Source of the DNA: Verrucomicrobiota bacterium
GTDB lineage: Bacteria > Verrucomicrobiota > Verrucomicrobiia > Limisphaerales > SXQI01
Direction: 5' to 3'
Length of the DNA stretch: 64,000 nucleotides
Assembly (NCBI GenBank): GCA_033762115.1
Contig: JANRLX010000067.1
Span: forward strand, 1 to 64,000
Part shown: positions 1 to 64,000 of the stretch, piece after piece
How the letters are laid out: each line of letters opens with the position of its first letter
Position numbering within the stretch: position 1 is the first letter of the stretch
Position numbers and translations under genes: made by a program
Notes under the pieces: model-generated
Database searches by the model: none
The model's input: the letters and a program-made list of their open reading frames with translations, nothing else
What the model was told of the DNA's origin: nothing

Positions 1-651
1 GCCATTGGTGGATGTCGCCCAATCGACAGCAATTTTGCCATAACTCCCAGACGGCCTGATGATCGTGATTTGAATACCCTCCGGCTCTTCATCCCACCGG
101 CCATCAATTATGTATTCATCATGATAGGCGGTGTAGGTAGAGAGGTTGAATTGGACGGTTCCTGCACCTCCGGTATCGACTGTGTCATCATCGAAGATCG
201 TCAGAACAGCAGTGGATGGATTGCCCAAGGTGGTGCCGGAAAAGCTTTGTGGATTGGATAGCTGCAAGTTGACAGTGCGGTTGGGATCGACAGTGGAGTT
301 GTCGAAAACGATAACAAAGAAGGATGCGAACTGTTCTCCAGGAAAGAAGGTCAAAGTACCTGGGGTGGGGATATAATCCACACCAGTGACAGCAGTGCCG
401 TCGGTCATATTGTAATCAACGGTGACCAATTCATCCAATGAACCAGTCCGCTCAACGATGATTGTGGCAAAGAAGAAGCTTTCGGCAGTTTGGTAAGTAG
501 CGGAACTGAATTGCACCACACTATTGGTCGTTTGGGCGTGGACGCTATTTAACGCGACCAATGTGAAAGCCACTGCGATCAAGGCAGCGGAAACGACTCG
601 CCTGCCCGAACAATAGAGCTGCGAGATAAACGATCTAGTAACACTGAACAT
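1..651 (-). CDS. Secreted Calx-beta domain protein (3' end runs off the window)
   Basis: Absent from the ORF track; translated by hand from ATG at 651 with GGAG upstream. MFSVTRSF...AALIAVAFTLVALNSVHA-Q signal peptide, then VQFSSATY...IVERTGS...VTVDY...DGTAVTGVDY...GTLTFFPGE...LTIFDDD (Calx-beta). Open to base 1. Confidence 0.85.
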   Translation of the reverse strand, partial: MFSVTRSFISQLYCSGRRVVSAALIAVAFTLVALNSVHAQTTNSVVQFSSATYQTAESFFFATIIVERTGSLDELVTVDYNMTDGTAVTGVDYIPTPGTLTFFPGEQFASFFVIVFDNSTVDPNRTVNLQLSNPQSFSGTTLGNPSTAVLTIFDDDTVDTGGAGTVQFNLSTYTAYHDEYIIDGRWDEEPEGIQITIIRPSGSYGKIAVDWATSTNG

Positions 652-669
652 AACTTAAAACTCCTATAA

Positions 670-3600
670 CTATGGGACGAGCATGACGCGATAGAATTTG
701 TGCGTTCCAATGGCGCCTATGGTTTCCGAGAACGTTGTGGTAGAGCCTGTGCCGGAGACTGGCTGGATTGTTGTCCATTGCTCAAGATCGGTCGAGCCCT
801 GGATTTGGTAGTTTTTGCCAGTTTCGGTTAAAAAGCCAAATGAGATTGCACCTTGAGCAGTGATGACCACGTTTGTGATGGTGATTTCAGTGTGGGCAGG
901 ATCAAGATCGCCATTCAAGCGGCCAATACCGGGGCTGGGGAATCCATTAAGTGTGAAAAACGCGCCTGCGACGAGAATTTGGCGGTCTGCCTGCACATGG
1001 ATATCCAAAACTGAATCGTCAGCGCCTGATCCAGGATCGAAAGTGGTGTCCAAAGCTCCAGTATTAAGCAAACGAGCAATGCGGGTCCGGTTAGTCCCTG
1101 TAACGGAACTGAATTCGCCACCGAGTAATACTTTGCCATCCTGTTGAACCGCCACGGCGAGTACCGTTCCATTAGGGCCTGCAGCTGGAGTAAAGGTGGT
1201 ATCGACAGCGCCGTTTTGCTCCAGACGGGCAACCCTGTTTCGTGGGGTCCCGTTGACGGAGGTGAACTCGCCCGCAAGCAAGATATTGCCACCTTCTGTC
1301 CGGGCGATATCAAATACTGTTCCGTTGGCTCCGCTGCCGGTAGCAAACACCGGATCAATACGACCTGAAGATAGAAGTCGGGCAAATCCGCGGCGAGTGG
1401 TTCCAGCAATATTCGTAAATGATCCGCCGACGAGGATTTTTCCGTCGGGCTGGAGGAGGAGTGATCGAACTGCTCCTTTAGCACCACCTTCGACATCAAA
1501 GCTGACATCATGTGAACCATCAACATTAAGTCTGATCAGGTTTGGAGATGGATTGGAGAACGATCCGCCGACAATGATCTGTCCATCTGGCTGAACAGCG
1601 ACGGCGTATACAGGGCCGTTAATACCGGCTGATTTGAAGAATGCAGGATCCAGAAAGCCATTGGTGCTAAGCAGGGATACTCGATTTCTAACCGCGCCAT
1701 CAAAGGTGGTGAAGCCACCTCCCACAGCCACCTTGCCGTCCGGTGCAGTATCCACTGTAAAGACCGATCCTGCCGCGCCTCCGCCAGCAAGGAATGAATT
1801 GTCAATTGAACCATTGGGGAGAAGGCGGGCCACACCTGGGGCAGAAAAGCCGTTAAAAGCATCGAAATCGCCCCCGATCACGAGCTTGCCATCCGGCTGA
1901 ATTTTGACGGCTGCAATAGCCCCATCAGCGCCGTTACCGATATTGAAGGTCTGGTCAAAGCTGCCGGCACCGAAATCATCGTCCACAATTGTGACCAAAA
2001 GGACGGAATTGCCCAACATGGCTCCGCCTGTGGGATTGGTGAGTTCCACGAGAAAGCTTTCGTTTCCTTCCGGAGCAGAGTCGCCAGTAATTTGAACTGG
2101 GATCGATTGGGAAGCCTGTCCGTCAATCAAAGTTAAAGTCCCTGAACTTGCTGAAAAATCGTCAGTGGAAGCGGTAAGCGGTGTAATTATATAATCAACT
2201 GATACCGCGCCTGTCACGCCGCTTTCCCGGCGGACAACAACGGATGCAGTTCCAGATCCTTCGCTAATGAGCAAGCCATTTTCGAATGAAAGGACACCTG
2301 GCGCAAAATCATCATCATAAATGGTGAGAGTAGCAGTCCTTAATCCGAGGCTACCATTACCTATCACCTCATCCAGACGCAAAGTCACTGATTCATTTCC
2401 TTCAACCGATTCGTCTCCAAGAATATTAACGGTGAAGAATTGATTTTCCTGATTCGGCTGGAAGGTTAAAGTGCCGGTCTGAGAGACATAGTCGACTCCT
2501 GCAGTCGCAGAACCGCCCACCGTAGAATAGACCACGGTAACTGGTTCGAGTGTTTTGCCGGTTCTTACAACACGAATGGTGATGAAATTACCTAGAGCAC
2601 CTTCACTGGCAGAGTACTGGGTTTGGGCAAAACTGACGAGGCTGTCATCACTGACGATGATAACCCGGGTAAACGGTTGTCGTGGGCTAATGATCGAAGC
2701 CCCTGCGGCGTTAGTCAAAGTGACTAAAAAGCTCTCGTCCTGTTCGGCAATATTATCATCAAGCAGGAGCAGGTTAATTGTTTTGCTGGCTTCACCTGAG
2801 AGGAATTCAACAGTTGCGTTTGTTTCAATATAGTCGCTGCCTGGGAAGGCGCTTTCTCCAGAGAGAACATAGCTTACCGAGGCGTTGCCTTCAGTGCCGC
2901 CCCGACGGCGAATGGTCACTATTGCGTTTGTTCCCGACTCATTCACATTAATGGTGGGCAGGGCCATTTCGAATTCGCCTGAGCCAGAGATGGAACCACC
3001 GAACAACCTGGCGAAATGGCTGCGAGGAATATCATTAATTTTGGTAAAGTTTCCTCCGACGATAATTCTTCGATCAGATTGGATTTTGACAGCAGCGATG
3101 AAGCCGTTAGCACCAGATCCAAAATTGATGGATGTATCCAGAGTTCCGTTCGGATTAAGGCGCAGGATACGATTTTGGCTGGCTTCACCGAATTTGGTGA
3201 AATCTCCTGCAACGATGATTTTTCCGTCTGGTTGTAAATCCAAGGCATAAACAGGCCCATCGACCCCGGGTCCTGGATTGAAGGTTGAATCCAAAGCGCC
3301 AGTAGATTCCAAGCGAGCAATTGAGTTGAATGGAACATCGCTTACTGAATTAAATAAACCGCCAATCAGAATCTTGCCATCTGGCTGAAGTTTGATGGCT
3401 CGGACAGTACCGGCGACACCCAATCCGGCATTAAAATTGGTGTCGATAGTCCCATTGGAGTTTAACCGTGCGATTCCGCTTTGTGGAGTACCTCCCACAC
3501 TTGTGAAATCACCGCCGATGATAATTTTTCCATCCGGCTGGACAGCAAGAGCAAATACAGTTCCCTGAACTCCGGAACCTGGATTGAAAGTGAGGTCAAC

Positions 3601-6600
3601 GGTGCCATCCTCATTCAAGAGGGCAATACCAGCTCGTTGTATCGAATTAATGGACAAGAAACCACCTCCAACCACAACTTTTGAGATTAAGGGGTTAGTG
3701 GAGATCACGAGTTCCCCGAGAGTATAAACAGGCCCGTCTGCCCCTGCCCCAATGCTGAAAGTTGAGTCAACAGCACCTGAACGGGTAACCCTGGCCATGG
3801 AACGTCTGGGCAGTCCATCCACATTTTCAAAAGCACCAGCAACAATAATTCTATTGGTACCCTGGAACAGCATCGCCCGGATTGGGCCGTCGAAATCGAT
3901 GTCTCTGGCAAAGGTTGAATCCAGGGAGCCGTCATCATTGATGCGGGCCAGACCCCTTCGGGATTGGTTCTCAACGGTCCTAAATTGACCGCCAAGAATT
4001 ATTTTTCTCGCCTCGCCGGGACCGTTCTCACCCTCAATAAGAAGACTATAAACAATATCATCAACATCAGCAGCAAAATCGAATTCGACATCACCTGCCG
4101 GGATGTTCAGTTGTTCATCATCGAGAATCGTCAAGAGAGCGTTCGTCAAAGCTCCCAATGTTCCAGTGACCGGGTTGCGCAATTGCAAATTAACAGTTCT
4201 ATTGGAATCAGAAACCGAGTCATTCAAGATTGGAACATAAACGATTTTGCTTACCTCGCCGGGCTGGAATGTCAGGAGATTTGTGACTGGGACGAAATCA
4301 ATATTCGGCAACGCAGTTCCAGGTTGTGCTTGAAAGGTGACAGCAGCCTCTCCAGAAGTGCCGTTGCGGCGAATGACCATGATCCCTGCTGAAGTTCCAT
4401 TTTCGTCTGCAATGTAACGATCCACTCCAAACGAAAATTGGCCATAGCCATCATCTTCAAGAATCGTGACTGTTGAGTTGGAGCGACTTCCTAAAGCATC
4501 AGGCTGAGAAGGGTTAAAGAGAATTAATGAAAATTGCTCTGAAGTTTCCACGATTGAATCATTGGAAATTGGAATTTGAATGGTCTTGGGAGTGGTTTCC
4601 TGATCGTTCCAAACCAAAACGCCTGCTGTTTCCGTATAATCGAAAGGCACGGAGGTGCCCGTTGGAAAAGGACCATCCTCAGTCCGATACTCGACCGAGA
4701 GAACTCCGACACTGCCGCCGCTTCGGCGAACCTGAACAGTTGCGAAGCCATTGTTCTCCGCCACGTTAAAGTTGGTTGATGCAAAGTTGATGCGCCCGGG
4801 AAGGTAATCGTTATCAATAATTGTCACGAGAGCGACTGAATTAGTTCCCAGGATGAAGCCTGAAGATGGATTAAAAATTTCGACTCGAAAAGTTTCGTCT
4901 GGTTCAACGAATTCATCGTTTCGAATTTGAAGAGTAAAGGTCCGACTGGTTTGTCCCGGGGCAAATGAGCTTACCAAATTAATAGCGACAAAGTCTGATC
5001 CGGACGCCGCCCCATTGGGGCTGGTTGTCACGGTGCGAATAGCGACCTGACCGCTCGTCCCTGTATTCCCGGACCTTGTCACGCGGATAGTAACGGTACC
5101 TGAGGATTCATCTGTATCGATTTCGGTTTCGGCGATATTCAGCACCGCGGGGCTTTGATCGTCCTCCACAATAGTGACGATTGCTTCTGAGTTTCTCCCA
5201 AAGCCGGGAGCGCTCAGAATGACCTGTCCACCGAGCGTAAATCCGCCAAGCAGTGAATCCAATTCGACTCCGAAGGTTTCATTTCCCTCAATCTCCTCGT
5301 CATCGAAAATTGGAATGAATAATGTTTGAGCGTTGCTATCATCAAATCGGATCAGAGAATTGGTAACAGGAGTGTAATCCCGTCCAATGGTAGCGGAACC
5401 TTCGAAAGTGGAACCATAAACTAGAATGGAACCAGTAATACCAAGAGTTCGGATCACCGGTGCACCCAGGTCACCGCCCGCTTCATCGCTTCCGAACTCA
5501 GCACTGGCAAATTCAACAAGCCCAGGGCTGTAAATTGTAGAGGCAGCGTCCGATAACCGGGCAAAATTCTGCCGTGAATGAACCTCTTCCCGAAAAAAGC
5601 CACCGCCAACCCGTCTGAAAAAGCCGCCTACCAACAAACCCGTGCGATCATGATTGATGGCTCGAATCGATCCATCAAAAACGGTGGGGGCAACGCCGTT
5701 CGGCAGGGGGAATCCTGCATATGCATTTTGAATTGTATCAAGGAAAGTTGGATCAACGGAGCCATTGCTCAAAAGACGGGCCAAATAAAGTCGATGGCTG
5801 CCGTTGTAAACGGTAAATGTCCCTCCAATATAAAGCTCATCACGACCTGCAATGTATTTAACTGTTTGAATAATTCCATCGACTCCTGATCCTGATGAAA
5901 ACGTTTCGTCCAAAGACCCATCAGCGTTTAAGCGGGCCAACGAATTTGCAGATTTCGAATTTACCTCGGTAAAATCACCACCAATTATAATTCTATTTGC
6001 GGAATCCAAAGAGACGCTTAAGACCTGACCATGCACTCCAAGTCCGGGATCGAAGGTCGGATCGGGAGTTCCATTGGCCAATAACCGGGCGATCGATTGC
6101 TGAACCTGACCATCTACGGAAGTGAAGTCTCCGCCCACGATTATACGGCCATTTGCAGCAGGTGAGATGGAGGCCTGAATATTCCAGTTCGCCGTTTCAT
6201 TTGTGTTGGAGACTACGAATCTTAATTGAGTGGAAGAGCCGGGGCCGAAAAACAGATTTGTGGTAATGAAAGTATTGGTTTCATAAGTGGTTTGATCGGC
6301 GTTGGTAACCGTGATGATGGTGTTGGTAATTCCCGTGTCGAACACCAGAGTGTTACCTTGAAAAATCTGGAATCGATCCAGGTCGTCAAATAGATTGTAT
6401 CGAATCGTAATTTGACCGCCCACTGCGCCTATGTCCACGAGTTGATTGAGTGTTGTGTTATTTGTCCCTGAGGCAGAATTGGTGTAGGTAATGGAAGAGG
6501 CCCTCTCGGCATCCAAGGCGAATACCGGGCCATCAAAGCCAAATCCCGGGTTGAAACTGAGGTCAAGTGTCCCGTTCGAAAAAAGACGAGCAATCCCGGG

Positions 6601-7986
6601 AGCCGCTATCCCATCAATTTCTGTAAAATCGCCGCCTACCAGGATCGAGAAATCTCCAAGAATTTTGACGGCGTATATAGGACCATTGGCCCCACTTCCC
6701 GGATTGAAGGTGAGATCTGTTTGACCATTCGAAAGCAATCGAGCGATGCCTCCCCGGCCATGTCCATTGACTGATGAGAAACCGCCTCCGATCAAAACCC
6801 TTCCAGCCAGTGGGCCAAAGGTATAAACATCCACGGAACTGACAAAGTTATCAGCACCTGTGGAAGGGGAGAAAGTTGTATCCAAAGAACCGTCTGGACG
6901 CATTTTTGCAATCCTGTTCCGAGGCACAGAGTTCATGGCGGTGAATTCACCGCCGACAAAGGTCGATCCATCCGGCATTGTGGCGATGGAGAGCACTGTT
7001 CCGTTGGCGCCGGGGTTCAGGAGAAAAGAAGGAGAAGCATTATCCGGATTGTAAGTAATATCCACCGCCCCACCAGGAAGTGCAACATTGGTTCCATTTT
7101 GCGCCAGCAAGGTGACGATGGTAGCCGATATTTCTCCTAGAGAATAATTTATGGTTGTTTGTTCGTTCGCGGCATTGGTCGTGGTCACTGAACCTTGCGG
7201 ATTGGACAGACGCACAGCGAAATCTTCATTAAATTCATATTCAGTAAGGTTGGTTTTAATCAATGGGATGGTGATCGTTTGCTCTCGTTGTCCCGGTTCG
7301 AAGGTTAGGGTACCAGAGGTCGGACTATAATCAGTGTTCTCGTTTGCTATATCGGAGCCAGGGCGAATTCCAGAGTCTAACGGCTCTCCTGAGTCATCCA
7401 CGAGAGTTGATAGATCCACAAGCTCGTAATCGACGCTCACGCCAGATACACCATCTGGAACTGGCGATAAGAGCACGACCTTAATGCTTATATCGCCTGG
7501 CCGATCAGGAAAGTTGTAGTAGCTCTTTTCAAAAATGAACTGAAAATTTGTAAAGGCTGGGATGGTCAGGAAAAACGAATTCGTCTCCAGCGTTGGAGTA
7601 AAACGGGGGTTCTCGTTGGTGGCAACGCGAGGATTGATCAATTTGAAAGCTGCAGTTTGACTATTTGTGGATGGCCTCGCTGAAATCTGGATAAGGTAGT
7701 TCGTTCCGGATTGGTGGTCCCGCATTGCAACTTTGTTCGTGAAAGAGGAAAGAAACGTAACATTGGTTGGCGCCACCATATCAAAGTTGATCAAGCCATT
7801 GGCTGGCAAACGAGTGAGCCCAACTTCATATTGAGTATCATAAGGGCTGAGAAACCATTCGGAATGCGTGAATGCAACGATGTTTTCGTCCTGCGCCTTG
7901 GATACGGAGATTGAAATCAGCAAAAATGCCAGCAGGAAAACCGCTCGCAGAAAGGTCATTTTAAAGGTTCGGACTAGCATAAACAA
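670..7986 (-). CDS. Giant secreted surface protein: about 8 Calx-beta domains, three blocks of delta-60 (DUF5122-type) beta-propeller repeats, C-terminal ...FYRV domain
   Basis: Signal peptide; repeated 'QPDGKIxxGGxFT..G..R.RIARL..DG.LD.TF.PG.GA.G.V' blades; 'DY....GTLTF.PG....I.I.I..D...E.NE.F.V.L.NP' Calx-beta motifs. Exact start codon uncertain. Confidence 0.9.
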   Translation of the reverse strand: MFMLVRTFKMTFLRAVFLLAFLLISISVSKAQDENIVAFTHSEWFLSPYDTQYEVGLTRLPANGLINFDMVAPTNVTFLSSFTNKVAMRDHQSGTNYLIQISARPSTNSQTAAFKLINPRVATNENPRFTPTLETNSFFLTIPAFTNFQFIFEKSYYNFPDRPGDISIKVVLLSPVPDGVSGVSVDYELVDLSTLVDDSGEPLDSGIRPGSDIANENTDYSPTSGTLTFEPGQREQTITIPLIKTNLTEYEFNEDFAVRLSNPQGSVTTTNAANEQTTINYSLGEISATIVTLLAQNGTNVALPGGAVDITYNPDNASPSFLLNPGANGTVLSIATMPDGSTFVGGEFTAMNSVPRNRIAKMRPDGSLDTTFSPSTGADNFVSSVDVYTFGPLAGRVLIGGGFSSVNGHGRGGIARLLSNGQTDLTFNPGSGANGPIYAVKILGDFSILVGGDFTEIDGIAAPGIARLFSNGTLDLSFNPGFGFDGPVFALDAERASSITYTNSASGTNNTTLNQLVDIGAVGGQITIRYNLFDDLDRFQIFQGNTLVFDTGITNTIITVTNADQTTYETNTFITTNLFFGPGSSTQLRFVVSNTNETANWNIQASISPAANGRIIVGGDFTSVDGQVQQSIARLLANGTPDPTFDPGLGVHGQVLSVSLDSANRIIIGGDFTEVNSKSANSLARLNADGSLDETFSSGSGVDGIIQTVKYIAGRDELYIGGTFTVYNGSHRLYLARLLSNGSVDPTFLDTIQNAYAGFPLPNGVAPTVFDGSIRAINHDRTGLLVGGFFRRVGGGFFREEVHSRQNFARLSDAASTIYSPGLVEFASAEFGSDEAGGDLGAPVIRTLGITGSILVYGSTFEGSATIGRDYTPVTNSLIRFDDSNAQTLFIPIFDDEEIEGNETFGVELDSLLGGFTLGGQVILSAPGFGRNSEAIVTIVEDDQSPAVLNIAETEIDTDESSGTVTIRVTRSGNTGTSGQVAIRTVTTSPNGAASGSDFVAINLVSSFAPGQTSRTFTLQIRNDEFVEPDETFRVEIFNPSSGFILGTNSVALVTIIDNDYLPGRINFASTNFNVAENNGFATVQVRRSGGSVGVLSVEYRTEDGPFPTGTSVPFDYTETAGVLVWNDQETTPKTIQIPISNDSIVETSEQFSLILFNPSQPDALGSRSNSTVTILEDDGYGQFSFGVDRYIADENGTSAGIMVIRRNGTSGEAAVTFQAQPGTALPNIDFVPVTNLLTFQPGEVSKIVYVPILNDSVSDSNRTVNLQLRNPVTGTLGALTNALLTILDDEQLNIPAGDVEFDFAADVDDIVYSLLIEGENGPGEARKIILGGQFRTVENQSRRGLARINDDGSLDSTFARDIDFDGPIRAMLFQGTNRIIVAGAFENVDGLPRRSMARVTRSGAVDSTFSIGAGADGPVYTLGELVISTNPLISKVVVGGGFLSINSIQRAGIALLNEDGTVDLTFNPGSGVQGTVFALAVQPDGKIIIGGDFTSVGGTPQSGIARLNSNGTIDTNFNAGLGVAGTVRAIKLQPDGKILIGGLFNSVSDVPFNSIARLESTGALDSTFNPGPGVDGPVYALDLQPDGKIIVAGDFTKFGEASQNRILRLNPNGTLDTSINFGSGANGFIAAVKIQSDRRIIVGGNFTKINDIPRSHFARLFGGSISGSGEFEMALPTINVNESGTNAIVTIRRRGGTEGNASVSYVLSGESAFPGSDYIETNATVEFLSGEASKTINLLLLDDNIAEQDESFLVTLTNAAGASIISPRQPFTRVIIVSDDSLVSFAQTQYSASEGALGNFITIRVVRTGKTLEPVTVVYSTVGGSATAGVDYVSQTGTLTFQPNQENQFFTVNILGDESVEGNESVTLRLDEVIGNGSLGLRTATLTIYDDDFAPGVLSFENGLLISEGSGTASVVVRRESGVTGAVSVDYIITPLTASTDDFSASSGTLTLIDGQASQSIPVQITGDSAPEGNESFLVELTNPTGGAMLGNSVLLVTIVDDDFGAGSFDQTFNIGNGADGAIAAVKIQPDGKLVIGGDFDAFNGFSAPGVARLLPNGSIDNSFLAGGGAAGSVFTVDTAPDGKVAVGGGFTTFDGAVRNRVSLLSTNGFLDPAFFKSAGINGPVYAVAVQPDGQIIVGGSFSNPSPNLIRLNVDGSHDVSFDVEGGAKGAVRSLLLQPDGKILVGGSFTNIAGTTRRGFARLLSSGRIDPVFATGSGANGTVFDIARTEGGNILLAGEFTSVNGTPRNRVARLEQNGAVDTTFTPAAGPNGTVLAVAVQQDGKVLLGGEFSSVTGTNRTRIARLLNTGALDTTFDPGSGADDSVLDIHVQADRQILVAGAFFTLNGFPSPGIGRLNGDLDPAHTEITITNVVITAQGAISFGFLTETGKNYQIQGSTDLEQWTTIQPVSGTGSTTTFSETIGAIGTHKFYRVMLVP

Positions 7987-8183
7987 TTTTCAAAAATGGG
8001 CCTGCAAAATAAGCACAGGTCGTACCGGGTTTTCCAAAATTGAGCGGCTTAAATAAGGCGAAAATCCGAGCTCAATTGCAAGCTGTAATTGCCTGTTTTC
8101 CAAAGGGTAGGACTGAAAAAAAGCAAAACCTCTCTTTGATCCCATGATTGTTTTGTGGGTGAACACAATGTAAAAGGCCAGTA

Positions 8184-8789
8184 TCATATTAATCTGGAAG
8201 GCTTTGACAAGTCCTCAATCAGTTGTTTGGCCTGTTTTTTTTGAAGTTCTCTCCTCCCTTCCGTCCATATGACAAAATCAGAGCGTAAAATTTTTTCCTC
8301 GATTGGAAGTTGGGCGCTTATCCGTCCTGCAATGTGGGTTTTATTCCAACCTCTTTCCTCCAGGCGGCTCTGCTGAGTTTCCCGCGTGCAGGCCACGCAG
8401 ATAACATGAGAAAATTCACCCTCCGCGCCGGTTTCGAAGAGCAATGGAATGATCACTGCAGCCATGGCATGCCGCTGCGTGGTCCATTGCTGAATTGTTT
8501 CCCGCCAGGATGAACGAATGGCTGGATGTAAAATGGTTTCGAGTTTAAGGCGAGCTGATGAATCGGAGAAAACAAGGGCGGCCAGAGCAGCCCGGTTCAA
8601 GGTAAAATCAGGATGGAAAACGAAATCTCCGAAGGTCTCATGAATTTTCTGCAACGATGGCGCACCGGGTTGGGTCAGGTTTCGGGCCAAATCATCGGTA
8701 TCAATCAAAGGGATTCCAAAAGATCGCAATGTCTCTCCGACAGTGCTTTTTCCCATTCCGACTCCGCCTGTAATCCCAAAACAATTCAT
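8184..8789 (-). CDS. coaE: Dephospho-CoA kinase
   Basis: GITGGVGMGKST P-loop, IDTD, LNRAALAALVF, LETILHP, IPLLFE motifs. Start reassigned to the ATG at 8789. Confidence 0.93.
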   Translation of the reverse strand: MNCFGITGGVGMGKSTVGETLRSFGIPLIDTDDLARNLTQPGAPSLQKIHETFGDFVFHPDFTLNRAALAALVFSDSSARLKLETILHPAIRSSWRETIQQWTTQRHAMAAVIIPLLFETGAEGEFSHVICVACTRETQQSRLEERGWNKTHIAGRISAQLPIEEKILRSDFVIWTEGRRELQKKQAKQLIEDLSKPSRLI

Positions 8790-8831
8790 TCGATATAACC
8801 CAGGCGGTCTCGAAGAGAACTGAATCACTTC

Positions 8832-8864
8832 AAAGAAACAGCCGATCGTTGGGACGGCTGTTTC
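8832..8864 (-). terminator. Probable intrinsic terminator after the 1031-aa gene
   Basis: Perfect 10-bp inverted repeat GAAACAGCCG (8835-8844) / CGGCTGTTTC (8855-8864). On the minus strand the hairpin runs into UUUCUUUG. Confidence 0.55.
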
Positions 8865-8882
8865 AGAGAAATCTGGTCGCTA

Positions 8883-11800
8883 TTAAGGAGCGACTTTGAC
8901 CCGATAATAACGCCCGGAACTGCTTGATTGAAGAGAGTGAGGCAAGGTGACGGCCTGACGTTGTCCACCTGAATGAGTATAGGTGGTGACATTATGCCAG
9001 AGAGTTCCTCCGTTGAGTTGCAGATTATCAGTATATTGCAAAATGTAAGTGATGGATGGGGAAGCACTGAAGGTGACCAGGGCAGTGGTCCCTGCGGATG
9101 TTTCCTCAAAGGCAACGCTCAACAAGCGAAGCTCGGTGAGTTGATTGTCGAGAGGAAAGTCATCCAAACCATTGGCAATGCCATCCTGATCGGAATCAAT
9201 GATGCGGCTTTCGCGAAGAGATCTGTTAAGGCGTTGGCTGGTTCCGTCAAGCCGTGCGACATCGACTGAACTGTTTGGGCCAACTGCTTCAGGAACCCAG
9301 ATCAATCTGCCATTACCGAATTGTCTGCCGTTCAGAATTTCAGCAGTCACTCCCGGATTTGTGGAAACCAGATCAGCATAGTAGATGTCTATGTTGGCAT
9401 CCAACGTGAGGCCCTGGTAAATGTTTGTAATCCTGAGGTTTCCAGTCAGATTGGTTGATTGAGCCAGCCATCCGGTGATCTGCAATAAATCAACGTAGAT
9501 GGCTCGGTTCGGACCCGCTCCATGAAAAGCATATCTGGCCTGTTCCTCCCCACCTAAGATCAAATGGCCAATGGGCGTATTGGTTCGGAAAGCGCCTGGC
9601 AAAGGACCGACATCCGGCGCGGCCCAGGTATGGTGAGAAGTAAAGAACTTACGGCCCGCAGACTCAATGCGTGTACCCAGGAGTGTTCCCAAGGGAGCAA
9701 CACGGGTCATGTTAAAACCATTGCTTGAGCGCCAGATATTGGGAGCGGCCAGTTCCAAATCCTGAATGGAACCAGTGACATCGATGTTAATGGCACCACC
9801 CGCCAAAATGCGGTGATTGGAAAATTTCAGCACGTTACCGGCGAGTTCAACATCTCCGCCAGTTGTGAAAATGCCATCTTCGATTTTGCCCACTTCCGCA
9901 TTGATTCGAATTGGTCCAATGCTTGGAATGAATGCATTGGTAATAAAAAAGCCAAAACGGTTACTGAAGATGAGTGTTTCAGCCTGACCGGAACGAATGT
10001 CCCCCCGATTCTCGAAATATGAGCTGTTAATCAAATGGCTGAAGGCGGTCATGGTTCCGTCATTCACGAAATTTGTGTAGCGGATTCCATCCTGGTATCC
10101 GAAGTCGCCGAGCCCGCGAATAGCAAGAAACCCTTCCTCTGTAATAGTGAGACTTTTCAAGGTGGGCACGTTCGTGCGCCCCCAAGCGCTGGTGGAGAGG
10201 GTAATGTCACTATCAATGGTTACATTTTCACCTCGAAGTTCGAAGATGTTCGAAATGGACATGTTATTACGCAGGAAAATGTTTTCCGCCCTGGCAGTAA
10301 AACGGTCAATCACGACCGGCTTGAAGGTGATCAACCCCGCAGCGTCCACCAATGTGATGTGGTAGGCCACGTTGATTATATTGGTCACGAGGGTATTGGT
10401 CCCATTCACCACGTTGGTGACGATTTGCCCGGTTTGGTTTGTCCATGCACTGCTCCACAACTGAATTGCACCGTTGAGCCGCTCGACCGTTTCACGGGTC
10501 AGGTTTTCGACGCGTAATGGACGGTTATTGTCTGTTGAACCAAGCGCAAAACTTACATTTTCAACATCGATCACACTGTTGGAGTTCCCCAGAAGATTAT
10601 CGGTATTGATCGAGACGAGCCCTTCACCTCGAATGCGAGTACGTGTGAGATCAAGATTTGTAGCGACAATTTCCACCCGGCCAGGGAAGTTGGTGACGGA
10701 GAGGCCTGGAACTGGTTGAACTCTTTGAGCCATGCTGTCGATTTCCGCTGCGTAGGCAGCGTAACTGGCATTGGTAATGACAATGTTCGACATTGAAGGA
10801 TCAAAAAAGAATGTGGGGGTGAGGAGGGCGTTGGCTTCAAACCCAAAATCGTAAACACAAGGTTTGCTGCGAGCTATGACATAAGTGGCAGGCCTGAATC
10901 CAGCATACAAAACATTTGGGATGACATTGAAGTTGGTTCCTTCCGCCAGCTGGTCCACGATATAAAGCGTGTTCAACTCAGGTTCTTCGGTGATCGCATT
11001 GGTTAAGACAGCTGCAAGTTCAATCACAGGGGTTAGGAAGCCGTTATTGTTTGGTAAATCTCCATTCGGAAATGTCAGCGGGAGAAAACGGACATCAGGA
11101 AAGACCCTTGGGTCGCTGGTTTGCACAAACACAGCCTGGCGGATTACATTCGTCCCGTTAACGAGGTTGGTGAGAATAAAACCAACACCGTTTTGAATTT
11201 GAACAATTTGCCTGAAACCTCCCAGAGCATTTGTCACTGGGTGCGATGGCGATACCACTGAGGGAGAAAGGTCCTGCAGTAAGAAAGGAAGAACCAGGTT
11301 TGTTTCAGTCCCCATGCCCCAGAAAAGATCATAAACCCCGGTTTCCGGGAAAAAATTGGATTCACTGAGAAAAAAGGAATAAAGACCTGGATCACAATCA
11401 AAGAAAAATCCACCAAAGGTGCCAGCCCTTGCAGATCCAACGCGATCAACAACAATTTTGCTGTCCCGAAGCACCACGTTGTTTCCACGCAAGCGGATCA
11501 GCCCGGCGGGCCCTACAGCGATGGTGCCCTGATTTTCCAGCGTATCAGCATTGATTCGAACTCCGGAAAATTGCGATTGAAACGTGTTTACCAAAAATGC
11601 ACCTGAGTCGCCACCGGTCCTTAAAATGGATCCAAAACTATCAAGGGATTCCAGAACTCCGATTTGAGTATTGATGAATCTTTGTGCGGGAGTCCGCATT
11701 CCGGTTTCTGGATCAACGGTGTCCAACTCGAACCCGATATTGGCCTGCATAAGACCGTTGTTGGTAAAAATTCGGGTATTTTGTGTGTCAAATGGAACTG

Positions 11801-11978
11801 TTGAGCTAGAAAGGATCGAAAAAAGGCCGTTGTTGACGAATACTTCCGCATCAACGTTCACATTGGTGGCGGTGCCGTTGTTTACATAAATCGGCGCGGG
11901 TTGAGCCAACAGTGGGAGGGATGCCAAAACCGAGAAAATAACTGTAATGACGCTCTTCATGTTTATCAGGGCCTTCAC
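8883..11978 (-). CDS. Secreted beta-helix-like (adhesin/haemagglutinin-like) protein with a DxDxDG motif and C-terminal ...YYRV domain
   Basis: Signal peptide (SLPLLA-Q); beta-strand 'F.N.G.I' repeats (FVNNG, FTNNG, LENQG, FVNDG, FENRG); DSDQDGIANGLDDFPLD; C-terminal YILQYTDNL...W...GRYYRVKVAP. Confidence 0.75.
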   Translation of the reverse strand: MKALINMKSVITVIFSVLASLPLLAQPAPIYVNNGTATNVNVDAEVFVNNGLFSILSSSTVPFDTQNTRIFTNNGLMQANIGFELDTVDPETGMRTPAQRFINTQIGVLESLDSFGSILRTGGDSGAFLVNTFQSQFSGVRINADTLENQGTIAVGPAGLIRLRGNNVVLRDSKIVVDRVGSARAGTFGGFFFDCDPGLYSFFLSESNFFPETGVYDLFWGMGTETNLVLPFLLQDLSPSVVSPSHPVTNALGGFRQIVQIQNGVGFILTNLVNGTNVIRQAVFVQTSDPRVFPDVRFLPLTFPNGDLPNNNGFLTPVIELAAVLTNAITEEPELNTLYIVDQLAEGTNFNVIPNVLYAGFRPATYVIARSKPCVYDFGFEANALLTPTFFFDPSMSNIVITNASYAAYAAEIDSMAQRVQPVPGLSVTNFPGRVEIVATNLDLTRTRIRGEGLVSINTDNLLGNSNSVIDVENVSFALGSTDNNRPLRVENLTRETVERLNGAIQLWSSAWTNQTGQIVTNVVNGTNTLVTNIINVAYHITLVDAAGLITFKPVVIDRFTARAENIFLRNNMSISNIFELRGENVTIDSDITLSTSAWGRTNVPTLKSLTITEEGFLAIRGLGDFGYQDGIRYTNFVNDGTMTAFSHLINSSYFENRGDIRSGQAETLIFSNRFGFFITNAFIPSIGPIRINAEVGKIEDGIFTTGGDVELAGNVLKFSNHRILAGGAINIDVTGSIQDLELAAPNIWRSSNGFNMTRVAPLGTLLGTRIESAGRKFFTSHHTWAAPDVGPLPGAFRTNTPIGHLILGGEEQARYAFHGAGPNRAIYVDLLQITGWLAQSTNLTGNLRITNIYQGLTLDANIDIYYADLVSTNPGVTAEILNGRQFGNGRLIWVPEAVGPNSSVDVARLDGTSQRLNRSLRESRIIDSDQDGIANGLDDFPLDNQLTELRLLSVAFEETSAGTTALVTFSASPSITYILQYTDNLQLNGGTLWHNVTTYTHSGGQRQAVTLPHSLQSSSSGRYYRVKVAP

Positions 11979-11980
11979 TG

Positions 11981-14506
11981 TTATGGATTCGCCACGGTAT
12001 TTGTGAACACACGATTAGCCAAGTCCTGAAGTGAGAGGTCTTGAGGGTAAACTATAGGCGGTCTTGAACTTCCGTCAAATGACCCCCAGGTGAAAGTTCG
12101 CTGAGCATCTGCTTCAGTGATAAAGCCGGGAAAAATATTGAAATAGCCTGGTCCCACTTTGTTGAAGGTAATCGTGACTTGCGGGGTAATAATACCAGGT
12201 CCGGCCGCCTGTCCCCCTTGGCCTTGCGCGCCATTGTTAATCCACCCTGATGTGTCAGTGCGAGAAATAGAAACAGGCTGCGCGATATCAGTGAAAGTCC
12301 CCAAGTCACGTGCTGAGAATAAAATATCGGGGCCGGTGCTGACTCGCCGGAATCGTTGCGGCACAAAAGTTCCATTCGTCAGAATGGAAACGGTGTAATC
12401 ATTGGTAATGGTGATAAAATTTTCATTCAAAATATCGTTGGTGTTAAACCGACGTAAGCGGATTGAGTCGATACCCGGTCTCAGCGCCAAGAGACTACCT
12501 GCCTGAAAGTTGATTGGAAATGCCTGACAAAACTCACTTTCGAATGGATAGATGATTTCCCGCCTGACGCCCTGCCCTGTAATGACGTTCGTCAGGTCTG
12601 AAATCACGTTCGTCAGGAAAACGATTGTTGAGAAACAATTCGTTGTGACAAACAGGTTGGGATCATTGATTGTAATTGTTCCCAGAGGAAATGGCGATGA
12701 AATGATCTGCGTTGTTACTATGGGAGCCCCAAGCAAACTGAACTCAATGGTCCGCAAAATCACGTCAGGATTTGGGCCTCCTGGCGGGAAATTTGTCGTC
12801 ACATTTCCGAATTGATAACCAAACTGAACGACAAAGTTCGTTGTCAGGTTGGTGACCACAAAACTGGAATTGGCGTTCGCAATTTCAATGGGATAAGCCG
12901 CGTAAACGGTGTTTGTGAAGGTCAAAACCAAATCCTGTCGAACCAGATCACCTGTGATGCTGTTGGTGGTAAAGAAGAGAAAGTTGGTTGTTCGAACCAG
13001 ATTTTGCAGAGTGAGGAGCGGGTTGCCAAACTGATCTGTGAAACTATAACCCACGAGGTTGGGGTTCTGGGTCCGATCAAAGATGTAAAAGCCGCCACTG
13101 GGGAAATTCGTCGGAATAAAAGTGCTGGTAATATTGGTCCTAAAAATCGTGAACGGAGGAGGGGGTCCCCAAGGTTCGGCAATTAAATTGGTGGTTAAAA
13201 TTTCAAGGAAGGTCGTTGGAGAGACATAGTTCGTGACCAGATTTGCGTAAGTATAGGAGTAAAGAGTAATGATGTTGGTGACGTAATTGGTTACAAACCC
13301 GAAATTGGTTTGATTGGGTGGTCCCCAGGGATCAGGAGGGAGATTCGTTAAAACAATGCTGTCAACTGAAACCAATAATCCGGGTCGGGTGTTGGTGCTC
13401 GCAATTAACAGAGTGGGATAAAGAGCGCGCAACTGCGCTGGAGAACTGGTCAGGCTTTGCTGGGAAAAGAGGAAAAGATCAAGATTACTGATGATCTGGA
13501 GATTGGAGAAATTGGTAAATAATTCACCTTGAGCAATGTTCGTCACCACAATATTGGTGCTTACAATATTTGAAATAAATACATTACTGCTGATGATTGT
13601 GAGATTGGAGTAAAGAGCCAGTAATGCAGTGGGAGAACTCGTCAGGGTTTGACTGGAGAACAGGGCCAGATCAATGTTAGTGATGAAAAGAGGGTTCCCA
13701 AAGTTTGTGGAAGCAATTAATGTTCCTGGATAGACATCCTCCCGGTTAATGTTGTTCCGCTGGTAAATATATTTTAAACCTGCGACGTCGTCGCGAGTCA
13801 GCGCACTAAAGAATTCCCCAGTACCTAAATTGGCAGCGAAGAGGCCGTCAACTGTGCTGGAAACGGCAGTGAACGAGATGGCATTTGCATCAACAGGAAA
13901 CTCAATTGCATCTGTAAAATCGGGTGCAGTAAAAAAGAAAAGCCCGTAAGTGTACCTAACATCATTGACATAATTGGTGGGCTCCGGATTGCCGAAAGGA
14001 TCGAAATTCCGCTGAATTACAAAGTAATTAGTGGATGGGGCAGGATCAGTAATTTGATTTCTTAAGGTAAAAACATACCGCTCGGCTGAGGCGAGGCCGA
14101 ACTCTTCCGTCAACGCTCCCATGGCCATTGATTTTAAATCGATCAAACCGAGCGCTTCAGCGGTGAAATTGACCCGCTTGGTACGGACAGGAAAATTACT
14201 GACGTCCAGTGCAGCCAGATTGGTCATTCGATTAAACTGGGCAATTGCCTTTTCAATTTCGGCAACTCCCTGAACACCGAAATAGTCAACGAATGCCTCG
14301 TCAAACCCGTAATAAATGACCGGCAAATTCCAGCGATATTCCTCACCCAGATTTTTGGGGCCACCAATATCTGTGTTATTAGGATTATAACCCAATGCAG
14401 GGGTTTGCCATGCTTCAAATGGTCCAAGCAGCGCGAAGCCATGCGCGGTGAGAGATGCACCGAAGACCAGGAGAGCAGCAACTAAATTTCTGAAACCTTG
14501 AAGCAT
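11981..14506 (-). CDS. Secreted Thr-Asn-rich protein with a degenerate matrixin/metzincin-like N-terminal domain
   Basis: Signal peptide (LTAHG-F). DLKSMAMGALTEEFGL sits where HExxHxxGL is expected, and LTRDDVAGLKYIY matches the terminal matrixin helix. Internal repeats follow. Confidence 0.7.
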   Translation of the reverse strand: MLQGFRNLVAALLVFGASLTAHGFALLGPFEAWQTPALGYNPNNTDIGGPKNLGEEYRWNLPVIYYGFDEAFVDYFGVQGVAEIEKAIAQFNRMTNLAALDVSNFPVRTKRVNFTAEALGLIDLKSMAMGALTEEFGLASAERYVFTLRNQITDPAPSTNYFVIQRNFDPFGNPEPTNYVNDVRYTYGLFFFTAPDFTDAIEFPVDANAISFTAVSSTVDGLFAANLGTGEFFSALTRDDVAGLKYIYQRNNINREDVYPGTLIASTNFGNPLFITNIDLALFSSQTLTSSPTALLALYSNLTIISSNVFISNIVSTNIVVTNIAQGELFTNFSNLQIISNLDLFLFSQQSLTSSPAQLRALYPTLLIASTNTRPGLLVSVDSIVLTNLPPDPWGPPNQTNFGFVTNYVTNIITLYSYTYANLVTNYVSPTTFLEILTTNLIAEPWGPPPPFTIFRTNITSTFIPTNFPSGGFYIFDRTQNPNLVGYSFTDQFGNPLLTLQNLVRTTNFLFFTTNSITGDLVRQDLVLTFTNTVYAAYPIEIANANSSFVVTNLTTNFVVQFGYQFGNVTTNFPPGGPNPDVILRTIEFSLLGAPIVTTQIISSPFPLGTITINDPNLFVTTNCFSTIVFLTNVISDLTNVITGQGVRREIIYPFESEFCQAFPINFQAGSLLALRPGIDSIRLRRFNTNDILNENFITITNDYTVSILTNGTFVPQRFRRVSTGPDILFSARDLGTFTDIAQPVSISRTDTSGWINNGAQGQGGQAAGPGIITPQVTITFNKVGPGYFNIFPGFITEADAQRTFTWGSFDGSSRPPIVYPQDLSLQDLANRVFTNTVANP

Positions 14507-14509
14507 ATA

Positions 14510-16423
14510 TTATCGGATGCGGATCACGCGGTAGTAGCCCAAGCTGGTCACACCAGTGGCAGGGATTGAATCAGTATGGCCAACGGCAAACCGTGGCAGG
14601 CCTACATTTTCCCAAACAGGCGTATTGAGGTTTTGATTGGATTGAACCTGGTAGAGCAATCCAGGCTGGGTGTTCCAAACCAATCGGAAACCTTGCTCAG
14701 TCAGCTGCATCTCCGCAGCAAGCACGCTTGCAGGATCTGTCGGGTTGGTCCCGGCAAGAAATTCCTTGTGGTTGGATGCGCCATCTCCATCAGAATCAGC
14801 AGTTGAAGATGGCCATTTTGCACTTTCCAAACCCCAATAAACCTGCTGCCAATCATCTGGAAGGAAATCATCATTCAAATCCTCACCCCAGGTTTTTCCC
14901 ACGCCAGCGTCTGACATTGGCGAACGACGGCCATCGCTCAGCTGATAGAGCAACCGGAAGGAATGTTCACTGCCAGGAGCAAGGCCGGTGATCGTGCGGG
15001 TTTGGTTGGTCAAAAGAATTGGAGTTGCGCTGCCATCAACAAACAATTCAAAGTGGTCAATTTCCAACCCATCATAGACTGGCCATGTCACGCTGAGACG
15101 GCTCTGACTCAAGGCAGAAACGTACGGTGCCGAAGGGACAAGCAAGGGCACTTGGTCCAGCGTTTGATAGAAACGCTGAGCGGCGATATCAAAACCGGAA
15201 TTCAAGCCACTGAATGTTGTCCACGCCACCACGAAGCGACCTGTTTCATCGCTCCCAACAGTTGGGTGCATTTGTTTGCTGATAACGGTTGTGTTGACGC
15301 GAAACTCGTCTCCGATAGGGTCGGCACTGGAATTCAGAAAACGGCCATAAACACCTTCCTGCGACCCATCCTGTTCAAAGCTCATCCAAGCCAGCAAAAG
15401 GTTTCCACCACTGTTGGCAATGGCGGGACTGATCTGGGCCATTGACCTGGTTTGATTAATCACGCGAGGGGGTGTGATGGCAGTGCCATTCAGGGAAAAA
15501 GAAGCTGCAACAATGTCCCAGGCATTGGCGTCACCACCTTCTTTGATCTCTGTCCAAGCCACCACGAAACGGTTGAGTCCAGTCGGGGCGATTTTTGGAC
15601 TGGAAGCGAGATTATCCGTGCTGTTGAGCCTGAATTCATCGCTCAATGGATTACCGGCCTCATCAAAAAAACGGGCATAAATATCCACACTTTTTCCATG
15701 ACGTTGTCCTTCACTGATCCATGAAACGAGAATGCGGCCATTCGGAAATGCGGCAACAGAGGCGGAACGTTGATTTAATAGGTAATGTTGATTGATGCGG
15801 AACTCGGGGCCGGATTTGATTCCTGTCGAGGAAATCAACTGAGCAAATACGCCGCTCATGCTTCCATCCTGTCCCCGCGCACTCCAAACGACGATTGCAC
15901 CGCCATTGGGGAGACTTGCCAAAGAAGGTTCGATCTGTTCAATGGCAGCATTTCCACTGATCTGAAAATCCTGGGAGGTAAAAATCCCACCTGATCCAAG
16001 AATCCGGCCGAAAATTCGTTGCTGTCCAAATTCTCCACCCTGCCAGACGAAAAGTGTCGATCCATCCAACAATCTGGCTGCCTGTGGATTTTGCTGGTCC
16101 CCTTCTCCGATGCTGTTCACACGGAAAGAGGATTGACCCCCGGCAAAGGTTGGGGTCAAACGTCGAGCGCTGATCCCCATACCATCGCCATCAGCGACAT
16201 TATCCTCGTATACCAGCACACCTCCGGTCACATCAAGGGCGAGCACGGGACGGACCTGATCGCCTTGTGAGGAGTTTCCAATGAAATATTCGGTCCCTTC
16301 CTTTAACAGTCCGGGACTCGCTGAAAACGCCAAAGGGGCGAGAGCGCATGTGATGGTTGCGCTGATAAAACAGCGTCCAATTTTGCGCCACTTATCTTTG
16401 GTCGTTAAGAAAAGGAAACTCAT
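14510..16423 (-). CDS. Secreted protein: propeller-like repeats, FN3-like domain, DxDxDG motifs, C-terminal ...YYRV domain
   Basis: About 7 repeats of 'EF..N......Q..P.VA....G.FVVAW'; FN3-like SQSRLSVTWP...ITGLAPGSEHSFRL; DSDGDGASNHKEFLAGTNPTD; GLLYQVQSNQNL...W...GYYRVIRIR. Confidence 0.8.
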   Translation of the reverse strand: MSFLFLTTKDKWRKIGRCFISATITCALAPLAFSASPGLLKEGTEYFIGNSSQGDQVRPVLALDVTGGVLVYEDNVADGDGMGISARRLTPTFAGGQSSFRVNSIGEGDQQNPQAARLLDGSTLFVWQGGEFGQQRIFGRILGSGGIFTSQDFQISGNAAIEQIEPSLASLPNGGAIVVWSARGQDGSMSGVFAQLISSTGIKSGPEFRINQHYLLNQRSASVAAFPNGRILVSWISEGQRHGKSVDIYARFFDEAGNPLSDEFRLNSTDNLASSPKIAPTGLNRFVVAWTEIKEGGDANAWDIVAASFSLNGTAITPPRVINQTRSMAQISPAIANSGGNLLLAWMSFEQDGSQEGVYGRFLNSSADPIGDEFRVNTTVISKQMHPTVGSDETGRFVVAWTTFSGLNSGFDIAAQRFYQTLDQVPLLVPSAPYVSALSQSRLSVTWPVYDGLEIDHFELFVDGSATPILLTNQTRTITGLAPGSEHSFRLLYQLSDGRRSPMSDAGVGKTWGEDLNDDFLPDDWQQVYWGLESAKWPSSTADSDGDGASNHKEFLAGTNPTDPASVLAAEMQLTEQGFRLVWNTQPGLLYQVQSNQNLNTPVWENVGLPRFAVGHTDSIPATGVTSLGYYRVIRIR

Positions 16424-16464
16424 GTAACCTGTCGTAAATAATTAACGTGCAATGTAAACGCGAC

Positions 16465-17055
16465 TCAGGGCTGACCAGGTTCGATTGGTTTCTGGGTTGG
16501 AACAGTGTTTGGGTCGTAAGGAAGATTATTTTCAGGGTGGACGCGGTTACCAGCTGGATCGATGATTGTTGGAGTGACAAAGACAACCAGGTTTTTCTTG
16601 CTGCTACTGGAGGATTCGCTGCGGAAAAAGCGGCCCAAAAGTGGAATATCTCCCAAAACAGGAACCTTGTCTTTGGTTTTGGTCACGTTTTCAGCAATCA
16701 ATCCGCCCAAATAAATGGTCTGGCCGTCCCAAACGACTGCGGTAGTGGTCACTTGTCGAACACGGAAACGGGGTAACGGAGTTGCCTGAACTGGTTGGTT
16801 TCCGACAACAGTCTGGAATTGCCGAGCGGAGTCGGTGTCATACCCGAGGAATTCCGTCAAAGTCGGCACGATGCTCATCTGGATGGTATAGCCATCAGCA
16901 GAGACGTAGGGAATCACGTCCAGAACCGGACCAAAGGGAATTTGCGCAGGCACCGGAGTCACCGCTGGAATCACCTGGGGTTGTTGCACCACCTGAGCAT
17001 GCAGAACAGTTGTAAGCACTGCTGCAAAGGCCAATTTGAAAATTTGACGCTTCAT
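16465..17055 (-). CDS. Secretin C-terminal half with its own signal peptide
   Basis: MKRQIFKLAFAAVLTTVLHA-Q, then GPVLDVIPYVSADGYTIQM, VWDGQTIYLGGLI, KVPVLGDIPLLGRFFRSE, NLVVFVTPTII: classic C-terminal secretin motifs. Confidence 0.9.
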   Translation of the reverse strand: MKRQIFKLAFAAVLTTVLHAQVVQQPQVIPAVTPVPAQIPFGPVLDVIPYVSADGYTIQMSIVPTLTEFLGYDTDSARQFQTVVGNQPVQATPLPRFRVRQVTTTAVVWDGQTIYLGGLIAENVTKTKDKVPVLGDIPLLGRFFRSESSSSSKKNLVVFVTPTIIDPAGNRVHPENNLPYDPNTVPTQKPIEPGQP

Positions 17056-17067
17056 GGTTTAAATAAA

Positions 17068-19353
17068 TTAGTTGCCTACACCAGTGACACCACCTGCAGC
17101 CACTGCACCACCGCCGCCACCAAGACCCTGAACACTCAAACCAACAATAATGGTCTGGGTGTCTTCAACGGCGATACGGGCTTGCCTCCCACTAACAGTT
17201 GTCACGCGAGGAGCGGAGAGAAGGTCAACCCCACCGCGTTGTTCCAATGCACGGATGACGACGCGAAATTGAGGATCGGTTAAAATGCCAGTGAGTGTTG
17301 CCACTTCAGGCGCGCTTTGCCGCAGGCCGGTGGTTAATAATTGATCTGAGGTTAAGCGGGTTGGCTGGGAAGGAACCCCAAAGGTTCCTGGGAAAACGCC
17401 GGACGGATTGGCAAAGGAGCTACTGTCACGGTATGAAGGAGCAGTGCCACCCTGGACTCCAATATCCCCGTTCCGCATCAATGTATTACCAAGGAACCAA
17501 TCGAATCCGACTGCTTTGCTGTCATTTTGGCCGATTTCAGCAAATTTGGCCTCGATGGTGACCTGAGGAGGGGTAACATTGAGGGCCTGGATGGCTCCCT
17601 CAATAATATCCAGATCACGCAGCGTCGCACGAACGAAAAGCACCCCGGTACGGTCATTAAAAAAGAGGGCTTTTTGTGGTGGCGTAGGTTGACCCGTGAA
17701 TCCAGCGCCTGCTGTGGTTGCGGTATTGTTGGTTGCAAAATCCACACCGGCTGCAATGAAGAAGTTCCTGACTTCATCCTGAATGTTGAACATTAAATTC
17801 GTGATCGTGACAGATGTGATTCCTCCGCCTGTTTGACCTCCGGCCCCTCCAGCACCACCGCCGCCACCCTGTTGGCCGTTAATTCCACCGCCGAAACTGA
17901 AGAGACCTCCGGGCCCTCCGCCTTGTCCATTCTGACCATTTTGCCCGCCACCTCCAACACCCCCGCCGCCGCCACCACCGCCTGCCCCGCCAGCTCCACC
18001 TTGCGCAGTCACAAAGCCCTGGAAAGGGTTAAACGTATAGCTCATACCCTCAAGACCCTGCTTGAATGTATTGGGATCAACCCGGAATGTGCGACTGTAA
18101 AGTTGATCCGGTTCAATCTGCCTTTGGCTGAACACGACTGCATATTCTTCAATGGAATATTTCAGCGCAATGTTCTGATTTTGACCTGAGCCAGGTTTAG
18201 CCACTCTGACTATTGCGTCCAGAACATCAGCCAGCCGGACATTCCGAAGTGGAGGATCCATCTTAACTGTAAAATCCTCAATGACAACAGGTTGATCCGA
18301 CTGCGGCTGCTGTCCAAGCGGCTGCCCGGTGAGTGGATCAACAGCGCCGGGAAAACCGCCGGCCGCAGGGTTAAACAAGGCCGGGCCTGGTTTATCCAAT
18401 TGCGAGCTGATAATAAAATTGATGCCGCGACGGTCTGGATCCCGTTTTCGAGCTTCGGCGCTCAATTCTTTAATGACTTCAATGAGAGGAATGTCTGAAG
18501 GCACCAGCCATTCATCGAGAATGATTCGGTCCAGCTTGGTGCTGATTGCCTGACGTCCCGGACTCGTATAAATGCGATTGGTGCGGGCATACGGATTGGC
18601 TTCAGGTAATAATTCCCGCTGAATGGGATTGTGCCATTTTTGTTCCACTTCGACCAGCATGTCCTTGGCAGCGATTTCCCGTTTACGGGCTTCCTGGGCG
18701 TAACGACGTTCCTTGATGAGATTCAGATAATAGAAGGCTGCACGATGTTCGGGATCCTCCTTGACGGCTTGACGCAGACGTTCTTCGGCTTCGTCCAATT
18801 TGCCAGTTTCCATCAAAAGGCGCGCATCCTGCACAAGGGTCGAAGTTTTCACGCGTTCCGCGCGAATTTCATCAACCCTTGCCAACTGCTCCCTGCTTGG
18901 AACGCGACCGGCTTGCTCGGAGATTTTTTTATCGAGAGCGGTCTTAAATTGTTGTGCTTCCAAATTTCTGGGATCGACCGTGAGAACTCGAGTTACCTGC
19001 TTGTCTGCTTCAGCCAAGTCCCCTCTTCGTTCTGCGCGGCGAGCGAGCTCCATTCGCGCTTCAGTCAATCCGGCCAGTGTTTCGGCACTTTCCTGGTCCA
19101 CTCCCAAACCAATTCGCTGGACGAGAGTGTAGGCATCCTCAAATTGACGGGCTGCCTCAACAAGATCGTTCTTTTGCCGAGCTGCTGCCGCTTCCGCAAG
19201 TGTGCGCCTTAATTGAATTGTATTTGCCTGGCGTTTCGCAGCTTCTTCACTGGCAGCCTGGGAGGCCAACTCGGCCGCGGATTGAGCATTGGCTCGCGGG
19301 GCTGAACCGCAAAGGGCAATGGCAATCAATATGGTAGTAACTACTTTAATCAT
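17068..19353 (-). CDS. Secretin N-terminal part (TPR-like region, N domains, first secretin strands); PilQ/GspD, Amuc_1098-like
   Basis: Signal peptide; TPR-like helices; Gly-rich loop; FNDRTGVLFVRAT (N3); PPQVTIEAKFAEI; ALEQRGGVDLLSAPRVTTVSGRQARI. Stops mid-domain. Confidence 0.88.
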   Translation of the reverse strand: MIKVVTTILIAIALCGSAPRANAQSAAELASQAASEEAAKRQANTIQLRRTLAEAAAARQKNDLVEAARQFEDAYTLVQRIGLGVDQESAETLAGLTEARMELARRAERRGDLAEADKQVTRVLTVDPRNLEAQQFKTALDKKISEQAGRVPSREQLARVDEIRAERVKTSTLVQDARLLMETGKLDEAEERLRQAVKEDPEHRAAFYYLNLIKERRYAQEARKREIAAKDMLVEVEQKWHNPIQRELLPEANPYARTNRIYTSPGRQAISTKLDRIILDEWLVPSDIPLIEVIKELSAEARKRDPDRRGINFIISSQLDKPGPALFNPAAGGFPGAVDPLTGQPLGQQPQSDQPVVIEDFTVKMDPPLRNVRLADVLDAIVRVAKPGSGQNQNIALKYSIEEYAVVFSQRQIEPDQLYSRTFRVDPNTFKQGLEGMSYTFNPFQGFVTAQGGAGGAGGGGGGGGVGGGGQNGQNGQGGGPGGLFSFGGGINGQQGGGGGAGGAGGQTGGGITSVTITNLMFNIQDEVRNFFIAAGVDFATNNTATTAGAGFTGQPTPPQKALFFNDRTGVLFVRATLRDLDIIEGAIQALNVTPPQVTIEAKFAEIGQNDSKAVGFDWFLGNTLMRNGDIGVQGGTAPSYRDSSSFANPSGVFPGTFGVPSQPTRLTSDQLLTTGLRQSAPEVATLTGILTDPQFRVVIRALEQRGGVDLLSAPRVTTVSGRQARIAVEDTQTIIVGLSVQGLGGGGGAVAAGGVTGVGN

Positions 19354-19385
19354 GGGCTTGGTTTTTTCGAAAACGAGGACTGAAA

Positions 19386-20183
19386 TTACTTATTCATCGC
19401 CACATTCGCTTTGATTGTCGTCTGTTTCTGATTGGATTTGGCGGACAATACAACTTCGTTTTGGTTGATTGCAACGATATTGTAGGATTCACCCCCGAAG
19501 ACAATTGCATCTTTGACCCGCATCCCTTTGCGGACGAGATTTTCCGGGTCATATTTGAGATCCGCTGAGTACCCAACAATTCTTCGATAAGGCTTTTCCT
19601 TGTTGATGATGATTGGTTCCACTTCATTGGGAAGCAGGATTACCAGTCCAGTGGGATTTTCGGGAGGCCCTTGAACCTGCTGGAGCGTGAAAATTGAGCT
19701 GTTTGAATTACCCGGTTGAACGAGCCGGGTCTGGGGCGTTGCAGGACGATCTGTTTCTTTCCGCAATGTAATTTTGTAACGGATATTGGCACCAGTGCCG
19801 CTGATTTCATCCAGAGACACAGTCATGTACAAAGGTTCAATGGCGGTGACATCCAGCGCACCGAGACCCACCTCATTTCCGGATGAAATCTTGATCAATC
19901 CTCCGTCGGGCCTTTTTTGCCAACGCACCGGATTAAAAAGATTGTGCGAACCGGCAAGTTCAAATTTAACCGGGCGTTCAGTTTTTTGAAGAACAAGGCG
20001 GTTGGAAGAGAGATCAATCGGTGGGAAAGGTTTCGGCTTTCCACCGATCAATTGATCTTTCCGAGCTTCTTCCTTTTGCCGTTCCTGCGAAACCTTGACG
20101 GGCATCAACGCAGCAGCAGCGGCAAGGCCGAGCAGAACCAGGCTGAGAATGAGCTTCTCGTAATGTTTTTTAAGGAACTGCAT
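19386..20183 (-). CDS. Amuc_1099-like pilus/secretion assembly protein (PilP/GspC position)
   Basis: N-terminal KKHYEKLIL plus a TM anchor, HNLFNP, beta-rich C-terminus; lies directly before the secretin as in the Akkermansia Amuc_1098-1101 cluster. Confidence 0.65.
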   Translation of the reverse strand: MQFLKKHYEKLILSLVLLGLAAAAALMPVKVSQERQKEEARKDQLIGGKPKPFPPIDLSSNRLVLQKTERPVKFELAGSHNLFNPVRWQKRPDGGLIKISSGNEVGLGALDVTAIEPLYMTVSLDEISGTGANIRYKITLRKETDRPATPQTRLVQPGNSNSSIFTLQQVQGPPENPTGLVILLPNEVEPIIINKEKPYRRIVGYSADLKYDPENLVRKGMRVKDAIVFGGESYNIVAINQNEVVLSAKSNQKQTTIKANVAMNK

Positions 20184-21156
20184 TTAAATTCAGTAAAGGG
20201 TCAAGCGGTGCATCTTTCGGACGTAAGCGAACCGAATCAAACTGAAGAGTGAACCGAAGCTTATTCTCATCCAGAAATGTCTGCAAACCTCTTCCCGTTG
20301 GCTGCCTGTTGCCTCCGGGAGGTGGCATGACCGTTGGTTGAGGGCCACCATAACGGTTTGGAAAGGCTGGTCCATAGCGATTTGCCTGAGGATTGAGCAT
20401 AGCAGCAATCGCAGCTGACGGGGCTGAAGGGGGAGCGGGGGCCTTATCCACCCCCACATTCTTTACAATAAAACATTGCTTACTGTTGCAAAAGCCTTCC
20501 ATGACACGGGCCAATTCAGAACTAAATCCCTGAAACGTCACTTCGTACGGAGTGACGATGGCGTAATTGTTTGTGACGGCTTTGCGTTCTGTAATGAATT
20601 CGCCACCCACATCTTCGGGGGCCACAGGCACGCGACGCAGTTTAATTAACGCATGAATTTTGGCATCGTACAAAATTCTCATGATGGTCCGAATATCACC
20701 CAACTGCGCAGCCAACCCTTGTAATTCCTTGAATTCGACTGCGGTTTTTTGAGCGCCAAATGTAAACCAATAGTCGGGCTCAGGTAAGCTGATACCCATC
20801 AGCTCCGCTTCACGCCGCATTTCGGTGACCGAACGATCCAGCAAAGCGCGAAATTCCTTTTGAGTAATATTTGTGGGAATTTCCGGGCCCTCGAGGTGTT
20901 TTCGGAGTTCGTCTCGAAACTTCTCAAGCTTCTTATGTTCTTCGGAAGCAAGTTCAACGTTGTTGACCCGATCTGTCCCTGGGTGAATCGGACGATTCAG
21001 GAGTTCCTGAAATGAAGCTGTCTGGGCATCCAACTCACCCGTGACAATTTCATCTTCCTTGATTTTTCCGTAAAGGAAGTAACCCGCAAAGCCGAGGAGA
21101 CCCAGAGCGACAACGCCGGTAATTACGAGACCTAAATTCCGTTTCAGCCAGACCAT
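20170..21156 (-). CDS. Amuc_1100-like (PilO-like) assembly protein
   Basis: N-terminal TM, coiled coil, PYEVTFQGFSSELARVM...FIVKNV PilO/GspM-like core; position between the PilM-PilN fusion and the Amuc_1099-like gene. Confidence 0.7.
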   Translation of the reverse strand: MVWLKRNLGLVITGVVALGLLGFAGYFLYGKIKEDEIVTGELDAQTASFQELLNRPIHPGTDRVNNVELASEEHKKLEKFRDELRKHLEGPEIPTNITQKEFRALLDRSVTEMRREAELMGISLPEPDYWFTFGAQKTAVEFKELQGLAAQLGDIRTIMRILYDAKIHALIKLRRVPVAPEDVGGEFITERKAVTNNYAIVTPYEVTFQGFSSELARVMEGFCNSKQCFIVKNVGVDKAPAPPSAPSAAIAAMLNPQANRYGPAFPNRYGGPQPTVMPPPGGNRQPTGRGLQTFLDENKLRFTLQFDSVRLRPKDAPLDPLLNLNAVP

Positions 21157-21162
21157 ATCCAG

Positions 21163-23034
21163 TTATAGCTTCATGGGAGACTTCAGTTTGAGCGTCATGC
21201 CAAACGTAAACGTCTCAGCAGAACTATCAACCTGTTCCAAATCACCAGAAAGTTTCGTGCCATCTGAATCAAATAATGTGCTCTCCTTGAATTCCTCCTG
21301 AACTAAAAAAGCGAGATTTCCATTCGCGGAACTGTCTCCACCCTTATTCAGGTTCACCGCACGAAGCTTCATGTTAATCGTGACCAGATTGGTATTCGCC
21401 GGGCCTTTAGGTTTCACTGGGGCCGCGGCCGATTCTCCTGTAGTGCCACCCGAGCTTCCACCGGGTATCAAGCCGTATCGTTTCGCCAACTCTGGATTTT
21501 GCAGCATGTACATCAAGGCCTGTGCTGAGAAAGTTGGGCCTGAAGAAACCTGTTCCTCTTCAGTGGGGATATCATCTTGGGCAACGGTACCAAATGTCTC
21601 AACCCATACTCCGACTTCACGGCCAGGCCCTGTGGCTTTATTTTCCACATTCACGAGCAGCTTACGCATTTCAGCCAATGCTTCGGCCCAAAAGAACCGA
21701 TCGTTCAGGTATTGTGCCAGTTGATCCACTTCAGCCTGGGTCTGATTTATTTTTCCTTGCTGGGCGTCCAATTGTTCCGCTTTTTGCTGCAACGGCTGGA
21801 GCTTCTCGGAAAGAGACGCAAGAGAGGCTTGTTTAACGGCGATTACTTTTCCATAAAACCAACCGTAGGCGAATACAACCAGAATCAAGCTGGCTATTGC
21901 AGCAATAAAATAAGGCTTTTTCTGGTCAAAAGCCTGTTTTTGACGAATGCTTTTCGGGACGAGGTTTAACTCCACCGGACATTGCGCCATGTTGCGCAAT
22001 CCCAAACCGACCACTTCACCGAAACCGTGTGCCACTTTGGCCAGTTCTTCGATATCAATAGAAGGATCCAATTGAACGTTTCGGAAGGGATTAAAATATT
22101 CCACTTCAACATTCAATTTCTCCTGGAAAAATTGCTGAGTGTAAGCCATGACCGACCCGCCACCAGCGAGGAAAACCCGTTGCGGGACAGAGCCACCCTG
22201 CTGCTTGAAATATTGGATGGTTTGATTGACCTGGATGTGAAGCCGGGTCAACACCTGCCGGGCGATTTTGGAAATGGCTGCCTGGTGTGGGTTTTCCGGC
22301 TCTTCGTAAGCACCGCCCAAACTGACAAAGCCCTCATTTATCTTGAGTTCCTCAGCCTTTGCCCAAGCCATTTTGGCTTCCGCGACAAAGTCCTGGGTAA
22401 TTGCGTTTGCCCCGATGTTGATGCTGCGCGCGTAAACTTTTCCCTTTTCAAAAAAGAGGATATTGCTGGTTTTTGCCCCGATATCCAGGAGCATCGCACA
22501 ACCTTCCAAATCCCCGTAATTGAACCGGAAAGAATTGCATAACGCAGCAGGAGAAGCATCCACTAGTTGAACTCGCAAGCCAGCAGCGTCTGCAGTGCGG
22601 AACAAGCTCTCTACCACGTCCGATTTGATGGCCACAAGCAGAACTTCAAGTTCACCACTGGAGGTGCTGCCCATGATCTGGTAATCCCAAACGACCTCTT
22701 CCAATGGAAAAGGCACGTTTTGCTGCGCCTCATATTGAATGATCTGGGTAACTTTTGAAGTATCGACTGGAGGAAGCTTTACGAATTTGGAAAAAACATG
22801 AAATCCAGGGGCGCAGATATTGATCTGCTTTCCTTTAAATCCCCTTGTGGAGAGCAGTTCCTGGATGGCTTTCAGCAAGGCTGCTTCACGTTTGGATTCC
22901 TGAGATCCCTCAATTCCCAGGGATTTGATGCCGTATTGGCGGAGTACAAGCGCCGCTTCGGTTGCTTCGAATTCGGCAACTTTTACACTCCCGGCCCCTA
23001 AATCGAGGCACAAAAATGATTTGTTACTTAACAT
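21163..23034 (-). CDS. pilM: PilM-PilN fusion protein (Amuc_1101-like)
   Basis: LDLGAGSVKVAE, EAQQNVPFPLEEVVWDYQ, LLDIGAKTS, VFLAGGGS, NPF, GLGLR (PilM); then ELNLVP (PilN INLLP-like), a TM helix, coiled coil and periplasmic domain. Confidence 0.85.
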   Translation of the reverse strand: MLSNKSFLCLDLGAGSVKVAEFEATEAALVLRQYGIKSLGIEGSQESKREAALLKAIQELLSTRGFKGKQINICAPGFHVFSKFVKLPPVDTSKVTQIIQYEAQQNVPFPLEEVVWDYQIMGSTSSGELEVLLVAIKSDVVESLFRTADAAGLRVQLVDASPAALCNSFRFNYGDLEGCAMLLDIGAKTSNILFFEKGKVYARSINIGANAITQDFVAEAKMAWAKAEELKINEGFVSLGGAYEEPENPHQAAISKIARQVLTRLHIQVNQTIQYFKQQGGSVPQRVFLAGGGSVMAYTQQFFQEKLNVEVEYFNPFRNVQLDPSIDIEELAKVAHGFGEVVGLGLRNMAQCPVELNLVPKSIRQKQAFDQKKPYFIAAIASLILVVFAYGWFYGKVIAVKQASLASLSEKLQPLQQKAEQLDAQQGKINQTQAEVDQLAQYLNDRFFWAEALAEMRKLLVNVENKATGPGREVGVWVETFGTVAQDDIPTEEEQVSSGPTFSAQALMYMLQNPELAKRYGLIPGGSSGGTTGESAAAPVKPKGPANTNLVTINMKLRAVNLNKGGDSSANGNLAFLVQEEFKESTLFDSDGTKLSGDLEQVDSSAETFTFGMTLKLKSPMKL

Positions 23035-23178
23035 TTACTTATTTGACCCTCTCAAGACGCAAAACGTTCTAGCTCGTGGTCCAAACCAGAGTTTTGAGTG
23101 CTGAGAAAGTCGCGGTGGTGGTTACTTGAAATACAGGGCACGGTCAAACACAAACTTCTGTTTCGGGCTTGGGATAAG

Positions 23179-24180
23179 CTACTGGACAACAGGTTTTTTA
23201 GCAACTTTCCCGCGGAAATATTCGATAGTTTTTTTCAAGCCCTCCTCAAGGGGAACTTTTGGTTCCCATTTCAACAATGCTTTGGCGCGGGAAATGTCTG
23301 GCCTGCGTTGTTTTGGATCATCCTGGGGCAAAGGCTTGAATACAATTTTGTTTTTTGCTCCGGTTGCAGCGCGAATGGCCTCGGCAAATTCTATCATGGT
23401 CATTTCGCGAGGGTTCCCAATGTTTACAGGCAATTGGGTGTCACTCATCATAAGGCGGTAAATTCCCTCAATCAGGTCAGAACAATAACAAAAGCTCCTG
23501 GTTTGGGTGCCTTTCCCAAAAACTGTCATCGGTTTGTTTTCAAGAGCCTGGCCAATGAATGCTGGCACCACCCGTCCATCATTCAGGCGCATGCGGGGGC
23601 CGTAAGTATTAAAAATTCGAACGATCCGGGTTTCCATCTGGTGCTCACGATGATAGGCCATGGCCAGTGCTTCAGCGAAGCGTTTTGATTCATCGTAACA
23701 GCCACGCGGTCCAATTGTATTTACGTTACCCCAGTACTCTTCAGTTTGAGGATGAATCAAAGGATCGCCGTAAATCTCCGAAGTTGACGCCAGGAGAAAG
23801 CGGGCTCCTTTGTTTCGAGCCAGGCCCAATGCCTTGTGGGTCCCGAGTGAACCTACTTTCAAGGTCTGGATCGGGAGTTCAAGATAATCGATGGGGCTTG
23901 CTGGCGAGGCCAAATGCCAGACATAATCCACTGGCGAATCCAGGAACAGAAATTCTGTAACATCTTGCTGGATAAAGCGGAAATTGGAGTTCCCGGCCAG
24001 ATGAGAAATGTTATCGATGGACCCGGTCACTAAATTATCGATCCCGATGACTCGGTGTCCCCGGGCCAAAAGGTAGTCTGTCAAATGGGACCCAAGAAAT
24101 CCTGCCGCTCCAGTGACCACTGAAATTGGCTGCTTATTTTTCGAACTCACCGCCCGCTTTCCCGATGAACGCTTCATCAT
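23179..24180 (-). CDS. uxs: UDP-glucuronate decarboxylase (UDP-xylose synthase) family SDR
   Basis: [70 protein letters not shown]. Confidence 0.9.
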
Positions 24181-24311
24181 GAAACCAGTTTTGAGAGAAA
24201 TCGTTCCCAAACAAAAGATAAATGTGCACTTGGCATCTTGAATGTCCGAAAGCTGCGTTATCCTGAAACTATCGCGTGACTTTCACGCGAGTTGCGCAAA
24301 ACTTTGGCTCC

Positions 24312-25274
24312 ATGGGTTCAGAACCGCTCGATATTCTGGTGACTGGAGCTTCGGGTGCGCTGGGAAAGCCAGTCATTGCGCGATTGGCGAACAGTCCCCG
24401 GAAATTGCGCTTTGCCACAGCGGGTCGTTCAATCGCTTCGCCACATCACGTCGACGTGGACTTGGTAGAGCCGATCAGATCCAATCTTCGACCTCAGACG
24501 ATAATTCACCTTGCGGGAGAAAAGAGGGATTTATCGAAGATGTGGGAGGTCAACCTGGGCGGAACAGAGAATCTGTTAAACTGGGGCCTTGCCGCAGGGA
24601 CTCAGCATTTCGTTTATGTCAGTAGTGTGGGGGTTTATGGTTCCGATAAGGAGCAGGAACAGGTCGTCACGCCCTCCACTCCGCACAATCCAAAGAATGA
24701 GTACGAAAAAAGCAAATCTGCGGCAGAAAAGCTGGTTCTGCAGTTTTGCGCAAAGAATCAGATCGGCTGCACTATTCTTCAACCAAGCACCGTTATTGCA
24801 TTATCCGATGACAGGCAACGGCCTTTGCTTAGTTTGATCCGGTCCATTCAAAGAGGCCATTTCTTCTTTTTGGGAAAAGGGGATGGCTGGTTTAACTACA
24901 TTGGAGCCGGAGATGTAGCCGCGGCGATTTGTGCAGCCGCAGATTTCCCTTCGGCGAATAAAACTTATATCCTGAATACTTCGATCAGGCTTTCCGAAGC
25001 TGTTGGCACGATAGCACAGTTCCTTGGAGTGCCCATTCCCAAAAAGAGGTTGCCGCACCTTTTTACAAGTTTACTCGCACAAGTTGCTGCCGGGATTGAG
25101 ATGGTTGCAGGACGACGCATGCCGTTTGATCGGAGACGGCTTGCTGAGTTGAATAACCAAGTGGTTTATGATGGGCAATTTATCGAACAAGATACAGGTT
25201 TCAACTACCCGGAAGGAATCAGGAAAACGTTGCAAAACCTGATCGCAACTTATCGGGGGGAGGGATTAGTCTAG
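24312..25274 (+). CDS. NAD-dependent epimerase/dehydratase (extended SDR)
   Basis: ILVTGASGALG, IIHLAG, SSVGVYG, YEKSK (YxxxK). Confidence 0.85.
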   Translation: MGSEPLDILVTGASGALGKPVIARLANSPRKLRFATAGRSIASPHHVDVDLVEPIRSNLRPQTIIHLAGEKRDLSKMWEVNLGGTENLLNWGLAAGTQHFVYVSSVGVYGSDKEQEQVVTPSTPHNPKNEYEKSKSAAEKLVLQFCAKNQIGCTILQPSTVIALSDDRQRPLLSLIRSIQRGHFFFLGKGDGWFNYIGAGDVAAAICAAADFPSANKTYILNTSIRLSEAVGTIAQFLGVPIPKKRLPHLFTSLLAQVAAGIEMVAGRRMPFDRRRLAELNNQVVYDGQFIEQDTGFNYPEGIRKTLQNLIATYRGEGLV

Positions 25275-25345
25275 ATAGCCAATCCTTGGCAAATTATAAA
25301 TGGATTGCGCCAGGGGTTTAATAAAGGCAGTATACCTGATACCTA

Positions 25346-27993
25346 ATGGTCCATCAGCAACAGCAGTTGCGGGTTCTGGTCGTTGACGATTCCGCCGACG
25401 ACGCCTTCATTTTACTTAATGAATTAAAACGGGGTGGGTTTGAAGTTGTGGGACATCGAACCAGTCGTTTGGCAGACGCTCTCAATCTCCTTGCGCAGCA
25501 ACCATATGATCTTGTGCTGACAGACTTTGATCTGCAGGGAGAGGTGGGGCTTGAGGTTATCAAAGGAATTCGGGAACGGTTCGCGGATATTCCAATCATC
25601 ATGCTGTCCGGCACTGTAAACGAGCAAACCGGGATTATCGCACTTGAGCAAGGGGCTCAGGATTATGTGGGAAAAGATCACCTGGAGCGGCTGGTGCCAG
25701 CCGTGGAACGAGAGTTAAAGGTACGCAAAAAAATCAAGCATCAGGAGGTGACATTGCTCCAAACCCAGGAGCGGTATATGCACATGGTGGAAAACTCCAG
25801 CGATCTTGTCGCAGAAATCGATGAGTCTGGAGTTATTCTGGCAGCCAGTCCGACCCACAAAACTTTGATCGGTTTTGATCCAGCCGATTTGGTTGGAAAA
25901 TCTGTTTTTGAACTAATCCACCCTGAAGATTTGGAATTGGTAAGAAAAGCGCTCCAGGAACGGGCGGCGCGGGTCACTTTCAGACTTATCTGTGCCGATA
26001 AGAGTTATCGATGGTTTGAATCTTCCAGGCAGCTTTTCCGAACCTCCTCGGGCGAGGAGCGGGCAGTGGTGATCTCGCGAGACATGACAGAAATGCGGCA
26101 GGCCCATGAACGACTTGCTACCAGCGAAGCCAAATTCAGGGCCATTTTTGAATCTGCCGCGCTTGGAATGATGGTGGTGGACAATCATGGAAGCATTTTA
26201 CAGGTGAATGGTGCAATTGAGAGGGTTTTGGGATACGGCGAAGAGGAACTGATCGGAAAATGCTTTCTCGATTTGTCTCTTTCTCCAGAAGAAGCCGGGG
26301 AGGACCAGCTTTTCCAGGAACTGACTCATGCCGGTTTTAGCAGCTATACCGTTGAGAAACGATATCGCCGTAAGGATGGAGCCATTATCTGGGTCAATCT
26401 TTCAGCCTCATTTTTCCAGGTCAGCCAGGATTCCCAACCTCAATTTATCCTGATGTTTGAGGACACCACCGAACGAAAACAGTATGCGCAACGTATCAGT
26501 GAGCAGGCTGAGTTGCTGGACCTTGCCCAGGATGCAATTATTGTGCGTGATTTAAATGATCGGATCAAGTTCTGGAATAAAGGGGCAGAAAGAGTCTACG
26601 GCTTTCGAAGTGATGAAGCCATTGGTCACCATTAGCTGAATTACTGCAGCCTGACATTTCAACTTATGGCAAGGCACATGAGGAACTTCGTCGCGCCGGT
26701 AGTTGGAATGGTGAGTTGGTTAATTTCAGCAAAGACCAGAAGCAACGAACGATTTCGACTTTATGGACGTTGGTCAAAGGTGAAAATGAGCAACCGACCC
26801 GGATTCTGACGATTGATACCGACATCACGGAACGCAAATTGTTGGAACAACAATTCCGTCATGCCCAGCGTCTTGAAAGCATCGGAACTCTTGCCAGTGG
26901 CATTGCCCATGACCTCAACAATGTGCTGGCCCCTATTCTAATGGGTGCGGAAGTGCTGAAAAGTGGCTGTGAACCGGCAGATGTCAATTTGCTGGTGGAT
27001 ACCATTCAAACCAGCGCGCAACGTGGAGCAGAAATCGTCAAGCAGGTATTAACTTTTGCGCGTGGAATTGAGGGGCAACGCATCCCTCTGCAAGCGAGGC
27101 ACCTGTTGCGAGAGGTCGCCAATATCGCGAGGCAAACATTTCCCAAAAGCATCCAAATCAAAATCAACGTGCCGCATGACCTATGGCAACTCATCGGGGA
27201 TGCCACGCAGTTACACCAGGTGCTGCTGAATCTTGCCGTCAATGCGCGCGATGCGATGCCGAAGGGCGGGGTCCTTAGTTTTCGCGCTGAGAATGTGACT
27301 GTGGATCAGACATTCGCGGAGATGACCGGCCTTTCGCAGGCGGGGAATTATGTCTTAATTGAAGTGGCAGATACGGGTACTGGAATTCCCCCTGAAATTC
27401 AGGACAAAATTTTTGATCCATTTTTTTCGACGAAACCAAAAAATCAGGGGACTGGTCTTGGACTCTCAACTGTGCTTGGCATCGTAAAAAGTCATGGGGG
27501 GTCGATTCGCATGCAAACCCAGGTAGGTGTTGGCAGCGCTTTTACTCTGCACCTTCCATCCAGCCAGGTGGTGGAAACTGTTCCAGCATCCGGGGCGAAC
27601 GAAATTCCGCAGGGAAATGGGGAACTGATTCTTTTGGTGGACGATGAAATCAATGTTCGCGAGGTGACCAGCCAGGTGCTTGCCCGGCATCATTATCGAG
27701 TGCTGCTTGCCTCGGACGGGCCAGAGGCCATTGTCACCCTGGCCCAGCAAATGGACACCATTGACCTGGTCATCACGGATATTCATATGCCATTCATGGA
27801 TGGATTGGCTTTTATCAGGGCAGCTCGCAGGATAAAGCCGCAGATCAAGGTCATTGCATGTAGCGGGTTGCCGCACGATATTCCCTCAAAGCAACTCGAG
27901 GAGTTGGGAGTGCGTGCTTTCATTCAGAAGCCGTTTAATACTGACCAGCTTCTCCATGCAGTGCACAAGGAGTTAAAGACAAACTCAAGTTAG
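25346..27993 (+). pseudogene. Hybrid sensor kinase REC-PAS-PAS-PAS-HisKA-HATPase-REC, frameshifted near 26630 (pseudogene or sequencing error)
   Basis: The first ORF stops inside a PAS domain (EAIGHH*). The other frame from 26632 reads LAELLQPD...GSWNGELVN straight into the ORF 26716-27993 (GIAHDLNN, QVLLNLAVNARDAM, GTGLGL, C-terminal REC). Confidence 0.85.
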
Positions 27994-28003
27994 GAGGAGG
28001 AGT

Positions 28004-28363
28004 ATGAGTTTTACAAAAGCGTTCCAGGGATTTGTCAGCAGCGCCAAGGATGCTGGAACCAATGCAATGGCAGGAAGGATGATTCGCCGTTACATTGAAA
28101 AATATGGGGAGTTGCAGGCGTTTGAAATCAACTCAGCCCAAAAATGGATTGACGTGGAGCTTCTTCTGAAAGGGGAGAGTGGTCCCGTTCGAGTCACAAT
28201 TGAAAATTACGAACTGGCCAGAAAGGGGGAAAAATTGTTTCTCCGTCTCAATCGCTTAAAAGCGTCCAGAGAATGGTTGCATCTGGTTCTTCAGGATTAT
28301 GGAGCAGGCAGGGAGATTGAAATTCCCGCCCAATACTCCTCCGCGATAGAAATGGCTTTGTAG
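28004..28363 (+). CDS. Hypothetical protein, 119 aa
   Basis: Strong SD (GGAGGAGGAG) just before the ATG; fills the gap after the kinase. Confidence 0.7.
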   Translation: MSFTKAFQGFVSSAKDAGTNAMAGRMIRRYIEKYGELQAFEINSAQKWIDVELLLKGESGPVRVTIENYELARKGEKLFLRLNRLKASREWLHLVLQDYGAGREIEIPAQYSSAIEMAL

Positions 28364-28367
28364 GTTT

Positions 28368-29696
28368 CTATCCAACGATTTGATAGGGCTCGAATTTTCC
28401 ATTGAGAATCGGGTCGCTTTTTGCAGAGAGCCATTGCTCAAGGATACCAGCGTAAACAGATCGGAAGTCCACGTTGAATTTCAGGTCGCCATTGTGCAAA
28501 TTCTTCGTTACCAGACTGGGAAACTTCCCGTTAATGCCTGCCTTTACCTTGTTGCCGAATAAAAACAGGGGGGCCGCCGCCCCATGGTCGGTTCCCTTGT
28601 TTGCATTTTGCGCCACCCGTCGCCCAAATTCACTGAAGGTCATGAGAAGAACACGGTCCCCGTTTTTTTGTAATTTGATCTCTGACATGAAAGCATTTAC
28701 AGCCCCTGCCAAATCTTTCAGCAATCGTTCATGAGAAAGCGCCTGATTTGTATGTGTGTCGTATCCCCCGTGAGAAACATAAAAGACACGGGTTGAAATT
28801 CCGCCGCCAATCAGCCTGGCTACCAGTTTAAGAGAATTAGCCAGTTGCGAGGGAGGATAGGTCACTTCATTTTTGCTGGAACGGGAAATTTTCAGAATCA
28901 GTTCCGAACTGATCTGGGCATCCAGAGCTACGCGTTCCAGATAATCAAGAGATCTGCTTTCAGGAGGGGTTTCCCCACTTAATGAACTGATGGATGAACC
29001 GGAGTTAAGTTCATCACCGTTCTCATCCATTTCATTCATTTTTTCAAACATGGAATCTTTGCCCTCCATCTCCCCTTCTCCTCTCGAACCAGAGTTGCTG
29101 ATCCTGTATTTTTCCGGGTTTTCCAGGCTGATCCCAACCGGTTTACCGCTGGCGAATGCTTGGGGCATTTGTTTTCCAATGTTAATGCCGACCGTGGGGT
29201 CAGCTCCCTTGCAGGCATTATCGAAATAGCGGCCAAGCCATCCGTGACGTTCATACTTGTTTGAATCGCTTGCTGTTTGCCAAATCTCAGTTGAGCGGAA
29301 ATGGGAGCGATTCGGGTTTGGGTAACCGACTCCATGGATAATTCCCATCTGCCCTGCGTCGTATAATTCCTTGAATCCGCTCATTGCTGGATGGAGCCCA
29401 AACTCATCATTCAATTTAAGCACTTTGCCTTGTGGAATCGCAATGGAAGGCCGGGCTTTATAGTATAGATCGTTGTTAAAAGGAACGATTGTATTCAACC
29501 CATCATTACCTCCGGCAAGCTGCAGAACAACAAGGATCGGTGAATCCTTGCCAGTTGAAGGTTGTGTTTTGTTTGCTGCTTCTGTCGCAAGAGAATTGAA
29601 GGTCCTTGCGAGAAATGAAGGAACAGTCCAACCAAGCGCACCACCCAAAACGCCGGTTTTCAAAAATTGCCTGCGAGTTTTAAAAGTAGGTTCCAT
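28368..29696 (-). CDS. DUF1501 family protein with Tat signal
   Basis: TRRQFLK; LVVLQLAGGNDGLNT; HGVGYPNPNRSHFRS; GGYDTH; FSEFGRR; GTDHG; DFRSVY. Confidence 0.9.
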   Translation of the reverse strand: MEPTFKTRRQFLKTGVLGGALGWTVPSFLARTFNSLATEAANKTQPSTGKDSPILVVLQLAGGNDGLNTIVPFNNDLYYKARPSIAIPQGKVLKLNDEFGLHPAMSGFKELYDAGQMGIIHGVGYPNPNRSHFRSTEIWQTASDSNKYERHGWLGRYFDNACKGADPTVGINIGKQMPQAFASGKPVGISLENPEKYRISNSGSRGEGEMEGKDSMFEKMNEMDENGDELNSGSSISSLSGETPPESRSLDYLERVALDAQISSELILKISRSSKNEVTYPPSQLANSLKLVARLIGGGISTRVFYVSHGGYDTHTNQALSHERLLKDLAGAVNAFMSEIKLQKNGDRVLLMTFSEFGRRVAQNANKGTDHGAAAPLFLFGNKVKAGINGKFPSLVTKNLHNGDLKFNVDFRSVYAGILEQWLSAKSDPILNGKFEPYQIVG

Positions 29697-29701
29697 ACAA
29701 C

Positions 29702-31141
29702 TTAAATTAATTGGTAATCCGGCGTGGACATGATCAGTCGAATGCCATTTAGGATATCTTCACTTTCGAGTTCTTTTTGGGCAGCAAGGTACTCTTTCAG
29801 AGTCATCTTTTGTCTGGGCTTTAATGTGCCGTAGGTAAATCTAAAATCCAGTGCGGCCAGCAGCTTATCAACAGATTTTATCTCCTCCTCCTGAAATAAC
29901 GATTCCACCCTGACTGGACCTTGAACTTTTCTCGGCCGAGTTCGTTTCTCCTTGTTAGTCATGACATTTTTCTCACCAAAAATGAGCGCTGCGGAGAAGT
30001 TATAACGGTTTAATAAATGATTCGTGTTGATCCAGCTTAGTCCACCATCCCAGCCTTTGACATTGGGAGGTTGGAACAAATCCTGACCGAGAGTGCGAAG
30101 CATCTGGGTGGACACCTGCGAGGAAGGTAGTTCACGATCAAGCAACCGCACTGTTCCAACGAGCCATTGCACCGGGCTTTTCACCTGGTTGTTCAGGTTT
30201 TTGTCAGCATAGAACTCTTCTGCCCTGAAGATAGCCTTCAGCAACGGGCGGAACTCCTGACCAGCTTGTGAAAATTGATGCGCAAGGTTTTGCAATGTTT
30301 CCTTCTCAGGAGGAGTTCCTGCAAAAAACTCCCATAACTTTGCGCAAATAAAAGTGTTGGACTGAGGCTTTTTAAGAATGATCTCAAGCACATCCTCACC
30401 TTTCCAATTGCCAGTTTCGCCAAGGATTGTTTTTGAATTTGGATCATGCCAGTTGGCCCGATTTACAAATTGCTGAGTCCCTCTCTCAAGCGACCAGCCC
30501 GTCAATGCCCTGGCTGCTTCAGTGACATCTTTTTCGGAGTAATTGCCCTCACCGAGAGTAAACAATTCCATGACTTCCCGGGCAAAATTTTCGTTGGGGT
30601 GGTCCTTTTTGCTTTGTGCCTGGTCCAGCCAGATCAACATTGCCGGATCTTTGGAAACAGCAGTAAGAAGTTCGATCCACCTGCCCGCTCCCTTTTTGCG
30701 GAAAATGTCATTCTGTTGCCACATCAGGAAAGCGCTTTTCACTTTTTGAATGCTGGTCGCAAAATGGCCATGCCAAAAAAGCGCGAGTTTTTCCTGAAGG
30801 GGAAAAGGAGAAGTTCTCATCAGTTCCAACCACCATTGTCGCAACTCGATGAGCTGATCACGTTGGTGCTGGCGTTCAAGCTTCTGCATAGCCTGACGTT
30901 CTTCCGGCGAAGCGTTCTTGTATTCCCGAAGCTTTTTGAATCTTTCAGGGTCCGGCTTCGCCCATTCTGGTATTTTGTAATCCACCGGAATTAAAGGAAA
31001 AGACAGCAGCCGATCCGCTGTTGCTTCCAATCCAGCTTTTCGAGCGGCAGCAACTTCCTGGGGAATAGCGCCGAATCCAGCGCGATTCAAAAGATGTGCG
31101 GCATAACGATCATTCCATTTAGCTGAAGAAAATTCCGGCAT
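29702..31141 (-). CDS. DUF1800 family protein
   Basis: HLLNRAGFG, LQEKLALFWHGHFATS, PNENFAREVMELFTLG, PPNVKGWDGG; paired with DUF1501. Confidence 0.9.
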   Translation of the reverse strand: MPEFSSAKWNDRYAAHLLNRAGFGAIPQEVAAARKAGLEATADRLLSFPLIPVDYKIPEWAKPDPERFKKLREYKNASPEERQAMQKLERQHQRDQLIELRQWWLELMRTSPFPLQEKLALFWHGHFATSIQKVKSAFLMWQQNDIFRKKGAGRWIELLTAVSKDPAMLIWLDQAQSKKDHPNENFAREVMELFTLGEGNYSEKDVTEAARALTGWSLERGTQQFVNRANWHDPNSKTILGETGNWKGEDVLEIILKKPQSNTFICAKLWEFFAGTPPEKETLQNLAHQFSQAGQEFRPLLKAIFRAEEFYADKNLNNQVKSPVQWLVGTVRLLDRELPSSQVSTQMLRTLGQDLFQPPNVKGWDGGLSWINTNHLLNRYNFSAALIFGEKNVMTNKEKRTRPRKVQGPVRVESLFQEEEIKSVDKLLAALDFRFTYGTLKPRQKMTLKEYLAAQKELESEDILNGIRLIMSTPDYQLI

Positions 31142-31240
31142 ATCAATGTATTTATAGACGTCAACACCCGGAAAAGGTTGCGCCGGGTTTTCAACAGGCC
31201 CAACATTGACGGAACTGCAGCTGTTTGCTTATCTCCGCGG

Positions 31241-31897
31241 ATGATCAAGGTAACTTATTTCCTCGAAGTGATTTCCTCCTGGTGTTATTGGGCAGAGCCA
31301 AACTGGGCGAAGCTTAAGGAACACTACGCAAATAGATGCACATTCGATTGGAAAATCGCGTTGATGGATGCCTCCGGACTGCCCTCCTCCCGTCAGCAGG
31401 CTGAATGGTTTTACCGCAGAAGCGGCACAATTGTGAATTCCCCTTTCATGCTCAATTCGGGGTGGTACCAGGACGAAGTGACAGAATACCTTGCCCCCAA
31501 CCTGATCGCGGAGGCGGCGAAGGACTTCGGGTTTGTAGATGACAAGGTACGGTTGGCAATTGCAGACGCTGCGCTGCGAACGGGCGCAAAAGTGGGCGAT
31601 TGGAAAGTGGCGGTATCGATTGCAGCTCAAGCGTCAGGCCTGGACGAAGCCTTGCTTTTGCAAAAAGCGCAATCAGCAGAAGTGGAAGCAAGGGCAAGAG
31701 CTTCCACAAACGAGTTTCACTCCTTGAAGGTTGCACAGCGCCCGACATTTGTGTTGGAAAGCGGGATCGGAGATCGTGCCGTTTTTTCCGGTCTTGCCAG
31801 CATTGAACCATTGATTGCAACGATTGAAGCGATGCTGCATGACGAAGCGGCCTATGAATCCTGGGCGGCACATTTCGGTCCGCCGCCTGTAAAATGA
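31241..31897 (+). CDS. DsbA/FrnE-like thioredoxin-fold protein (SxxC motif)
   Basis: YFLEVISSWCYWAE at the CPWC position; cis-Pro motif QRPTF. Start at the ATG at 31241. Confidence 0.75.
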   Translation: MIKVTYFLEVISSWCYWAEPNWAKLKEHYANRCTFDWKIALMDASGLPSSRQQAEWFYRRSGTIVNSPFMLNSGWYQDEVTEYLAPNLIAEAAKDFGFVDDKVRLAIADAALRTGAKVGDWKVAVSIAAQASGLDEALLLQKAQSAEVEARARASTNEFHSLKVAQRPTFVLESGIGDRAVFSGLASIEPLIATIEAMLHDEAAYESWAAHFGPPPVK

Positions 31898-31899
31898 TC

Positions 31900-32529
31900 T
31901 TAATGACCGGACGCGGTTCTGACTGAGGAAATAAAATCCCGCATTTTTGCCTGGTCCTTTTTTCCCGGGGCACTTTCCACTCCGCTGGAAACGTCCACGG
32001 CAAACGGCCGGACTTTTTGAACGGCCTCGCCGACATTCAAAGGGGTAAGTCCTCCTGCAAGGATGATCGGTTTTCCGTTTTGCTTTGCCTGAACCGCAAG
32101 ATCCCAATTAAAAGTTGCCCCGGTTCCCCCCAATCGACCGGGAACATAGCTATCCAGTAGCAAGGCCGAAGCATTTGGAAATCGTTGTGTTTCCACAATG
32201 ATTGATTCACTCTCCACCCGAAAGGCCTTGATGACAGGGAGAGGGATGTGGCTGCAGAAATCAGGAGCTTCTTCCCCATGCAGTTGCACTGTGTCTATTC
32301 CGGTTTTCGCAGCTATTTCCCGAATGCCAGTGATCGAAAGATTGACGAACACTCCCACTGAAGAAATGAACGGAGGGAGTTCTTTAATGATTGATCGAGC
32401 ATCCGCGGGGTTAATATAACGAGAACTGCCTTCGTAAAACATGAACCCAAGCGCATCGGCACCGGCATCAATCGCAGCGACCGCATCCACCAGGGAAGTG
32501 ATACCACAGACTTTGACTCGCACGATCAT
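31900..32529 (-). CDS. trpF: Phosphoribosylanthranilate isomerase
   Basis: VKVCGIT, GADALGF, VGVFVN, VQLHGEE, GGTGATFNW, LAGGL, VDVSSGVE. Confidence 0.95.
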   Translation of the reverse strand: MIVRVKVCGITSLVDAVAAIDAGADALGFMFYEGSSRYINPADARSIIKELPPFISSVGVFVNLSITGIREIAAKTGIDTVQLHGEEAPDFCSHIPLPVIKAFRVESESIIVETQRFPNASALLLDSYVPGRLGGTGATFNWDLAVQAKQNGKPIILAGGLTPLNVGEAVQKVRPFAVDVSSGVESAPGKKDQAKMRDFISSVRTASGH

Positions 32530-32579
32530 GGATCAGCAAAGTAGAGGCTGATCGCTTTTCCGTCAATTCAGCCAAAAAC

Positions 32580-33083
32580 CTAATCGCCTGCTTTTTCGGC
32601 ATTATTCCCTGAGAGAAACGATTCCACGTAAAGCAATCGGTCTTCGCCAGCTCGCTGTACCATCTTGAGAAGATTGTCCATGCTGGAAACCTCTTCCAAC
32701 TGTTCAGTAAGGAACCATGAAAGAAACGCCTGAGTAATGTGGTCTGATTCCTGAATAGCCAAAGCTACCAGCTTGTTGATCTGCTGTGTCACCAATTGCT
32801 CCTGGTGGAGCGAAAGCTCGACCGCTTGTTCAGCGGTCTTAAACGTGGCTGTGGGCGAAGCAATGGAGGGGATTTCAACCACTCCTCCTGCATCCACGAT
32901 ATACTTCACAAACTTCATCGCATGCTCCCGTTCCTCAGCGGATTGCTTGAAAAAATGGCGCGCAAAAACAGGCAGGCCTTCCGATGAAAAATGCGCTGCA
33001 ATAGAAACGTATTGAAGTGAAGCCGCGAACTCATTGCCAATCTGCTGGTTCAACGCCGCGTTCATTGCCTTGCTAATAAGCAT
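32580..33083 (-). CDS. ftnA: Non-heme ferritin
   Basis: LNQQIGNEFAASLQY, EEREHAMK, EQLVT, FLSWFLTEQLEE ferroxidase motifs. Confidence 0.9.
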   Translation of the reverse strand: MLISKAMNAALNQQIGNEFAASLQYVSIAAHFSSEGLPVFARHFFKQSAEEREHAMKFVKYIVDAGGVVEIPSIASPTATFKTAEQAVELSLHQEQLVTQQINKLVALAIQESDHITQAFLSWFLTEQLEEVSSMDNLLKMVQRAGEDRLLYVESFLSGNNAEKAGD

Positions 33084-33153
33084 AATTCCTTTGTCTCCCT
33101 TTATTTACTATGGTGGATGGAAGCTCCCTCCGCAAGGCCTTGAACACTCGAGG

Positions 33154-35754
33154 TCAACTCTTTTCGAATATGAGCTCATCCCCTTGCGCGGTCACCCGGA
33201 TCCGGTCGCCTGGCTTAAATTCACCGTTCAGCAACCGGGTGGCCAACGGATCAAGCAATAACTCCTGGATGCTGCGCTTCAAGGGCCTGGCCCCAAATTG
33301 TGGGTCATAACCCTCCTTGGCAAGCAGACGTTTTGCCTCCTTGTCCACGGTCAAGGCAAGGTTTTGCTGCTGCAATCGTTGTTCAACACGCTGCAACTGG
33401 ACATCCACAATCGCTGATATTTGTTTTTCGTCCAATCGATGAAACACGATGATATCGTCCACGCGGTTGAGGAATTCCGGACGAAAATGACCCCGCAATT
33501 CCATTTTCACCCGCTCTTCCATTTCAGCCCGGTCCTTGGCTGCTAATTTCCCTTCATTGAAATATTCCTGGATAATCGGCGAACCAATATTACTCGTCAT
33601 GATGATTACGGTATTTTTGAAATCCACCGTTCTGCCCTGGCCATCAGTCAAGCGTCCATCATCAAGGACTTGAAGCAGGACGTTAAAGACATCGTGGTGG
33701 GCTTTTTCGATTTCGTCGAAAAGAACGACAGAGTAAGGGCGTCGGCGCACGGATTCACTTAACTGTCCTCCTTCCTCGTACCCAACATATCCTGGAGGGG
33801 CGCCAATAAGTCTGGCGACAGTATGTTTCTCCATGTATTCGCTCATATCGATTCGCGCCATGGCGCTCTCATCATCGAATAAAAATTCCGCCAGCGCCCT
33901 TGCGAGTTCCGTTTTGCCGACGCCAGTTGGCCCAAGAAATATAAACGAACCAATCGGGCGGTTGGGATCCTGCAATCCACTTCGGGCTCGCCGGACGGCA
34001 TTGGATATTGCTGTCAATGCCTCCTCCTGCCCGATGACTCTTCGGGCCAGGCGCTCCTCCATTGTCACCAGTTTCTGCCGCTCTCCCTCCAACATCCTTG
34101 TGACAGGGACATGAGTCCACGATGAAACCACCTCGGCAATATGTTCTTCGGTCACCTCTTCATTCAGAAGCCGTTGTTGATTTGCATGTGACTCTGTCTG
34201 AGTGCTGGCAAGCTTTCTTTGCAATTCTGGAATCCGCCCATACTGAATCTCCGCAGCCAGATTCAAGTTGCCGGTTCGTTGCGCTTTTTCCAAATCCTGC
34301 TTGGCTTGTTCCAGTTGAGAATTAACGTCACTCACCGCGTTGATTGCCGCTTTTTCATTCTGCCATTGGGCTTTCAACTGGCTGGACTGTTCCTTCAGAT
34401 CGGCGAGTTCCTTCTCCAGCTTTTTAAGCCGCTCACGCGATCCTTCATCTTTTTCCTTGCGCAATGCATTTTGCTCGATTTCAAGCTGCATGATGCGACG
34501 TTCCAACTGGTCGATCTCAGTTGGCATTGAATCCAATTCCATTCGAAGCCGCGAGGCTGCCTCATCCATCAGGTCCACTGCTTTGTCAGGAAGAAAGCGG
34601 TCTGTGATGTAACGGTGGGAGAGGGTTGCAGCCGCCACTAGGGCAGCGTCCTGAATGCGGATTCCGTGATGCACTTCATATCTTTCCTTAAGCCCTCGAA
34701 GGATCGCAATGGTTGCCTCCACTGAAGGTTCCTCAACCATCACAGGCTGAAACCGTCTCTCGAGCGCAGGATCTTTCTCAATATGTTTACGATATTCATC
34801 CAGGGTCGTCGCGCCGATACACCTGAGTTCTCCCCGGGCCAATTGCGGTTTGAGCATATTGGCGGCATCAGCAGCCCCTTCGGCTTTTCCCGCACCCACC
34901 AGCGTATGCAATTCATCAATGAACAAAATGATCCGCCCCTCGCTGGAGGTAATTTCCTTAAGAAACGCTTTCAGCCGATCCTCGAATTCCCCTCTATACT
35001 TGGCTCCTGCAATCATTGCTCCCAAGTCCATTGCGATCAGCCGTTTATTTTTTAGTGATTCCGGGACATCTCCGCTGATTATTCGACGCGCCAAACCTTC
35101 GGCAATCGCCGTTTTACCCACGCCTGGCTCGCCAATCAAAACCGGATTATTCTTCGTTCGACGGGTCAACACCTGCATTACGCGACGGATTTCATTGTCG
35201 CGTCCAATAACAGGATCGATCTTTCCTGAGCGGGCCATTGCAGTCAGATCCCGACCATATTTCTCAAGGGATTGAAACTTATCTTCCGGGTTCTGGTCTG
35301 TGACACGTTGATTGCCACGAAGCTCAGCCATGGCTTTCAGAATGTCGTCCCGTTTTATTCGATGCGTCTGAAAAAGCCGTTGCAGTGCGGTACCACCATC
35401 CTTCACCAATCCAAGTAACAGATGCTCGGTGCTGATGTATTCGTCCTTGAGCCTGGTCGCTTCAGCTTCCGCCGTATCAAGAGCCCGTTTCAGGTCACTG
35501 GATAGAAACACATCTCGAGAGCTGCTTCCGCTGACTTTAACACGACGATTAAGGGCTTCCCTTAAATCCGAGGTCAATTGGGGCAGATTGACTCCGATTT
35601 TTTGCAGCAGCGGAGGAATGAGGCTTTCTTCCTGCTCAATCAACGCGAGCAATAGATGCTCCCCATCGATCTCCTGGTGTGAATAATTGTGTGCGATACC
35701 CTGCGCGGCTTGAAGAGCCGCTCCGGTCTTCATGGTGAATTTGTCCGCTTGCAT
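33154..35754 (-). CDS. clpB: ATP-dependent disaggregase ClpB
   Basis: Clp N domain; two AAA modules ([16 protein letters not shown]); long coiled-coil M domain; GYVGYEEGG. Confidence 0.97.
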
Positions 35755-35912
35755 ATATTTCCCTTTATCTTTGAATCCGCAGCCTAAGGAAACCCGATAT
35801 CTGTTCTATAGTAGCCTTAAATTGTCAGCATTTTTGTAAAGCTCAAGTCACAGATTGCTTGGAAAGACACTTGCAATACACACAAGGATTATCCCAATCT
35901 TGGCTTTCAAAT

Positions 35913-38900
35913 ATGCAGAATCCGGAAAACGGGAATCGCTTTGTTCAGCGAACCTTGCCTTGGCTGATAGCGGCTGGAATACTCGTTCTTTATTTGATCA
36001 CCCTTAATCGGTGGGTGAATATCCGCAGTTTGTCGGTTGTGGCAAAAGTCAGTGGATGGGATTGGACAACGCCTGCGCAATGGCCCCTCTTCTTTGGCAT
36101 TACTTACCCTTTACGCTTTCTTCCTCAGGCATGGCAACCGGTTTTGCTTAATCTCTTTTCAGCAATCTGTGCTGCCGGGGCCATTGGTCTGCTGGCCCGT
36201 TCCGTGGCTTTACTGCCGCATGACCGTACCCACGAACAACGCGTCCGGGAACGGAGTGAATACTCACTGCTATCAATTCCTTTTGCATGGGTCCCGCCGC
36301 TCCTTGCCACTCTGGTATGTGCCCTGGAACTTTCGATGTGGGAACACTCGACGACTGTAACAGGCGAATCGCTTGATCTTCTCATTTTCGCGTACCTGAT
36401 CCGTTCCTTGCTCGAGTATCGGATCGATCACAAGAATGGCTGGCTTTACAGGTTTGCATTCATCTATGGCCTGGGCGTGACAAACAACTGGGCTTTGATC
36501 AGTTTCTTTCCTGCGTTCCTCGTGGCGTTCTTTTGGATCAAGGGATTGAGTGCTTTTAAATTCAGCTTCCTGTCCCGAATCCTTGGTTGCGGCATACTTG
36601 GTCTTTCGCTTTACCTGCTCCTGCCCCTGGTCTGGATGATCAAGGGAAACTCAGATTATTCATTCGGTGACGTGCTGAAGGCCAATTTAGTCCAACAAAA
36701 GCTGTTGATTTTTGATGTTTCGGCATTGCGTTCCCGCGTTCTCCTGCTTTCCCTGACCTCGATTTTACCTGTCCTGATTATCGGGATTCGATGGCCATCA
36801 AGTTTTGGTGACACCAGCGCGGCTGGGGCAAGCCTGACCAATATCATGTTTCGCGTGATTCACATCCTCTTTTTCCTGGCATGCCTGTTTGTGGCCTTTA
36901 ACCAAAAGTTCAGCCCTCGTGAATTGGGATATGGCCTGCCGTTCCTGACTTTTTATTATCTCGGAGCACTCGCAATCGGTTATGTCAGCGGTTACATGCT
37001 GCTGGTTTTTACCGATCCTCCCCGGAAAAGCTGGCGTCAGCAAAATCCTCTTCTGAAATTGATCAATCCTCTGGTGCGCGGTTTGGTTTTGCTGGCGCTG
37101 GTAGCGGTTCCGGCAGCATTGCTTTATCTGAATTTTCCAAAAATTCGAGCGAACGATGGCCATTTTCTCAAAGCTTTTGCCAAAAGCATGAGGGATCGCT
37201 TGCCTGAACAGGGAGCTGTTTTGTTGAGTGAAGATCCTTATCAGATTCTTCTCTTGCAAGGTGAAATGACTACCTCTGGACTGGCCAGGAAGCATCTCCT
37301 GGTAAATACGCGCTCCCTGGAATACCCCACCTATCACGACGAGCTCAAAAAGCAGTATCCAGATCGTTGGCCGGACCTGGGTGCATCTTATGAGCTGGGG
37401 GCGAGAATCAATCATCTTACTTTACAAAGAATGATCTCGGAATTGGCACGCACAAACCTTGTTTATTATCTGCATCCAAGTTACGGCTACTTCTTTGAAA
37501 AAGTTTACCTTCTTCCAAATGGAACCATTTACAAGGTCGAGAATTTTCCAACCAATACCGCACTACTTCCTCCACTGCCTCCGGATGTGATGGAGCAAAA
37601 TAAAACCTTCTGGAGCAATCTGGAACCTGACCTGGATCGCATCGTCAAAGCCCCGAAAACAGTGTCGGACAGTGCATATGTGGCTGCCTATTATTCACGA
37701 GCCTTGAACACCTGGGGAATCGAAGTTCAACGAACAAGCCAGATCAAGGAAGCAGGAGAAGTCTTCAGGCAGGCGCTCAATCTCAATACCAATAATTACG
37801 CAGCCTATATCAACCATGAATTCAACAAATCTCTTCAATCTGGCGAACGTGTCAGCACTGAGGTGTCCCGCACTGTTGAGGATCTTTTCGGAAAGCATCG
37901 CTCCTGGAATACGTTATTGGCGGAAAATGGGCTATTCGATGAACCTAATTTCTGCTTTCGTTTAGGGCAAACCCTCCAGCAGCAGGCATTATTCAGGCAA
38001 GCGGCTTATCAATTCAACCGCACACGAAAGCTTGATCCGCAACGCACTGACGCTGCCATTGAACTTGCCAGCAGCCTTGTGGCTGCGCGCTTCCCAAATG
38101 AAAGCCTGCAAATTCTGAATGATCTCGAAACTACCGGTCGCATTGGCCCTAGCAACAAAGTGGATGTCGTTAGCATCCGGGCCAGCGCATTATTTGCCCA
38201 GGGAAACCGATCTGGCGCTGAAGAAGTACTTCAACGCGCGTCTCAGGAAATGCCCACTCAAAATGGATTGAAAGATGCCCTGTTTGAGCTATATCGCAGC
38301 ACAAGTGAGCTGGAAAAAGCTTTGTCCCTGCTGGATCGCCGCCTCGCCAGTGGCACCAATGCCGCTCTGTTGCTGCAAAAAGCTGACTTATTGATCCAAA
38401 AAGGGGATTACTCGACCGCAAACGCCACCCTCGATCAACTCCTTCAGATCGCACCCGGTGTTTCGCAGGCGGTTATCTATAAAGTATTCGTTGCCAAGCA
38501 AAACAAGGATTACAAAACAGGTCTGGAATTGGTTGAGCAGATTTTGGAACAGGATCCAAAACATATACAGGCGTTGACTTACAAAGGAATCATCCAGATG
38601 GAGACTCAGGAGTTTCAAAAAGCGCGCGAAACCTTCAATGAAATTCTTGATATCGAAGAAGGAAGTATTTCTGCTTTGCACAACCGTGCGATTGTTAACC
38701 TGAAACTGGATCGTCTTGAGGATGCAGAGAAAGATTATACCCTGCTGCAGAAAAATGTACCGACTGAGCCAACCATCTATTATGGTTTGGGAGAAATTGC
38801 CTATCGGCAAAAGAACATGGCTGATGCGATTCGCTTTTTTTCTCTTTACATGAAGTATGCCGAAAAGGACAAAACCGGCATCCTGGAAGAGGAGAAAAAG

Positions 38901-38945
38901 CAAGTCCTGACGCGATTGCAAGAGCTTCAAGCCGGGACGAAGTAG
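35913..38945 (+). CDS. Polytopic membrane protein, DUF2723/TMEM260-like (GT-C fold) glycosyltransferase with C-terminal TPR array
   Basis: About 10-11 TM segments in the N-half (LYLITL, LNLFSAICAA, MWEHST, LYLLLPL), a periplasmic domain, then many TPRs. Heads a GT4/WecA/methyltransferase operon. Confidence 0.7.
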   Translation: MQNPENGNRFVQRTLPWLIAAGILVLYLITLNRWVNIRSLSVVAKVSGWDWTTPAQWPLFFGITYPLRFLPQAWQPVLLNLFSAICAAGAIGLLARSVALLPHDRTHEQRVRERSEYSLLSIPFAWVPPLLATLVCALELSMWEHSTTVTGESLDLLIFAYLIRSLLEYRIDHKNGWLYRFAFIYGLGVTNNWALISFFPAFLVAFFWIKGLSAFKFSFLSRILGCGILGLSLYLLLPLVWMIKGNSDYSFGDVLKANLVQQKLLIFDVSALRSRVLLLSLTSILPVLIIGIRWPSSFGDTSAAGASLTNIMFRVIHILFFLACLFVAFNQKFSPRELGYGLPFLTFYYLGALAIGYVSGYMLLVFTDPPRKSWRQQNPLLKLINPLVRGLVLLALVAVPAALLYLNFPKIRANDGHFLKAFAKSMRDRLPEQGAVLLSEDPYQILLLQGEMTTSGLARKHLLVNTRSLEYPTYHDELKKQYPDRWPDLGASYELGARINHLTLQRMISELARTNLVYYLHPSYGYFFEKVYLLPNGTIYKVENFPTNTALLPPLPPDVMEQNKTFWSNLEPDLDRIVKAPKTVSDSAYVAAYYSRALNTWGIEVQRTSQIKEAGEVFRQALNLNTNNYAAYINHEFNKSLQSGERVSTEVSRTVEDLFGKHRSWNTLLAENGLFDEPNFCFRLGQTLQQQALFRQAAYQFNRTRKLDPQRTDAAIELASSLVAARFPNESLQILNDLETTGRIGPSNKVDVVSIRASALFAQGNRSGAEEVLQRASQEMPTQNGLKDALFELYRSTSELEKALSLLDRRLASGTNAALLLQKADLLIQKGDYSTANATLDQLLQIAPGVSQAVIYKVFVAKQNKDYKTGLELVEQILEQDPKHIQALTYKGIIQMETQEFQKARETFNEILDIEEGSISALHNRAIVNLKLDRLEDAEKDYTLLQKNVPTEPTIYYGLGEIAYRQKNMADAIRFFSLYMKYAEKDKTGILEEEKKQVLTRLQELQAGTK

Positions 38946-38961
38946 CCGCTGCGCTCATCAC

Positions 38962-40131
38962 ATGCGCGTCACTCATGTCATCACCCGGTTGATTCTGGGA
39001 GGTGCGCAGGAAAATACCGTCGCGACTGTTCTGGGACTTCACAACAAACCACCTTTCCAGGTCTCTCTTTTAAGTGGTCCCACGCAAGGGCGTGAAGGTA
39101 CCCTTGAACATTATTTCCACGATAATCCACAGCTGCTTCAGGTGGTCCCTAATCTCGTTCGGGAAATTAACCCATGGAAGGACTTTTGGGCTTACCGAGA
39201 CTTGTTACTTCGTTTTCGAAAAGATGCTCCCAATATTGTTCATACTCACAGCGGCAAGGCTGGGATTCTGGGGCGGCTGGCCGCTGCAAAAGCCGCAGTT
39301 CCCCTTATTATTCATACGATTCATGGGCCCTCATTCGGTCCCTTTCAGGGGGCAATTCCGAATGCAATTTATCGGCAGGCAGAGGTGACCGCCGCAAAGA
39401 AAACGACTCACTTCATTTCCGTCGCCCAGGCAATGACGGATCAATACCTGGCAGCGGGCATTGGGACATCCAGACAATATTCATTGATCTACAGCGGATT
39501 TCCTTTGGGACCGTACCTCCAGACCACCAATGATCCTGGATTAAGGAAACAACTTGGTCTTGAGCCAGAGGATTTCGTGATTGGAAAAGTTGCCCGTTTG
39601 TTTGAGTTAAAAGGGCATGATGATCTGTTGCATGCTGCTCAGGAAATCGTGCAAAAGTTTCCACGTGCGCGTTTCCTGTTCGTCGGCGATGGTCCCTGGC
39701 GAAATCGATTTGAGCGAATGGTCCGCGAACAGGGACTCACCGGAAAGGTAATCTTTACCGGGCTCGTGCCTCCAGAACAAATTCCCTCTCTTTTGGGAGT
39801 CATGGATATGCTGGTTCACTTGTCGCGCCGTGAAGGACTTCCTCGCGCGTTGTCTCAGGCACTTGCAGCAGGGAAGCCAGTGCTGGCTTATGATTGCGAT
39901 GGTGCCCGCGAAGTCTGCCTTGATAATATTACCGGGGTTCTGCTGAAGCCCGGTGATGTTTCTGGCGTGGCCGCTGGGATTTTGAAAATTGCCCGGAATC
40001 CCGCTCTGGCAAATCAGTTCGGGACAGCTGGGCGCAACCTCGTTCGTGAAAAGTTTTCAGTGGAAGGGATGGTTCAAAGTATTGGTGATCTTTATCTTCG
40101 TCTGGCTCGTGAACAGAACCTGTTACCGTGA
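38962..40131 (+). CDS. Glycosyltransferase family 4
   Basis: HVITRLILGGAQEN, VHTHSGKAG, VARLFELKGH, SRREGLPRALSQALAAG. Confidence 0.9.
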   Translation: MRVTHVITRLILGGAQENTVATVLGLHNKPPFQVSLLSGPTQGREGTLEHYFHDNPQLLQVVPNLVREINPWKDFWAYRDLLLRFRKDAPNIVHTHSGKAGILGRLAAAKAAVPLIIHTIHGPSFGPFQGAIPNAIYRQAEVTAAKKTTHFISVAQAMTDQYLAAGIGTSRQYSLIYSGFPLGPYLQTTNDPGLRKQLGLEPEDFVIGKVARLFELKGHDDLLHAAQEIVQKFPRARFLFVGDGPWRNRFERMVREQGLTGKVIFTGLVPPEQIPSLLGVMDMLVHLSRREGLPRALSQALAAGKPVLAYDCDGAREVCLDNITGVLLKPGDVSGVAAGILKIARNPALANQFGTAGRNLVREKFSVEGMVQSIGDLYLRLAREQNLLP

Positions 40132-41132
40132 CGCAATTTCCTTTTAATATTTACCTGGCTGGTTTTGCATCAGCTTTTCTCGCAGGGACAATAGGAATGC
40201 TTCTTTGGAGACGCCTTGGTTATCTTTATGGATGGGTTGATGCACCAGGTGAACGAAAAATCCATTCCGTCCCCATCGCCTTGACTGGCGGCATGGGCGT
40301 CATCACCGGGATTTTATTTCCGATCGTTGGAGGAATTATCGCGCTGTTTCTCTGGCCCGGGCTAAATGAGTTATTAGGAATCACGACCGGGCTGAAGGAT
40401 CTTTTTATTTACGGATTCCAAAGACGAGGTGGGCAGCTTGGAGTCGTCCTGCTCGGAGCAATCGGAATGCTTCTGCTAGGCTGGGTGGATGATCGTATTG
40501 AACTGAAACCGGGCGCAAAATTCTGTGGTCAACTCCTGATTGCTGCAACTGTCGCTGCAGCAGGCGTGCGTATCACATTGTTTGTTCCAAACCTGCTATT
40601 CAGCTACCTGGTAACTATCCTCTGGATTTTAACGATCACGAATGCGTTTAATTTCATGGATAATATGAACGGTTTATGTGCCGGACTTGGGGTGGTCGCC
40701 TTATGGAGTTGCGCCTGGGCAGCAGCAGTTAATGGCCAGTTCCTCGTCGCAACGTTCGCCTTTCTTCTTTGTGGAGCACTGTTTTCTTTTATTCCCTTCA
40801 ATTTCCCGAGTGCTTCAATTTTTCTCGGGGACTCAGGCAGTCATCTCACGGGATTCCTTGCAGCTGTCATGTCAATTCTCCCCAGTTTCTATTCGGCTGA
40901 AGTGACGCATCGCCTGACTGTGGTCACTCCGCTGCTGCTATTGTTTATTCCATTGTTGGACCTTGTTTCAGTCGTAATTATCCGCTGGAAGAACGGGAAA
41001 GCGTTTTACATAGGCGATAACAATCATTTGTCTCACCGTCTCGTGAGACATGGATACTCAAAAAGCTTCGCTGTGTTGATTCTCCTGCTGTGCAGTGCTT
41101 TCCTATCTGCCGCAAGTTTCCTTCTTCGGTAA
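40128..41132 (+). CDS. WecA/TagO-like undecaprenyl-phosphate sugar-1-phosphate transferase (MraY superfamily)
   Basis: DAPGERKIH, GWVDDR, NAFNFMDNMNGL, FNFP...IFLGDSGS, HLSHRL. Confidence 0.88.
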   Translation: MTQFPFNIYLAGFASAFLAGTIGMLLWRRLGYLYGWVDAPGERKIHSVPIALTGGMGVITGILFPIVGGIIALFLWPGLNELLGITTGLKDLFIYGFQRRGGQLGVVLLGAIGMLLLGWVDDRIELKPGAKFCGQLLIAATVAAAGVRITLFVPNLLFSYLVTILWILTITNAFNFMDNMNGLCAGLGVVALWSCAWAAAVNGQFLVATFAFLLCGALFSFIPFNFPSASIFLGDSGSHLTGFLAAVMSILPSFYSAEVTHRLTVVTPLLLLFIPLLDLVSVVIIRWKNGKAFYIGDNNHLSHRLVRHGYSKSFAVLILLLCSAFLSAASFLLR

Positions 41133-42038
41133 ATGCAAAAGCTTGTTCAACGGCAATGCCCCGTCTGCAAAAGCAGCAACTATTTGCCGTATCTTTCCAA
41201 GGAATCCTTGCAGTTGGTGAAGTGTCTTGAGTGCGGGATGACATTCTCGAATCCTGTAGCAGAGGAATTTATCACCGGCAGCTATTATAATGATTCAAGC
41301 AGTTATTACCTCTCCGAAGCGAAACTCGCCGGGGATTACTCGCCAGTCCGCTTCAGCAGGGAACTAGCTATTTTTCGGCGTTTTTCCCAGCGGGGACGCC
41401 TGCTTGATGTCGGCTGTTCCACTGGTGCATTTTTGTACCAGGTGGGGCAACGGTGGCCGGGTGATTACGAGATGCTCGGCACAGATGTGGCGGGTCCTGC
41501 TTTGGATTTTGCAAGAGCCAAAGGTGTCAACGTAACCAGCGCCCACTTGTTCGATGAAGAATGTGATTGGGGCAAATTTGACGCCATTACTTATTGGGCT
41601 GTGCTTGAGCATTTACCTGATCCTTCAATGTTTCTCAAACGCTCCTCTGAACTTCTGAAACCAAACGGACATTGTTTTGTTTTGGTCCCTAATTTCAATG
41701 CACTTGCAGTCAAACTTTTAGGTGCCCGTTATCGCTATATTCTTCCCCAGCATTTGAATTATTTTACCCGTCATACATTGCGCAGGCTGGCAGATGAACA
41801 TTTCACGATCCTTTACGAGGGTAATTCTCATTTTAATCCAGCTGTCATTTACCAGGATTGGAAACGTTCCGGAAGAACTGCCAGTGACCAGGAAAGGGCC
41901 GCTCTGCTTGCAAAAACAACACTCCTGAAAAACAATCGATGGCTGCTTCCGTTACGTGAGGGCTACAAGGTTGCGGAAAGGGTATTGGCCCTTTTGAATC
42001 TTGCCGACAATCTCGTGCTGGTTTTGAGGAAACGCTGA
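41133..42038 (+). CDS. Class I SAM methyltransferase with N-terminal Zn ribbon (glycan-associated type)
   Basis: CPVC...CLECG; LLDVGCSTG; VLEHLPDP; PQHLNYFT. Confidence 0.85.
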   Translation: MQKLVQRQCPVCKSSNYLPYLSKESLQLVKCLECGMTFSNPVAEEFITGSYYNDSSSYYLSEAKLAGDYSPVRFSRELAIFRRFSQRGRLLDVGCSTGAFLYQVGQRWPGDYEMLGTDVAGPALDFARAKGVNVTSAHLFDEECDWGKFDAITYWAVLEHLPDPSMFLKRSSELLKPNGHCFVLVPNFNALAVKLLGARYRYILPQHLNYFTRHTLRRLADEHFTILYEGNSHFNPAVIYQDWKRSGRTASDQERAALLAKTTLLKNNRWLLPLREGYKVAERVLALLNLADNLVLVLRKR

Positions 42039-42078
42039 AATCGACTTTGAGGCCATTTCCCGCAAGTCATTCAGGCAA

Positions 42079-43089
42079 CTAACTACCTGCGGGTCCACTG
42101 CTCGCCCGAACAACAAGTTCAGCTTCCAGCCGTCGCGAATCCGCAGGTTCACCCGCGAGCAATTTTTTCATCGCTTCCATTGCTGCCACTCCAAGCCGAA
42201 ACTTCGGCTGTCTCACGGTCGTCAAAGGAACGCGAAAATATTCGCTCACCAGAACATTCCCATATCCTGCAATGGAAATATCCTGTGGAATCCTCAATCC
42301 CTGTTGCAGCAGGACACTGGCGGTCCCAATTGCTATCAAATCATTCGCCAGCTGAATTGCGGTGACGTTAATTCCTTCATTTAAAAACTGGAGCGCTGCT
42401 TTTTCTCCATCTTCAATCGTCGTCCCGGCATTGAAAACGAGTCGGTCATCCTGTTCAAGATGTGCTTCACGCAATGCCTTGCGATATCCCTCCAGCCGTT
42501 CACGAGCCCAGGGGGAAGCGCTCGGTCCGGCAAAAAAGGCAATCCGTTTATGGCCAAGGGAAATCAGGTGCTCAGTTACTGATGCGCTTGCGAGGACATC
42601 CTCCGTTTCGACATTGACAAACCCGGCACAAAACGGCGCACGATGACCCAAGATCACTGTTGGTGTCGCTCGTTGGAAAAGTTCCTCGTAGGCAGGAGCA
42701 TTGGGAGCGAGACGATAAACAGGCACGATAAACATCCCATCGACTCGCCGGGCCAGAAGCCTACGGATCGCGATCTCCTCCCGTTGTGGATCATTTAATG
42801 TATGTGCCAGGACGATCTCATAACCGGCTTCATGTGCCCCCTCCTCAATACCCATCATCATCCGGGCAAAAATCGGATTCGTCACACTCGAGATCACGAG
42901 GCCAAGCAATCGAGTCGTGCGTGTTCGGAGACCTTGCGCCATTGCATCCGGAACGTAGCCCATTTGCTGGGCAAGACGTTTGATTCGAGTTTTGGTGGCG
43001 CTCGAAATGTCCGGGGCGTCCCTCAATACCTTCGAGACTGTCATTACTGAAACTCCGGCAGCCAGCGCAATGTCTTTAAGGCGGACCAT
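42079..43089 (-). CDS. LacI family transcriptional regulator
   Basis: LKDIALAAGVSVMTVSKVL HTH; LGHKRIAF; IPQDISIAGY; LTTVRQP. Confidence 0.93.
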   Translation of the reverse strand: MVRLKDIALAAGVSVMTVSKVLRDAPDISSATKTRIKRLAQQMGYVPDAMAQGLRTRTTRLLGLVISSVTNPIFARMMMGIEEGAHEAGYEIVLAHTLNDPQREEIAIRRLLARRVDGMFIVPVYRLAPNAPAYEELFQRATPTVILGHRAPFCAGFVNVETEDVLASASVTEHLISLGHKRIAFFAGPSASPWARERLEGYRKALREAHLEQDDRLVFNAGTTIEDGEKAALQFLNEGINVTAIQLANDLIAIGTASVLLQQGLRIPQDISIAGYGNVLVSEYFRVPLTTVRQPKFRLGVAAMEAMKKLLAGEPADSRRLEAELVVRASSGPAGS

Positions 43090-43093
43090 ATAT

Positions 43094-43954
43094 TTAGAGA
43101 TTCGATCCGCTCCAGTTTAGTTTTTGACGCAATGTGTTAAAAAAAGAGGAACCTGGAAGGCGCACCAACCGAATGGATTGCCTGCTCTGACGCAAAGTGA
43201 TCAGGTCGTCCCGTTGCAATGGCACCTGCACCTGTCCATCCGCCGTCAAAAAAACTTCCAGCTTTTCTGACAAAACCTTTACCTGAACAATTGAATCAAG
43301 GCTTACAATCACTGAACGTGCTGACAACGTGTGGGGACAAACCGGAGTGATGGTAAATACCGGGGTCGTGGGACTCACCACCGCCCCACCTGCCGCGAGG
43401 GAATAAGCAGTCGATCCAGTGGGTGAACTCACAATCAAACCATCGCACCGGTACCGGGTCAGCACTTCCTGATCTACTAATACCTCCAATTCGATCAACC
43501 GAGAAGCCACTCCTCTGCTAAAAACAAAATCGTTCAGGGCAGTCTGGTAAATCTGGGCCCCCGCCGCGTTTCCTGAAGCCTCAATCAAGGAACGTGATTC
43601 CAAGGAGAACACACGGTCCTGAATAGCTGCCAGCGCATCCTCTAATTGGTGCCGCTGAATGGCCGTTAAGAAACCCAAGCCACCGACGTTTACCCCCAGG
43701 ATCGGTGTGGAAGCTCCCTCCATCTGTCTGGCCACTCCAAGCATTGTTCCATCCCCGCCAAAAACGATGAGCATCTCAACATCCTTAGCAAGAGAAGTAA
43801 TGTCCTGGTGGGTTGCGGAAGTATCCACAAGCGCAGCGGTTTTTGGTTCCAGAAGCACTTCTCCCCCTTGATCCTGGATCAGATGCACCGCTTCCTGCAC
43901 AATGCTTCGGGAGGCGTTCTTCTCAGGATTTGCAATCAGGCCAATTCGTTGCAT
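43094..43954 (-). CDS. nadK: NAD+ kinase
   Basis: GGDGT, GLGFLT, ALND, DGLIVSSPTGSTAYSLAAGG. Confidence 0.95.
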   Translation of the reverse strand: MQRIGLIANPEKNASRSIVQEAVHLIQDQGGEVLLEPKTAALVDTSATHQDITSLAKDVEMLIVFGGDGTMLGVARQMEGASTPILGVNVGGLGFLTAIQRHQLEDALAAIQDRVFSLESRSLIEASGNAAGAQIYQTALNDFVFSRGVASRLIELEVLVDQEVLTRYRCDGLIVSSPTGSTAYSLAAGGAVVSPTTPVFTITPVCPHTLSARSVIVSLDSIVQVKVLSEKLEVFLTADGQVQVPLQRDDLITLRQSRQSIRLVRLPGSSFFNTLRQKLNWSGSNL

Positions 43955-43956
43955 GG

Positions 43957-44697
43957 CTAAAGCTTTTGAATGAGAGCCAGGAATTCCTTGTTCCCTGCAG
44001 GACCGATCAGCGGCGATTCAACATCTCGAACCCACCTTAAGCTCCCGATTTGTTCCACAAAATTCCTTAATTTTTCCAATACTCGTTGATGAATGGCCGG
44101 ATCGGTAATGACCCCCTCTCCACGATCCACTTCTGCTTTGCCTGCTTCAAATTGCGGTTTGACCAGCGCCACGAGTGTACCGCCTGAACGAAGCAATGCA
44201 ACGGCGGCGGGCAAGATTTTTTCCAGGGAAATAAATGAACAATCAATCACCACCAGATCCAGCGCGGTAAACGGTTGAGGCATTCTTTGAGGAATCAAAT
44301 CACGGGCATTCGTCCGCTCCATCACGATTACTCTTGGATCCTGCCTTAATTTCCAGGAAAGCTGCCCTTGTCCGACATCGACTGCATAAACCTTTTTTGC
44401 TCCATGCTGGAGCAGGCAATCCGTGAATCCTCCAGTGGAGGCTCCCAAATCTGCGGCAATGGAATCCTGGACATTTACCCCAAACAGGGAAATAGCGTGT
44501 TCCAATTTGTATCCCCCGCGGCTAACATACCGTTCCGGTTGCTGAAGGGTGATGATATCCGTGGACTTGACCTTGTCGCTTGCCTTCTGCGCAACCTGCT
44601 CATTGATGCGGATCATGCCTGCCAGAATTGCCCGTTTCGCCCTTTCCCGGCTCTCGCACAGCCCTCTTTCGACCAACGCCTGGTCCAGCCGTGTCAT
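43957..44697 (-). CDS. tlyA: TlyA family rRNA methyltransferase
   Basis: S4 domain RLDQALV; YVSRGGYKL; DLGASTGGFTDCLLQ; SFISL; LVKPQFE; GNKEF. Confidence 0.93.
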   Translation of the reverse strand: MTRLDQALVERGLCESRERAKRAILAGMIRINEQVAQKASDKVKSTDIITLQQPERYVSRGGYKLEHAISLFGVNVQDSIAADLGASTGGFTDCLLQHGAKKVYAVDVGQGQLSWKLRQDPRVIVMERTNARDLIPQRMPQPFTALDLVVIDCSFISLEKILPAAVALLRSGGTLVALVKPQFEAGKAEVDRGEGVITDPAIHQRVLEKLRNFVEQIGSLRWVRDVESPLIGPAGNKEFLALIQKL

Positions 44698-44743
44698 TAC
44701 GAATCAAATTCCGGGAACAGGCTCGACACTGCAAGCTTTCAAA

Positions 44744-45208
44744 TCATTTCCCCTGCGAAATCCTGATTTGTGTGTCGCGATAGACATTCAAAAACAAGTT
44801 ATTGTCAGATACCACTCGCTGGATAATCTGGGGCATGCTGGGCAAATCCATCGGATTGACCACTGCATGCACACTCTGCACGAAGGCCTGCATAGGATTA
44901 AGCGTTTCAAACGAATCTCCAATCATGATGACTGAGGCATGGCGCCGCAGGTTCATCGGTGCAATCTGCATATATGAAAGACTTTCATTTTCAGAAAGGG
45001 AGGTCGCGGCGAACAGTTCCGATATGATCACCACCTGATACTGGATGCTGGTAAAACGCTTGATAAATTCCTGGTGATCTGTCGCGGTATGGACCTTAAA
45101 ACCGAGTTCCTGTAGGACGGTTCGATTGAAGTCACGCACTTCGGGTGAGCTGACCGCTATCAGCGCGGGTTTATCCGTCGGGCTTATGATTTCCAGATCA
45201 ATGGCCAT
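44744..45208 (-). CDS. Pseudo-receiver (CheY-like) protein linked to the pilT pair
   Basis: Receiver-like pattern (ALIAV..., LGFKVHTA, YQVVIISE) with no acidic pocket or phospho-Asp; 2 bp after the second PilT gene. Confidence 0.55.
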   Translation of the reverse strand: MAIDLEIISPTDKPALIAVSSPEVRDFNRTVLQELGFKVHTATDHQEFIKRFTSIQYQVVIISELFAATSLSENESLSYMQIAPMNLRRHASVIMIGDSFETLNPMQAFVQSVHAVVNPMDLPSMPQIIQRVVSDNNLFLNVYRDTQIRISQGK

Positions 45209-45210
45209 AA

Positions 45211-46416
45211 TTATTTTAATTTCAATACCGGCGGAGGAGTGCTCATGGGAATTTTCTCCGAAGTTCCATCTTTTTTCATTTGCAACCCGCTCAGACTGGT
45301 GGTCATTTCCCCACGCCGCTTTTTGATATTATCAATACCGCGTGTCACTGGTCCTTTTTTCGTGCAATATAACAAGGCCGTCTCCTCACTGATAACGCCA
45401 TTATCGTAAGCCTCCAAACAGGCCTGGTCGAAGGTCCTCCAGCCGAAGGTATAGCTGGATTCTATGATTTCGAAGAAACTGCGTCCCTCCCCCTCTCCCT
45501 GCACAATGCTGTCCTTGATTCGCAGATTGGATCCCATGATTTCCAGGAGTGCATGACGTCCCCCACCCTCCTTAGGCGCAAGCCGCTGGCTGATCACCCA
45601 CCTCAACGTGTCCGCGAGGCGCAACCGTAACTGCTCCTGCTCTTCCTGCTCGAACATACCCAGGATACGGTTAATTGTCTGCCCTGCGTCGATTGTGTGC
45701 AGCGTGCTGACCACGAGGTGTCCCGTTTCTGCCGCGCTTAAACCGATCTCGACTGTCTGGCGATCACGCATTTCCCCGACGAGAATTACTTTTGGAGCCT
45801 GGCGTAACGCCGCCCGCAATCCTGAGGAAAAGGAATCGAAATCCGTTCCCATTTCACGCTGGTTAAAAGTTGCTTTCTTCTGGGAATGCACAAACTCGAC
45901 AGGATCCTCCAAGGTAATGATATGGATCGATTTATTCTCGTTAATATCATTCAGCAACGCTGCCAAAGTAGTTGATTTACCGGAACCTGTTGCACCCGTC
46001 ACAAGGATCAATCCTGTTTTCTCTTTGGCTACCTGATGGAAAATTTCAGGAAGTTTAAGGTCGGCCAATGATGGAATTTTTGTATTAAGTTTGCGGAGAA
46101 CGACTGAGTAATTCCCGCGCTGGGAAAAAATATTAACACGAAAACGCGCTTTTCCCGTTAACGAATAGGAAGAGTCGCATGAACCAGTCCGTAAAAGATC
46201 CTCGGTTAATCGACGGTTCCCCGCCACAAGATTCAACGCCAGCATTTCCGTTTGATATGGTGTCAGCTTGCTGATCGGCGGTTCAACCGCCACAGGAACC
46301 AGTTGTCCCGAACTCTCAACCTGTAGCGGTTTGTCCACAGTGATGTTCAAGTCCGACACATCCTTGTTGGACTCAAGCATTGTTCCGAGTATGTAATCCA
46401 GTTCGTTGCGGCGCAT
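45211..46416 (-). CDS. PilT/PilU family retraction ATPase
   Basis: RFRVNIF, GATGSGKSTT, TLEDPVEF, ALRQAPKVILVGEMRD, ETGHLVVSTLHT; lacks AIRNLIRE. Confidence 0.9.
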   Translation of the reverse strand: MRRNELDYILGTMLESNKDVSDLNITVDKPLQVESSGQLVPVAVEPPISKLTPYQTEMLALNLVAGNRRLTEDLLRTGSCDSSYSLTGKARFRVNIFSQRGNYSVVLRKLNTKIPSLADLKLPEIFHQVAKEKTGLILVTGATGSGKSTTLAALLNDINENKSIHIITLEDPVEFVHSQKKATFNQREMGTDFDSFSSGLRAALRQAPKVILVGEMRDRQTVEIGLSAAETGHLVVSTLHTIDAGQTINRILGMFEQEEQEQLRLRLADTLRWVISQRLAPKEGGGRHALLEIMGSNLRIKDSIVQGEGEGRSFFEIIESSYTFGWRTFDQACLEAYDNGVISEETALLYCTKKGPVTRGIDNIKKRRGEMTTSLSGLQMKKDGTSEKIPMSTPPPVLKLK

Positions 46417-46432
46417 GGCAGTGGCTTAGGAG

Positions 46433-47524
46433 TTATTCCTCATCCTCCGGAGGCGTTTTCAGGAATGGACGGAATTTTTTTCGATCCAGGCATTTATCGT
46501 AAGCTTCTTCAGGGGCAATCCGACCCATTTTCAAATGATCAAGGATCGCATCATCAAGCGGTTGATTTCCCAGGCGTTTTCCGACCTGGATCATACCAGG
46601 AATCTGGTGAGTTTTGCCTTCGCGGACCAGGTTCGCAATGGCCGTGGTAAAGACCAGGATTTCCAATGCTGCGACGCGACCTTTCTTATCAATTCGTTTA
46701 AATAAATTCTGCGCCACAACCCCCCGAAGGGCTTCGGATAAAGTCGCCCGAATTTTGTTCTGCTGCTCGCCAGGAAACACGTCGATAATACGATCAACGG
46801 TTTTGGCAGCACTTGGTGTGTGCAACGTGCCGAAGACCAAATGCCCTGTGCTTGCGGCGGTCAATGCGAGTTCAATAGTTTCCAGGTCGCGCAACTCACC
46901 CACCAAGATAATGTCCGGGTCTTCACGCAAAGCTCCACGCAAAGCGGACGCAAAGGATTTGGTGTGGACACCCACTTCGCGGTGGTTGATCAGCGAATTT
47001 TTGCTTTCATGCACAAACTCAATCGGGTCCTCAACAGTCAGGATATGGTCACGCCGATTCTTGTTTGCGTAATCAATCATTGCTGCAAGGGTCGTGGATT
47101 TGCCCGAACCGGTTGGCCCGGTCACAACCACCAATCCCTTGTGCAACATGGCAAATTTCTTCAGGACGGCAGGCAAGGGCGCACCAATCCCTTCAAAATC
47201 TTCGAACGACAGGACCTTCGAGGGGATTTGTCGGAATACGGCCGCACAGCCATATTTTTGGTTGAAAAAATTGGCACGGAAACGGGACACGTTCGGAATT
47301 TCATAGCCGAAATCCACATCCCCGGTTTCCTCGTAAACCTTTACCTTGTACTCCGGCGTGATTTCATAGAGCATCGATTTCAGCTCGTCACTTTCCAGCG
47401 GGGGATAGTCTACCCGATGTAACTCGCCGTTGATCCGGAGAATTGGAGGGTTCCCTGAGGAGAGGTGCAGGTCCGAAGCTTTTTGCTCGAACATCAGGTT
47501 AAAGAAGGCATCGATCTTTGCCAT
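46433..47524 (-). CDS. pilT: Type IV pilus retraction ATPase PilT
   Basis: ASDLHL, GPTGSGKSTT, EDPIEF, ALREDPDIILVGELRD, TGHLVFGTLHT, AIANLVREGK. Confidence 0.93.
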   Translation of the reverse strand: MAKIDAFFNLMFEQKASDLHLSSGNPPILRINGELHRVDYPPLESDELKSMLYEITPEYKVKVYEETGDVDFGYEIPNVSRFRANFFNQKYGCAAVFRQIPSKVLSFEDFEGIGAPLPAVLKKFAMLHKGLVVVTGPTGSGKSTTLAAMIDYANKNRRDHILTVEDPIEFVHESKNSLINHREVGVHTKSFASALRGALREDPDIILVGELRDLETIELALTAASTGHLVFGTLHTPSAAKTVDRIIDVFPGEQQNKIRATLSEALRGVVAQNLFKRIDKKGRVAALEILVFTTAIANLVREGKTHQIPGMIQVGKRLGNQPLDDAILDHLKMGRIAPEEAYDKCLDRKKFRPFLKTPPEDEE

Positions 47525-47576
47525 ACTTGATCAAGTGTTGTGATTTCTAGAGCATTGCGCAGAATCCTGCAAGCGG

Positions 47577-48641
47577 ATGAATCAGCTTCAAGCCGAAATT
47601 GCACAGGAAATTACCCGGGCCGGTCCCATGAACATGGCCCGCTTTATGGAGCTTGCATTGTATCATCCTGCGCTGGGTTACTATCGTTCGCCGAATTTAA
47701 TCATCGGCAAATCGGGAGATTTCTACACCAGCGTCAGCGTGGGCTCCTGTTTCGGGGAACTCCTTGCGCGACGCTTTATCTGTTGGGCAACTGCACTCCA
47801 GCATGGTTCATTCCAGATTGTTGAATTAGCTGCTCATAACGGGCAATTAGCCAGCGATATTCTTCATTTTCTCCGCACGACCGCTCCTTCCTTTTACGAA
47901 CAGGTCACCTATACAATCTGCGAGCCGCGGGAAAATTACCGCATTGTTCAAAGGCAAACTCTCGCTGAATTTTCCCGAAAGGTGGAATGGCATACCATCG
48001 AAACTCTCCCTCAGATTCGGGGGGTAATCTTCTCCAATGAATTGTTTGATGCCCTGCCTGCCCGTCTTTTTCGCTATTTTAAGCAGGAAAGACTGTTCCG
48101 CGAAATCGGCGTCGGCCTTTCTTCTGAAGGAAAACTGGATTTCGTTACTCTATCGAAAACTTGTGCTGTGCGTCCGCCGTTTGATCGGGAAGTTCCTGAT
48201 CAACTGCCAGATGGATTTTTTTTCGAAATTTCTGAAACCGGTAATGCGCTGTATGAAAATCTTTCGCAAAAGCTCAAGTATGGCTATCTCCTCACGATTG
48301 ATTATGGATTCTTGCAGGAGGAAATCCAACAGATGGGGAAATTGACCCTTCGTGCTTACCACAATCACCATTTAACCTCCGATATCCTCGCCAACCCCGG
48401 CGAACAGGACATCACCCGTACGATTAACTTTACTGAACTTCTGCAGATCGGTGAACGTGACGGACTTAAAACTGAATTTTTTACCTCCCAGGAGCGTTTC
48501 CTGATGGATACTTTAACTCTTTCCCAAAGCATCAATCTTTTGTTGCCGGAAGGGCCGTCCTTAATTGGGCAACTCAAAACATTGACAAATCCTCAGCACC
48601 TTGGGTCCAAGTTCCGGGTCCTTCTGCAATCCCGTTTCTGA
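47577..48641 (+). CDS. MidA/NDUFAF7 family SAM-dependent methyltransferase
   Basis: FMELALYHP..GYY, GDFYTS, SNELFDALP, IDYG, PGEQDIT, LGSKFRVL. Confidence 0.88.
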   Translation: MNQLQAEIAQEITRAGPMNMARFMELALYHPALGYYRSPNLIIGKSGDFYTSVSVGSCFGELLARRFICWATALQHGSFQIVELAAHNGQLASDILHFLRTTAPSFYEQVTYTICEPRENYRIVQRQTLAEFSRKVEWHTIETLPQIRGVIFSNELFDALPARLFRYFKQERLFREIGVGLSSEGKLDFVTLSKTCAVRPPFDREVPDQLPDGFFFEISETGNALYENLSQKLKYGYLLTIDYGFLQEEIQQMGKLTLRAYHNHHLTSDILANPGEQDITRTINFTELLQIGERDGLKTEFFTSQERFLMDTLTLSQSINLLLPEGPSLIGQLKTLTNPQHLGSKFRVLLQSRF

Positions 48642-48666
48642 CAAATACCAACCGGAAAACCGTGAT

Positions 48667-48879
48667 TTACGCTGGCTGGAGCGAACTCCCTTTGTGTGCC
48701 GCCTTTTTGCCAGATTTGGTGCTCTTGACCAGATATTGGGGAGAAGTTTTCGAGGCTGCGATACGATGACCTTTGATACGAGTTGGTTTGGTCAGACGTT
48801 TCTCGACCACTCCCACGGTGCTTCCTTGCGGCGTGTTCCATCTCACCTTCCTTTTTGGATGAATGCTGCTTTCTTTCAC
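48667..48879 (-). CDS. Small basic DUF2945/Hva1 Tudor-like protein
   Basis: KVRWNTPQGSTVGVV...AS...PQYLVKSTKSGKKAAHKGSSL pattern; GTG start. Confidence 0.75.
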   Translation of the reverse strand: MKESSIHPKRKVRWNTPQGSTVGVVEKRLTKPTRIKGHRIAASKTSPQYLVKSTKSGKKAAHKGSSLQPA

Positions 48880-48924
48880 CCGGAAAGTTAACCTTTTATC
48901 CTGCCGATTTCCATGGATACGTGT

Positions 48925-49557
48925 CTATGGAGAAAGCCGGTCGATTCGCCAGTCGCCCGATGAACGGGTGTAAAGAAATCGATCGTGCAGCCGACTTGGG
49001 CGTCCTTGCCAAAACTCAATCGCTTCAGGACACAGCAGGTACCCTCCCCAATAGGGGGGCAATGGAACATTTTCCCCATACTGTGTCTGTAATTCCGAAA
49101 ACCGTGTTTCGAGGAACTCTCTGCAGGTCACAACACTCGATTGTTTCGAAACCCAGGCTCCAATGCGACTTGCGAGCGGACGCACTTTAAAATAGGCCTC
49201 GGAATCAGAGCGTGGAAGCAGTTCGCAACGACCACGAATGCAAACCTGCCGCTCCAAAGGAGCCCAGAAAAAATTCAGGGCAGCCCGATTATTGACTGCC
49301 AATTCCTGGCCTTTGCGACTTTCATAATTCGTAAAAAAGCTGAATCCCCGTTCATCCACCGCTTTAAGCAAAACGATCCTGCTTGAAGGTTGCATTTGAG
49401 AATCGACCGTGGAAAGCGTCATCGCATTGGTTTCCAGGACCTCGCTTTTCAATGCCTGCTCAAACCATTTCCTGAACTGCATGATCGGATCAATTTCCAG
49501 GTCAGCCCGCCGCAATCCTTCACGGGTATACTCTTTACGCAATTCGGCAATGGTCAT
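48925..49557 (-). CDS. pdxH: Pyridoxine/pyridoxamine 5'-phosphate oxidase
   Basis: LRKEY, NAMTLST, RIVLLK, FFTNYESRKG, WGGY, EFWQGRPSRLHDR, RLSP. Start at ATG 49557. Confidence 0.95.
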   Translation of the reverse strand: MTIAELRKEYTREGLRRADLEIDPIMQFRKWFEQALKSEVLETNAMTLSTVDSQMQPSSRIVLLKAVDERGFSFFTNYESRKGQELAVNNRAALNFFWAPLERQVCIRGRCELLPRSDSEAYFKVRPLASRIGAWVSKQSSVVTCREFLETRFSELQTQYGENVPLPPYWGGYLLCPEAIEFWQGRPSRLHDRFLYTRSSGDWRIDRLSP

Positions 49558-49559
49558 AA

Positions 49560-49883
49560 TCAATAACGGGGCAGTGTGGGATCGACTTCGATTGACCATG
49601 CGTCAATTCCACCGCTTAGGTTTCTCAACTCTTTGAAGCCAGCCATTTGCAGGAAACCGATTGCATGAGCGCTACGGATTCCGTGATGACAATAAACAAT
49701 TATGGATTCATTGATCCAATCCCGAAGTTCTTCAACGCGAGATTCCAATTCATGCAATGGAATCAATCGGCTGTTTGGCAGCGCTGCAAACTGATGTTCT
49801 TCGATTTGTCTGACATCCAATAGCCGAGGCGGCTTTTCTGAAGCCAGCATTTCGGCGAGTTCAGTGGCTGTCACCCTGTTCAT
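49560..49883 (-). CDS. Single-domain rhodanese
   Basis: LLDVRQ, VYCHHGIRS, LSGGIDAWS. ATG at 49883 overlaps the trxB stop. Confidence 0.88.
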   Translation of the reverse strand: MNRVTATELAEMLASEKPPRLLDVRQIEEHQFAALPNSRLIPLHELESRVEELRDWINESIIVYCHHGIRSAHAIGFLQMAGFKELRNLSGGIDAWSIEVDPTLPRY

Positions 49884-50812
49884 TCCCTGGGCAAACCGCT
49901 CAGGAATCGTTCCGCATCGATGGCTGCGGCACACCCCATCCCAGCAGCAGTAATTGCTTGCCTGTAAACATGATCCGAGCAATCTCCAGCGACGAAAACC
50001 CCTTTGACATTGGTCAGACTGCCCTGAGTTGGAACGATATAGCCATTTTCGTCCATATCAATCTGTCCCTTGAAAATCTGGGTGTTTGGCACATGCCCGA
50101 TCGCCACGAACACGCCGGCGCAATCGAGGATAGACTCATTTCCTGTTTTTAGATTTTTGAGACGAACTCCGGTAACTGTGTCCAATTTCACGTCCAAAAT
50201 TTCAGTCACAACCGAATCCCAAACCGGCTTGATTTTAGGATTCGCAAGGGTTCGGTCTGCCATGACTCGCGATGCACGCAGTGAATCACGGCGATGAACC
50301 AGGTAAACCACTGAAGCAAAACGGGTCAGGTAAGTGGCTTCCTCGCAGGCGGAATCTCCTCCTCCCACAACCACCAAAGGCTTGTTCCGAAACATCGGCA
50401 ATGCTCCATCACAAGTGGCGCAATAGGTCACTCCCTTTTTTTCAAGCAGATGCTCACTTTCCAACCCGAGATGACGATGCCCCGCGCCACTGGCAATGAT
50501 CAAGGTTTGGGTTTGGAGTGGCTCGCCATCCACGGTCAAAGTGAACGGGTTTTTACCAAGGTCCACCGCTTCAACAGTCCCAAATTTTGTGCGCGCACCA
50601 AAGCGTTCCGCCTGTTTTTGCATCCGTGTCATTAATTCATACCCATCAATCCCCTCAGGAAATCCTGGAAAATTTTCCACTATGCTGGTGGTGGTAAGCA
50701 ATCCGCCGGGCATGGTGCCAGTGAGAACGAGCGGGTTCAGATTGGCACGGGCAGTGTAAAGAGCGGCAGTTAACCCCGCGCAACCCGTTCCTATAATCAC
50801 GACTTTTTCCAT
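49880..50812 (-). CDS. trxB: Thioredoxin reductase
   Basis: IIGTGCAGLTAALY, VENFPGF, CATCDG, GGGDSA, VFVAGD, YRQAITAAG. Confidence 0.95.
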   Translation of the reverse strand: MEKVVIIGTGCAGLTAALYTARANLNPLVLTGTMPGGLLTTTSIVENFPGFPEGIDGYELMTRMQKQAERFGARTKFGTVEAVDLGKNPFTLTVDGEPLQTQTLIIASGAGHRHLGLESEHLLEKKGVTYCATCDGALPMFRNKPLVVVGGGDSACEEATYLTRFASVVYLVHRRDSLRASRVMADRTLANPKIKPVWDSVVTEILDVKLDTVTGVRLKNLKTGNESILDCAGVFVAIGHVPNTQIFKGQIDMDENGYIVPTQGSLTNVKGVFVAGDCSDHVYRQAITAAGMGCAAAIDAERFLSGLPRE

Positions 50813-50905
50813 AAAGCGCGAACGTTAGCGATTGAGGATTGCAATAGCAAGCGACCCTCGTGGCAATATATTATAACAGAAAGAAGATGCCACTGATTCT
50901 GCTAC

Positions 50906-53302
50906 TCACCCCGGACCAGGCACTGCTGATTGAATCAACTGATGAAGAGAGTGATAATTCACTGGCTTGGTGATGATCTGATTGATGTTCAGCGATTCGA
51001 CCTCTGCATGAGAGAGTGACTCGAAAAATCCAGAGCAGATGATGATCTGGACAGACTTTGAAACCTCCCGAATGCCTCTGGCCAACTGCATTCCACTCAT
51101 CCCTGGCATGGTCATATCTGTCACAATCACATCGAATGCCGAAGGATTGGCCAAAAAAATCTGCAACGCTTCGACTCCGCGGGAGGCACAAGTGACTTCG
51201 TAACCCATTTTACTAAGTTTTTGGGCAAAAATATCAGTGATCGCCGGTTCATCATCCACAAACAATACCCGCTGATAACCCGGTGGGAGTTCCGCGCGTT
51301 CAACCGGAGAAACCACCTGCCCCGTTGCGGCCAAAGGAAGATAAACTGTGAAAGTGGTGCCCTTTTCCGGGGTGCTGCGGACCTGGATGATGCCGCCGTG
51401 GCTGGTCACTATTCCATGAACGACCGCCAATCCCAACCCTGTTCCCTCCCCGACCGGTTTGGTCGTGAAAAACGGCTCGAAAATTCGTTCCAATACTTTG
51501 GGCGACATTCCATGACCTGTATCCGCCACTGCAACGCTGAGGAAATTTCCAGGTTTTAACTGAAATTGATCCGCTTCAGCCGGGGAAAATGCTTTGTGTT
51601 TGACGGTCACTTCAAGTTTTCCGGATGCATTGCGCATGGCATAACCGGCGTTTGCACAGAGGTTCATCAACACCTGATGAATCTGGCTGGGATCTCCAAT
51701 GATCCGACTCTCAATGGTGTCCAATTTTAGGTTTACTTCAATTGAGGCAGGCAAAGTCGCCCGAATCAGCTTGAGTGTCTCCTTGACAATTGGCACCACC
51801 TCCATGCTTTGGCGTGAACTTTCAGTTTGTCTGCTGAAAGTCAGGATCTGCTTTACCAGGTCTTTGGCCCGATCTGCCGCACGCATCACTGCTTCCATGT
51901 TTCGGCGGCGTGGATTCTCAGCAGGCATGCCATCCAGAGCGAGATCAGTGTAACCAAGGATTGCGCTTAGGATGTTATTAAAATCATGCGCGATCCCGCC
52001 TGCCAACGTTCCCAACGCCTCCATTTTCTGCGCCTGACGCAGGCGGGCTTCCAATGCGGCATTCGCCTGCTCCGCTTCCTTCCGTTTTGTTATATCCTGG
52101 ATTGTTCCCTCGTAAAAAACGGTTTCCCCTGCTCCGTTTCGGACTGCGCGGGCATGCTCCGAAATCCAAATAATTCTGCCATCCTTTCGCCGCACCTGAT
52201 ATTCCAGCCCGCTGATTTTTCCCTCTTGTTCGATGGCCCGTTGGAATTCGGAACGGATGGACGGATCAAGATAGATATCGGAGCTAATGTCATTCACCTC
52301 TGAAATCAGCTCTGCGGGACTTTCATAACCATACATGCGGGCCAATGCCGGGTTCACACTCAAGTACTGCCCCCCGGGAGTGCTTTGAAAAATTCCTTCA
52401 ATGGCATTTTCGAAAATGCCTCGGAACTTGGATTCCGCCTCTCGCGCGAGTTCCTCAGCTAATTTCAGCCGGGTCAGTTGATCCTGCAGCACCTGGTTGG
52501 CCGAGCCGAGCTCCTCAGTCCGTTGTGCCACTGCAAGCTCCAGGTCATCCCTTGAACGTCGCAGATCCAGCTCGGCACGTTTTTGCTCCGTGATGTCGCC
52601 ACAATAACAATGCACCACCCGCTGTTCAGGGATTGGAAAAAAAGACCATGAGATGACCCGCTCATGAATCGTTGTTTCAAACCGAAGCCTGGGCTGGCTG
52701 CTTTCAATTGTCTGTTGAATCATTCCTTTCGTTTCGGCGGGCAATATGTCCTCAACTCGCGTACAGCCGAATTGGGCGGCCATGATATTCGCTGCCGCAT
52801 TCGCATAGGTCAGCGCACCCTCTTCTGAAAATTCGAGAACTGGATTGGGATTGAATCGCGGAAAACTCGCCAAACGTTGAATTTCCCGTTCAGCCCGACG
52901 AGCTTCCGTGACATCCCTGCCGCTCAGGAAGAAAGCTTTTCGATCCAGGCAGACTGTGGCATTCCAGGTGATCCATCGCTCATAACCATTCCCACTTTTC
53001 ACCCGTGCAGAACAGCTTGAAGAGAAAAATGTTTCGCGCAATCCACACAGAAATGCGGTTAATGCCTCTCTGTCCTCCGACACAAAATGATCCAGAAAAT
53101 TACTGTTACGCAATTCCGAGAGAGGAAGGCCCAGCAAAACTTCCCATGTGGGATTTACTCTCACGATCACACCTTCAAGCGAGAGAAGGCAAAGCAGATC
53201 CAGTGAGCCAAAGAAAAAATGTTTATTGGCCTGGTCCCAGGTTTCTTCGGAATTCAGATAACGCTCTCGAATCCGGTCGAAGTCAGAACTTACCACTTGC
53301 AC
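50906..53302 (-). CDS. Hybrid PAS histidine kinase with C-terminal receiver
   Basis: Three PAS-like domains; GGIAHDFNNIL; QVLMNLCANA; FFTTKPVGEGTGLGL; FVDDE...TDMTMP. GTG start uncertain. Confidence 0.9.
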   Translation of the reverse strand: MQVVSSDFDRIRERYLNSEETWDQANKHFFFGSLDLLCLLSLEGVIVRVNPTWEVLLGLPLSELRNSNFLDHFVSEDREALTAFLCGLRETFFSSSCSARVKSGNGYERWITWNATVCLDRKAFFLSGRDVTEARRAEREIQRLASFPRFNPNPVLEFSEEGALTYANAAANIMAAQFGCTRVEDILPAETKGMIQQTIESSQPRLRFETTIHERVISWSFFPIPEQRVVHCYCGDITEQKRAELDLRRSRDDLELAVAQRTEELGSANQVLQDQLTRLKLAEELAREAESKFRGIFENAIEGIFQSTPGGQYLSVNPALARMYGYESPAELISEVNDISSDIYLDPSIRSEFQRAIEQEGKISGLEYQVRRKDGRIIWISEHARAVRNGAGETVFYEGTIQDITKRKEAEQANAALEARLRQAQKMEALGTLAGGIAHDFNNILSAILGYTDLALDGMPAENPRRRNMEAVMRAADRAKDLVKQILTFSRQTESSRQSMEVVPIVKETLKLIRATLPASIEVNLKLDTIESRIIGDPSQIHQVLMNLCANAGYAMRNASGKLEVTVKHKAFSPAEADQFQLKPGNFLSVAVADTGHGMSPKVLERIFEPFFTTKPVGEGTGLGLAVVHGIVTSHGGIIQVRSTPEKGTTFTVYLPLAATGQVVSPVERAELPPGYQRVLFVDDEPAITDIFAQKLSKMGYEVTCASRGVEALQIFLANPSAFDVIVTDMTMPGMSGMQLARGIREVSKSVQIIICSGFFESLSHAEVESLNINQIITKPVNYHSLHQLIQSAVPGPG

Positions 53303-53436
53303 AGAGTATAGGCAGGTGGGCTGTCGCGCAACTTAAGTCCTGCTTGGAAGCTGGATCAGTTGTCTAAACTTCATGTTGTGGCTGGCGGACAACCAGTTAA
53401 TCTTGTCAAACAATCCCTTTGTTTTAGGCTGCTTTA

Positions 53437-56013
53437 ATGGCTCGAAAAACATCTTCCGCTCCAACTGAAAGCCGTCCCAATGACGTGCTGGGGCTGGTGT
53501 TCCTTCTCTTTTCCACCCTTCTGCTGGTAGCATTACTGACTTACGATCGGAAAGACATCTCCACCACTACCCTGCCGGTTAACAGCCAGATCCATAATTG
53601 GATCGGCATTGCAGGGGCACGGGTCGCTTACGCTTTTTTCTTTGTCATGGGGGGCGCTGCGTATCTTGTTCCAGTAGCGCTGGCGTTCATTGGAATGGGC
53701 TACCTGATGGAGTTCCTGTTTTATTTTCAACGACGCTGGCTCTGGTCTGGGGTGTTGATCCTTTGTTGTATGGGCTTTCTGGATCTTCATGGTGAATATT
53801 TCACTTCCCTGACCCGGACATTGAATGCTCCCGGACCAGGCGGAATCGTCGGCCAGGCCATGAATTCCGTTTTGTTCAGCCATTTCGGCCGAGTGGGAGC
53901 TACCATCATCTTCCTCACTCTTTATCTGATCAGTCTCCTTTATCTGACGAATTTTAAATTGGGTGAATGGTGCAGGGCAGTTTGGCAACGTTATCTGGAA
54001 AGCCGCGAGGAAGCGAAAGCCCGTGCCAAAAATCCGAGCGCCACCCCTGAAGAGCGGGCTTTAGAAAAGAAAGCGCGTGAACTGGAGAAGCAAGCTCGCA
54101 GGTTAAAAGACGAAACAGCGGATGAAGAGGAGGAACGTTCCGGGCTGGGGGCCGACCTGCAACCAATTCCCGAACCGACAGTGCGCGATTTAAGCATTCC
54201 GCAAGCGCGAACCAGGACCTCCAAATCCGCTTTACCTCCTGAATCGGAAAAACCGGTTATGGAAGGGGATGTTATTAGCGCCAGGGAGATCGCTGCCGCA
54301 TCCACAGCCGAGGTCCTCGGCAAAGCGGAACCTTCCGGCCGCACCCCTGGTGGCCCTGAAGAAATGCCGCTTAACGTCGTTCCCAAAAAACCTGCCGCCA
54401 AAAAAAGCAAGGCAATTACCGTCGCCTCCACCCCTCTTATCGGTAATTACAAATTACCGAGCATGGAGTTCCTGCACATGCCGGACATTTCGGTGAAGCC
54501 CACCGAATCCAAGGAGGAATTAATGTCGAATGCCAGACTGATGCAGAGCACCTTGGCCCAATTTGATATTGAAGTGGCCCTGGGGGACATTACAAAAGGC
54601 CCCACCATTACCCGTTACGAATTGCACCCGGCTCCCGGAGTTCGCCTCGAGAAAATCTCCGCCCTTGGCAACAACATTGCCGCAGCCCTCAAAGCTGAAC
54701 GGATTAACATCCTTGCTCCTGTTCCCGGAAAAAGTTCGGTCGGTGTTGAGGTTCCCAATGCTGTGAAAACCAAGGTCATTATGCGCGACCTTCTTGAGTC
54801 AGAAGAGTGGCTGAATACCAAAGCGCGCATTCCCCTTGCCCTTGGAAAAGATGTCTATGGCCATCCGATCATTGCAGATTTGGCTGAGATGCCTCACCTG
54901 CTGATTGCTGGAAGCACCGGATCCGGAAAATCCGTCTGCATCAACTCAATTATCGCTTCGCTGCTTTATCGCTTTTCGCCGGACCAGCTTCGTTTCGTCA
55001 TGATCGATCCCAAAGTGGTCGAGTTGCAACAATACAACAGCCTTCCGCACCTGGTCGTCCCGGTGGTCAACGATCCAAAAAAAGTCATCCTCGCCCTCCG
55101 TTGGGTGGTGAATGAAATGGAAAAGCGCTACCAGATTTTCGCGAAAGTCGGCGTTCGGAACATTAAATCATTCAACGAACGGCCCAAGGATAAACCGAAG
55201 GAATCAGACCAGCCTGAACTGCCACTCTCTTCCAAAAAAGAGAAAATCGAAACGAATGCCGAAGGAATGGCCGTGGAACTGGATGAGGAGATCGTGGTTC
55301 CCCGTGAGGATGAAATCGTCATTCCCGAAAAACTCAGTTACGTGGTCGTCATCATCGATGAATTGGCAGACCTGATGTTGGTTGCGCCAGCCGATGTCGA
55401 GATGGCCATTGCCCGTATTACTCAAATGGCCCGGGCCGCAGGGATTCATTGCATTGTTGCAACTCAAAGGCCGAGCGTTGATGTGATCACCGGGGTGATC
55501 AAAGCCAACATCCCCGCACGTATCGCTTTCCAGGTCGCCGCCAAGGTTGATTCACGAACAATCCTGGATGCAATGGGTGCGGACAAATTACTGGGAAAGG
55601 GTGACATGCTGTACCTCCCTCCCGGCGCTGCCAAATTGACTCGTGCCCAGGGGGTGCTTATTACCGACCAGGAAATCCAATCCGTGGTCGATTTCATTTC
55701 ACAGCAGGGAAAACCAAGCTACGAGATGGAAATTCATCAACAGCTTTCCAAGCCGACCTCTGCTGGAGGCGATGGCGAGGAAGGGCTGGATGAGGACGAG
55801 GATTTAATCCAGCAATGTATTGAAGTTATTCGGAGCGAACAGAAAGCCAGTGTCTCTCTGATGCAACGTCGGCTTCGCCTCGGTTATACCCGTGCGGCCC
55901 GGATCATGGATGAACTCGAGAACCGCGGGATCGTGGGGCCTAGCAAAGGTGCAGAACCGCGCGATATTCTTATCGATTTGGATGCAGCCAGTACCGATGG
56001 CAGTTCACGGTAA
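53437..56013 (+). CDS. ftsK: DNA translocase FtsK/SpoIIIE
   Basis: N-terminal TM domain; PHLLIAGSTGSGKS; IIDELADLM; ATQRPSVDVITG; gamma domain QRRLRLGYTRAARIMDELE. Confidence 0.96.
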   Translation: MARKTSSAPTESRPNDVLGLVFLLFSTLLLVALLTYDRKDISTTTLPVNSQIHNWIGIAGARVAYAFFFVMGGAAYLVPVALAFIGMGYLMEFLFYFQRRWLWSGVLILCCMGFLDLHGEYFTSLTRTLNAPGPGGIVGQAMNSVLFSHFGRVGATIIFLTLYLISLLYLTNFKLGEWCRAVWQRYLESREEAKARAKNPSATPEERALEKKARELEKQARRLKDETADEEEERSGLGADLQPIPEPTVRDLSIPQARTRTSKSALPPESEKPVMEGDVISAREIAAASTAEVLGKAEPSGRTPGGPEEMPLNVVPKKPAAKKSKAITVASTPLIGNYKLPSMEFLHMPDISVKPTESKEELMSNARLMQSTLAQFDIEVALGDITKGPTITRYELHPAPGVRLEKISALGNNIAAALKAERINILAPVPGKSSVGVEVPNAVKTKVIMRDLLESEEWLNTKARIPLALGKDVYGHPIIADLAEMPHLLIAGSTGSGKSVCINSIIASLLYRFSPDQLRFVMIDPKVVELQQYNSLPHLVVPVVNDPKKVILALRWVVNEMEKRYQIFAKVGVRNIKSFNERPKDKPKESDQPELPLSSKKEKIETNAEGMAVELDEEIVVPREDEIVIPEKLSYVVVIIDELADLMLVAPADVEMAIARITQMARAAGIHCIVATQRPSVDVITGVIKANIPARIAFQVAAKVDSRTILDAMGADKLLGKGDMLYLPPGAAKLTRAQGVLITDQEIQSVVDFISQQGKPSYEMEIHQQLSKPTSAGGDGEEGLDEDEDLIQQCIEVIRSEQKASVSLMQRRLRLGYTRAARIMDELENRGIVGPSKGAEPRDILIDLDAASTDGSSR

Positions 56014-56031
56014 AGCTTTTGCCCAATTTGG

Positions 56032-56685
56032 ATGAAGGAAGATTACATTGCCCGCAAGGAACGTTGGGCCAGAAAAATGGCCGGTAAGGAAAGACCTGCC
56101 GTTCGCTCAGAGGACCGCCTTCCACCCGGCCAGCGACAAGTACACAATTTCCCAGTGCTCGATTTGGGAATTCGGCCGGATATTCCCCTTGATAAATGGC
56201 AGTTAAAAATCCATGGGAAAGTGGAAAACCCAGTCACTCTGAATTGGGATCAGTTCATGGCGTTGCCGCAGTTCAAGGATGTCAGCGATTTCCATTGCGT
56301 CACCACCTGGAGCCAGTTCGATATGGAATGGCAGGGCGTGGCGTTCTTTACCATCACTGACCTCGTGAAACCGAAGCCCGAGGCAACCCACGTTTTTTTC
56401 AAAAGCTTTGATGGTTACTCAACCAATAACCCACTTGACGTCTGCCTTGATGACGATGTGCTAATCGCGCATACGTGGAACGGAAAACCGATCAGCCGGG
56501 AGCATGGCGGTCCAGCCAGAGTGATCATTCCGAAACGATACGCATGGAAAGGCGCGAAATTCATTCGTGAGATCACCTTTCTTGACCGGGACATCCTTGG
56601 TTTTTGGGAAGTGCGTGGATATTCCAACAGCGCCGATCCATGGTTGGAAGAACGCTTTTCTGAAGAGAAAGTTGGGCCACCCTGA
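56032..56685 (+). CDS. Sulfite oxidase-like molybdopterin oxidoreductase (YuiH-like)
   Basis: LPPGQ, FPVL, DFHCVTTWS, HGGPAR, YAWKGAK, GFWEVRGY...DPW. Confidence 0.88.
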   Translation: MKEDYIARKERWARKMAGKERPAVRSEDRLPPGQRQVHNFPVLDLGIRPDIPLDKWQLKIHGKVENPVTLNWDQFMALPQFKDVSDFHCVTTWSQFDMEWQGVAFFTITDLVKPKPEATHVFFKSFDGYSTNNPLDVCLDDDVLIAHTWNGKPISREHGGPARVIIPKRYAWKGAKFIREITFLDRDILGFWEVRGYSNSADPWLEERFSEEKVGPP

Positions 56686-56705
56686 ACCTATCTCAATCGA
56701 ATAAA

Positions 56706-56795
56706 TGGCGGAAGGGGAGGGATTTGAACCCCCGGTAGGGTTGCCCCTACGCCTGATTTCGAGTCAGGTGCCTTAGACCACTCAGCCACCCTTCC
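56706..56795 (-). tRNA. tRNA-Ser (anticodon CGA)
   Basis: Reverse complement GGAAGGG TGGCTGAGTGGTCTAAGGC A CCTGA CT CGA AA TCAGG, long variable arm, GGGGGTTCAAATCCCTC CCCTTCC G CCA: full cloverleaf with encoded CCA. Confidence 0.96.
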
Positions 56796-56877
56796 GTCGC
56801 CAGTATTTTCAATGGTTTTGTGAGGTTTTGTTGCCTCTCGATTTGCAAATCTGATACAGCAATGTGATACTATATTC

Positions 56878-58374
56878 ATGAATGCCGATCAATCGGAAGC
56901 AAAGGTTGACTCCGAAGACCAATCGCCATGGCAAAAAACACCTGTAGCGAATTTGGTCCGCTACATTCCATCTGGAATATATTTTGCACGCGGACACGTA
57001 AACGGCAAGTTGATTCGGAAATCGCTGAAGACAGATCGAATCAGCGTCGCGAAATTTCGGCTCAACGACCTGATCAAGGAGGAGCAACGGAAAGCGGAAG
57101 CAACAAAAGCCGTAGCAAAGGGCAAGATGCTTTTCAAGGACGCCCTTCACACGTATCGAGAACGCCTGAAGGCTGACCTTTCGTTAAAAGAACGGAGCAA
57201 GGTTTACCGCGAGGAGCGAATCACTGCCCTGCTGAAATCCTGGCCTGATTTGGAAAACTCAGATGTTTCGAAAATCACCAAAGCCGAGTGCCTCGAATGG
57301 GCGGGGCGATTCGGAAAAAAATCCAGCTCGACCGCTTTCAATAACACCGTCGGCACGCTTCGAATGATCCTTAACATCGGAGTTGAAGCGGGTGCTCGTT
57401 ATGACAATCCAGCCAACGCAATCAAACGAATGCGAATTCGCCAGAAACAGGTCAAGCTTCCAAGCCACGATGATTTCCTGGCACTCGTTAAGACAATCCG
57501 GTCGAACGACGGCGGATGGAATCATCGTTGCGCGGATTTGGTCGAATTTCTCGCGTACTCAGGCTGCCGAAAAGGAGAAGCAGCTCGCGTCACGGGGCGA
57601 GACTGTGATCTGGACAAGGGTGAGATTACTGTTTTGGGCGATCCGGTGACAGGCACGAAGAATTGGGAAATCCGTCGCGTTCCGATAATTCCCGACATGA
57701 AACGATTGCTCGGACGACTTTGCGAAGAACGTGGCGAGCTGGAATTCCGAAGCAATCCGGTGATGCGCATCAAGGAGTGCCAAGGCGCAATTACCTCTGC
57801 CTGTCGAAAGCTCGGAATCGAGCGATTCACGCATCATGACCTTCGACATTTGTTTGCCACTCGCTGTATCGAATCCGGTGTGGACATCCCAACGGTCAGC
57901 CGATGGCTGGGGCACAAAGACGGGGGAGCCCTTGCGATGAAGACATATGGGCATTTGCGGGACCAACACTCCGCTAACATGGCGCAAAAAGTTGTGTTCT
58001 CAGAATTGGTGCCGAACGTTGTTCAATTCCCTCCTGGGTCGTTAGCGCAAAGCCCGCCACCCGGACAGTCGAACGTTGTGGAGAAAAAGACCGTCGCTCA
58101 AGCAAAGGCAAAGTACAATTATCCATGGTGGGCCTCGAAAAACCCTCTGGAAATGTTTTGGGGGCAGCTTAACGAAGAGGTTCAAATCGTTGCGCCTGAA
58201 AAATTTCATGAATGCGCCAAGCAAGCAATGAACCGGGAGGTTTTTGCAGACGAACTTGAAGACCGAGAACCATTGAAAGAGGAGTTGGCGGAACGGATTT
58301 CAAACACAGAGCTGGATAAACTCGCGAGCAAGATTCAAATGAAACGATCCGGTCCTGCTTTGAAAGTCGGTTGA
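56878..58374 (+). CDS. Tyrosine recombinase/integrase with a C-terminal extension
   Basis: N-terminal arm-binding-like region (YFARGHVNGKLIRKSLKT); catalytic R (SGCRKGE), K (GTKN), HDLRH, LGH, Y (KTYGH). Confidence 0.92.
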   Translation: MNADQSEAKVDSEDQSPWQKTPVANLVRYIPSGIYFARGHVNGKLIRKSLKTDRISVAKFRLNDLIKEEQRKAEATKAVAKGKMLFKDALHTYRERLKADLSLKERSKVYREERITALLKSWPDLENSDVSKITKAECLEWAGRFGKKSSSTAFNNTVGTLRMILNIGVEAGARYDNPANAIKRMRIRQKQVKLPSHDDFLALVKTIRSNDGGWNHRCADLVEFLAYSGCRKGEAARVTGRDCDLDKGEITVLGDPVTGTKNWEIRRVPIIPDMKRLLGRLCEERGELEFRSNPVMRIKECQGAITSACRKLGIERFTHHDLRHLFATRCIESGVDIPTVSRWLGHKDGGALAMKTYGHLRDQHSANMAQKVVFSELVPNVVQFPPGSLAQSPPPGQSNVVEKKTVAQAKAKYNYPWWASKNPLEMFWGQLNEEVQIVAPEKFHECAKQAMNREVFADELEDREPLKEELAERISNTELDKLASKIQMKRSGPALKVG

Positions 58375-58393
58375 TGCCGTATTGGAATCGCTC

Positions 58394-60166
58394 CTACAGG
58401 CGTTTCGAGGATGCGCGCTGAATTTCATGGTCCAGCATCTCACGGAAGCGTTTGCAATTTGATGACGGAACCATATTTTTGGTTTTCGCGTCGAGTAGTT
58501 TTCTGCGAATGGCCTCGGCTCCGTCGACCGAATAAACCGCCTCGATCGATTGCTCGATATTTCTTGCGAGGGCCTGATCTGTCGCCAGCACGTCTATTGC
58601 CTGACTAAAACCTTTGCCGAAATGCGCGTTGTGGGGATCATTAGCATCTACCGCTTTGTAGCATTCCGCTCCTGTCCGCTTGATGATGCCGAGCACCAGC
58701 CCGACACACAGCAGACGCACAGGACGTAACGGGTCATGAGCGGATTCCGGCGAGAACGCAACAAGGAAGTCGTCCTCCGCAACAGCGACAATCATTGGGG
58801 AACGTTGCTCCGGTGTGAGGCTTTGAAATTGGCGCACTCCTTCGAGATATTCCGTTATTTCGGAGCAAGGCTCGAAACGTGATTCCGTCACGCAGACAAA
58901 CTCATCGCTCCGTGGGTGATTGATCGTGCGAACAATCATGTCTTTGGAAATCCCAATAACGTCTTTGCAAACGGGGGCTGTTTCTCCCCCTTCCACCATC
59001 AAGAAGCGATGACGGATGCGCTGACGACCTGGTGTTGGACTGGCCGTAGCAAACTCGTGGGATTGCAGGTCAATTTGTTTGAGTAACAATTGCTTGTCGC
59101 CGTTACGTTGGCTGTAAAACTCGCCGAAGCTTTCTGGAAGTCTGACCTTCGACGCCACTTTTTCAGCTTGGTTGCGGATCGCTTCGGACAATGGTTGCTC
59201 CGCTTCGCGGGAGGCGATTGCTTGTCGGATTGATGCTTCGTTCAACACAACTTCATTCTCCACAATTCCAGCGATTTCACTCGGCAAGGGTAGCCCCTTG
59301 TTGCAGCCGGTAACGTTCTGCAATCGGTTGGTCGCATCAATTTTCAATCCTGCGTCGCTTGCCTCAGACGAAGTCACGCTTTTCGCATCGACATAATCAC
59401 CCGACAATTGACTGAGTGATTTCGCGAGCGTTTCATAGCCTTCGGCTGCGGCGGAGCAGGCACCCTGCTCGAATCGAATTGCGGCTCGCTTTTCCAGCGC
59501 AGCAAGCCAGCGCGATGCGGCGACACGCGTGTACGCAGGAAACAGACGGCTCGGCCACCAACGGCGGGCGCGATCTTCAAACATGGCAGTTGCGTCTCGA
59601 ACTTCGCGGTCTGCGCTTTCCACAGCTTTGCAGGCGTCTGTGTTGCGTCCTTGCGCGGTTTGTTGATACTCACGAACAGCCGACAGGGCTTCCGCATACG
59701 ATTGTGCAATCTCATTGAGGCTGTGTCCCGCAGACAGCAGTTCGTTGGCCTGCTGATGGACTGTGGCCTGCGTCTGCATCGTCTGAGCCATTGCCAGTCC
59801 TCGACTTTCGTCGGCGGATGATTTTGCGGCTATCTTTTCCTCCGCTTGCGCGAAATACAAGACCGTTTGTTTGAGCACGCCATGATCGAATTCAAACAAA
59901 CAATAAATGCTCGCAATGAAAGACCCAGCCGCCAGGATCGCTCCAATGCTTGCCCAAAGTCCTTCTGGAGCAAATATCGAACCTGCCAGTAACAGGCAAG
60001 CGAGCACCACAAGGGTTACTGCATGAAGTGTTTTACGCCACTTTCCTCCTGATGCGACTTTTGCGCGGGTCAGCAAGACCGCTTCGCGAAGTTTCGTCTT
60101 GCTCTGGTTCGGTGAAACGTTTGCCAGCAGCGTCTCGACTTCAGGGACTTGAATGTTTGTTCTCAT
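58394..60166 (-). CDS. Membrane-anchored helical protein resembling the C-terminal portion of Tubulin_2-family proteins
   Basis: Two TM helices near the N-terminus, long Ala/Glu/Gln-rich helices, and a C-terminal LLCVGLVLGII...Y...FGKGFSQA segment; directly downstream of the tubulin-like gene. Confidence 0.55.
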   Translation of the reverse strand: MRTNIQVPEVETLLANVSPNQSKTKLREAVLLTRAKVASGGKWRKTLHAVTLVVLACLLLAGSIFAPEGLWASIGAILAAGSFIASIYCLFEFDHGVLKQTVLYFAQAEEKIAAKSSADESRGLAMAQTMQTQATVHQQANELLSAGHSLNEIAQSYAEALSAVREYQQTAQGRNTDACKAVESADREVRDATAMFEDRARRWWPSRLFPAYTRVAASRWLAALEKRAAIRFEQGACSAAAEGYETLAKSLSQLSGDYVDAKSVTSSEASDAGLKIDATNRLQNVTGCNKGLPLPSEIAGIVENEVVLNEASIRQAIASREAEQPLSEAIRNQAEKVASKVRLPESFGEFYSQRNGDKQLLLKQIDLQSHEFATASPTPGRQRIRHRFLMVEGGETAPVCKDVIGISKDMIVRTINHPRSDEFVCVTESRFEPCSEITEYLEGVRQFQSLTPEQRSPMIVAVAEDDFLVAFSPESAHDPLRPVRLLCVGLVLGIIKRTGAECYKAVDANDPHNAHFGKGFSQAIDVLATDQALARNIEQSIEAVYSVDGAEAIRRKLLDAKTKNMVPSSNCKRFREMLDHEIQRASSKRL

Positions 60167-60200
60167 AAAATAGATCGAATGGTTATTTGATGTGTGATGG

Positions 60201-61292
60201 TTAGTTATTGTCGCGGTTCAACATTCTTGAGATGGCAAGGATCGCGGCGTTAAAAGCAATCTCGCGGTTCAAATCACGGTCAATCGCAAATCTCGCCAAG
60301 CCGAGCCGACGAATACCGCGATAACCCAACGACGTGTCCAAGACAGTCTTTTGCGGGTCGCAAAACGCCGATTCGGAAAGCCCTCCCAATTGGCTGTGCG
60401 CCATGTAAAAAAGGAGAAGCCCGATGCTCGAAGCCACTTCATCACGGTCGCCTGCAACGAGATTGCCAGTTGAACATCCCCAGATTGTAAAAGTATCCAG
60501 CAGTTTCGAGCCGGGTTCGTGTGTAATTTTCGCGCCGGTGAACAATCCGAATTCAATTCGGGCAGCATCCGTCATCGCGACCAAAACCTCTTTGCATGTC
60601 GCGCCGAATGCGCCCCAGGCCGTGACCACATCGTGCGTCTTCGCCACGCTAGGACTTGTCAAGATGACGTGGACGCGGATTTTGAGCCCAAGCAATTTCG
60701 CAACATACCGGATGCGAGAGATGATGTAGAGCAAGAGTCCGGCAGCGGTTGATCCAAAACCCGACCCAAAGAGGTTTACGTCGAGAACATCACTGGCGAG
60801 AATCGACGTGCCCTGGTCGCACAATGCGCCGTATCGACAGCGATTCCTTTCAGTCGTAAAGAGATTGGAGAGGCTTTGAACAATCAAGGGATCTTCGGCC
60901 TTCCCAACATTCACCGCGAAAATCTTTTGCCCTCCAGCCCCTTCTTTCGATGTTGCAGGTGGAATCTTGTCGAGCTTTTCCGCATCGCGGCGCGTGCATG
61001 GATTCCGGCGGGCCATCGCAGCCAATTCTTGCGTGGTACGTTCATGCAGGATGATTACTTCTTCGTCTCCCAAGGAAACCGAACCTTTCGTTGGCCCCAA
61101 CGTTACCGAGTAGTTTCGAGAGCTTTCCGCCGTGTCGATAACGAGCGTCGGAATGTGGGTCAATGGCTCATTGCCCATGAGCTTGGTTTCCCAGGCACGG
61201 TGATGTGTCCCAATGTATGTGCCCAATGTACCCAATCCGATATTAACACTTGGGTTGCGAACGCGGGGGGCGTTGTCAGTTGTGAATTTCAT
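60201..61292 (-). CDS. Divergent tubulin/FtsZ-superfamily GTPase-like protein (Tubulin_2-type)
   Basis: IGLGTLG (T1), IDT (T2), EGAGGQ (T3), LFGSGFGSTAAG (T4, cf. GGGTGSG), GATCKEVL helix. Confidence 0.7.
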   Translation of the reverse strand: MKFTTDNAPRVRNPSVNIGLGTLGTYIGTHHRAWETKLMGNEPLTHIPTLVIDTAESSRNYSVTLGPTKGSVSLGDEEVIILHERTTQELAAMARRNPCTRRDAEKLDKIPPATSKEGAGGQKIFAVNVGKAEDPLIVQSLSNLFTTERNRCRYGALCDQGTSILASDVLDVNLFGSGFGSTAAGLLLYIISRIRYVAKLLGLKIRVHVILTSPSVAKTHDVVTAWGAFGATCKEVLVAMTDAARIEFGLFTGAKITHEPGSKLLDTFTIWGCSTGNLVAGDRDEVASSIGLLLFYMAHSQLGGLSESAFCDPQKTVLDTSLGYRGIRRLGLARFAIDRDLNREIAFNAAILAISRMLNRDNN

Positions 61293-61322
61293 AATGATGT
61301 CCTATTCGTTTGGTTTCAGTTG

Positions 61323-62966
61323 TTAAATCGTTTCGGATTGCGGTTCGAGAGAGGGCATTTCTACTGCTGTCACACCTTGGAAAATCCAACCCGTGGCAGG
61401 AAATGATTCACTGGCTGCTATTTGATCACCTGGGCGTAAACGACGCCTACCCGCCACGCTGACTCCATTGAGCTTTATTCCGCCCAGCGCAACTAGGACA
61501 GGTCTGCCAAACCAGTCACGTGCAATAGCAGAGGCGGTTCCACACATATCAGCGGGAGCCGAATGCGGTGGATTGCTCAGAATCGCGACCTCTCCCGGAC
61601 CCGCCACAATCACTCCGTGATTCTCGCCACTGGTCTGTTCGCTGAGTTCAATTTTCACCAAACGATTCCGGGCGTGGGTTGCAATACCAATGATGAATAT
61701 CCCAGCAATTAGAATCAATCCGACCGCGCCGGCGGCGAGCTTTAAAGAAAGGCTCAATGGAGCAGGAGGCACTTTGGTGCGTCCTTCAACGGGAGGTAGA
61801 GCACGCTTTCCGTCCAGACCGACTGCCTCGGAATTTGTTGCAACCTTTTTGGAAGCGACATAAGGCGTGGCTGCGTTGGTTTGGAAAGTGCGGCCCGGCA
61901 GATTGGCTTGTGCAACTTGTAATGGCGCGGAATTGCTCAAAGACAGAATGGGTCTATCCACAAAGACCTTTTGGACGTTCGTCACATACTCGATCACCTT
62001 GTTTGTGACCACAGTGCGAGTCGTAATAGGAACCGACTTTTCAACGATGTTCGTTATGACGATGGGGGCTGGGGCAGGCATGGGCTTTTCAATCGTCCTG
62101 ACAACTTCATTTGTAACGATGAGCGTCACGGGGGGTTGCACGGCGGGTTTTCGTCGCTCTGCCTCTTGGGCACTGCGAAGAGCAGTCAACTGGGTTTGCA
62201 ATTCGCCTTGTTCGCGTGTTAGCCGTGCGACTTCGGCGGCAGTTTTCCCAACGTCTGGTGAGCTCGGCTCCATTTGTGGGACGGCCTTCACTTGAGCCAG
62301 TTGGCGAGTGCAATCATCCAAAACTGTTTTTACATCGGTGAGCCCAGCGCGAATGAGATTGCGGTATTCGCCCTGTTTGCTTTGGAAAACCTGAACGATG
62401 TTTGAGGTAGTGGCTCTTGTATTGAATTGCTTGTTCAAGCTGGCAACGCGCAGTTCAGCAGTTTGGAGCTGTTTGCGGAGGATCGCGTATACCGCGTTAA
62501 GTTTTCGCTGTTCCTCACCCCGGATATATCCAAGCGAGGATTTGAGTTGTGAAATTCTGTCTGCTTCACCTTCTAAACGAATTCCAACCAGGTCCGTGAG
62601 GAAGGACGCTCGGACCAATTGTTCAGGTGCTCCGGGAAGACCTGCATCAAGCAAGCGGGATGCGGACTCAAGGTTTCGCTCGATTTCCGAAAGCGATTCT
62701 TGAGATCTGCCTTGCTCGCTTTTCAAGAACTCACGAGTGTAAAACACACCGTTTTGTTGGGGCGCCGCTATCGCCGGCATGAACGCGAAGGCCACCAAAA
62801 ACATCACGACCGCCAACGCACATCGACGATGAGCACATCCGGTTATTCTTCGCTTTGCGTCGGACTTCTCGAGCATCAGGGAAATTGGAGAAGAAAATTC
62901 CAAATTAAAGGTAGGGTCAACGCGGTGGGCACTAGTGGGTTTGGCCACTGTGGGTTCGACTGTCAT
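61323..62966 (-). CDS. Membrane protein: signal/TM, coiled coil, TN-rich stalk, TM, C-terminal degenerate FHA-like domain
   Basis: ALAVVMFLVAFAFMPAIAA; heptad helices; TM LAAGAVGLILIAGIFIIGIA; GIKLNGVSVAGRRRLRPGDQI. Start uncertain; the ATG at 62966 has GGAG upstream. Confidence 0.6.
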   Translation of the reverse strand: MTVEPTVAKPTSAHRVDPTFNLEFSSPISLMLEKSDAKRRITGCAHRRCALAVVMFLVAFAFMPAIAAPQQNGVFYTREFLKSEQGRSQESLSEIERNLESASRLLDAGLPGAPEQLVRASFLTDLVGIRLEGEADRISQLKSSLGYIRGEEQRKLNAVYAILRKQLQTAELRVASLNKQFNTRATTSNIVQVFQSKQGEYRNLIRAGLTDVKTVLDDCTRQLAQVKAVPQMEPSSPDVGKTAAEVARLTREQGELQTQLTALRSAQEAERRKPAVQPPVTLIVTNEVVRTIEKPMPAPAPIVITNIVEKSVPITTRTVVTNKVIEYVTNVQKVFVDRPILSLSNSAPLQVAQANLPGRTFQTNAATPYVASKKVATNSEAVGLDGKRALPPVEGRTKVPPAPLSLSLKLAAGAVGLILIAGIFIIGIATHARNRLVKIELSEQTSGENHGVIVAGPGEVAILSNPPHSAPADMCGTASAIARDWFGRPVLVALGGIKLNGVSVAGRRRLRPGDQIAASESFPATGWIFQGVTAVEMPSLEPQSETI

Positions 62967-63413
62967 ATTAAGCTCCGTCCCGGGGTGTCTCTTTGTCGTC
63001 ATATTCCTCATGCGTGACGGGAAATGTCGTCTCCATGACACGTTTGGAACGCCAGATCGTAGGATGCCAAGCGACTTTGAAGGCAGGTAAGCGTTAGCAG
63101 TTCGCACAGAACTATTGCGTGACTTCTTCTGGGGAGACCGTGACAGTATTCGGCTAGCCTAGAGCTATCCTGTAACTTGACTGGCCGATTAACCGGCGCG
63201 GAAAAATGCGACTAGAAGTTCCTGCGAAAGGAGGTTGCTACAACTCAACAACTCAAAAGGGCGTGACGAGATAACAAGAAAATGAATAGGTTCGAAACAA
63301 CCGAAGATCGATAACTGATTGAGGATTGAAAATTGAACAAACTGAACTTCGAACTACGAAAAAAAAGGCTGCCCAAATTCGGCCGAGGAAGCCTCCTAAT
63401 TTGGTTTCATGCT

Positions 63414-64000
63414 TCATACCGCCCACTCGATACCTGAGGGTGGGATGTAGCTCCATTTGGTTCCCAAAGGCATGATCTGTTGTTGAAGGTGGTCCGCAAA
63501 TGCCGGAAATCCATTTTTTCGCAAATAATCACGCACGCGCTCCAAATACTTACGCGCTTTCACGGCCTCTGGTGAATCTGGTCTTTTGCTCCCCGGTCGT
63601 TTCGTAAAGTTGCCAGAGTCCCGCTGCATTCCATCTCCTAAAGACGCGTCAAGTGATGCCATTTCGTCGAAGTCATCAGGGTATGCTTCTTCAAATGGCG
63701 ATTCGGCGCGGCCGGCCAAAAAATCCTCCAGTGGCTCCGCCAGCGGTCCAAGATTCTTTACCAATCGATCCAGCTCTTCTTCCTCGTTGGACGAGATATC
63801 GCTTTCCGCTTCGAGCGCCATCAGTTCTCTCATGCGTCTAATGGTTGGTGCAATGAACTGCAATTGTGCGAGCTTTTGCTCGTTGTCGAGCTTTTCCCAA
63901 TTGACGCCCAATGGTTTGAAATAGGCCATTAAAGCATGATTAAGTTCGCATTTCACTTCATCTTCTTCAGCCTCGCTTTGGGAATTCGTCACCGTATCAG
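63414..64000 (-). CDS. Hypothetical protein, possible DNA-binding regulator (5' end beyond the window)
   Basis: Frame open to the window end. C-terminus KARKYLERVR...PAFADHLQQQI..GTKWSYIP...W resembles an 'AR..V...I.....P.LA.HL...I..G....Y.P....W' domain I recall from regulators. Confidence 0.55.
   Translation of the reverse strand, partial: DTVTNSQSEAEEDEVKCELNHALMAYFKPLGVNWEKLDNEQKLAQLQFIAPTIRRMRELMALEAESDISSNEEEELDRLVKNLGPLAEPLEDFLAGRAESPFEEAYPDDFDEMASLDASLGDGMQRDSGNFTKRPGSKRPDSPEAVKARKYLERVRDYLRKNGFPAFADHLQQQIMPLGTKWSYIPPSGIEWAV

Follow-up and report, generated by a model that had tools for sequence, protein, structure and literature searches.

Excess of the Thr-Asn dipeptide in Sec-exported proteins of one verrucomicrobial lineage: a possible modification or recognition motif

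Introduction

General protein glycosylation directed by a sequence motif is described in bacteria as a PglB-type N-linked system and a single O-linked system, that of the Bacteroidota, for which the transferase is unidentified. The N-glycosylation sequons, N-x-S/T and the D/E-x-N-x-S/T of PglB, are read by a GT-C enzyme with a lipid-diphosphate donor, and they share with the T-N pair considered here a short, Asn-containing motif in exported proteins. Asn is also a recurrent residue of surface proteins with Asn ladders (beta-helices, LRR proteins), and T-N occurs in a surface protein, p60 of Listeria, as a tandem low-complexity (TN)n array. We know of no enzyme that reads T-N. According to the available text of PMC12871550, the Bacteroidota system is a general O-glycosylation of noncytoplasmic proteins at D-(S/T)-(A/I/L/V/M/T), in which Glu cannot stand in for Asp, and it is described there as the only known motif-driven bacterial O-glycosylation, with an oligosaccharyltransferase that is undiscovered. 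Human TMEM260 is the only characterised member of the DUF2723 family; as described in the available part of PMC10214176, the enzyme adds O-linked mannose to Thr in the beta strands of beta-sandwich domains, and its lumenal TPR domain was proposed to select clients.

The DNA analysed here (the window, a whole stretch of 64,000 nucleotides) encodes several exported proteins rich in the Thr-Asn dipeptide (TN). As in the Bacteroidota system, the motif is very short and strict, occurs in noncytoplasmic proteins of any fold and is lineage-wide; it differs in the use of Thr only, in the absence of an acidic residue, in the phylum and in being known here only from sequence statistics. The fixed solenoid period of an Asn ladder was not seen for TN, and, unlike the array of p60, the TN pairs are dispersed and the underlying DNA is not repetitive. 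TMEM260 (DUF2723, CAZy GT117) and the O-mannosyltransferases TMTC1-4 share a GT-C membrane module and TPRs with one gene of the window, but each of these animal enzymes serves one domain class, monophosphate-linked mannose is the donor and no T-N rule is reported. Searches of the open-access literature detected no T-N sequon, verrucomicrobial glycoproteome or secretome dipeptide bias of relevance.

TN counts in the proteins of the window

The three TN-rich proteins of the window are as follows.

670..7986, minus strand: exported Calx-beta/DUF5122 (delta-60) repeat protein of 2438 aa (Pfam); 33 TN
8883..11978, minus strand: P0002, exported protein of 1031 aa with no known family; 22 TN
11981..14506, minus strand: P0001, exported protein of 841 aa with no Pfam or NCBIfam family; 30 TN

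Expected counts were calculated from the T and N content of each protein, and z scores were obtained from 300 shuffles. A preliminary description of this DNA had estimated about 30 TN in P0001 by hand; the exact count was 30, against 8.5 expected (observed/expected ratio [O/E], 3.5; z, 8.5), with only 5 of the reversed pair NT. Recurrence of TN in the other two proteins was also confirmed, with 22 pairs against 7.8 expected in P0002 (z, 5.5) and 33 against 14.8 in the 2438-aa protein (z, 5.1). Many of the pairs had been said not to be followed by x-S/T, and such a continuation was present at just 4 of the 30 TN of P0001. Near absence from ClpB (33154-35754) and from two T2SSE/PilT-type ATPases (45211-46416 and 46433-47524) was likewise correct: all three had no TN, against 1.2, 1.2 and 0.7 expected. 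Recurrence in the secretin did not stand, as its two pieces were at chance level (3 against 2.0 and 0 against 0.7), and that in the DUF2723 protein was reduced to a mild excess (6 against 2.6; z, 2.3). The pairs had been attributed to varied codons rather than to a DNA repeat; Tandem Repeats Finder output was near-empty, with a single 21-bp repeat in two copies in 8883-14506, and codon usage at TN agreed with the background. Overall, the observation was confirmed and was stronger than the hand count had suggested.

Excess of TN across the exported proteome

The genome that contains the window (G000), of soil-type verrucomicrobial character, is a 3.92-Mb assembly in which 3191 ORFs of 100 aa or longer were delimited; genes, signal peptides and transmembrane (TM) segments were assigned by crude, home-made rules.

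Dipeptide O/E ratios were compared between signal-peptide and cytoplasmic proteins across the proteome, as the preliminary description had suggested, and a TN excess was detected in the exported class. Proteins with a crude signal peptide and no further TM segments (n = 683) contained 1806 TN against 1011 expected (O/E, 1.79), and 1766 against 985 (z, 24.9) remained after removal of the first 30 residues, while proteins with neither signal nor TM segment (n = 1996) contained 1354 against 1303 (O/E, 1.04). This difference between exported and cytoplasmic proteins refuted composition alone as the cause. The codons used at TN matched the background in exported and cytoplasmic proteins alike, with one shared exception, an avoidance of ACT before AAY. 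The proposal of an enrichment beyond composition, acting at the protein level and specific to exported proteins, was upheld.

The excess was highly specific. In the exported class TN had the highest O/E of all dipeptides except CH, which derives from haem-binding sites. Among near variants, SN, TD and TQ had ratios of 0.94, 0.89 and 0.71, respectively, and no enrichment of VN or IN was observed; because S-N was not enriched, the '[T/S]-N' site proposed originally was wrong in its Ser part and correct in its Thr part. The reversed pair NT was depleted to the same extent (O/E, 0.75) in exported and cytoplasmic proteins, and the spaced pairs T-x-N, T-x-x-N and N-x-T gave 0.98, 1.01 and 1.15 in the exported class, values that exclude local patches rich in T and N. 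TN was also distinct from the known sequons, as had been suggested: the O/E of N[^P][ST] was 1.07 for the exported class and 1.00 for the cytoplasmic class, that of D-(S/T)-(A/I/L/V/M/T) was 0.88 and 0.96, respectively, and DT and DS were not among the enriched dipeptides.

TN was present in 14 of the top 30 tripeptides, with varied flanks. Charged residues and Cys were depleted at every flanking position, and V, T, F and I were over-represented at the second position beyond the Asn. Exported proteins of every length class exhibited the excess (O/E, 1.89 for 100 to 200 aa and 1.58 for 200 to 400 aa). The excess was concentrated, with 55% of exported proteins above expectation and 25% having at least 3 TN, compared to 16% expected.

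Export route and membrane topology

Exported proteins were separated by route. Proteins with a strict twin-arginine motif and h-region (n = 33) had 21 TN against 26.9 expected (O/E, 0.78), and a Tat set reduced to one protein per BLAST cluster (n = 34) had 28 against 27.3, whereas Sec-type proteins of 250 to 600 aa (n = 339) had 559 against 357 (O/E, 1.57). These strict motif sets replaced a first, loose Tat definition (TN, 1.73), which was dropped for contamination by large Sec-type proteins, and a BLAST expansion of DUF1501 and DUF1800, which yielded only 2 members each. In polytopic membrane proteins, the direction of the bias depended on the parameters: with a lenient setting the TN O/E was 1.45 in loops on the inside and 1.16 in those on the outside, and three stricter settings gave 1.09 to 1.24 and 1.40 to 1.93, respectively. 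The sequence comparisons as a whole show selection on TN as a short linear motif in the proteins that this lineage sends out unfolded via Sec.

Position and conservation of TN sites

P0001 was examined by AlphaFold2 modelling (pLDDT, 74). Residues 260 to 720, which contain 26 of the 30 TN, were modelled as long beta hairpins with strands of roughly 7 to 24 residues and no solenoid, and both residues of the pair lay within a strand at 17 of the 30 sites. Positions of TN on the model were irregular (e.g., 317, 322, 331, 371, 387, 400, 406, 410 and 425). A Foldseek comparison of the model to the PDB gave no matches at an E value of ≤0.001; the best Z score in a VIA wide search was 4.1, with weak MMP-like rows for residues 56 to 250, and in the ESM Atlas a Peptidase_M10 cluster was assigned at only 0.79. 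All 43 full-length-aligned homologs of P0001 carried 21 to 38 TN against 5.9 to 10.0 expected, 14 of the 30 query sites were retained in at least 30 of the 43 homologs, and T531-N532 was retained in every one.

Homologs of P0002 had a TN O/E of 1.6 to 4.1 (80 of 80), and in an alignment of 30 sequences the query TN sites were conserved at 47.9%, compared to 15.6% for all dipeptides. Ser almost never replaced Thr in the TN columns of P0001 and P0002, a constancy that beta-strand propensity could explain, and the high conservation of sites in these two families is also compatible with a structural function within the strands. The syntenic homolog of the 2438-aa protein in a genome of the same family (G002) had 36 TN against 19.2 expected.

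A different pattern was observed in an all-helical TPR protein with 19 TN against 3.1 expected. Ten of the 19 pairs were in loops, which make up 24.7% of the residues, and 5 were at residues 1 to 4 of a helix. Each of 11 orthologs (26 to 34% identity) retained 9 to 21 TN against 1.3 to 3.1 expected, but only 4 of the 19 sites were TN in at least 8 of the 11, and TN alternated elsewhere with ordinary P-x loop residues, which indicated that the number of TN is maintained while the sites turn over. Between G000 and G002, 19 exported ortholog pairs retained 28 of their 76 TN sites (37%), compared to 22.5% for all dipeptides, and 74 cytoplasmic pairs retained 22 of 62 (35%), compared to 43.9%. Outside the window, 16 of the 20 next most TN-enriched proteins had a Pfam match; Calx-beta, RHS, subtilase, LamG, TPR, GSDH, DUF4340, beta-helix and AsmA were represented among the 20. 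TN-rich proteins therefore cover unrelated folds, with the pairs in strands, loops and helix starts.

Lineage distribution

The exported proteins of G002 had a TN O/E of 1.48, and the order-wide extent of the excess is estimated from this genome and the three protein families. Sampled genomes of four other orders of the class had ratios of 0.63, 0.91, 0.92 and 0.93; the last value was from a genome (G088) with a secretome richer in T and N. A set of 94 exported proteins from other phyla gave 1.04, and seven control sets passed through the same pipeline were at about 1.0. TPR homologs from a Planctomycete and from Verrucomicrobiales had 1 and 0 TN, respectively, and where the same folds occur in orthologs from outside the lineage, TN was missing at the corresponding positions. 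The excess in two further genomes, G063 and G047, came from a few proteins (e.g., 'IDtnG' repeats beside RHS-like genes) and was not secretome-wide.

A candidate glycosyltransferase operon

About 21 kb from the TN-rich genes, the window contains the following genes.

35859..38945, plus strand: DUF2723 (TMEM260-like) GT-C membrane protein of 1028 aa with C-terminal TPRs (Pfam)
38962-40131, plus strand: GT4-type GT-B glycosyltransferase (Pfam)
40128-41132, plus strand: WecA/MraY-type polyprenyl-phosphate sugar-1-phosphate transferase, PF00953 (Pfam)
41133-42038, plus strand: SAM methyltransferase (Pfam)

The GT-C protein matched PF11028 over residues 75 to 227 (33.4 bits against a cut-off of 24.2; E value of the genome-level match, 2.2e-9), and it has eight hydrophobic segments between residues 31 and 423 and matches to many TPR families at residues of about 700 to 1000. 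Only profile positions 20 to 173 of PF11028 were aligned, and because the match starts at position 20, the loop with the catalytic Asp (D52 of TMEM260) was not included; the translation has a 'GWDW' Asp after the first TM segment. The adjoining WecA-type gene would suggest a diphosphate-linked donor, unlike that of the animal enzymes. To our knowledge, no bacterial DUF2723 member has been characterised.

Full-length orthologs of the GT-C protein (E ≤ 1e-20) were detected in 39 of the 41 genomes of an order sample that included G000. The arrangement of GT-C+TPR, GT4 and PF00953 genes was conserved in each of the four genomes inspected within the order (G000, G002, G008 and G016): in G002 the ortholog is followed by GT4 (57% identity) and PF00953 (56%) genes, and in G008 and G016 a PF00953 match is located about 1.5 kb downstream. 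No such cluster was found in the three genomes examined outside the order (G063, G047 and G045), in which PF00953 was not adjacent to the GT-C gene. G000 has a second, canonical DUF2723 copy at the end of a contig (C36), with a sigma factor and a DNA methylase as neighbours. A DUF2723 gene was present in 1 of 14 control genomes, that of Bacteroides thetaiotaomicron. STT3/PglB/AglB (PF02516) was not detected in four genomes (G000, G002, G063 and G094) at an E value of ≤0.001, in a search that was positive for four control archaea.

Presence of DUF2723 was considered as a predictor of the TN excess in eight genomes. Exported O/E ratios were 1.79, 1.48, 1.98, 2.30 and 0.63 in genomes with PF11028 and 0.91, 0.92 and 0.93 in those without. 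The predictor was rejected and this evidence discarded because G045 had a canonical copy yet a ratio of 0.63, and because the excess of G063 and G047 was due to few proteins. The 1028-aa protein is a candidate lipid-linked-sugar transferase; we infer its link, and that of the operon, to TN from co-occurrence within one clade, which is phylogenetically confounded.

Possible functions of the motif

The over-use of TN resembles the trace that a hitherto undescribed system of protein modification or recognition would leave. Our main reading, to which we assign a probability of roughly 40%, is that T-N may mark the acceptor or recognition site of a periplasmic modification that is specific to this lineage and acts on Sec substrates. 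Such a sequon would be read once the chain has crossed the membrane via Sec, while it is unfolded or flexible, comparable to the reading of D-(S/T)-(hydrophobic) in the general O-glycosylation of Bacteroidota. The most plausible chemistry would be a glycosylation in which a GT-C enzyme transfers a lipid-linked sugar to the Thr or to the Asn, and the candidate transferase would be the DUF2723 GT-C+TPR protein of the window, encoded in a conserved operon with a GT4 enzyme and a WecA-type initiating transferase. The complete scenario, an order-wide, motif-directed glycosylation of Sec-exported proteins at T-N by this transferase, with its substrate supplied through the WecA-type and GT4 genes beside it, is unlikely to be right in all its parts. 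Precedent for a need of Sec export in GT-C O-mannosylation is disputed in the available text of PMC11727336.

The contrast between Sec and Tat substrates would be explained just as well by a motif for folding or chaperone binding as by a modification motif. TN could be recognised noncovalently after Sec export by a lineage-specific periplasmic chaperone, sorting or quality-control factor, or it could form turns or caps that speed folding; we regard this as possible but doubtful. It would account for an excess that tracks export via Sec and is not seen in proteins with a Tat motif, which fold before export, for the independence from fold, with TN often at helix starts, in loops and in strand segments, for the depletion of charged residues and Cys at all flanks and for the conservation of TN sites between orthologs. 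However, chaperones that recognise a polar dipeptide are not known, no candidate factor was found, a generic folding aid should not be limited to one order, and the exchange of TN with P-x in the TPR family indicates that this fold does not need TN at those sites. A purely structural role, in which TN is an intrinsic element of the beta-rich surface proteins of the lineage (Asn ladder, strand or capping motif) and the genome-wide excess reflects the abundance of such proteins, is improbable. The largest excesses were indeed in large beta-rich repeat proteins, V, T, F and I follow at a distance of two residues, and the pairs of P0001 and P0002 are among the best-conserved residues and mostly in predicted strands. 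Yet their spacing is aperiodic, the P0001 model is not a solenoid, and an equal excess was present in the all-helical TPR protein and in small exported proteins, so that the Asn ladder raised in the preliminary description fails as a general explanation. Furthermore, VN, IN and SN are unenriched, orthologs of the same fold outside the lineage lack TN at these positions, and T- and N-rich secretomes of other orders have an O/E of 0.9.

That the excess is an artefact, whether of composition, of internal repeats, of gene calling or of a DNA-level bias, is highly improbable and already largely refuted. Internal repeats are numerous in the top proteins (e.g., 101 TN in 20 Calx-beta stretches), the calling of ORFs and signal peptides was crude, and the O/E decreased to 1.09 when the 100 proteins of largest excess were removed, an exclusion that is biased by construction. 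Against this, the expectation already incorporates the composition of each protein, NT, T-x-N and T-x-x-N have no excess, all exported length classes are affected, codon usage is that of the background with no DNA repeat, the seven control sets were at about 1.0, and independent homologs taken from public databases have the excess as well.

If the complete scenario is correct, bacteria would have just one more known system of general protein glycosylation driven by a sequon, the second in all, and bacterial DUF2723 proteins would be protein glycosyltransferases, making the family a candidate for the missing Bacteroidota transferase. A second sequon would be novel in three respects, having been found purely by proteome statistics, in Sec substrates only and in one lineage only. 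It would offer glycobiologists a testable prediction, a mass shift on TN peptides, together with a candidate enzyme family that has no characterised bacterial member, and dipeptide O/E contrasts between Sec, Tat and cytoplasmic proteins would provide a general recipe for detecting hidden modification systems. Even if TN is unmodified, a two-residue motif conserved across folds in Sec-exported proteins only still requires an explanation.

Genes adjoining the TN-rich proteins

Two further features lie beside P0001.

14510..16423, minus strand: 637-aa protein with bacterial TSP3 repeat (weak TSP3_bac and Amuc_1099-family matches)
16465..23034, minus strand: Amuc_1098-1101-like type IV-pilus-like cluster with PilM-like, Amuc_1100-like and 265-aa ORFs and a secretin in two ORFs (NCBIfam matches)

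TN was at chance in the pilus-like cluster. NCBIfam scores were 485 against a curated cut-off of 650 for Amuc_1101, 59.9 against 180 for Amuc_1100, and 220 and 121 against 750 for Amuc_1098; by these scores, all below the cut-offs, the genes are relatives of the Akkermansia proteins and not equivalogs. The 637-aa protein was not enriched (2 TN against 1.9 expected). Its gene was directly upstream of the P0001 homolog in nine of nine loci of relatives, and a P0002 homolog was located downstream in the four loci with a flank long enough to show one.

Thr-Asn dipeptides in the proteins of the window

The window corresponds to contig C67 in a 134-contig source assembly of 3.92 Mb. The names of its families and homologs indicate an origin in the Verrucomicrobiota. 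Its minus strand carries a type IV-pilus-like cluster, followed by four ORFs.

Pilus-like cluster and following ORFs
(-): type IV-pilus-like cluster with a PilM-like gene, an Amuc_1100-like gene and a secretin, relatives of Akkermansia Amuc_1098-1101
14510-16423, (-): 637-aa TSP3-repeat protein
11981-14506, (-): P0001, 841 aa
8883-11978, (-): P0002, 1031 aa
beyond coaE, (-): 2438-aa Calx-beta/DUF5122 protein

All scores of the Amuc_1098-1101-related genes were under the NCBIfam equivalog cut-offs, and neither P0001 nor P0002 matched a Pfam or NCBIfam family. The preliminary description had hand-counted about 30 Thr-Asn (TN) dipeptides in P0001, many without a following x-S/T. The exact count was 30, compared to 8.5 expected from the protein's own composition (z of 8.5 by shuffling), with 5 NT dipeptides, and x-S/T followed only 4 of the 30. 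The recurrence of TN reported for P0002 and the 2438-aa protein was borne out (22 versus 7.8 and 33 versus 14.8 expected), as was its near lack in ClpB and both PilT-type ATPases (0 in each). A similar report for the secretin and the DUF2723 protein held only for the latter, which was mildly high (6 versus 2.6), while the secretin pieces were at chance.

The gene order 637-aa gene, P0001, P0002 was repeated in relatives, with a 637-aa homolog upstream of the P0001 homolog in 9 of 9 loci and a P0002 homolog downstream in all 4 loci with enough flank to reach it. This module (8883-16423, minus strand) is kept beside the pilus-like cluster in relatives. The source of one P0002 homolog (P0206) assigns it to a MAG of 'Candidatus Sulfopaludibacter' (Acidobacteriota); this could be a binning error or gene transfer, and the other named homologs are all verrucomicrobial. 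Residues 56 to 250 of P0001 gave weak MMP/metzincin-like structural rows (Z of about 4), and the Atlas pointed to Peptidase_M10 (0.79); HExxH was absent from the sequence. The Amuc_1098-like secretin (16465-19353, minus strand) consists of two ORFs in the same frame with two TAA stops between them; the downstream ORF (196 aa) holds most of the secretin domain and has its own signal-peptide-like start (MKRQIFKLAFAAVL...), which looks like a true split rather than a simple frameshift.

TN excess in exported proteins

Dipeptides were counted in 3,191 ORFs of at least 100 aa from the source genome, called by a simple longest-ORF rule and sorted by crude signal-peptide and TM rules of our own. In signal-peptide proteins without TM segments (exported; n = 683), 1,806 TN were observed versus 1,011 expected from each protein's T and N content (O/E, 1.79), while proteins with neither feature (cytoplasmic; n = 1,996) had 1,354 versus 1,303 (O/E, 1.04). 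The excess was present in every length class of exported proteins (1.58 to 2.12) and had a z of 24.9 after removal of the first 30 residues; cytoplasmic proteins of up to 800 aa gave 0.95 to 1.04, and the few longer ORFs 1.23 and 1.61. The excess is widely but unevenly shared: 375 of 683 exported and 674 of 1,996 cytoplasmic proteins were above expectation, and 25% of exported proteins had at least three TN versus 16% expected. Dropping the 10, 20, 50 or 100 proteins whose excess was largest, an exclusion biased downward by construction, left O/E values of 1.59, 1.49, 1.32 and 1.09. The TN observation itself is essentially certain.

Neighboring pairs in exported proteins were near or below 1 (SN, 0.94; TD, 0.89; TQ, 0.71; VN, 0.91), as were NT (0.75, exported and cytoplasmic alike), T-x-N (0.98) and T-x-x-N (1.01); N-x-T was 1.15. 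This exact, directional pattern excludes T and N composition and local T/N-rich patches as the source, and the SN value removes Ser from the [T/S]-N motif originally proposed. Flanks were loose, with Ser/Gly mildly preferred before Thr and V/T/P/F/I two residues past Asn, and K, E, D and C were depleted at all flank positions. A DNA repeat does not fit, as the preliminary description had noted from varied codons: P0001 and P0002 DNA was not repetitive, and TN codon usage equaled the background in both protein classes, indicating that selection acts on the protein.

ACT was avoided before AAY in both classes; before Asn codons it made up 3% of Thr codons versus 19% overall, which would avoid an out-of-frame TAA. 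The only dipeptide with a higher ratio than TN in exported proteins was CH, with 121 occurrences and an O/E of 3.0, which fits many c-type cytochrome CxxCH heme sites. The tripeptides DGK, PDG, DGS and DGT were also strongly enriched in this class.

Structural setting and export route

The TN excess is not tied to one fold. Among the top 20 proteins of the genome-wide TN-enrichment ranking, window proteins left out, 16 matched Pfam families (Calx-beta, RHS, subtilase, LamG, TPR/YfiO, GSDH, DUF4340, beta-helix, AsmA/DUF748, sortilin/BNR and others) and 4 matched none. In an AF2 model of P0001 (pLDDT, 74), both residues were in strand for 17 of 30 TN, and the pattern did not fit the Asn ladder offered as a structural alternative. 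In the Calx-beta repeats seen here, TN stands where what we take to be the usual consensus has polar loop pairs. An all-helical 902-aa TPR protein had 19 TN versus 3.1 expected; in its model (pLDDT, 88.6), 10 were in inter-helix loops (24.7% of residues), 5 among the first four residues of a helix and 4 inside helices.

Tat candidates, defined by motif only, had no excess. Proteins with a strict twin-arginine motif and hydrophobic h-region (n = 33) had 21 TN versus 26.9 (0.78), the union of two strict motifs (n = 58) had 37 versus 47.7, and one protein per BLAST cluster (n = 34) gave 28 versus 27.3. Sec-type proteins of 250 to 600 aa (n = 339) had 559 versus 357 (1.57). A looser Tat definition (O/E, 1.73) was rejected, as its set contained large Sec-type proteins. 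In polytopic proteins, the outcome of a periplasmic-loop test shifted with parameters.

Conservation and lineage distribution

All 43 aligned full-length P0001 homologs (37 to 44% identity) had 21 to 38 TN versus 5.9 to 10.0 expected; 14 of the 30 sites were TN in at least 30 homologs and one in all 43, with variable flanks. TN O/E was at least 1.43 in all 121 proteins of the P0001 homolog family and P0002 and was 1.6 to 4.1 in 80 of 80 P0002 homologs, where TN sites were 47.9% conserved versus 15.6% for all dipeptides. The 11 TPR orthologs each had 9 to 21 TN versus 1.3 to 3.1 expected; 4 of 19 sites were TN in at least 8, 5 were query-only, and at the remainder ordinary P-x loop residues alternated with TN. 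The 19 exported ortholog pairs of the source genome and a same-family genome (G002) retained TN at 28 of 76 sites (37% versus 22.5% for all dipeptides), and the 74 cytoplasmic pairs at 22 of 62 (35% versus 43.9%).

The same pipeline was run on genome samples of about 400 kb each, except for G088, whose sample was about 340 kb. G002 had an exported O/E of 1.48 and a cytoplasmic O/E of 1.00; genomes from other orders of the class had exported values of 0.63 (G045), 0.91 (G094), 0.92 (G100) and 0.93 (G088). Two genomes from other classes gave 1.98 (G063) and 2.30 (G047), an excess carried by a few proteins and hence not counted as the same phenomenon. Orthologs in G063, G047, G094 and G045 lacked TN at almost all source-genome sites, the sole exception being one DUF4340 site in G094. 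ClpB-neighborhood loci of other phyla had 66 TN versus 63.2 (94 exported proteins), and distant TPR homologs had 1 (Pirellulaceae MAG) and 0 (Verrucomicrobiales MAG). In one of these other classes, a TN excess of family-specific origin lies at locus L198 (G047:C2:660001-680000, about 600-13100), where two RHS-like ORFs precede three small exported proteins (227 to 289 aa) with 6 TN each, placed in a turn motif that repeats as 'ID-TN-G' or 'S-TN-G'.

Possible basis of the TN pattern

The pattern works most like a sequon: it is exact and directional, depends on compartment and export route, not on fold, and is restricted in lineage, with number kept while sites partly turn over. It is distinct, as proposed, from N-x-S/T and from the D-[S/T] motif of Bacteroidota O-glycosylation. 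A review (PMC12871550) describes the Bacteroidota system as the sole motif-driven O-glycosylation in bacteria and its transferase as undiscovered. A search of the open-access literature found no T-N motif of this kind in print. We give a probability of about 0.4 to T-N being the acceptor or recognition motif of a periplasmic protein-modification system.

A search of 4 genomes for STT3 genes found none. The window has a candidate operon (35859-42038).

Candidate operon
35859-38945, (+): GT-C, TMEM260-like (DUF2723, PF11028), 1028 aa, with TPR repeats
after GT-C, to 42038, (+): GT4 glycosyltransferase, PF00953 WecA-type transferase and methyltransferase

Of 41 genomes sampled from the order, 39 had GT-C+TPR orthologs. 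The order of the first three genes was kept in G002, where GT4 and PF00953 genes follow the GT-C ortholog, and, by coordinates, in two genomes of the same order (G008 and G016), with PF00953 about 1.5 kb downstream; in G063, G047 and G045, PF00953 was not adjacent to DUF2723 genes. The pairing of a DUF2723 GT-C with an initiating transferase of the diphosphate type is not known to have been described. The link between operon and TN is limited to a single clade and does not count as evidence of causation. Human TMEM260, the sole characterized member, O-mannosylates Thr on beta strands, according to passages of one report (PMC10214176). It is unlikely that the GT-C+TPR enzyme specifically is the machinery behind TN.

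Further along the window lies a phage-integrase-family gene (56878-58374), and the three ORFs after it have no Pfam match; this region (56878-63107) may be a mobile element. One of the three, a 594-aa ORF (61323-63107), had 6 TN versus 1.7 expected (z of 3.7).

Follow-up and report, generated by a model that had tools for sequence, protein, structure and literature searches.

Secretins are giant gated outer-membrane pores that serve secretion of types II and III, type IV pili and the export of filamentous phage, and mutations that render them leaky cluster in the gate. To our knowledge, the secretins of solved structure are all homo-oligomers of one chain. In the 64,000-nucleotide stretch of Verrucomicrobiota DNA analysed here (the window), the secretin is instead encoded by two adjacent genes, which raises the question of whether the locus contains a damaged gene or a functional pore assembled from two polypeptides. 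The explanation that we favour, with a probability of about 0.8, is that of a working two-chain secretin, part of a Verrucomicrobial pilus-like cluster of the Amuc_1098-1101 type, in which the polypeptide is cut at the tip of Gate 1.

The two open reading frames, delimited by translation and by their Pfam and NCBIfam matches, lie on the reverse strand, with the gene for the N-terminal half (N-half; 761 residues plus stop) at 17068..19353 and that for the C-terminal half (C-half; 196 residues plus stop) at 16465..17055. The N-half opens with a Sec signal peptide predicted by eye from the translation (MIKVVTTILIAIALCGSAPRANA, followed by Gln; 19285..19353), in which position 3 is Lys, the core is hydrophobic and A-N-A comes ahead of the Gln. 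It continues with a TPR region (Pfam matches TPR_2 and TPR_14), N3-like and other periplasmic domains, the start of the Secretin domain, the hairpin strand placed by profile alignment as the first of Gate 1 (ARIAVEDTQTIIVG, residues 725-738; 17140..17181) and a Gly-rich C-terminal tail (LSVQGLGGGGGAVAAGGVTGVGN, residues 739-761; 17071..17139), which corresponds to the leading half of the Gate 1 loop tip and brings the translation to its end at LLSAPRVTTVSGRQARIAVEDTQTIIVGLSVQGLGGGGGAVAAGGVTGVGN. The junction reads GGC AAC TAA TTT ATT TAA ACC ATG and comprises the stop codon TAA (17068-17070) and a 12-nucleotide AT-rich spacer, TTTATTTAAACC, which contains a second in-frame TAA (together 17056..17070); the two reading frames share the same frame. 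The Gly-rich ending of the first gene and the paired in-frame stops described in the initial annotation are both seen in these reading frames and at this junction. The C-half begins with MKRQIFKLAFAAVLTTVLHA (16996..17055), a Sec signal peptide predicted from charge, hydrophobicity and the residues at -1 and -3, and its translation proceeds, from a Gln, into QVVQQPQVIPAVTPVPAQIPFGPVLDVIPYV (16903..16995), which from alignment with fused relatives comprises the mature N-terminus and the return strand of Gate 1. Beyond these segments the chain runs through Gate 2 and the final strands of the outer barrel into a C-terminal tail. No clear Shine-Dalgarno motif was seen before the C-half start in the 12-nucleotide spacer, and motifs of this kind precede the C-half start in 7 of 41 split loci.

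The division of the secretin between the two chains is also illustrated by the profile matches. The N-half matches only positions 1-35 of the Pfam Secretin profile PF00263 (residues 702-736, E 1.3e-5), with a score of 25.3 bits that lies below the gathering cut-off of 27.5, and the C-half matches positions 53-169 (E 3.4e-30, 105.3 bits). No single polypeptide covers the whole profile, which is complete only across both chains, and the cut falls between profile positions 35 and 53. N-half residues 541-744 match positions 280-465 of the GspD profile TIGR02517, and the C-half also matches the C-terminal parts of GspD, MshL and PilQ (NCBIfam). In comparison with NF042912, the family of the PilQ-like secretin Amuc_1098 of Akkermansia muciniphila, the two reading frames match opposite ends of the profile, the N-half with a best stretch at positions 5-381 and a second stretch, and the C-half at positions 661-804 of 805. 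The equivalog cut-off of 750 bits is reached by neither (220.2 and 121.4 bits, respectively); judged by these scores, the split secretin is a relative of the NF042912 family and not an equivalog.

The genomic setting resembles that of Amuc_1098, which belongs to the Amuc_1098-1102 pili-like cluster and shares with the window secretin neighbours that match the Amuc_1100 and Amuc_1101 families, an N-terminal TPR region and its phylum. On the same strand and directly upstream of the secretin lie the first gene of the cluster, encoding a PilM-like (Amuc_1101-family-like) protein of 623 residues with a C-terminal extension (21163..23034; PilM_2 E 1.5e-35; TIGR01175 pilM 156.6 bits, above its cut-off of 133; NF045709 485 bits against a cut-off of 650), and a gene for an Amuc_1100-family-like pilus-associated protein of 328 residues (20170..21156; NF038287 over its whole length, E 2.7e-16, 59.9 bits against a cut-off of 180). 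A 265-residue gene without a Pfam or NCBIfam family (19386..20183) is situated between the latter and the secretin. The cluster genes other than the secretin are intact. No second Amuc_1098-type secretin was found in the organism's own genome, which has 12 matches of the T2SSE ATPase type, and no T3SS families were detected among the genes scanned from 670 to 31141.

The same split point, for which the initial annotation proposed a search among relatives, occurs in 13 of the 14 genomes of the GTDB family, in half of the relatives' loci whose junctions were read (15 of 30), in 28 among the 150 matches listed from a 401-genome sample of the order and in 29 of 80 loci in a scan of genome contigs. 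Removal of identical C-parts leaves 104 loci, 41 split and 63 fused, and the split form extends across at least four GTDB families. The split genomes are all uncultured MAGs, and the record titles of the relatives name Verrucomicrobiota or Limisphaerales MAGs. The junctions are far from uniform, with spacers of 12 to ~73 nucleotides, half-to-half frames of 0, 1 or 2, and cut points that differ within the Gate 1 loop (compare loci L121 and L082), while the N-half lies directly upstream of the C-half in 40 of the 41 split loci, the remaining one being cut by a contig end. C-half-like proteins are numerous in the databases: 1490 proteins of 107-343 residues match at E<=1e-20, and the best 120 of these 1490 are all 172-220 residues long. 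Annotation pipelines label the 196-residue C-half 'general secretion pathway protein D'.

Compared with the split form, the fused orthologues from Limisphaerales (e.g. L016-L030, L044 and L049; 55-72% identity, equal domain order) are single reading frames of ~890-1080 residues, in which an equally long Gly-rich Gate 1 tip carries no stop, spacer or leader. In fact, a Gly-rich stretch occupies the cut site in every relative, fused or split, and spans 19-41 residues in the split forms. Some fused orthologues have a VVQQ motif after the tip, and the C-half N-terminus QVVQQPQVIPAVTPVPAQIPFGPVLDVIPYV aligns in fused relatives with a segment reading ...GS VVQQAQPLPVLQPQPVSIPTGPTLDVIPYV, from which it follows that the VVQQ motif predates the split.

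The signal peptides of the C-halves were scored by a heuristic that considers hydrophobicity, charge and the residues at -1 and -3. The window C-half shows, by this heuristic, the n-region charge, h-region and -1/-3 pattern of a type I signal peptide: three Lys or Arg among its first 10 residues, a best 9-residue Kyte-Doolittle mean of 2.33, and Leu at -3, Ala at -1 and Gln at +1. A signal-peptide-like N-terminus, in differing sequences, was scored in 41 of 41 split relatives, in agreement with the leader that had been read at the start of the second gene. Ala or Gly at -1 together with Gln at +1 is found in all 41, and Lys or Arg near the start in 40 of them. The median best 9-residue hydrophobicity is 2.87 for the split C-halves versus 1.27 for the equivalent loop of 56 fused relatives. 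Leader lengths are rough, as the script set the cleavage one 'AQ' too far in ~7 rows and accepted a few over-long starts; these errors leave the -1/+1 counts unaffected in kind.

The initial annotation had placed the cut in a variable loop of the secretin domain, and this loop is, more specifically, the tip of the Gate 1 hairpin, as indicated by profile alignment and by an AF2 model of a fused relative. A family-profile search aligns the ARIAVEDTQTIIVG strand to ASFIVG(453)EEVPVITG of Vibrio cholerae GspD, where PDB entries 5wq8 and 5wq9 differ precisely at G453 (G/A), and locates the cut just past this hinge strand, within the Gly-rich hairpin tip. (When a fused relative was compared with the PDB by plain phmmer, nothing but the C-terminal strands was aligned and the loop was left unplaced; it was the profile search that placed it.) Published accounts describe G453 as the gate hinge (PMC7545093), and Gate 1 loops as extending to the pore centre with variable, disordered tips (PMC8563730). 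This first hinge glycine is not conserved, being replaced by Glu in the window, and the gate may for that reason work differently from that of textbook secretins. In the AF2 model of the fused relative L020 (383 residues), which has a low mean pLDDT of 56.4 and represents that relative and not the window pair, two strands of a hairpin (183-192, the counterpart of the ARIAVEDTQTIIVG strand, and 209-217) flank a low-confidence loop (194-207), and comparison with the solved secretins GspD, PilQ, InvG and pIV gives Z values of 10.8-12.2. The conserved C-terminal barrel strands align with solved secretins at E 1e-28 to 1e-15. Unlike the solved secretins (GspD, 5wq8/5wq7; PilQ, 6w6m/6ve2; InvG, 5tcq; pIV, 7ofh), each of which is a single chain whose Gate 1 loop is closed and ordinary in length, the window secretin has a Gate 1 loop that is long, Gly-rich and cut.

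Complex prediction with N-half residues 500-761 and the mature C-half yielded a score of 0.53 (best of three controls 0.00), with partner pLDDT of at least 71 and at least 84% contact agreement between runs. The score passes a mark that was attained by 116 of 157 solved complexes and by 2 of 215 mismatched pairs, in a range (<=0.60) that holds only 18 of the 157 solved complexes and both of the passing mismatches. The prediction weakly supports pairing of the two halves, and the pass may reflect likeness to solved secretins, the halves being of known fold.

Several other explanations of the two reading frames can be weighed against these observations. The source genome is a 134-contig draft MAG, and an assembly or sequencing error in a truly continuous gene might be suspected; such an error would not, however, yield a stop together with an ATG and a hydrophobic leader of 20 residues, and the layout is repeated in 40 further non-identical loci, assembled independently and with differing spacers and frames, which bears out the earlier argument that a single error could not give such a junction and leaves this explanation with a negligible probability. 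Recoding, whereby stop read-through or frameshifting would join the reading frames and the 'signal peptide' would be a hydrophobic loop insert, might seem to be favoured by the common frame and 12-nucleotide separation of the window genes, but two TAA codons would have to be read through, and no single recoding rule fits relatives whose halves occur in all three relative frames with spacers of up to ~73 nucleotides. Moreover, the N-terminal Lys/Arg residues, hydrophobic core and Ala-Gln junction follow the pattern of a cleaved leader, and the fused relatives have no hydrophobic insert in the loop (median 1.27); recoding is accordingly very unlikely. Much the same low probability applies to a decaying pseudogene, i.e. 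a secretin broken by nonsense mutation in a pilus-like system that is being lost. The two in-frame stops of the window might suggest such decay, but at least four GTDB families retain the split, a signal peptide is kept in all 41 C-halves, and the other cluster genes are intact. In pairs whose dS is unsaturated, dN/dS ranges over 0.02-0.18 in the core of the N-half and over 0.02-0.13 in the mature C-half, with looser values for the C-half signal peptide (0.11-0.94) and 0.07-0.41 for the Gly-rich tail of the N-half; many pairs have saturated dS and give no ratio. Both halves are under purifying selection (0.02-0.18 overall) while dS is near or beyond saturation, and the relaxed selection that the initial annotation had named as evidence against a functional pair is not seen. 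The pseudogene explanation is already largely refuted.

Less improbable than these, but still unlikely, is the explanation that both genes encode genuine proteins which have ceased to build a common barrel, the N-half surviving, for instance, as a periplasmic or TPR scaffold and the C-half having another role or partner. The N-halves of two relatives (L040 and L072) have gained an extra C-terminal Peptidase_S74 domain, which demonstrates that independent evolution of the free end is possible and is in keeping with separate proteins. Against this, neither half possesses a complete set of barrel strands, the genes are adjacent in 40 of 41 loci, and the strands on either side of the cut are both conserved and correspond, by alignment, to the paired strands of a single hairpin in fused relatives. 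The two-chain secretin produced by an evolved fission, as originally proposed, is supported by the shared split point, the signal peptides and the purifying selection. The split forms fall into three to four groups of the tree, corresponding to three changes in a careful tree of 48 rows and four in a quick tree of 104 rows. Approximately unbiased (AU) tests do not reject a single split clade (p 0.183 and p 0.107), and recurrent fission is for this reason not claimed here as shown; the same Gate 1 loop may have undergone repeated, independent cuts.

The premise that secretins are normally one polypeptide holds in general, with a published exception: the secretin of the rhizobial Rhc T3SS is split as RhcC1 (NolW) and RhcC2, a lineage-conserved arrangement whose functional meaning is stated as unknown (PMC3574062, PMC3973906). 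The likeness to the window pair is that of a two-gene secretin conserved in a lineage. In a family search, however, RhcC2 of pNGR234a (475 residues) matches the entire Pfam Secretin profile (1-169), RhcC1 carries the N0 and Secretin_N domains, and the two genes lie ~12 kb apart. The Rhc cut is thus between domains and leaves the Secretin domain intact, whereas the cut in the window is inside that domain, between adjacent genes, and the secretin belongs to a pilus-like cluster rather than to a T3SS; neither a cut ahead of an intact secretin domain nor, among the genes scanned, a T3SS cluster, the two marks of the Rhc type, is found for the window pair. The NF042912 profile runs through its 805 positions in a single span, as one chain would, in contrast to the two chains of the window, and the titles and opening abstract text of the Amuc_1098 papers listed make no mention of a split form. 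A limited phrase search of open-access text returned no report of a secretin split inside the barrel or gate.

In the two-chain secretin that we propose, an ancestral single gene would have been cut within the Gate 1 hairpin, at its long Gly-rich tip, by acquisition of a stop codon, then a short spacer and, starting at a new ATG, a Sec signal peptide. Copies of this inner-barrel loop would meet at the pore centre and seal the pore. Both chains would be translated from one operon and exported separately by Sec, with signal peptidase predicted to leave Gln as the new N-terminus of the C-half. The chains would then pair by beta-strand complementation to form the usual multimeric double barrel, in which the periplasmic domains, the initial strands of the outer barrel and Gate 1's first strand would come from the N-half, and Gate 1's return strand, Gate 2 and the final strands of the barrel from the C-half. 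The gate would presumably be closed by free, flexible chain ends instead of closed loops, each subunit contributing a Gly-rich C-terminal tail of 19-41 residues and a Gln/Pro/Val-rich N-terminal segment. The location of the cut at the Gate 1 tip, as read from sequence, fits the earlier conjecture of altered gating.

More tentative, and in our estimation at clearly less than even odds, is the idea that the cut is adaptive and not merely tolerated, in that it divides the long Gly-rich plug formed by the Gate 1 tip, converts closed gate loops into twice as many free flexible ends and has perhaps been made repeatedly. If it is adaptive, opening of the gate could dispense with the usual hinge motion, or could admit wider or different cargo, and the presence in one sub-lineage of a putatively self-cleaving Peptidase_S74 chaperone domain on the new C-terminus would make the pore centre a site for the grafting of new domains.

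For the annotation of these genomes, the finding implies that pipelines may flag such N-half/C-half pairs as broken genes. The cut site would mark a permissive position for the engineering of split or tagged secretins, and the split secretin would offer a natural means of gauging to what extent sealing and opening depend on a covalently closed Gate 1. If the two chains co-assemble, a conserved split at the gate tip would show that the secretin double barrel can be built from two separately exported pieces.

The N-terminal half of the secretin (N-half) is encoded on the minus strand at 17068..19353 (761 aa) and ends in a TAA stop codon followed by a 12-nt spacer, TTTATTTAAACC, after which the C-terminal half (C-half) begins (16465..17055, minus strand, 196 aa). 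The spacer contains a second in-frame TAA, and the two ORFs share one frame. The ORF and junction features from which the initial annotation proposed an evolved two-chain secretin are all present in the window where it placed them. Positions 1-35 of the Pfam Secretin profile (PF00263) match the end of the N-half and positions 53-169 the C-half, and the two ends of NF042912 (NCBIfam; Amuc_1098 family type IV pilus outer-membrane protein) are matched by the N-half and the C-half, both with scores far under the family cut-off. Of the three genes adjoining upstream on the same strand, one (265 aa) matches no family, and the other two are Amuc_1100-family-like and PilM/Amuc_1101-like (Pfam, NCBIfam). 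Directly downstream of the C-half, three large minus-strand genes (637, 841 and 1031 aa; 11981-16423 and 8883-11978) with little or no family match precede coaE. The sole family match among these three is a weak bacterial TSP3 repeat; leader-like segments begin the first two, and the 841-aa protein carries many short Asn/Thr-containing repeats (…TNIV…TNF…). The three proteins may serve the pilus-like machine as cargo or as components of its fibre. The same strand also encodes a giant protein of 2438 aa (670-7986), with 19 DUF5122 beta-propeller repeats and 8 Calx-beta domains.

When 40 relatives were searched with the C-half, it was found as a separate open frame of ca. 195-260 aa in 15 genomes, the window's own genome (G000) included, and within a frame of 900-1080 aa in most of the others. 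Junctions were read in 30 fetched loci, of which 15 are split into two ORFs and 15 are fused in one; every split locus among them has its own stop codon, spacer and ATG, the relative frame of the halves being 0 in 6, 1 in 5 and 2 in 4. In the GTDB family of G000, 13 of 14 genomes carry the split form, the exception (G001) belonging to another genus. Across a sample of the order, the C-half is matched at E<=1e-45 in 339 of 401 genomes, a tally that counts one genome flagged as unpublished (G317), and at least 28 split-type forms occur among the 150 of 348 matches listed (GTDB families f1, f4, f18, f80 and f25); 20 further regions were fetched for junction reading. A scan of genome contigs from uncultured Verrucomicrobiota, Verrucomicrobia subdivision 3 and Limisphaerales MAGs yielded 29 split and 50 fused loci plus one truncated at a contig end (80 in all), many of these loci coming from genomes already in the set of relatives. 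After removal of identical C-parts (130 loci reduced to 104), the split is present in 41 non-identical loci and 63 are fused, with L047, L048 and L099 assigned manually after reading to ‘fused at the loop’ and L043 to ‘split’. In L047 (G314:C68) the gate loop is continuous, and the stops or frame change lie farther upstream, in the N3 and secretin region, probably reflecting a frameshift or assembly error. At E<=1e-20, the C-half has 1490 matches of 107-343 aa in a large collection of proteins; lengths among the top 120 all fall within 172-220 aa, and some of these proteins bear the annotation ‘general secretion pathway protein D’.

A single ancient fission would explain 37 of the 41 split loci. 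In a careful phylogeny of 48 loci, which requires three changes, split forms make up three starred clades: f1+f4 (14 rows), f80+f18 (14 rows) and, nested among fused forms, G116+G039 (2 rows). A quick tree of 104 loci requires four changes, of which the starred branches force at least two; here one group (support 89) unites the two large split clades with four fused rows, and L121 and the L045/L046/L133 clade are placed elsewhere. In AU tests, however, monophyly of the split forms is not rejected (p 0.183, p 0.107). In L121 and L082 the split point lies a few residues earlier within the loop, and their mature N-termini look like the loop sequences of L121's nearest fused neighbours, features that hint at separate events. 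Within genus g30, G116 carries a divergent split form (L045, 55% identity to the query) and G037 a fused form (67%, 932 aa), neither genome showing the other's type of secretin at E<=1e-45, a contrast that points to paralogy, gene transfer or incomplete bins.

Both halves are under strong purifying selection, as indicated by dN/dS ratios of 0.02-0.18 for the N-half core (ca. 220-245 codons) and 0.02-0.13 for the mature C-half (ca. 171-181 codons), calculated by the Nei-Gojobori method for pairs within clades and only where dS was defined, many pairs being saturated at synonymous sites. The Gly-rich tail gives 0.07-0.41 and the signal peptide of the C-half 0.11-0.94, the highest of the four partitions. 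These leaders diverge widely in sequence yet retain their charge, hydrophobicity and cleavage-site properties, a combination with high dN/dS that is typical of signal peptides. Over the 41 split loci, a simple heuristic (charge, 9-residue Kyte-Doolittle mean, -1/+1 residues), which set the cleavage site or start wrongly in some rows, finds Lys or Arg among the first 10 residues in 40, Ala (37) or Gly (4) at -1 and Gln at +1. The best 9-residue hydrophobicity mean of these leaders has a median of 2.87 and a minimum of 1.91, compared with a median of 1.27 and a maximum of 2.26 for the equivalent loop in fused relatives (n=56). Gln follows the predicted cleavage site in both secretin halves of the window (16993-16995; 19282-19284) and in all 41 C-halves, separately placed clades included; N-terminal Gln can cyclise to pyroglutamate, which at the start of the C-half would leave the new N-terminus at the gate uncharged. 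The last residue of many N-halves is likewise Gln, or else Phe (…GFQ, …GVVQ, …GGF).

Alignment of the halves to fused relatives places the split point inside a Gly-rich stretch common to the latter, between ...TIVTGV and ...PFGPxLDVxPYV. Some fused relatives carry ...GS VVQQAQPLP... after this loop, and QVVQQ at the mature N-terminus of the C-half is therefore ancestral, with the leader placed before it. In a PDB search with a profile built from 13 fused relatives, the pre-loop strand aligns to V. cholerae GspD at ...ASFIVGEEVPVITGSTAGSNN, and the 5wq8 (wild-type) and 5wq9 (G453A) entries differ exactly at the aligned G/A. One paper describes G453 as a putative gate-opening hinge and the gate as two hairpins within the barrel (PMC7545093); another describes the centre-facing loop parts as the most variable, the central 15 residues of pIV as disordered and the gate region as holding 90% of leaky mutations (PMC8563730). 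AF2 modelling of a fused relative (383 aa; alignment of 13 rows; mean pLDDT 56.4) gives strands at 183-192 and 209-217 flanking a loop at 194-207 (pLDDT <50), and the model matches chains of GspD, PilQ, InvG and pIV at Z 10.8-12.2. Taken together, the profile alignment, these papers and the model place the split point at the predicted Gate 1 hairpin tip, in the inner-barrel loop that closes the pore. The hinge glycine of GspD is not conserved in this secretin family, the window having Glu there. Complex prediction of the N-half with the C-half gives weak support and is accorded little weight, since resemblance to solved structures can be enough for halves of a known fold to pass.

In the split loci L040 (1818-2954, plus strand) and L072 (76-1026, plus strand), the N-half does not stop at the Gly-rich tail, and ca. 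130 aa more follow, comprising a Peptidase_S74 domain (E 1.4e-9 and 5.3e-10, respectively, both exceeding the cut-off) and a terminal segment resembling a coiled coil. Peptidase_S74 is the ‘chaperone of endosialidase’, a self-cleaving intramolecular chaperone. In both loci the new C-terminus, expected at the centre of the pore, carries this predicted folding and self-cleaving module.

A split secretin gene is described for the rhizobial-type T3SS, in which rhcC1 encodes the N-terminal part and rhcC2, located apart, the C-terminal part (PMC3574062, PMC3973906). In a family search, RhcC2 of pNGR234a (475 aa) matches the whole Secretin profile (1-169) and RhcC1 the N0 and Secretin_N domains, so that the Rhc split lies between domains. 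In contrast, the split in the window falls inside the barrel and gate domain, belongs to a different machine and separates adjacent genes; a limited phrase search of open-access text found no report of such a barrel- or gate-internal split.

A search of G000 found no second Amuc_1098-type secretin, its two other secretins lying elsewhere in the assembly (G000:C77:31750-32742 and G000:C93:57039-57320), each in one uninterrupted frame (678 and 876 aa). The genome has 12 T2SSE-family ATPase matches, of which two, adjacent and of PilT-like size (365- and 404-aa frames; 45571-47515, minus strand), lie in the window ca. 28 kb from the secretin. The locus encodes a real, conserved and selected two-gene secretin, split at the predicted gate tip, and its best reading, to which we assign a probability of roughly four in five, is a working two-chain pore. 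If the pilus-like machine works, this two-chain secretin is the one it uses, and a split at the gate tip may affect how the pore is gated.
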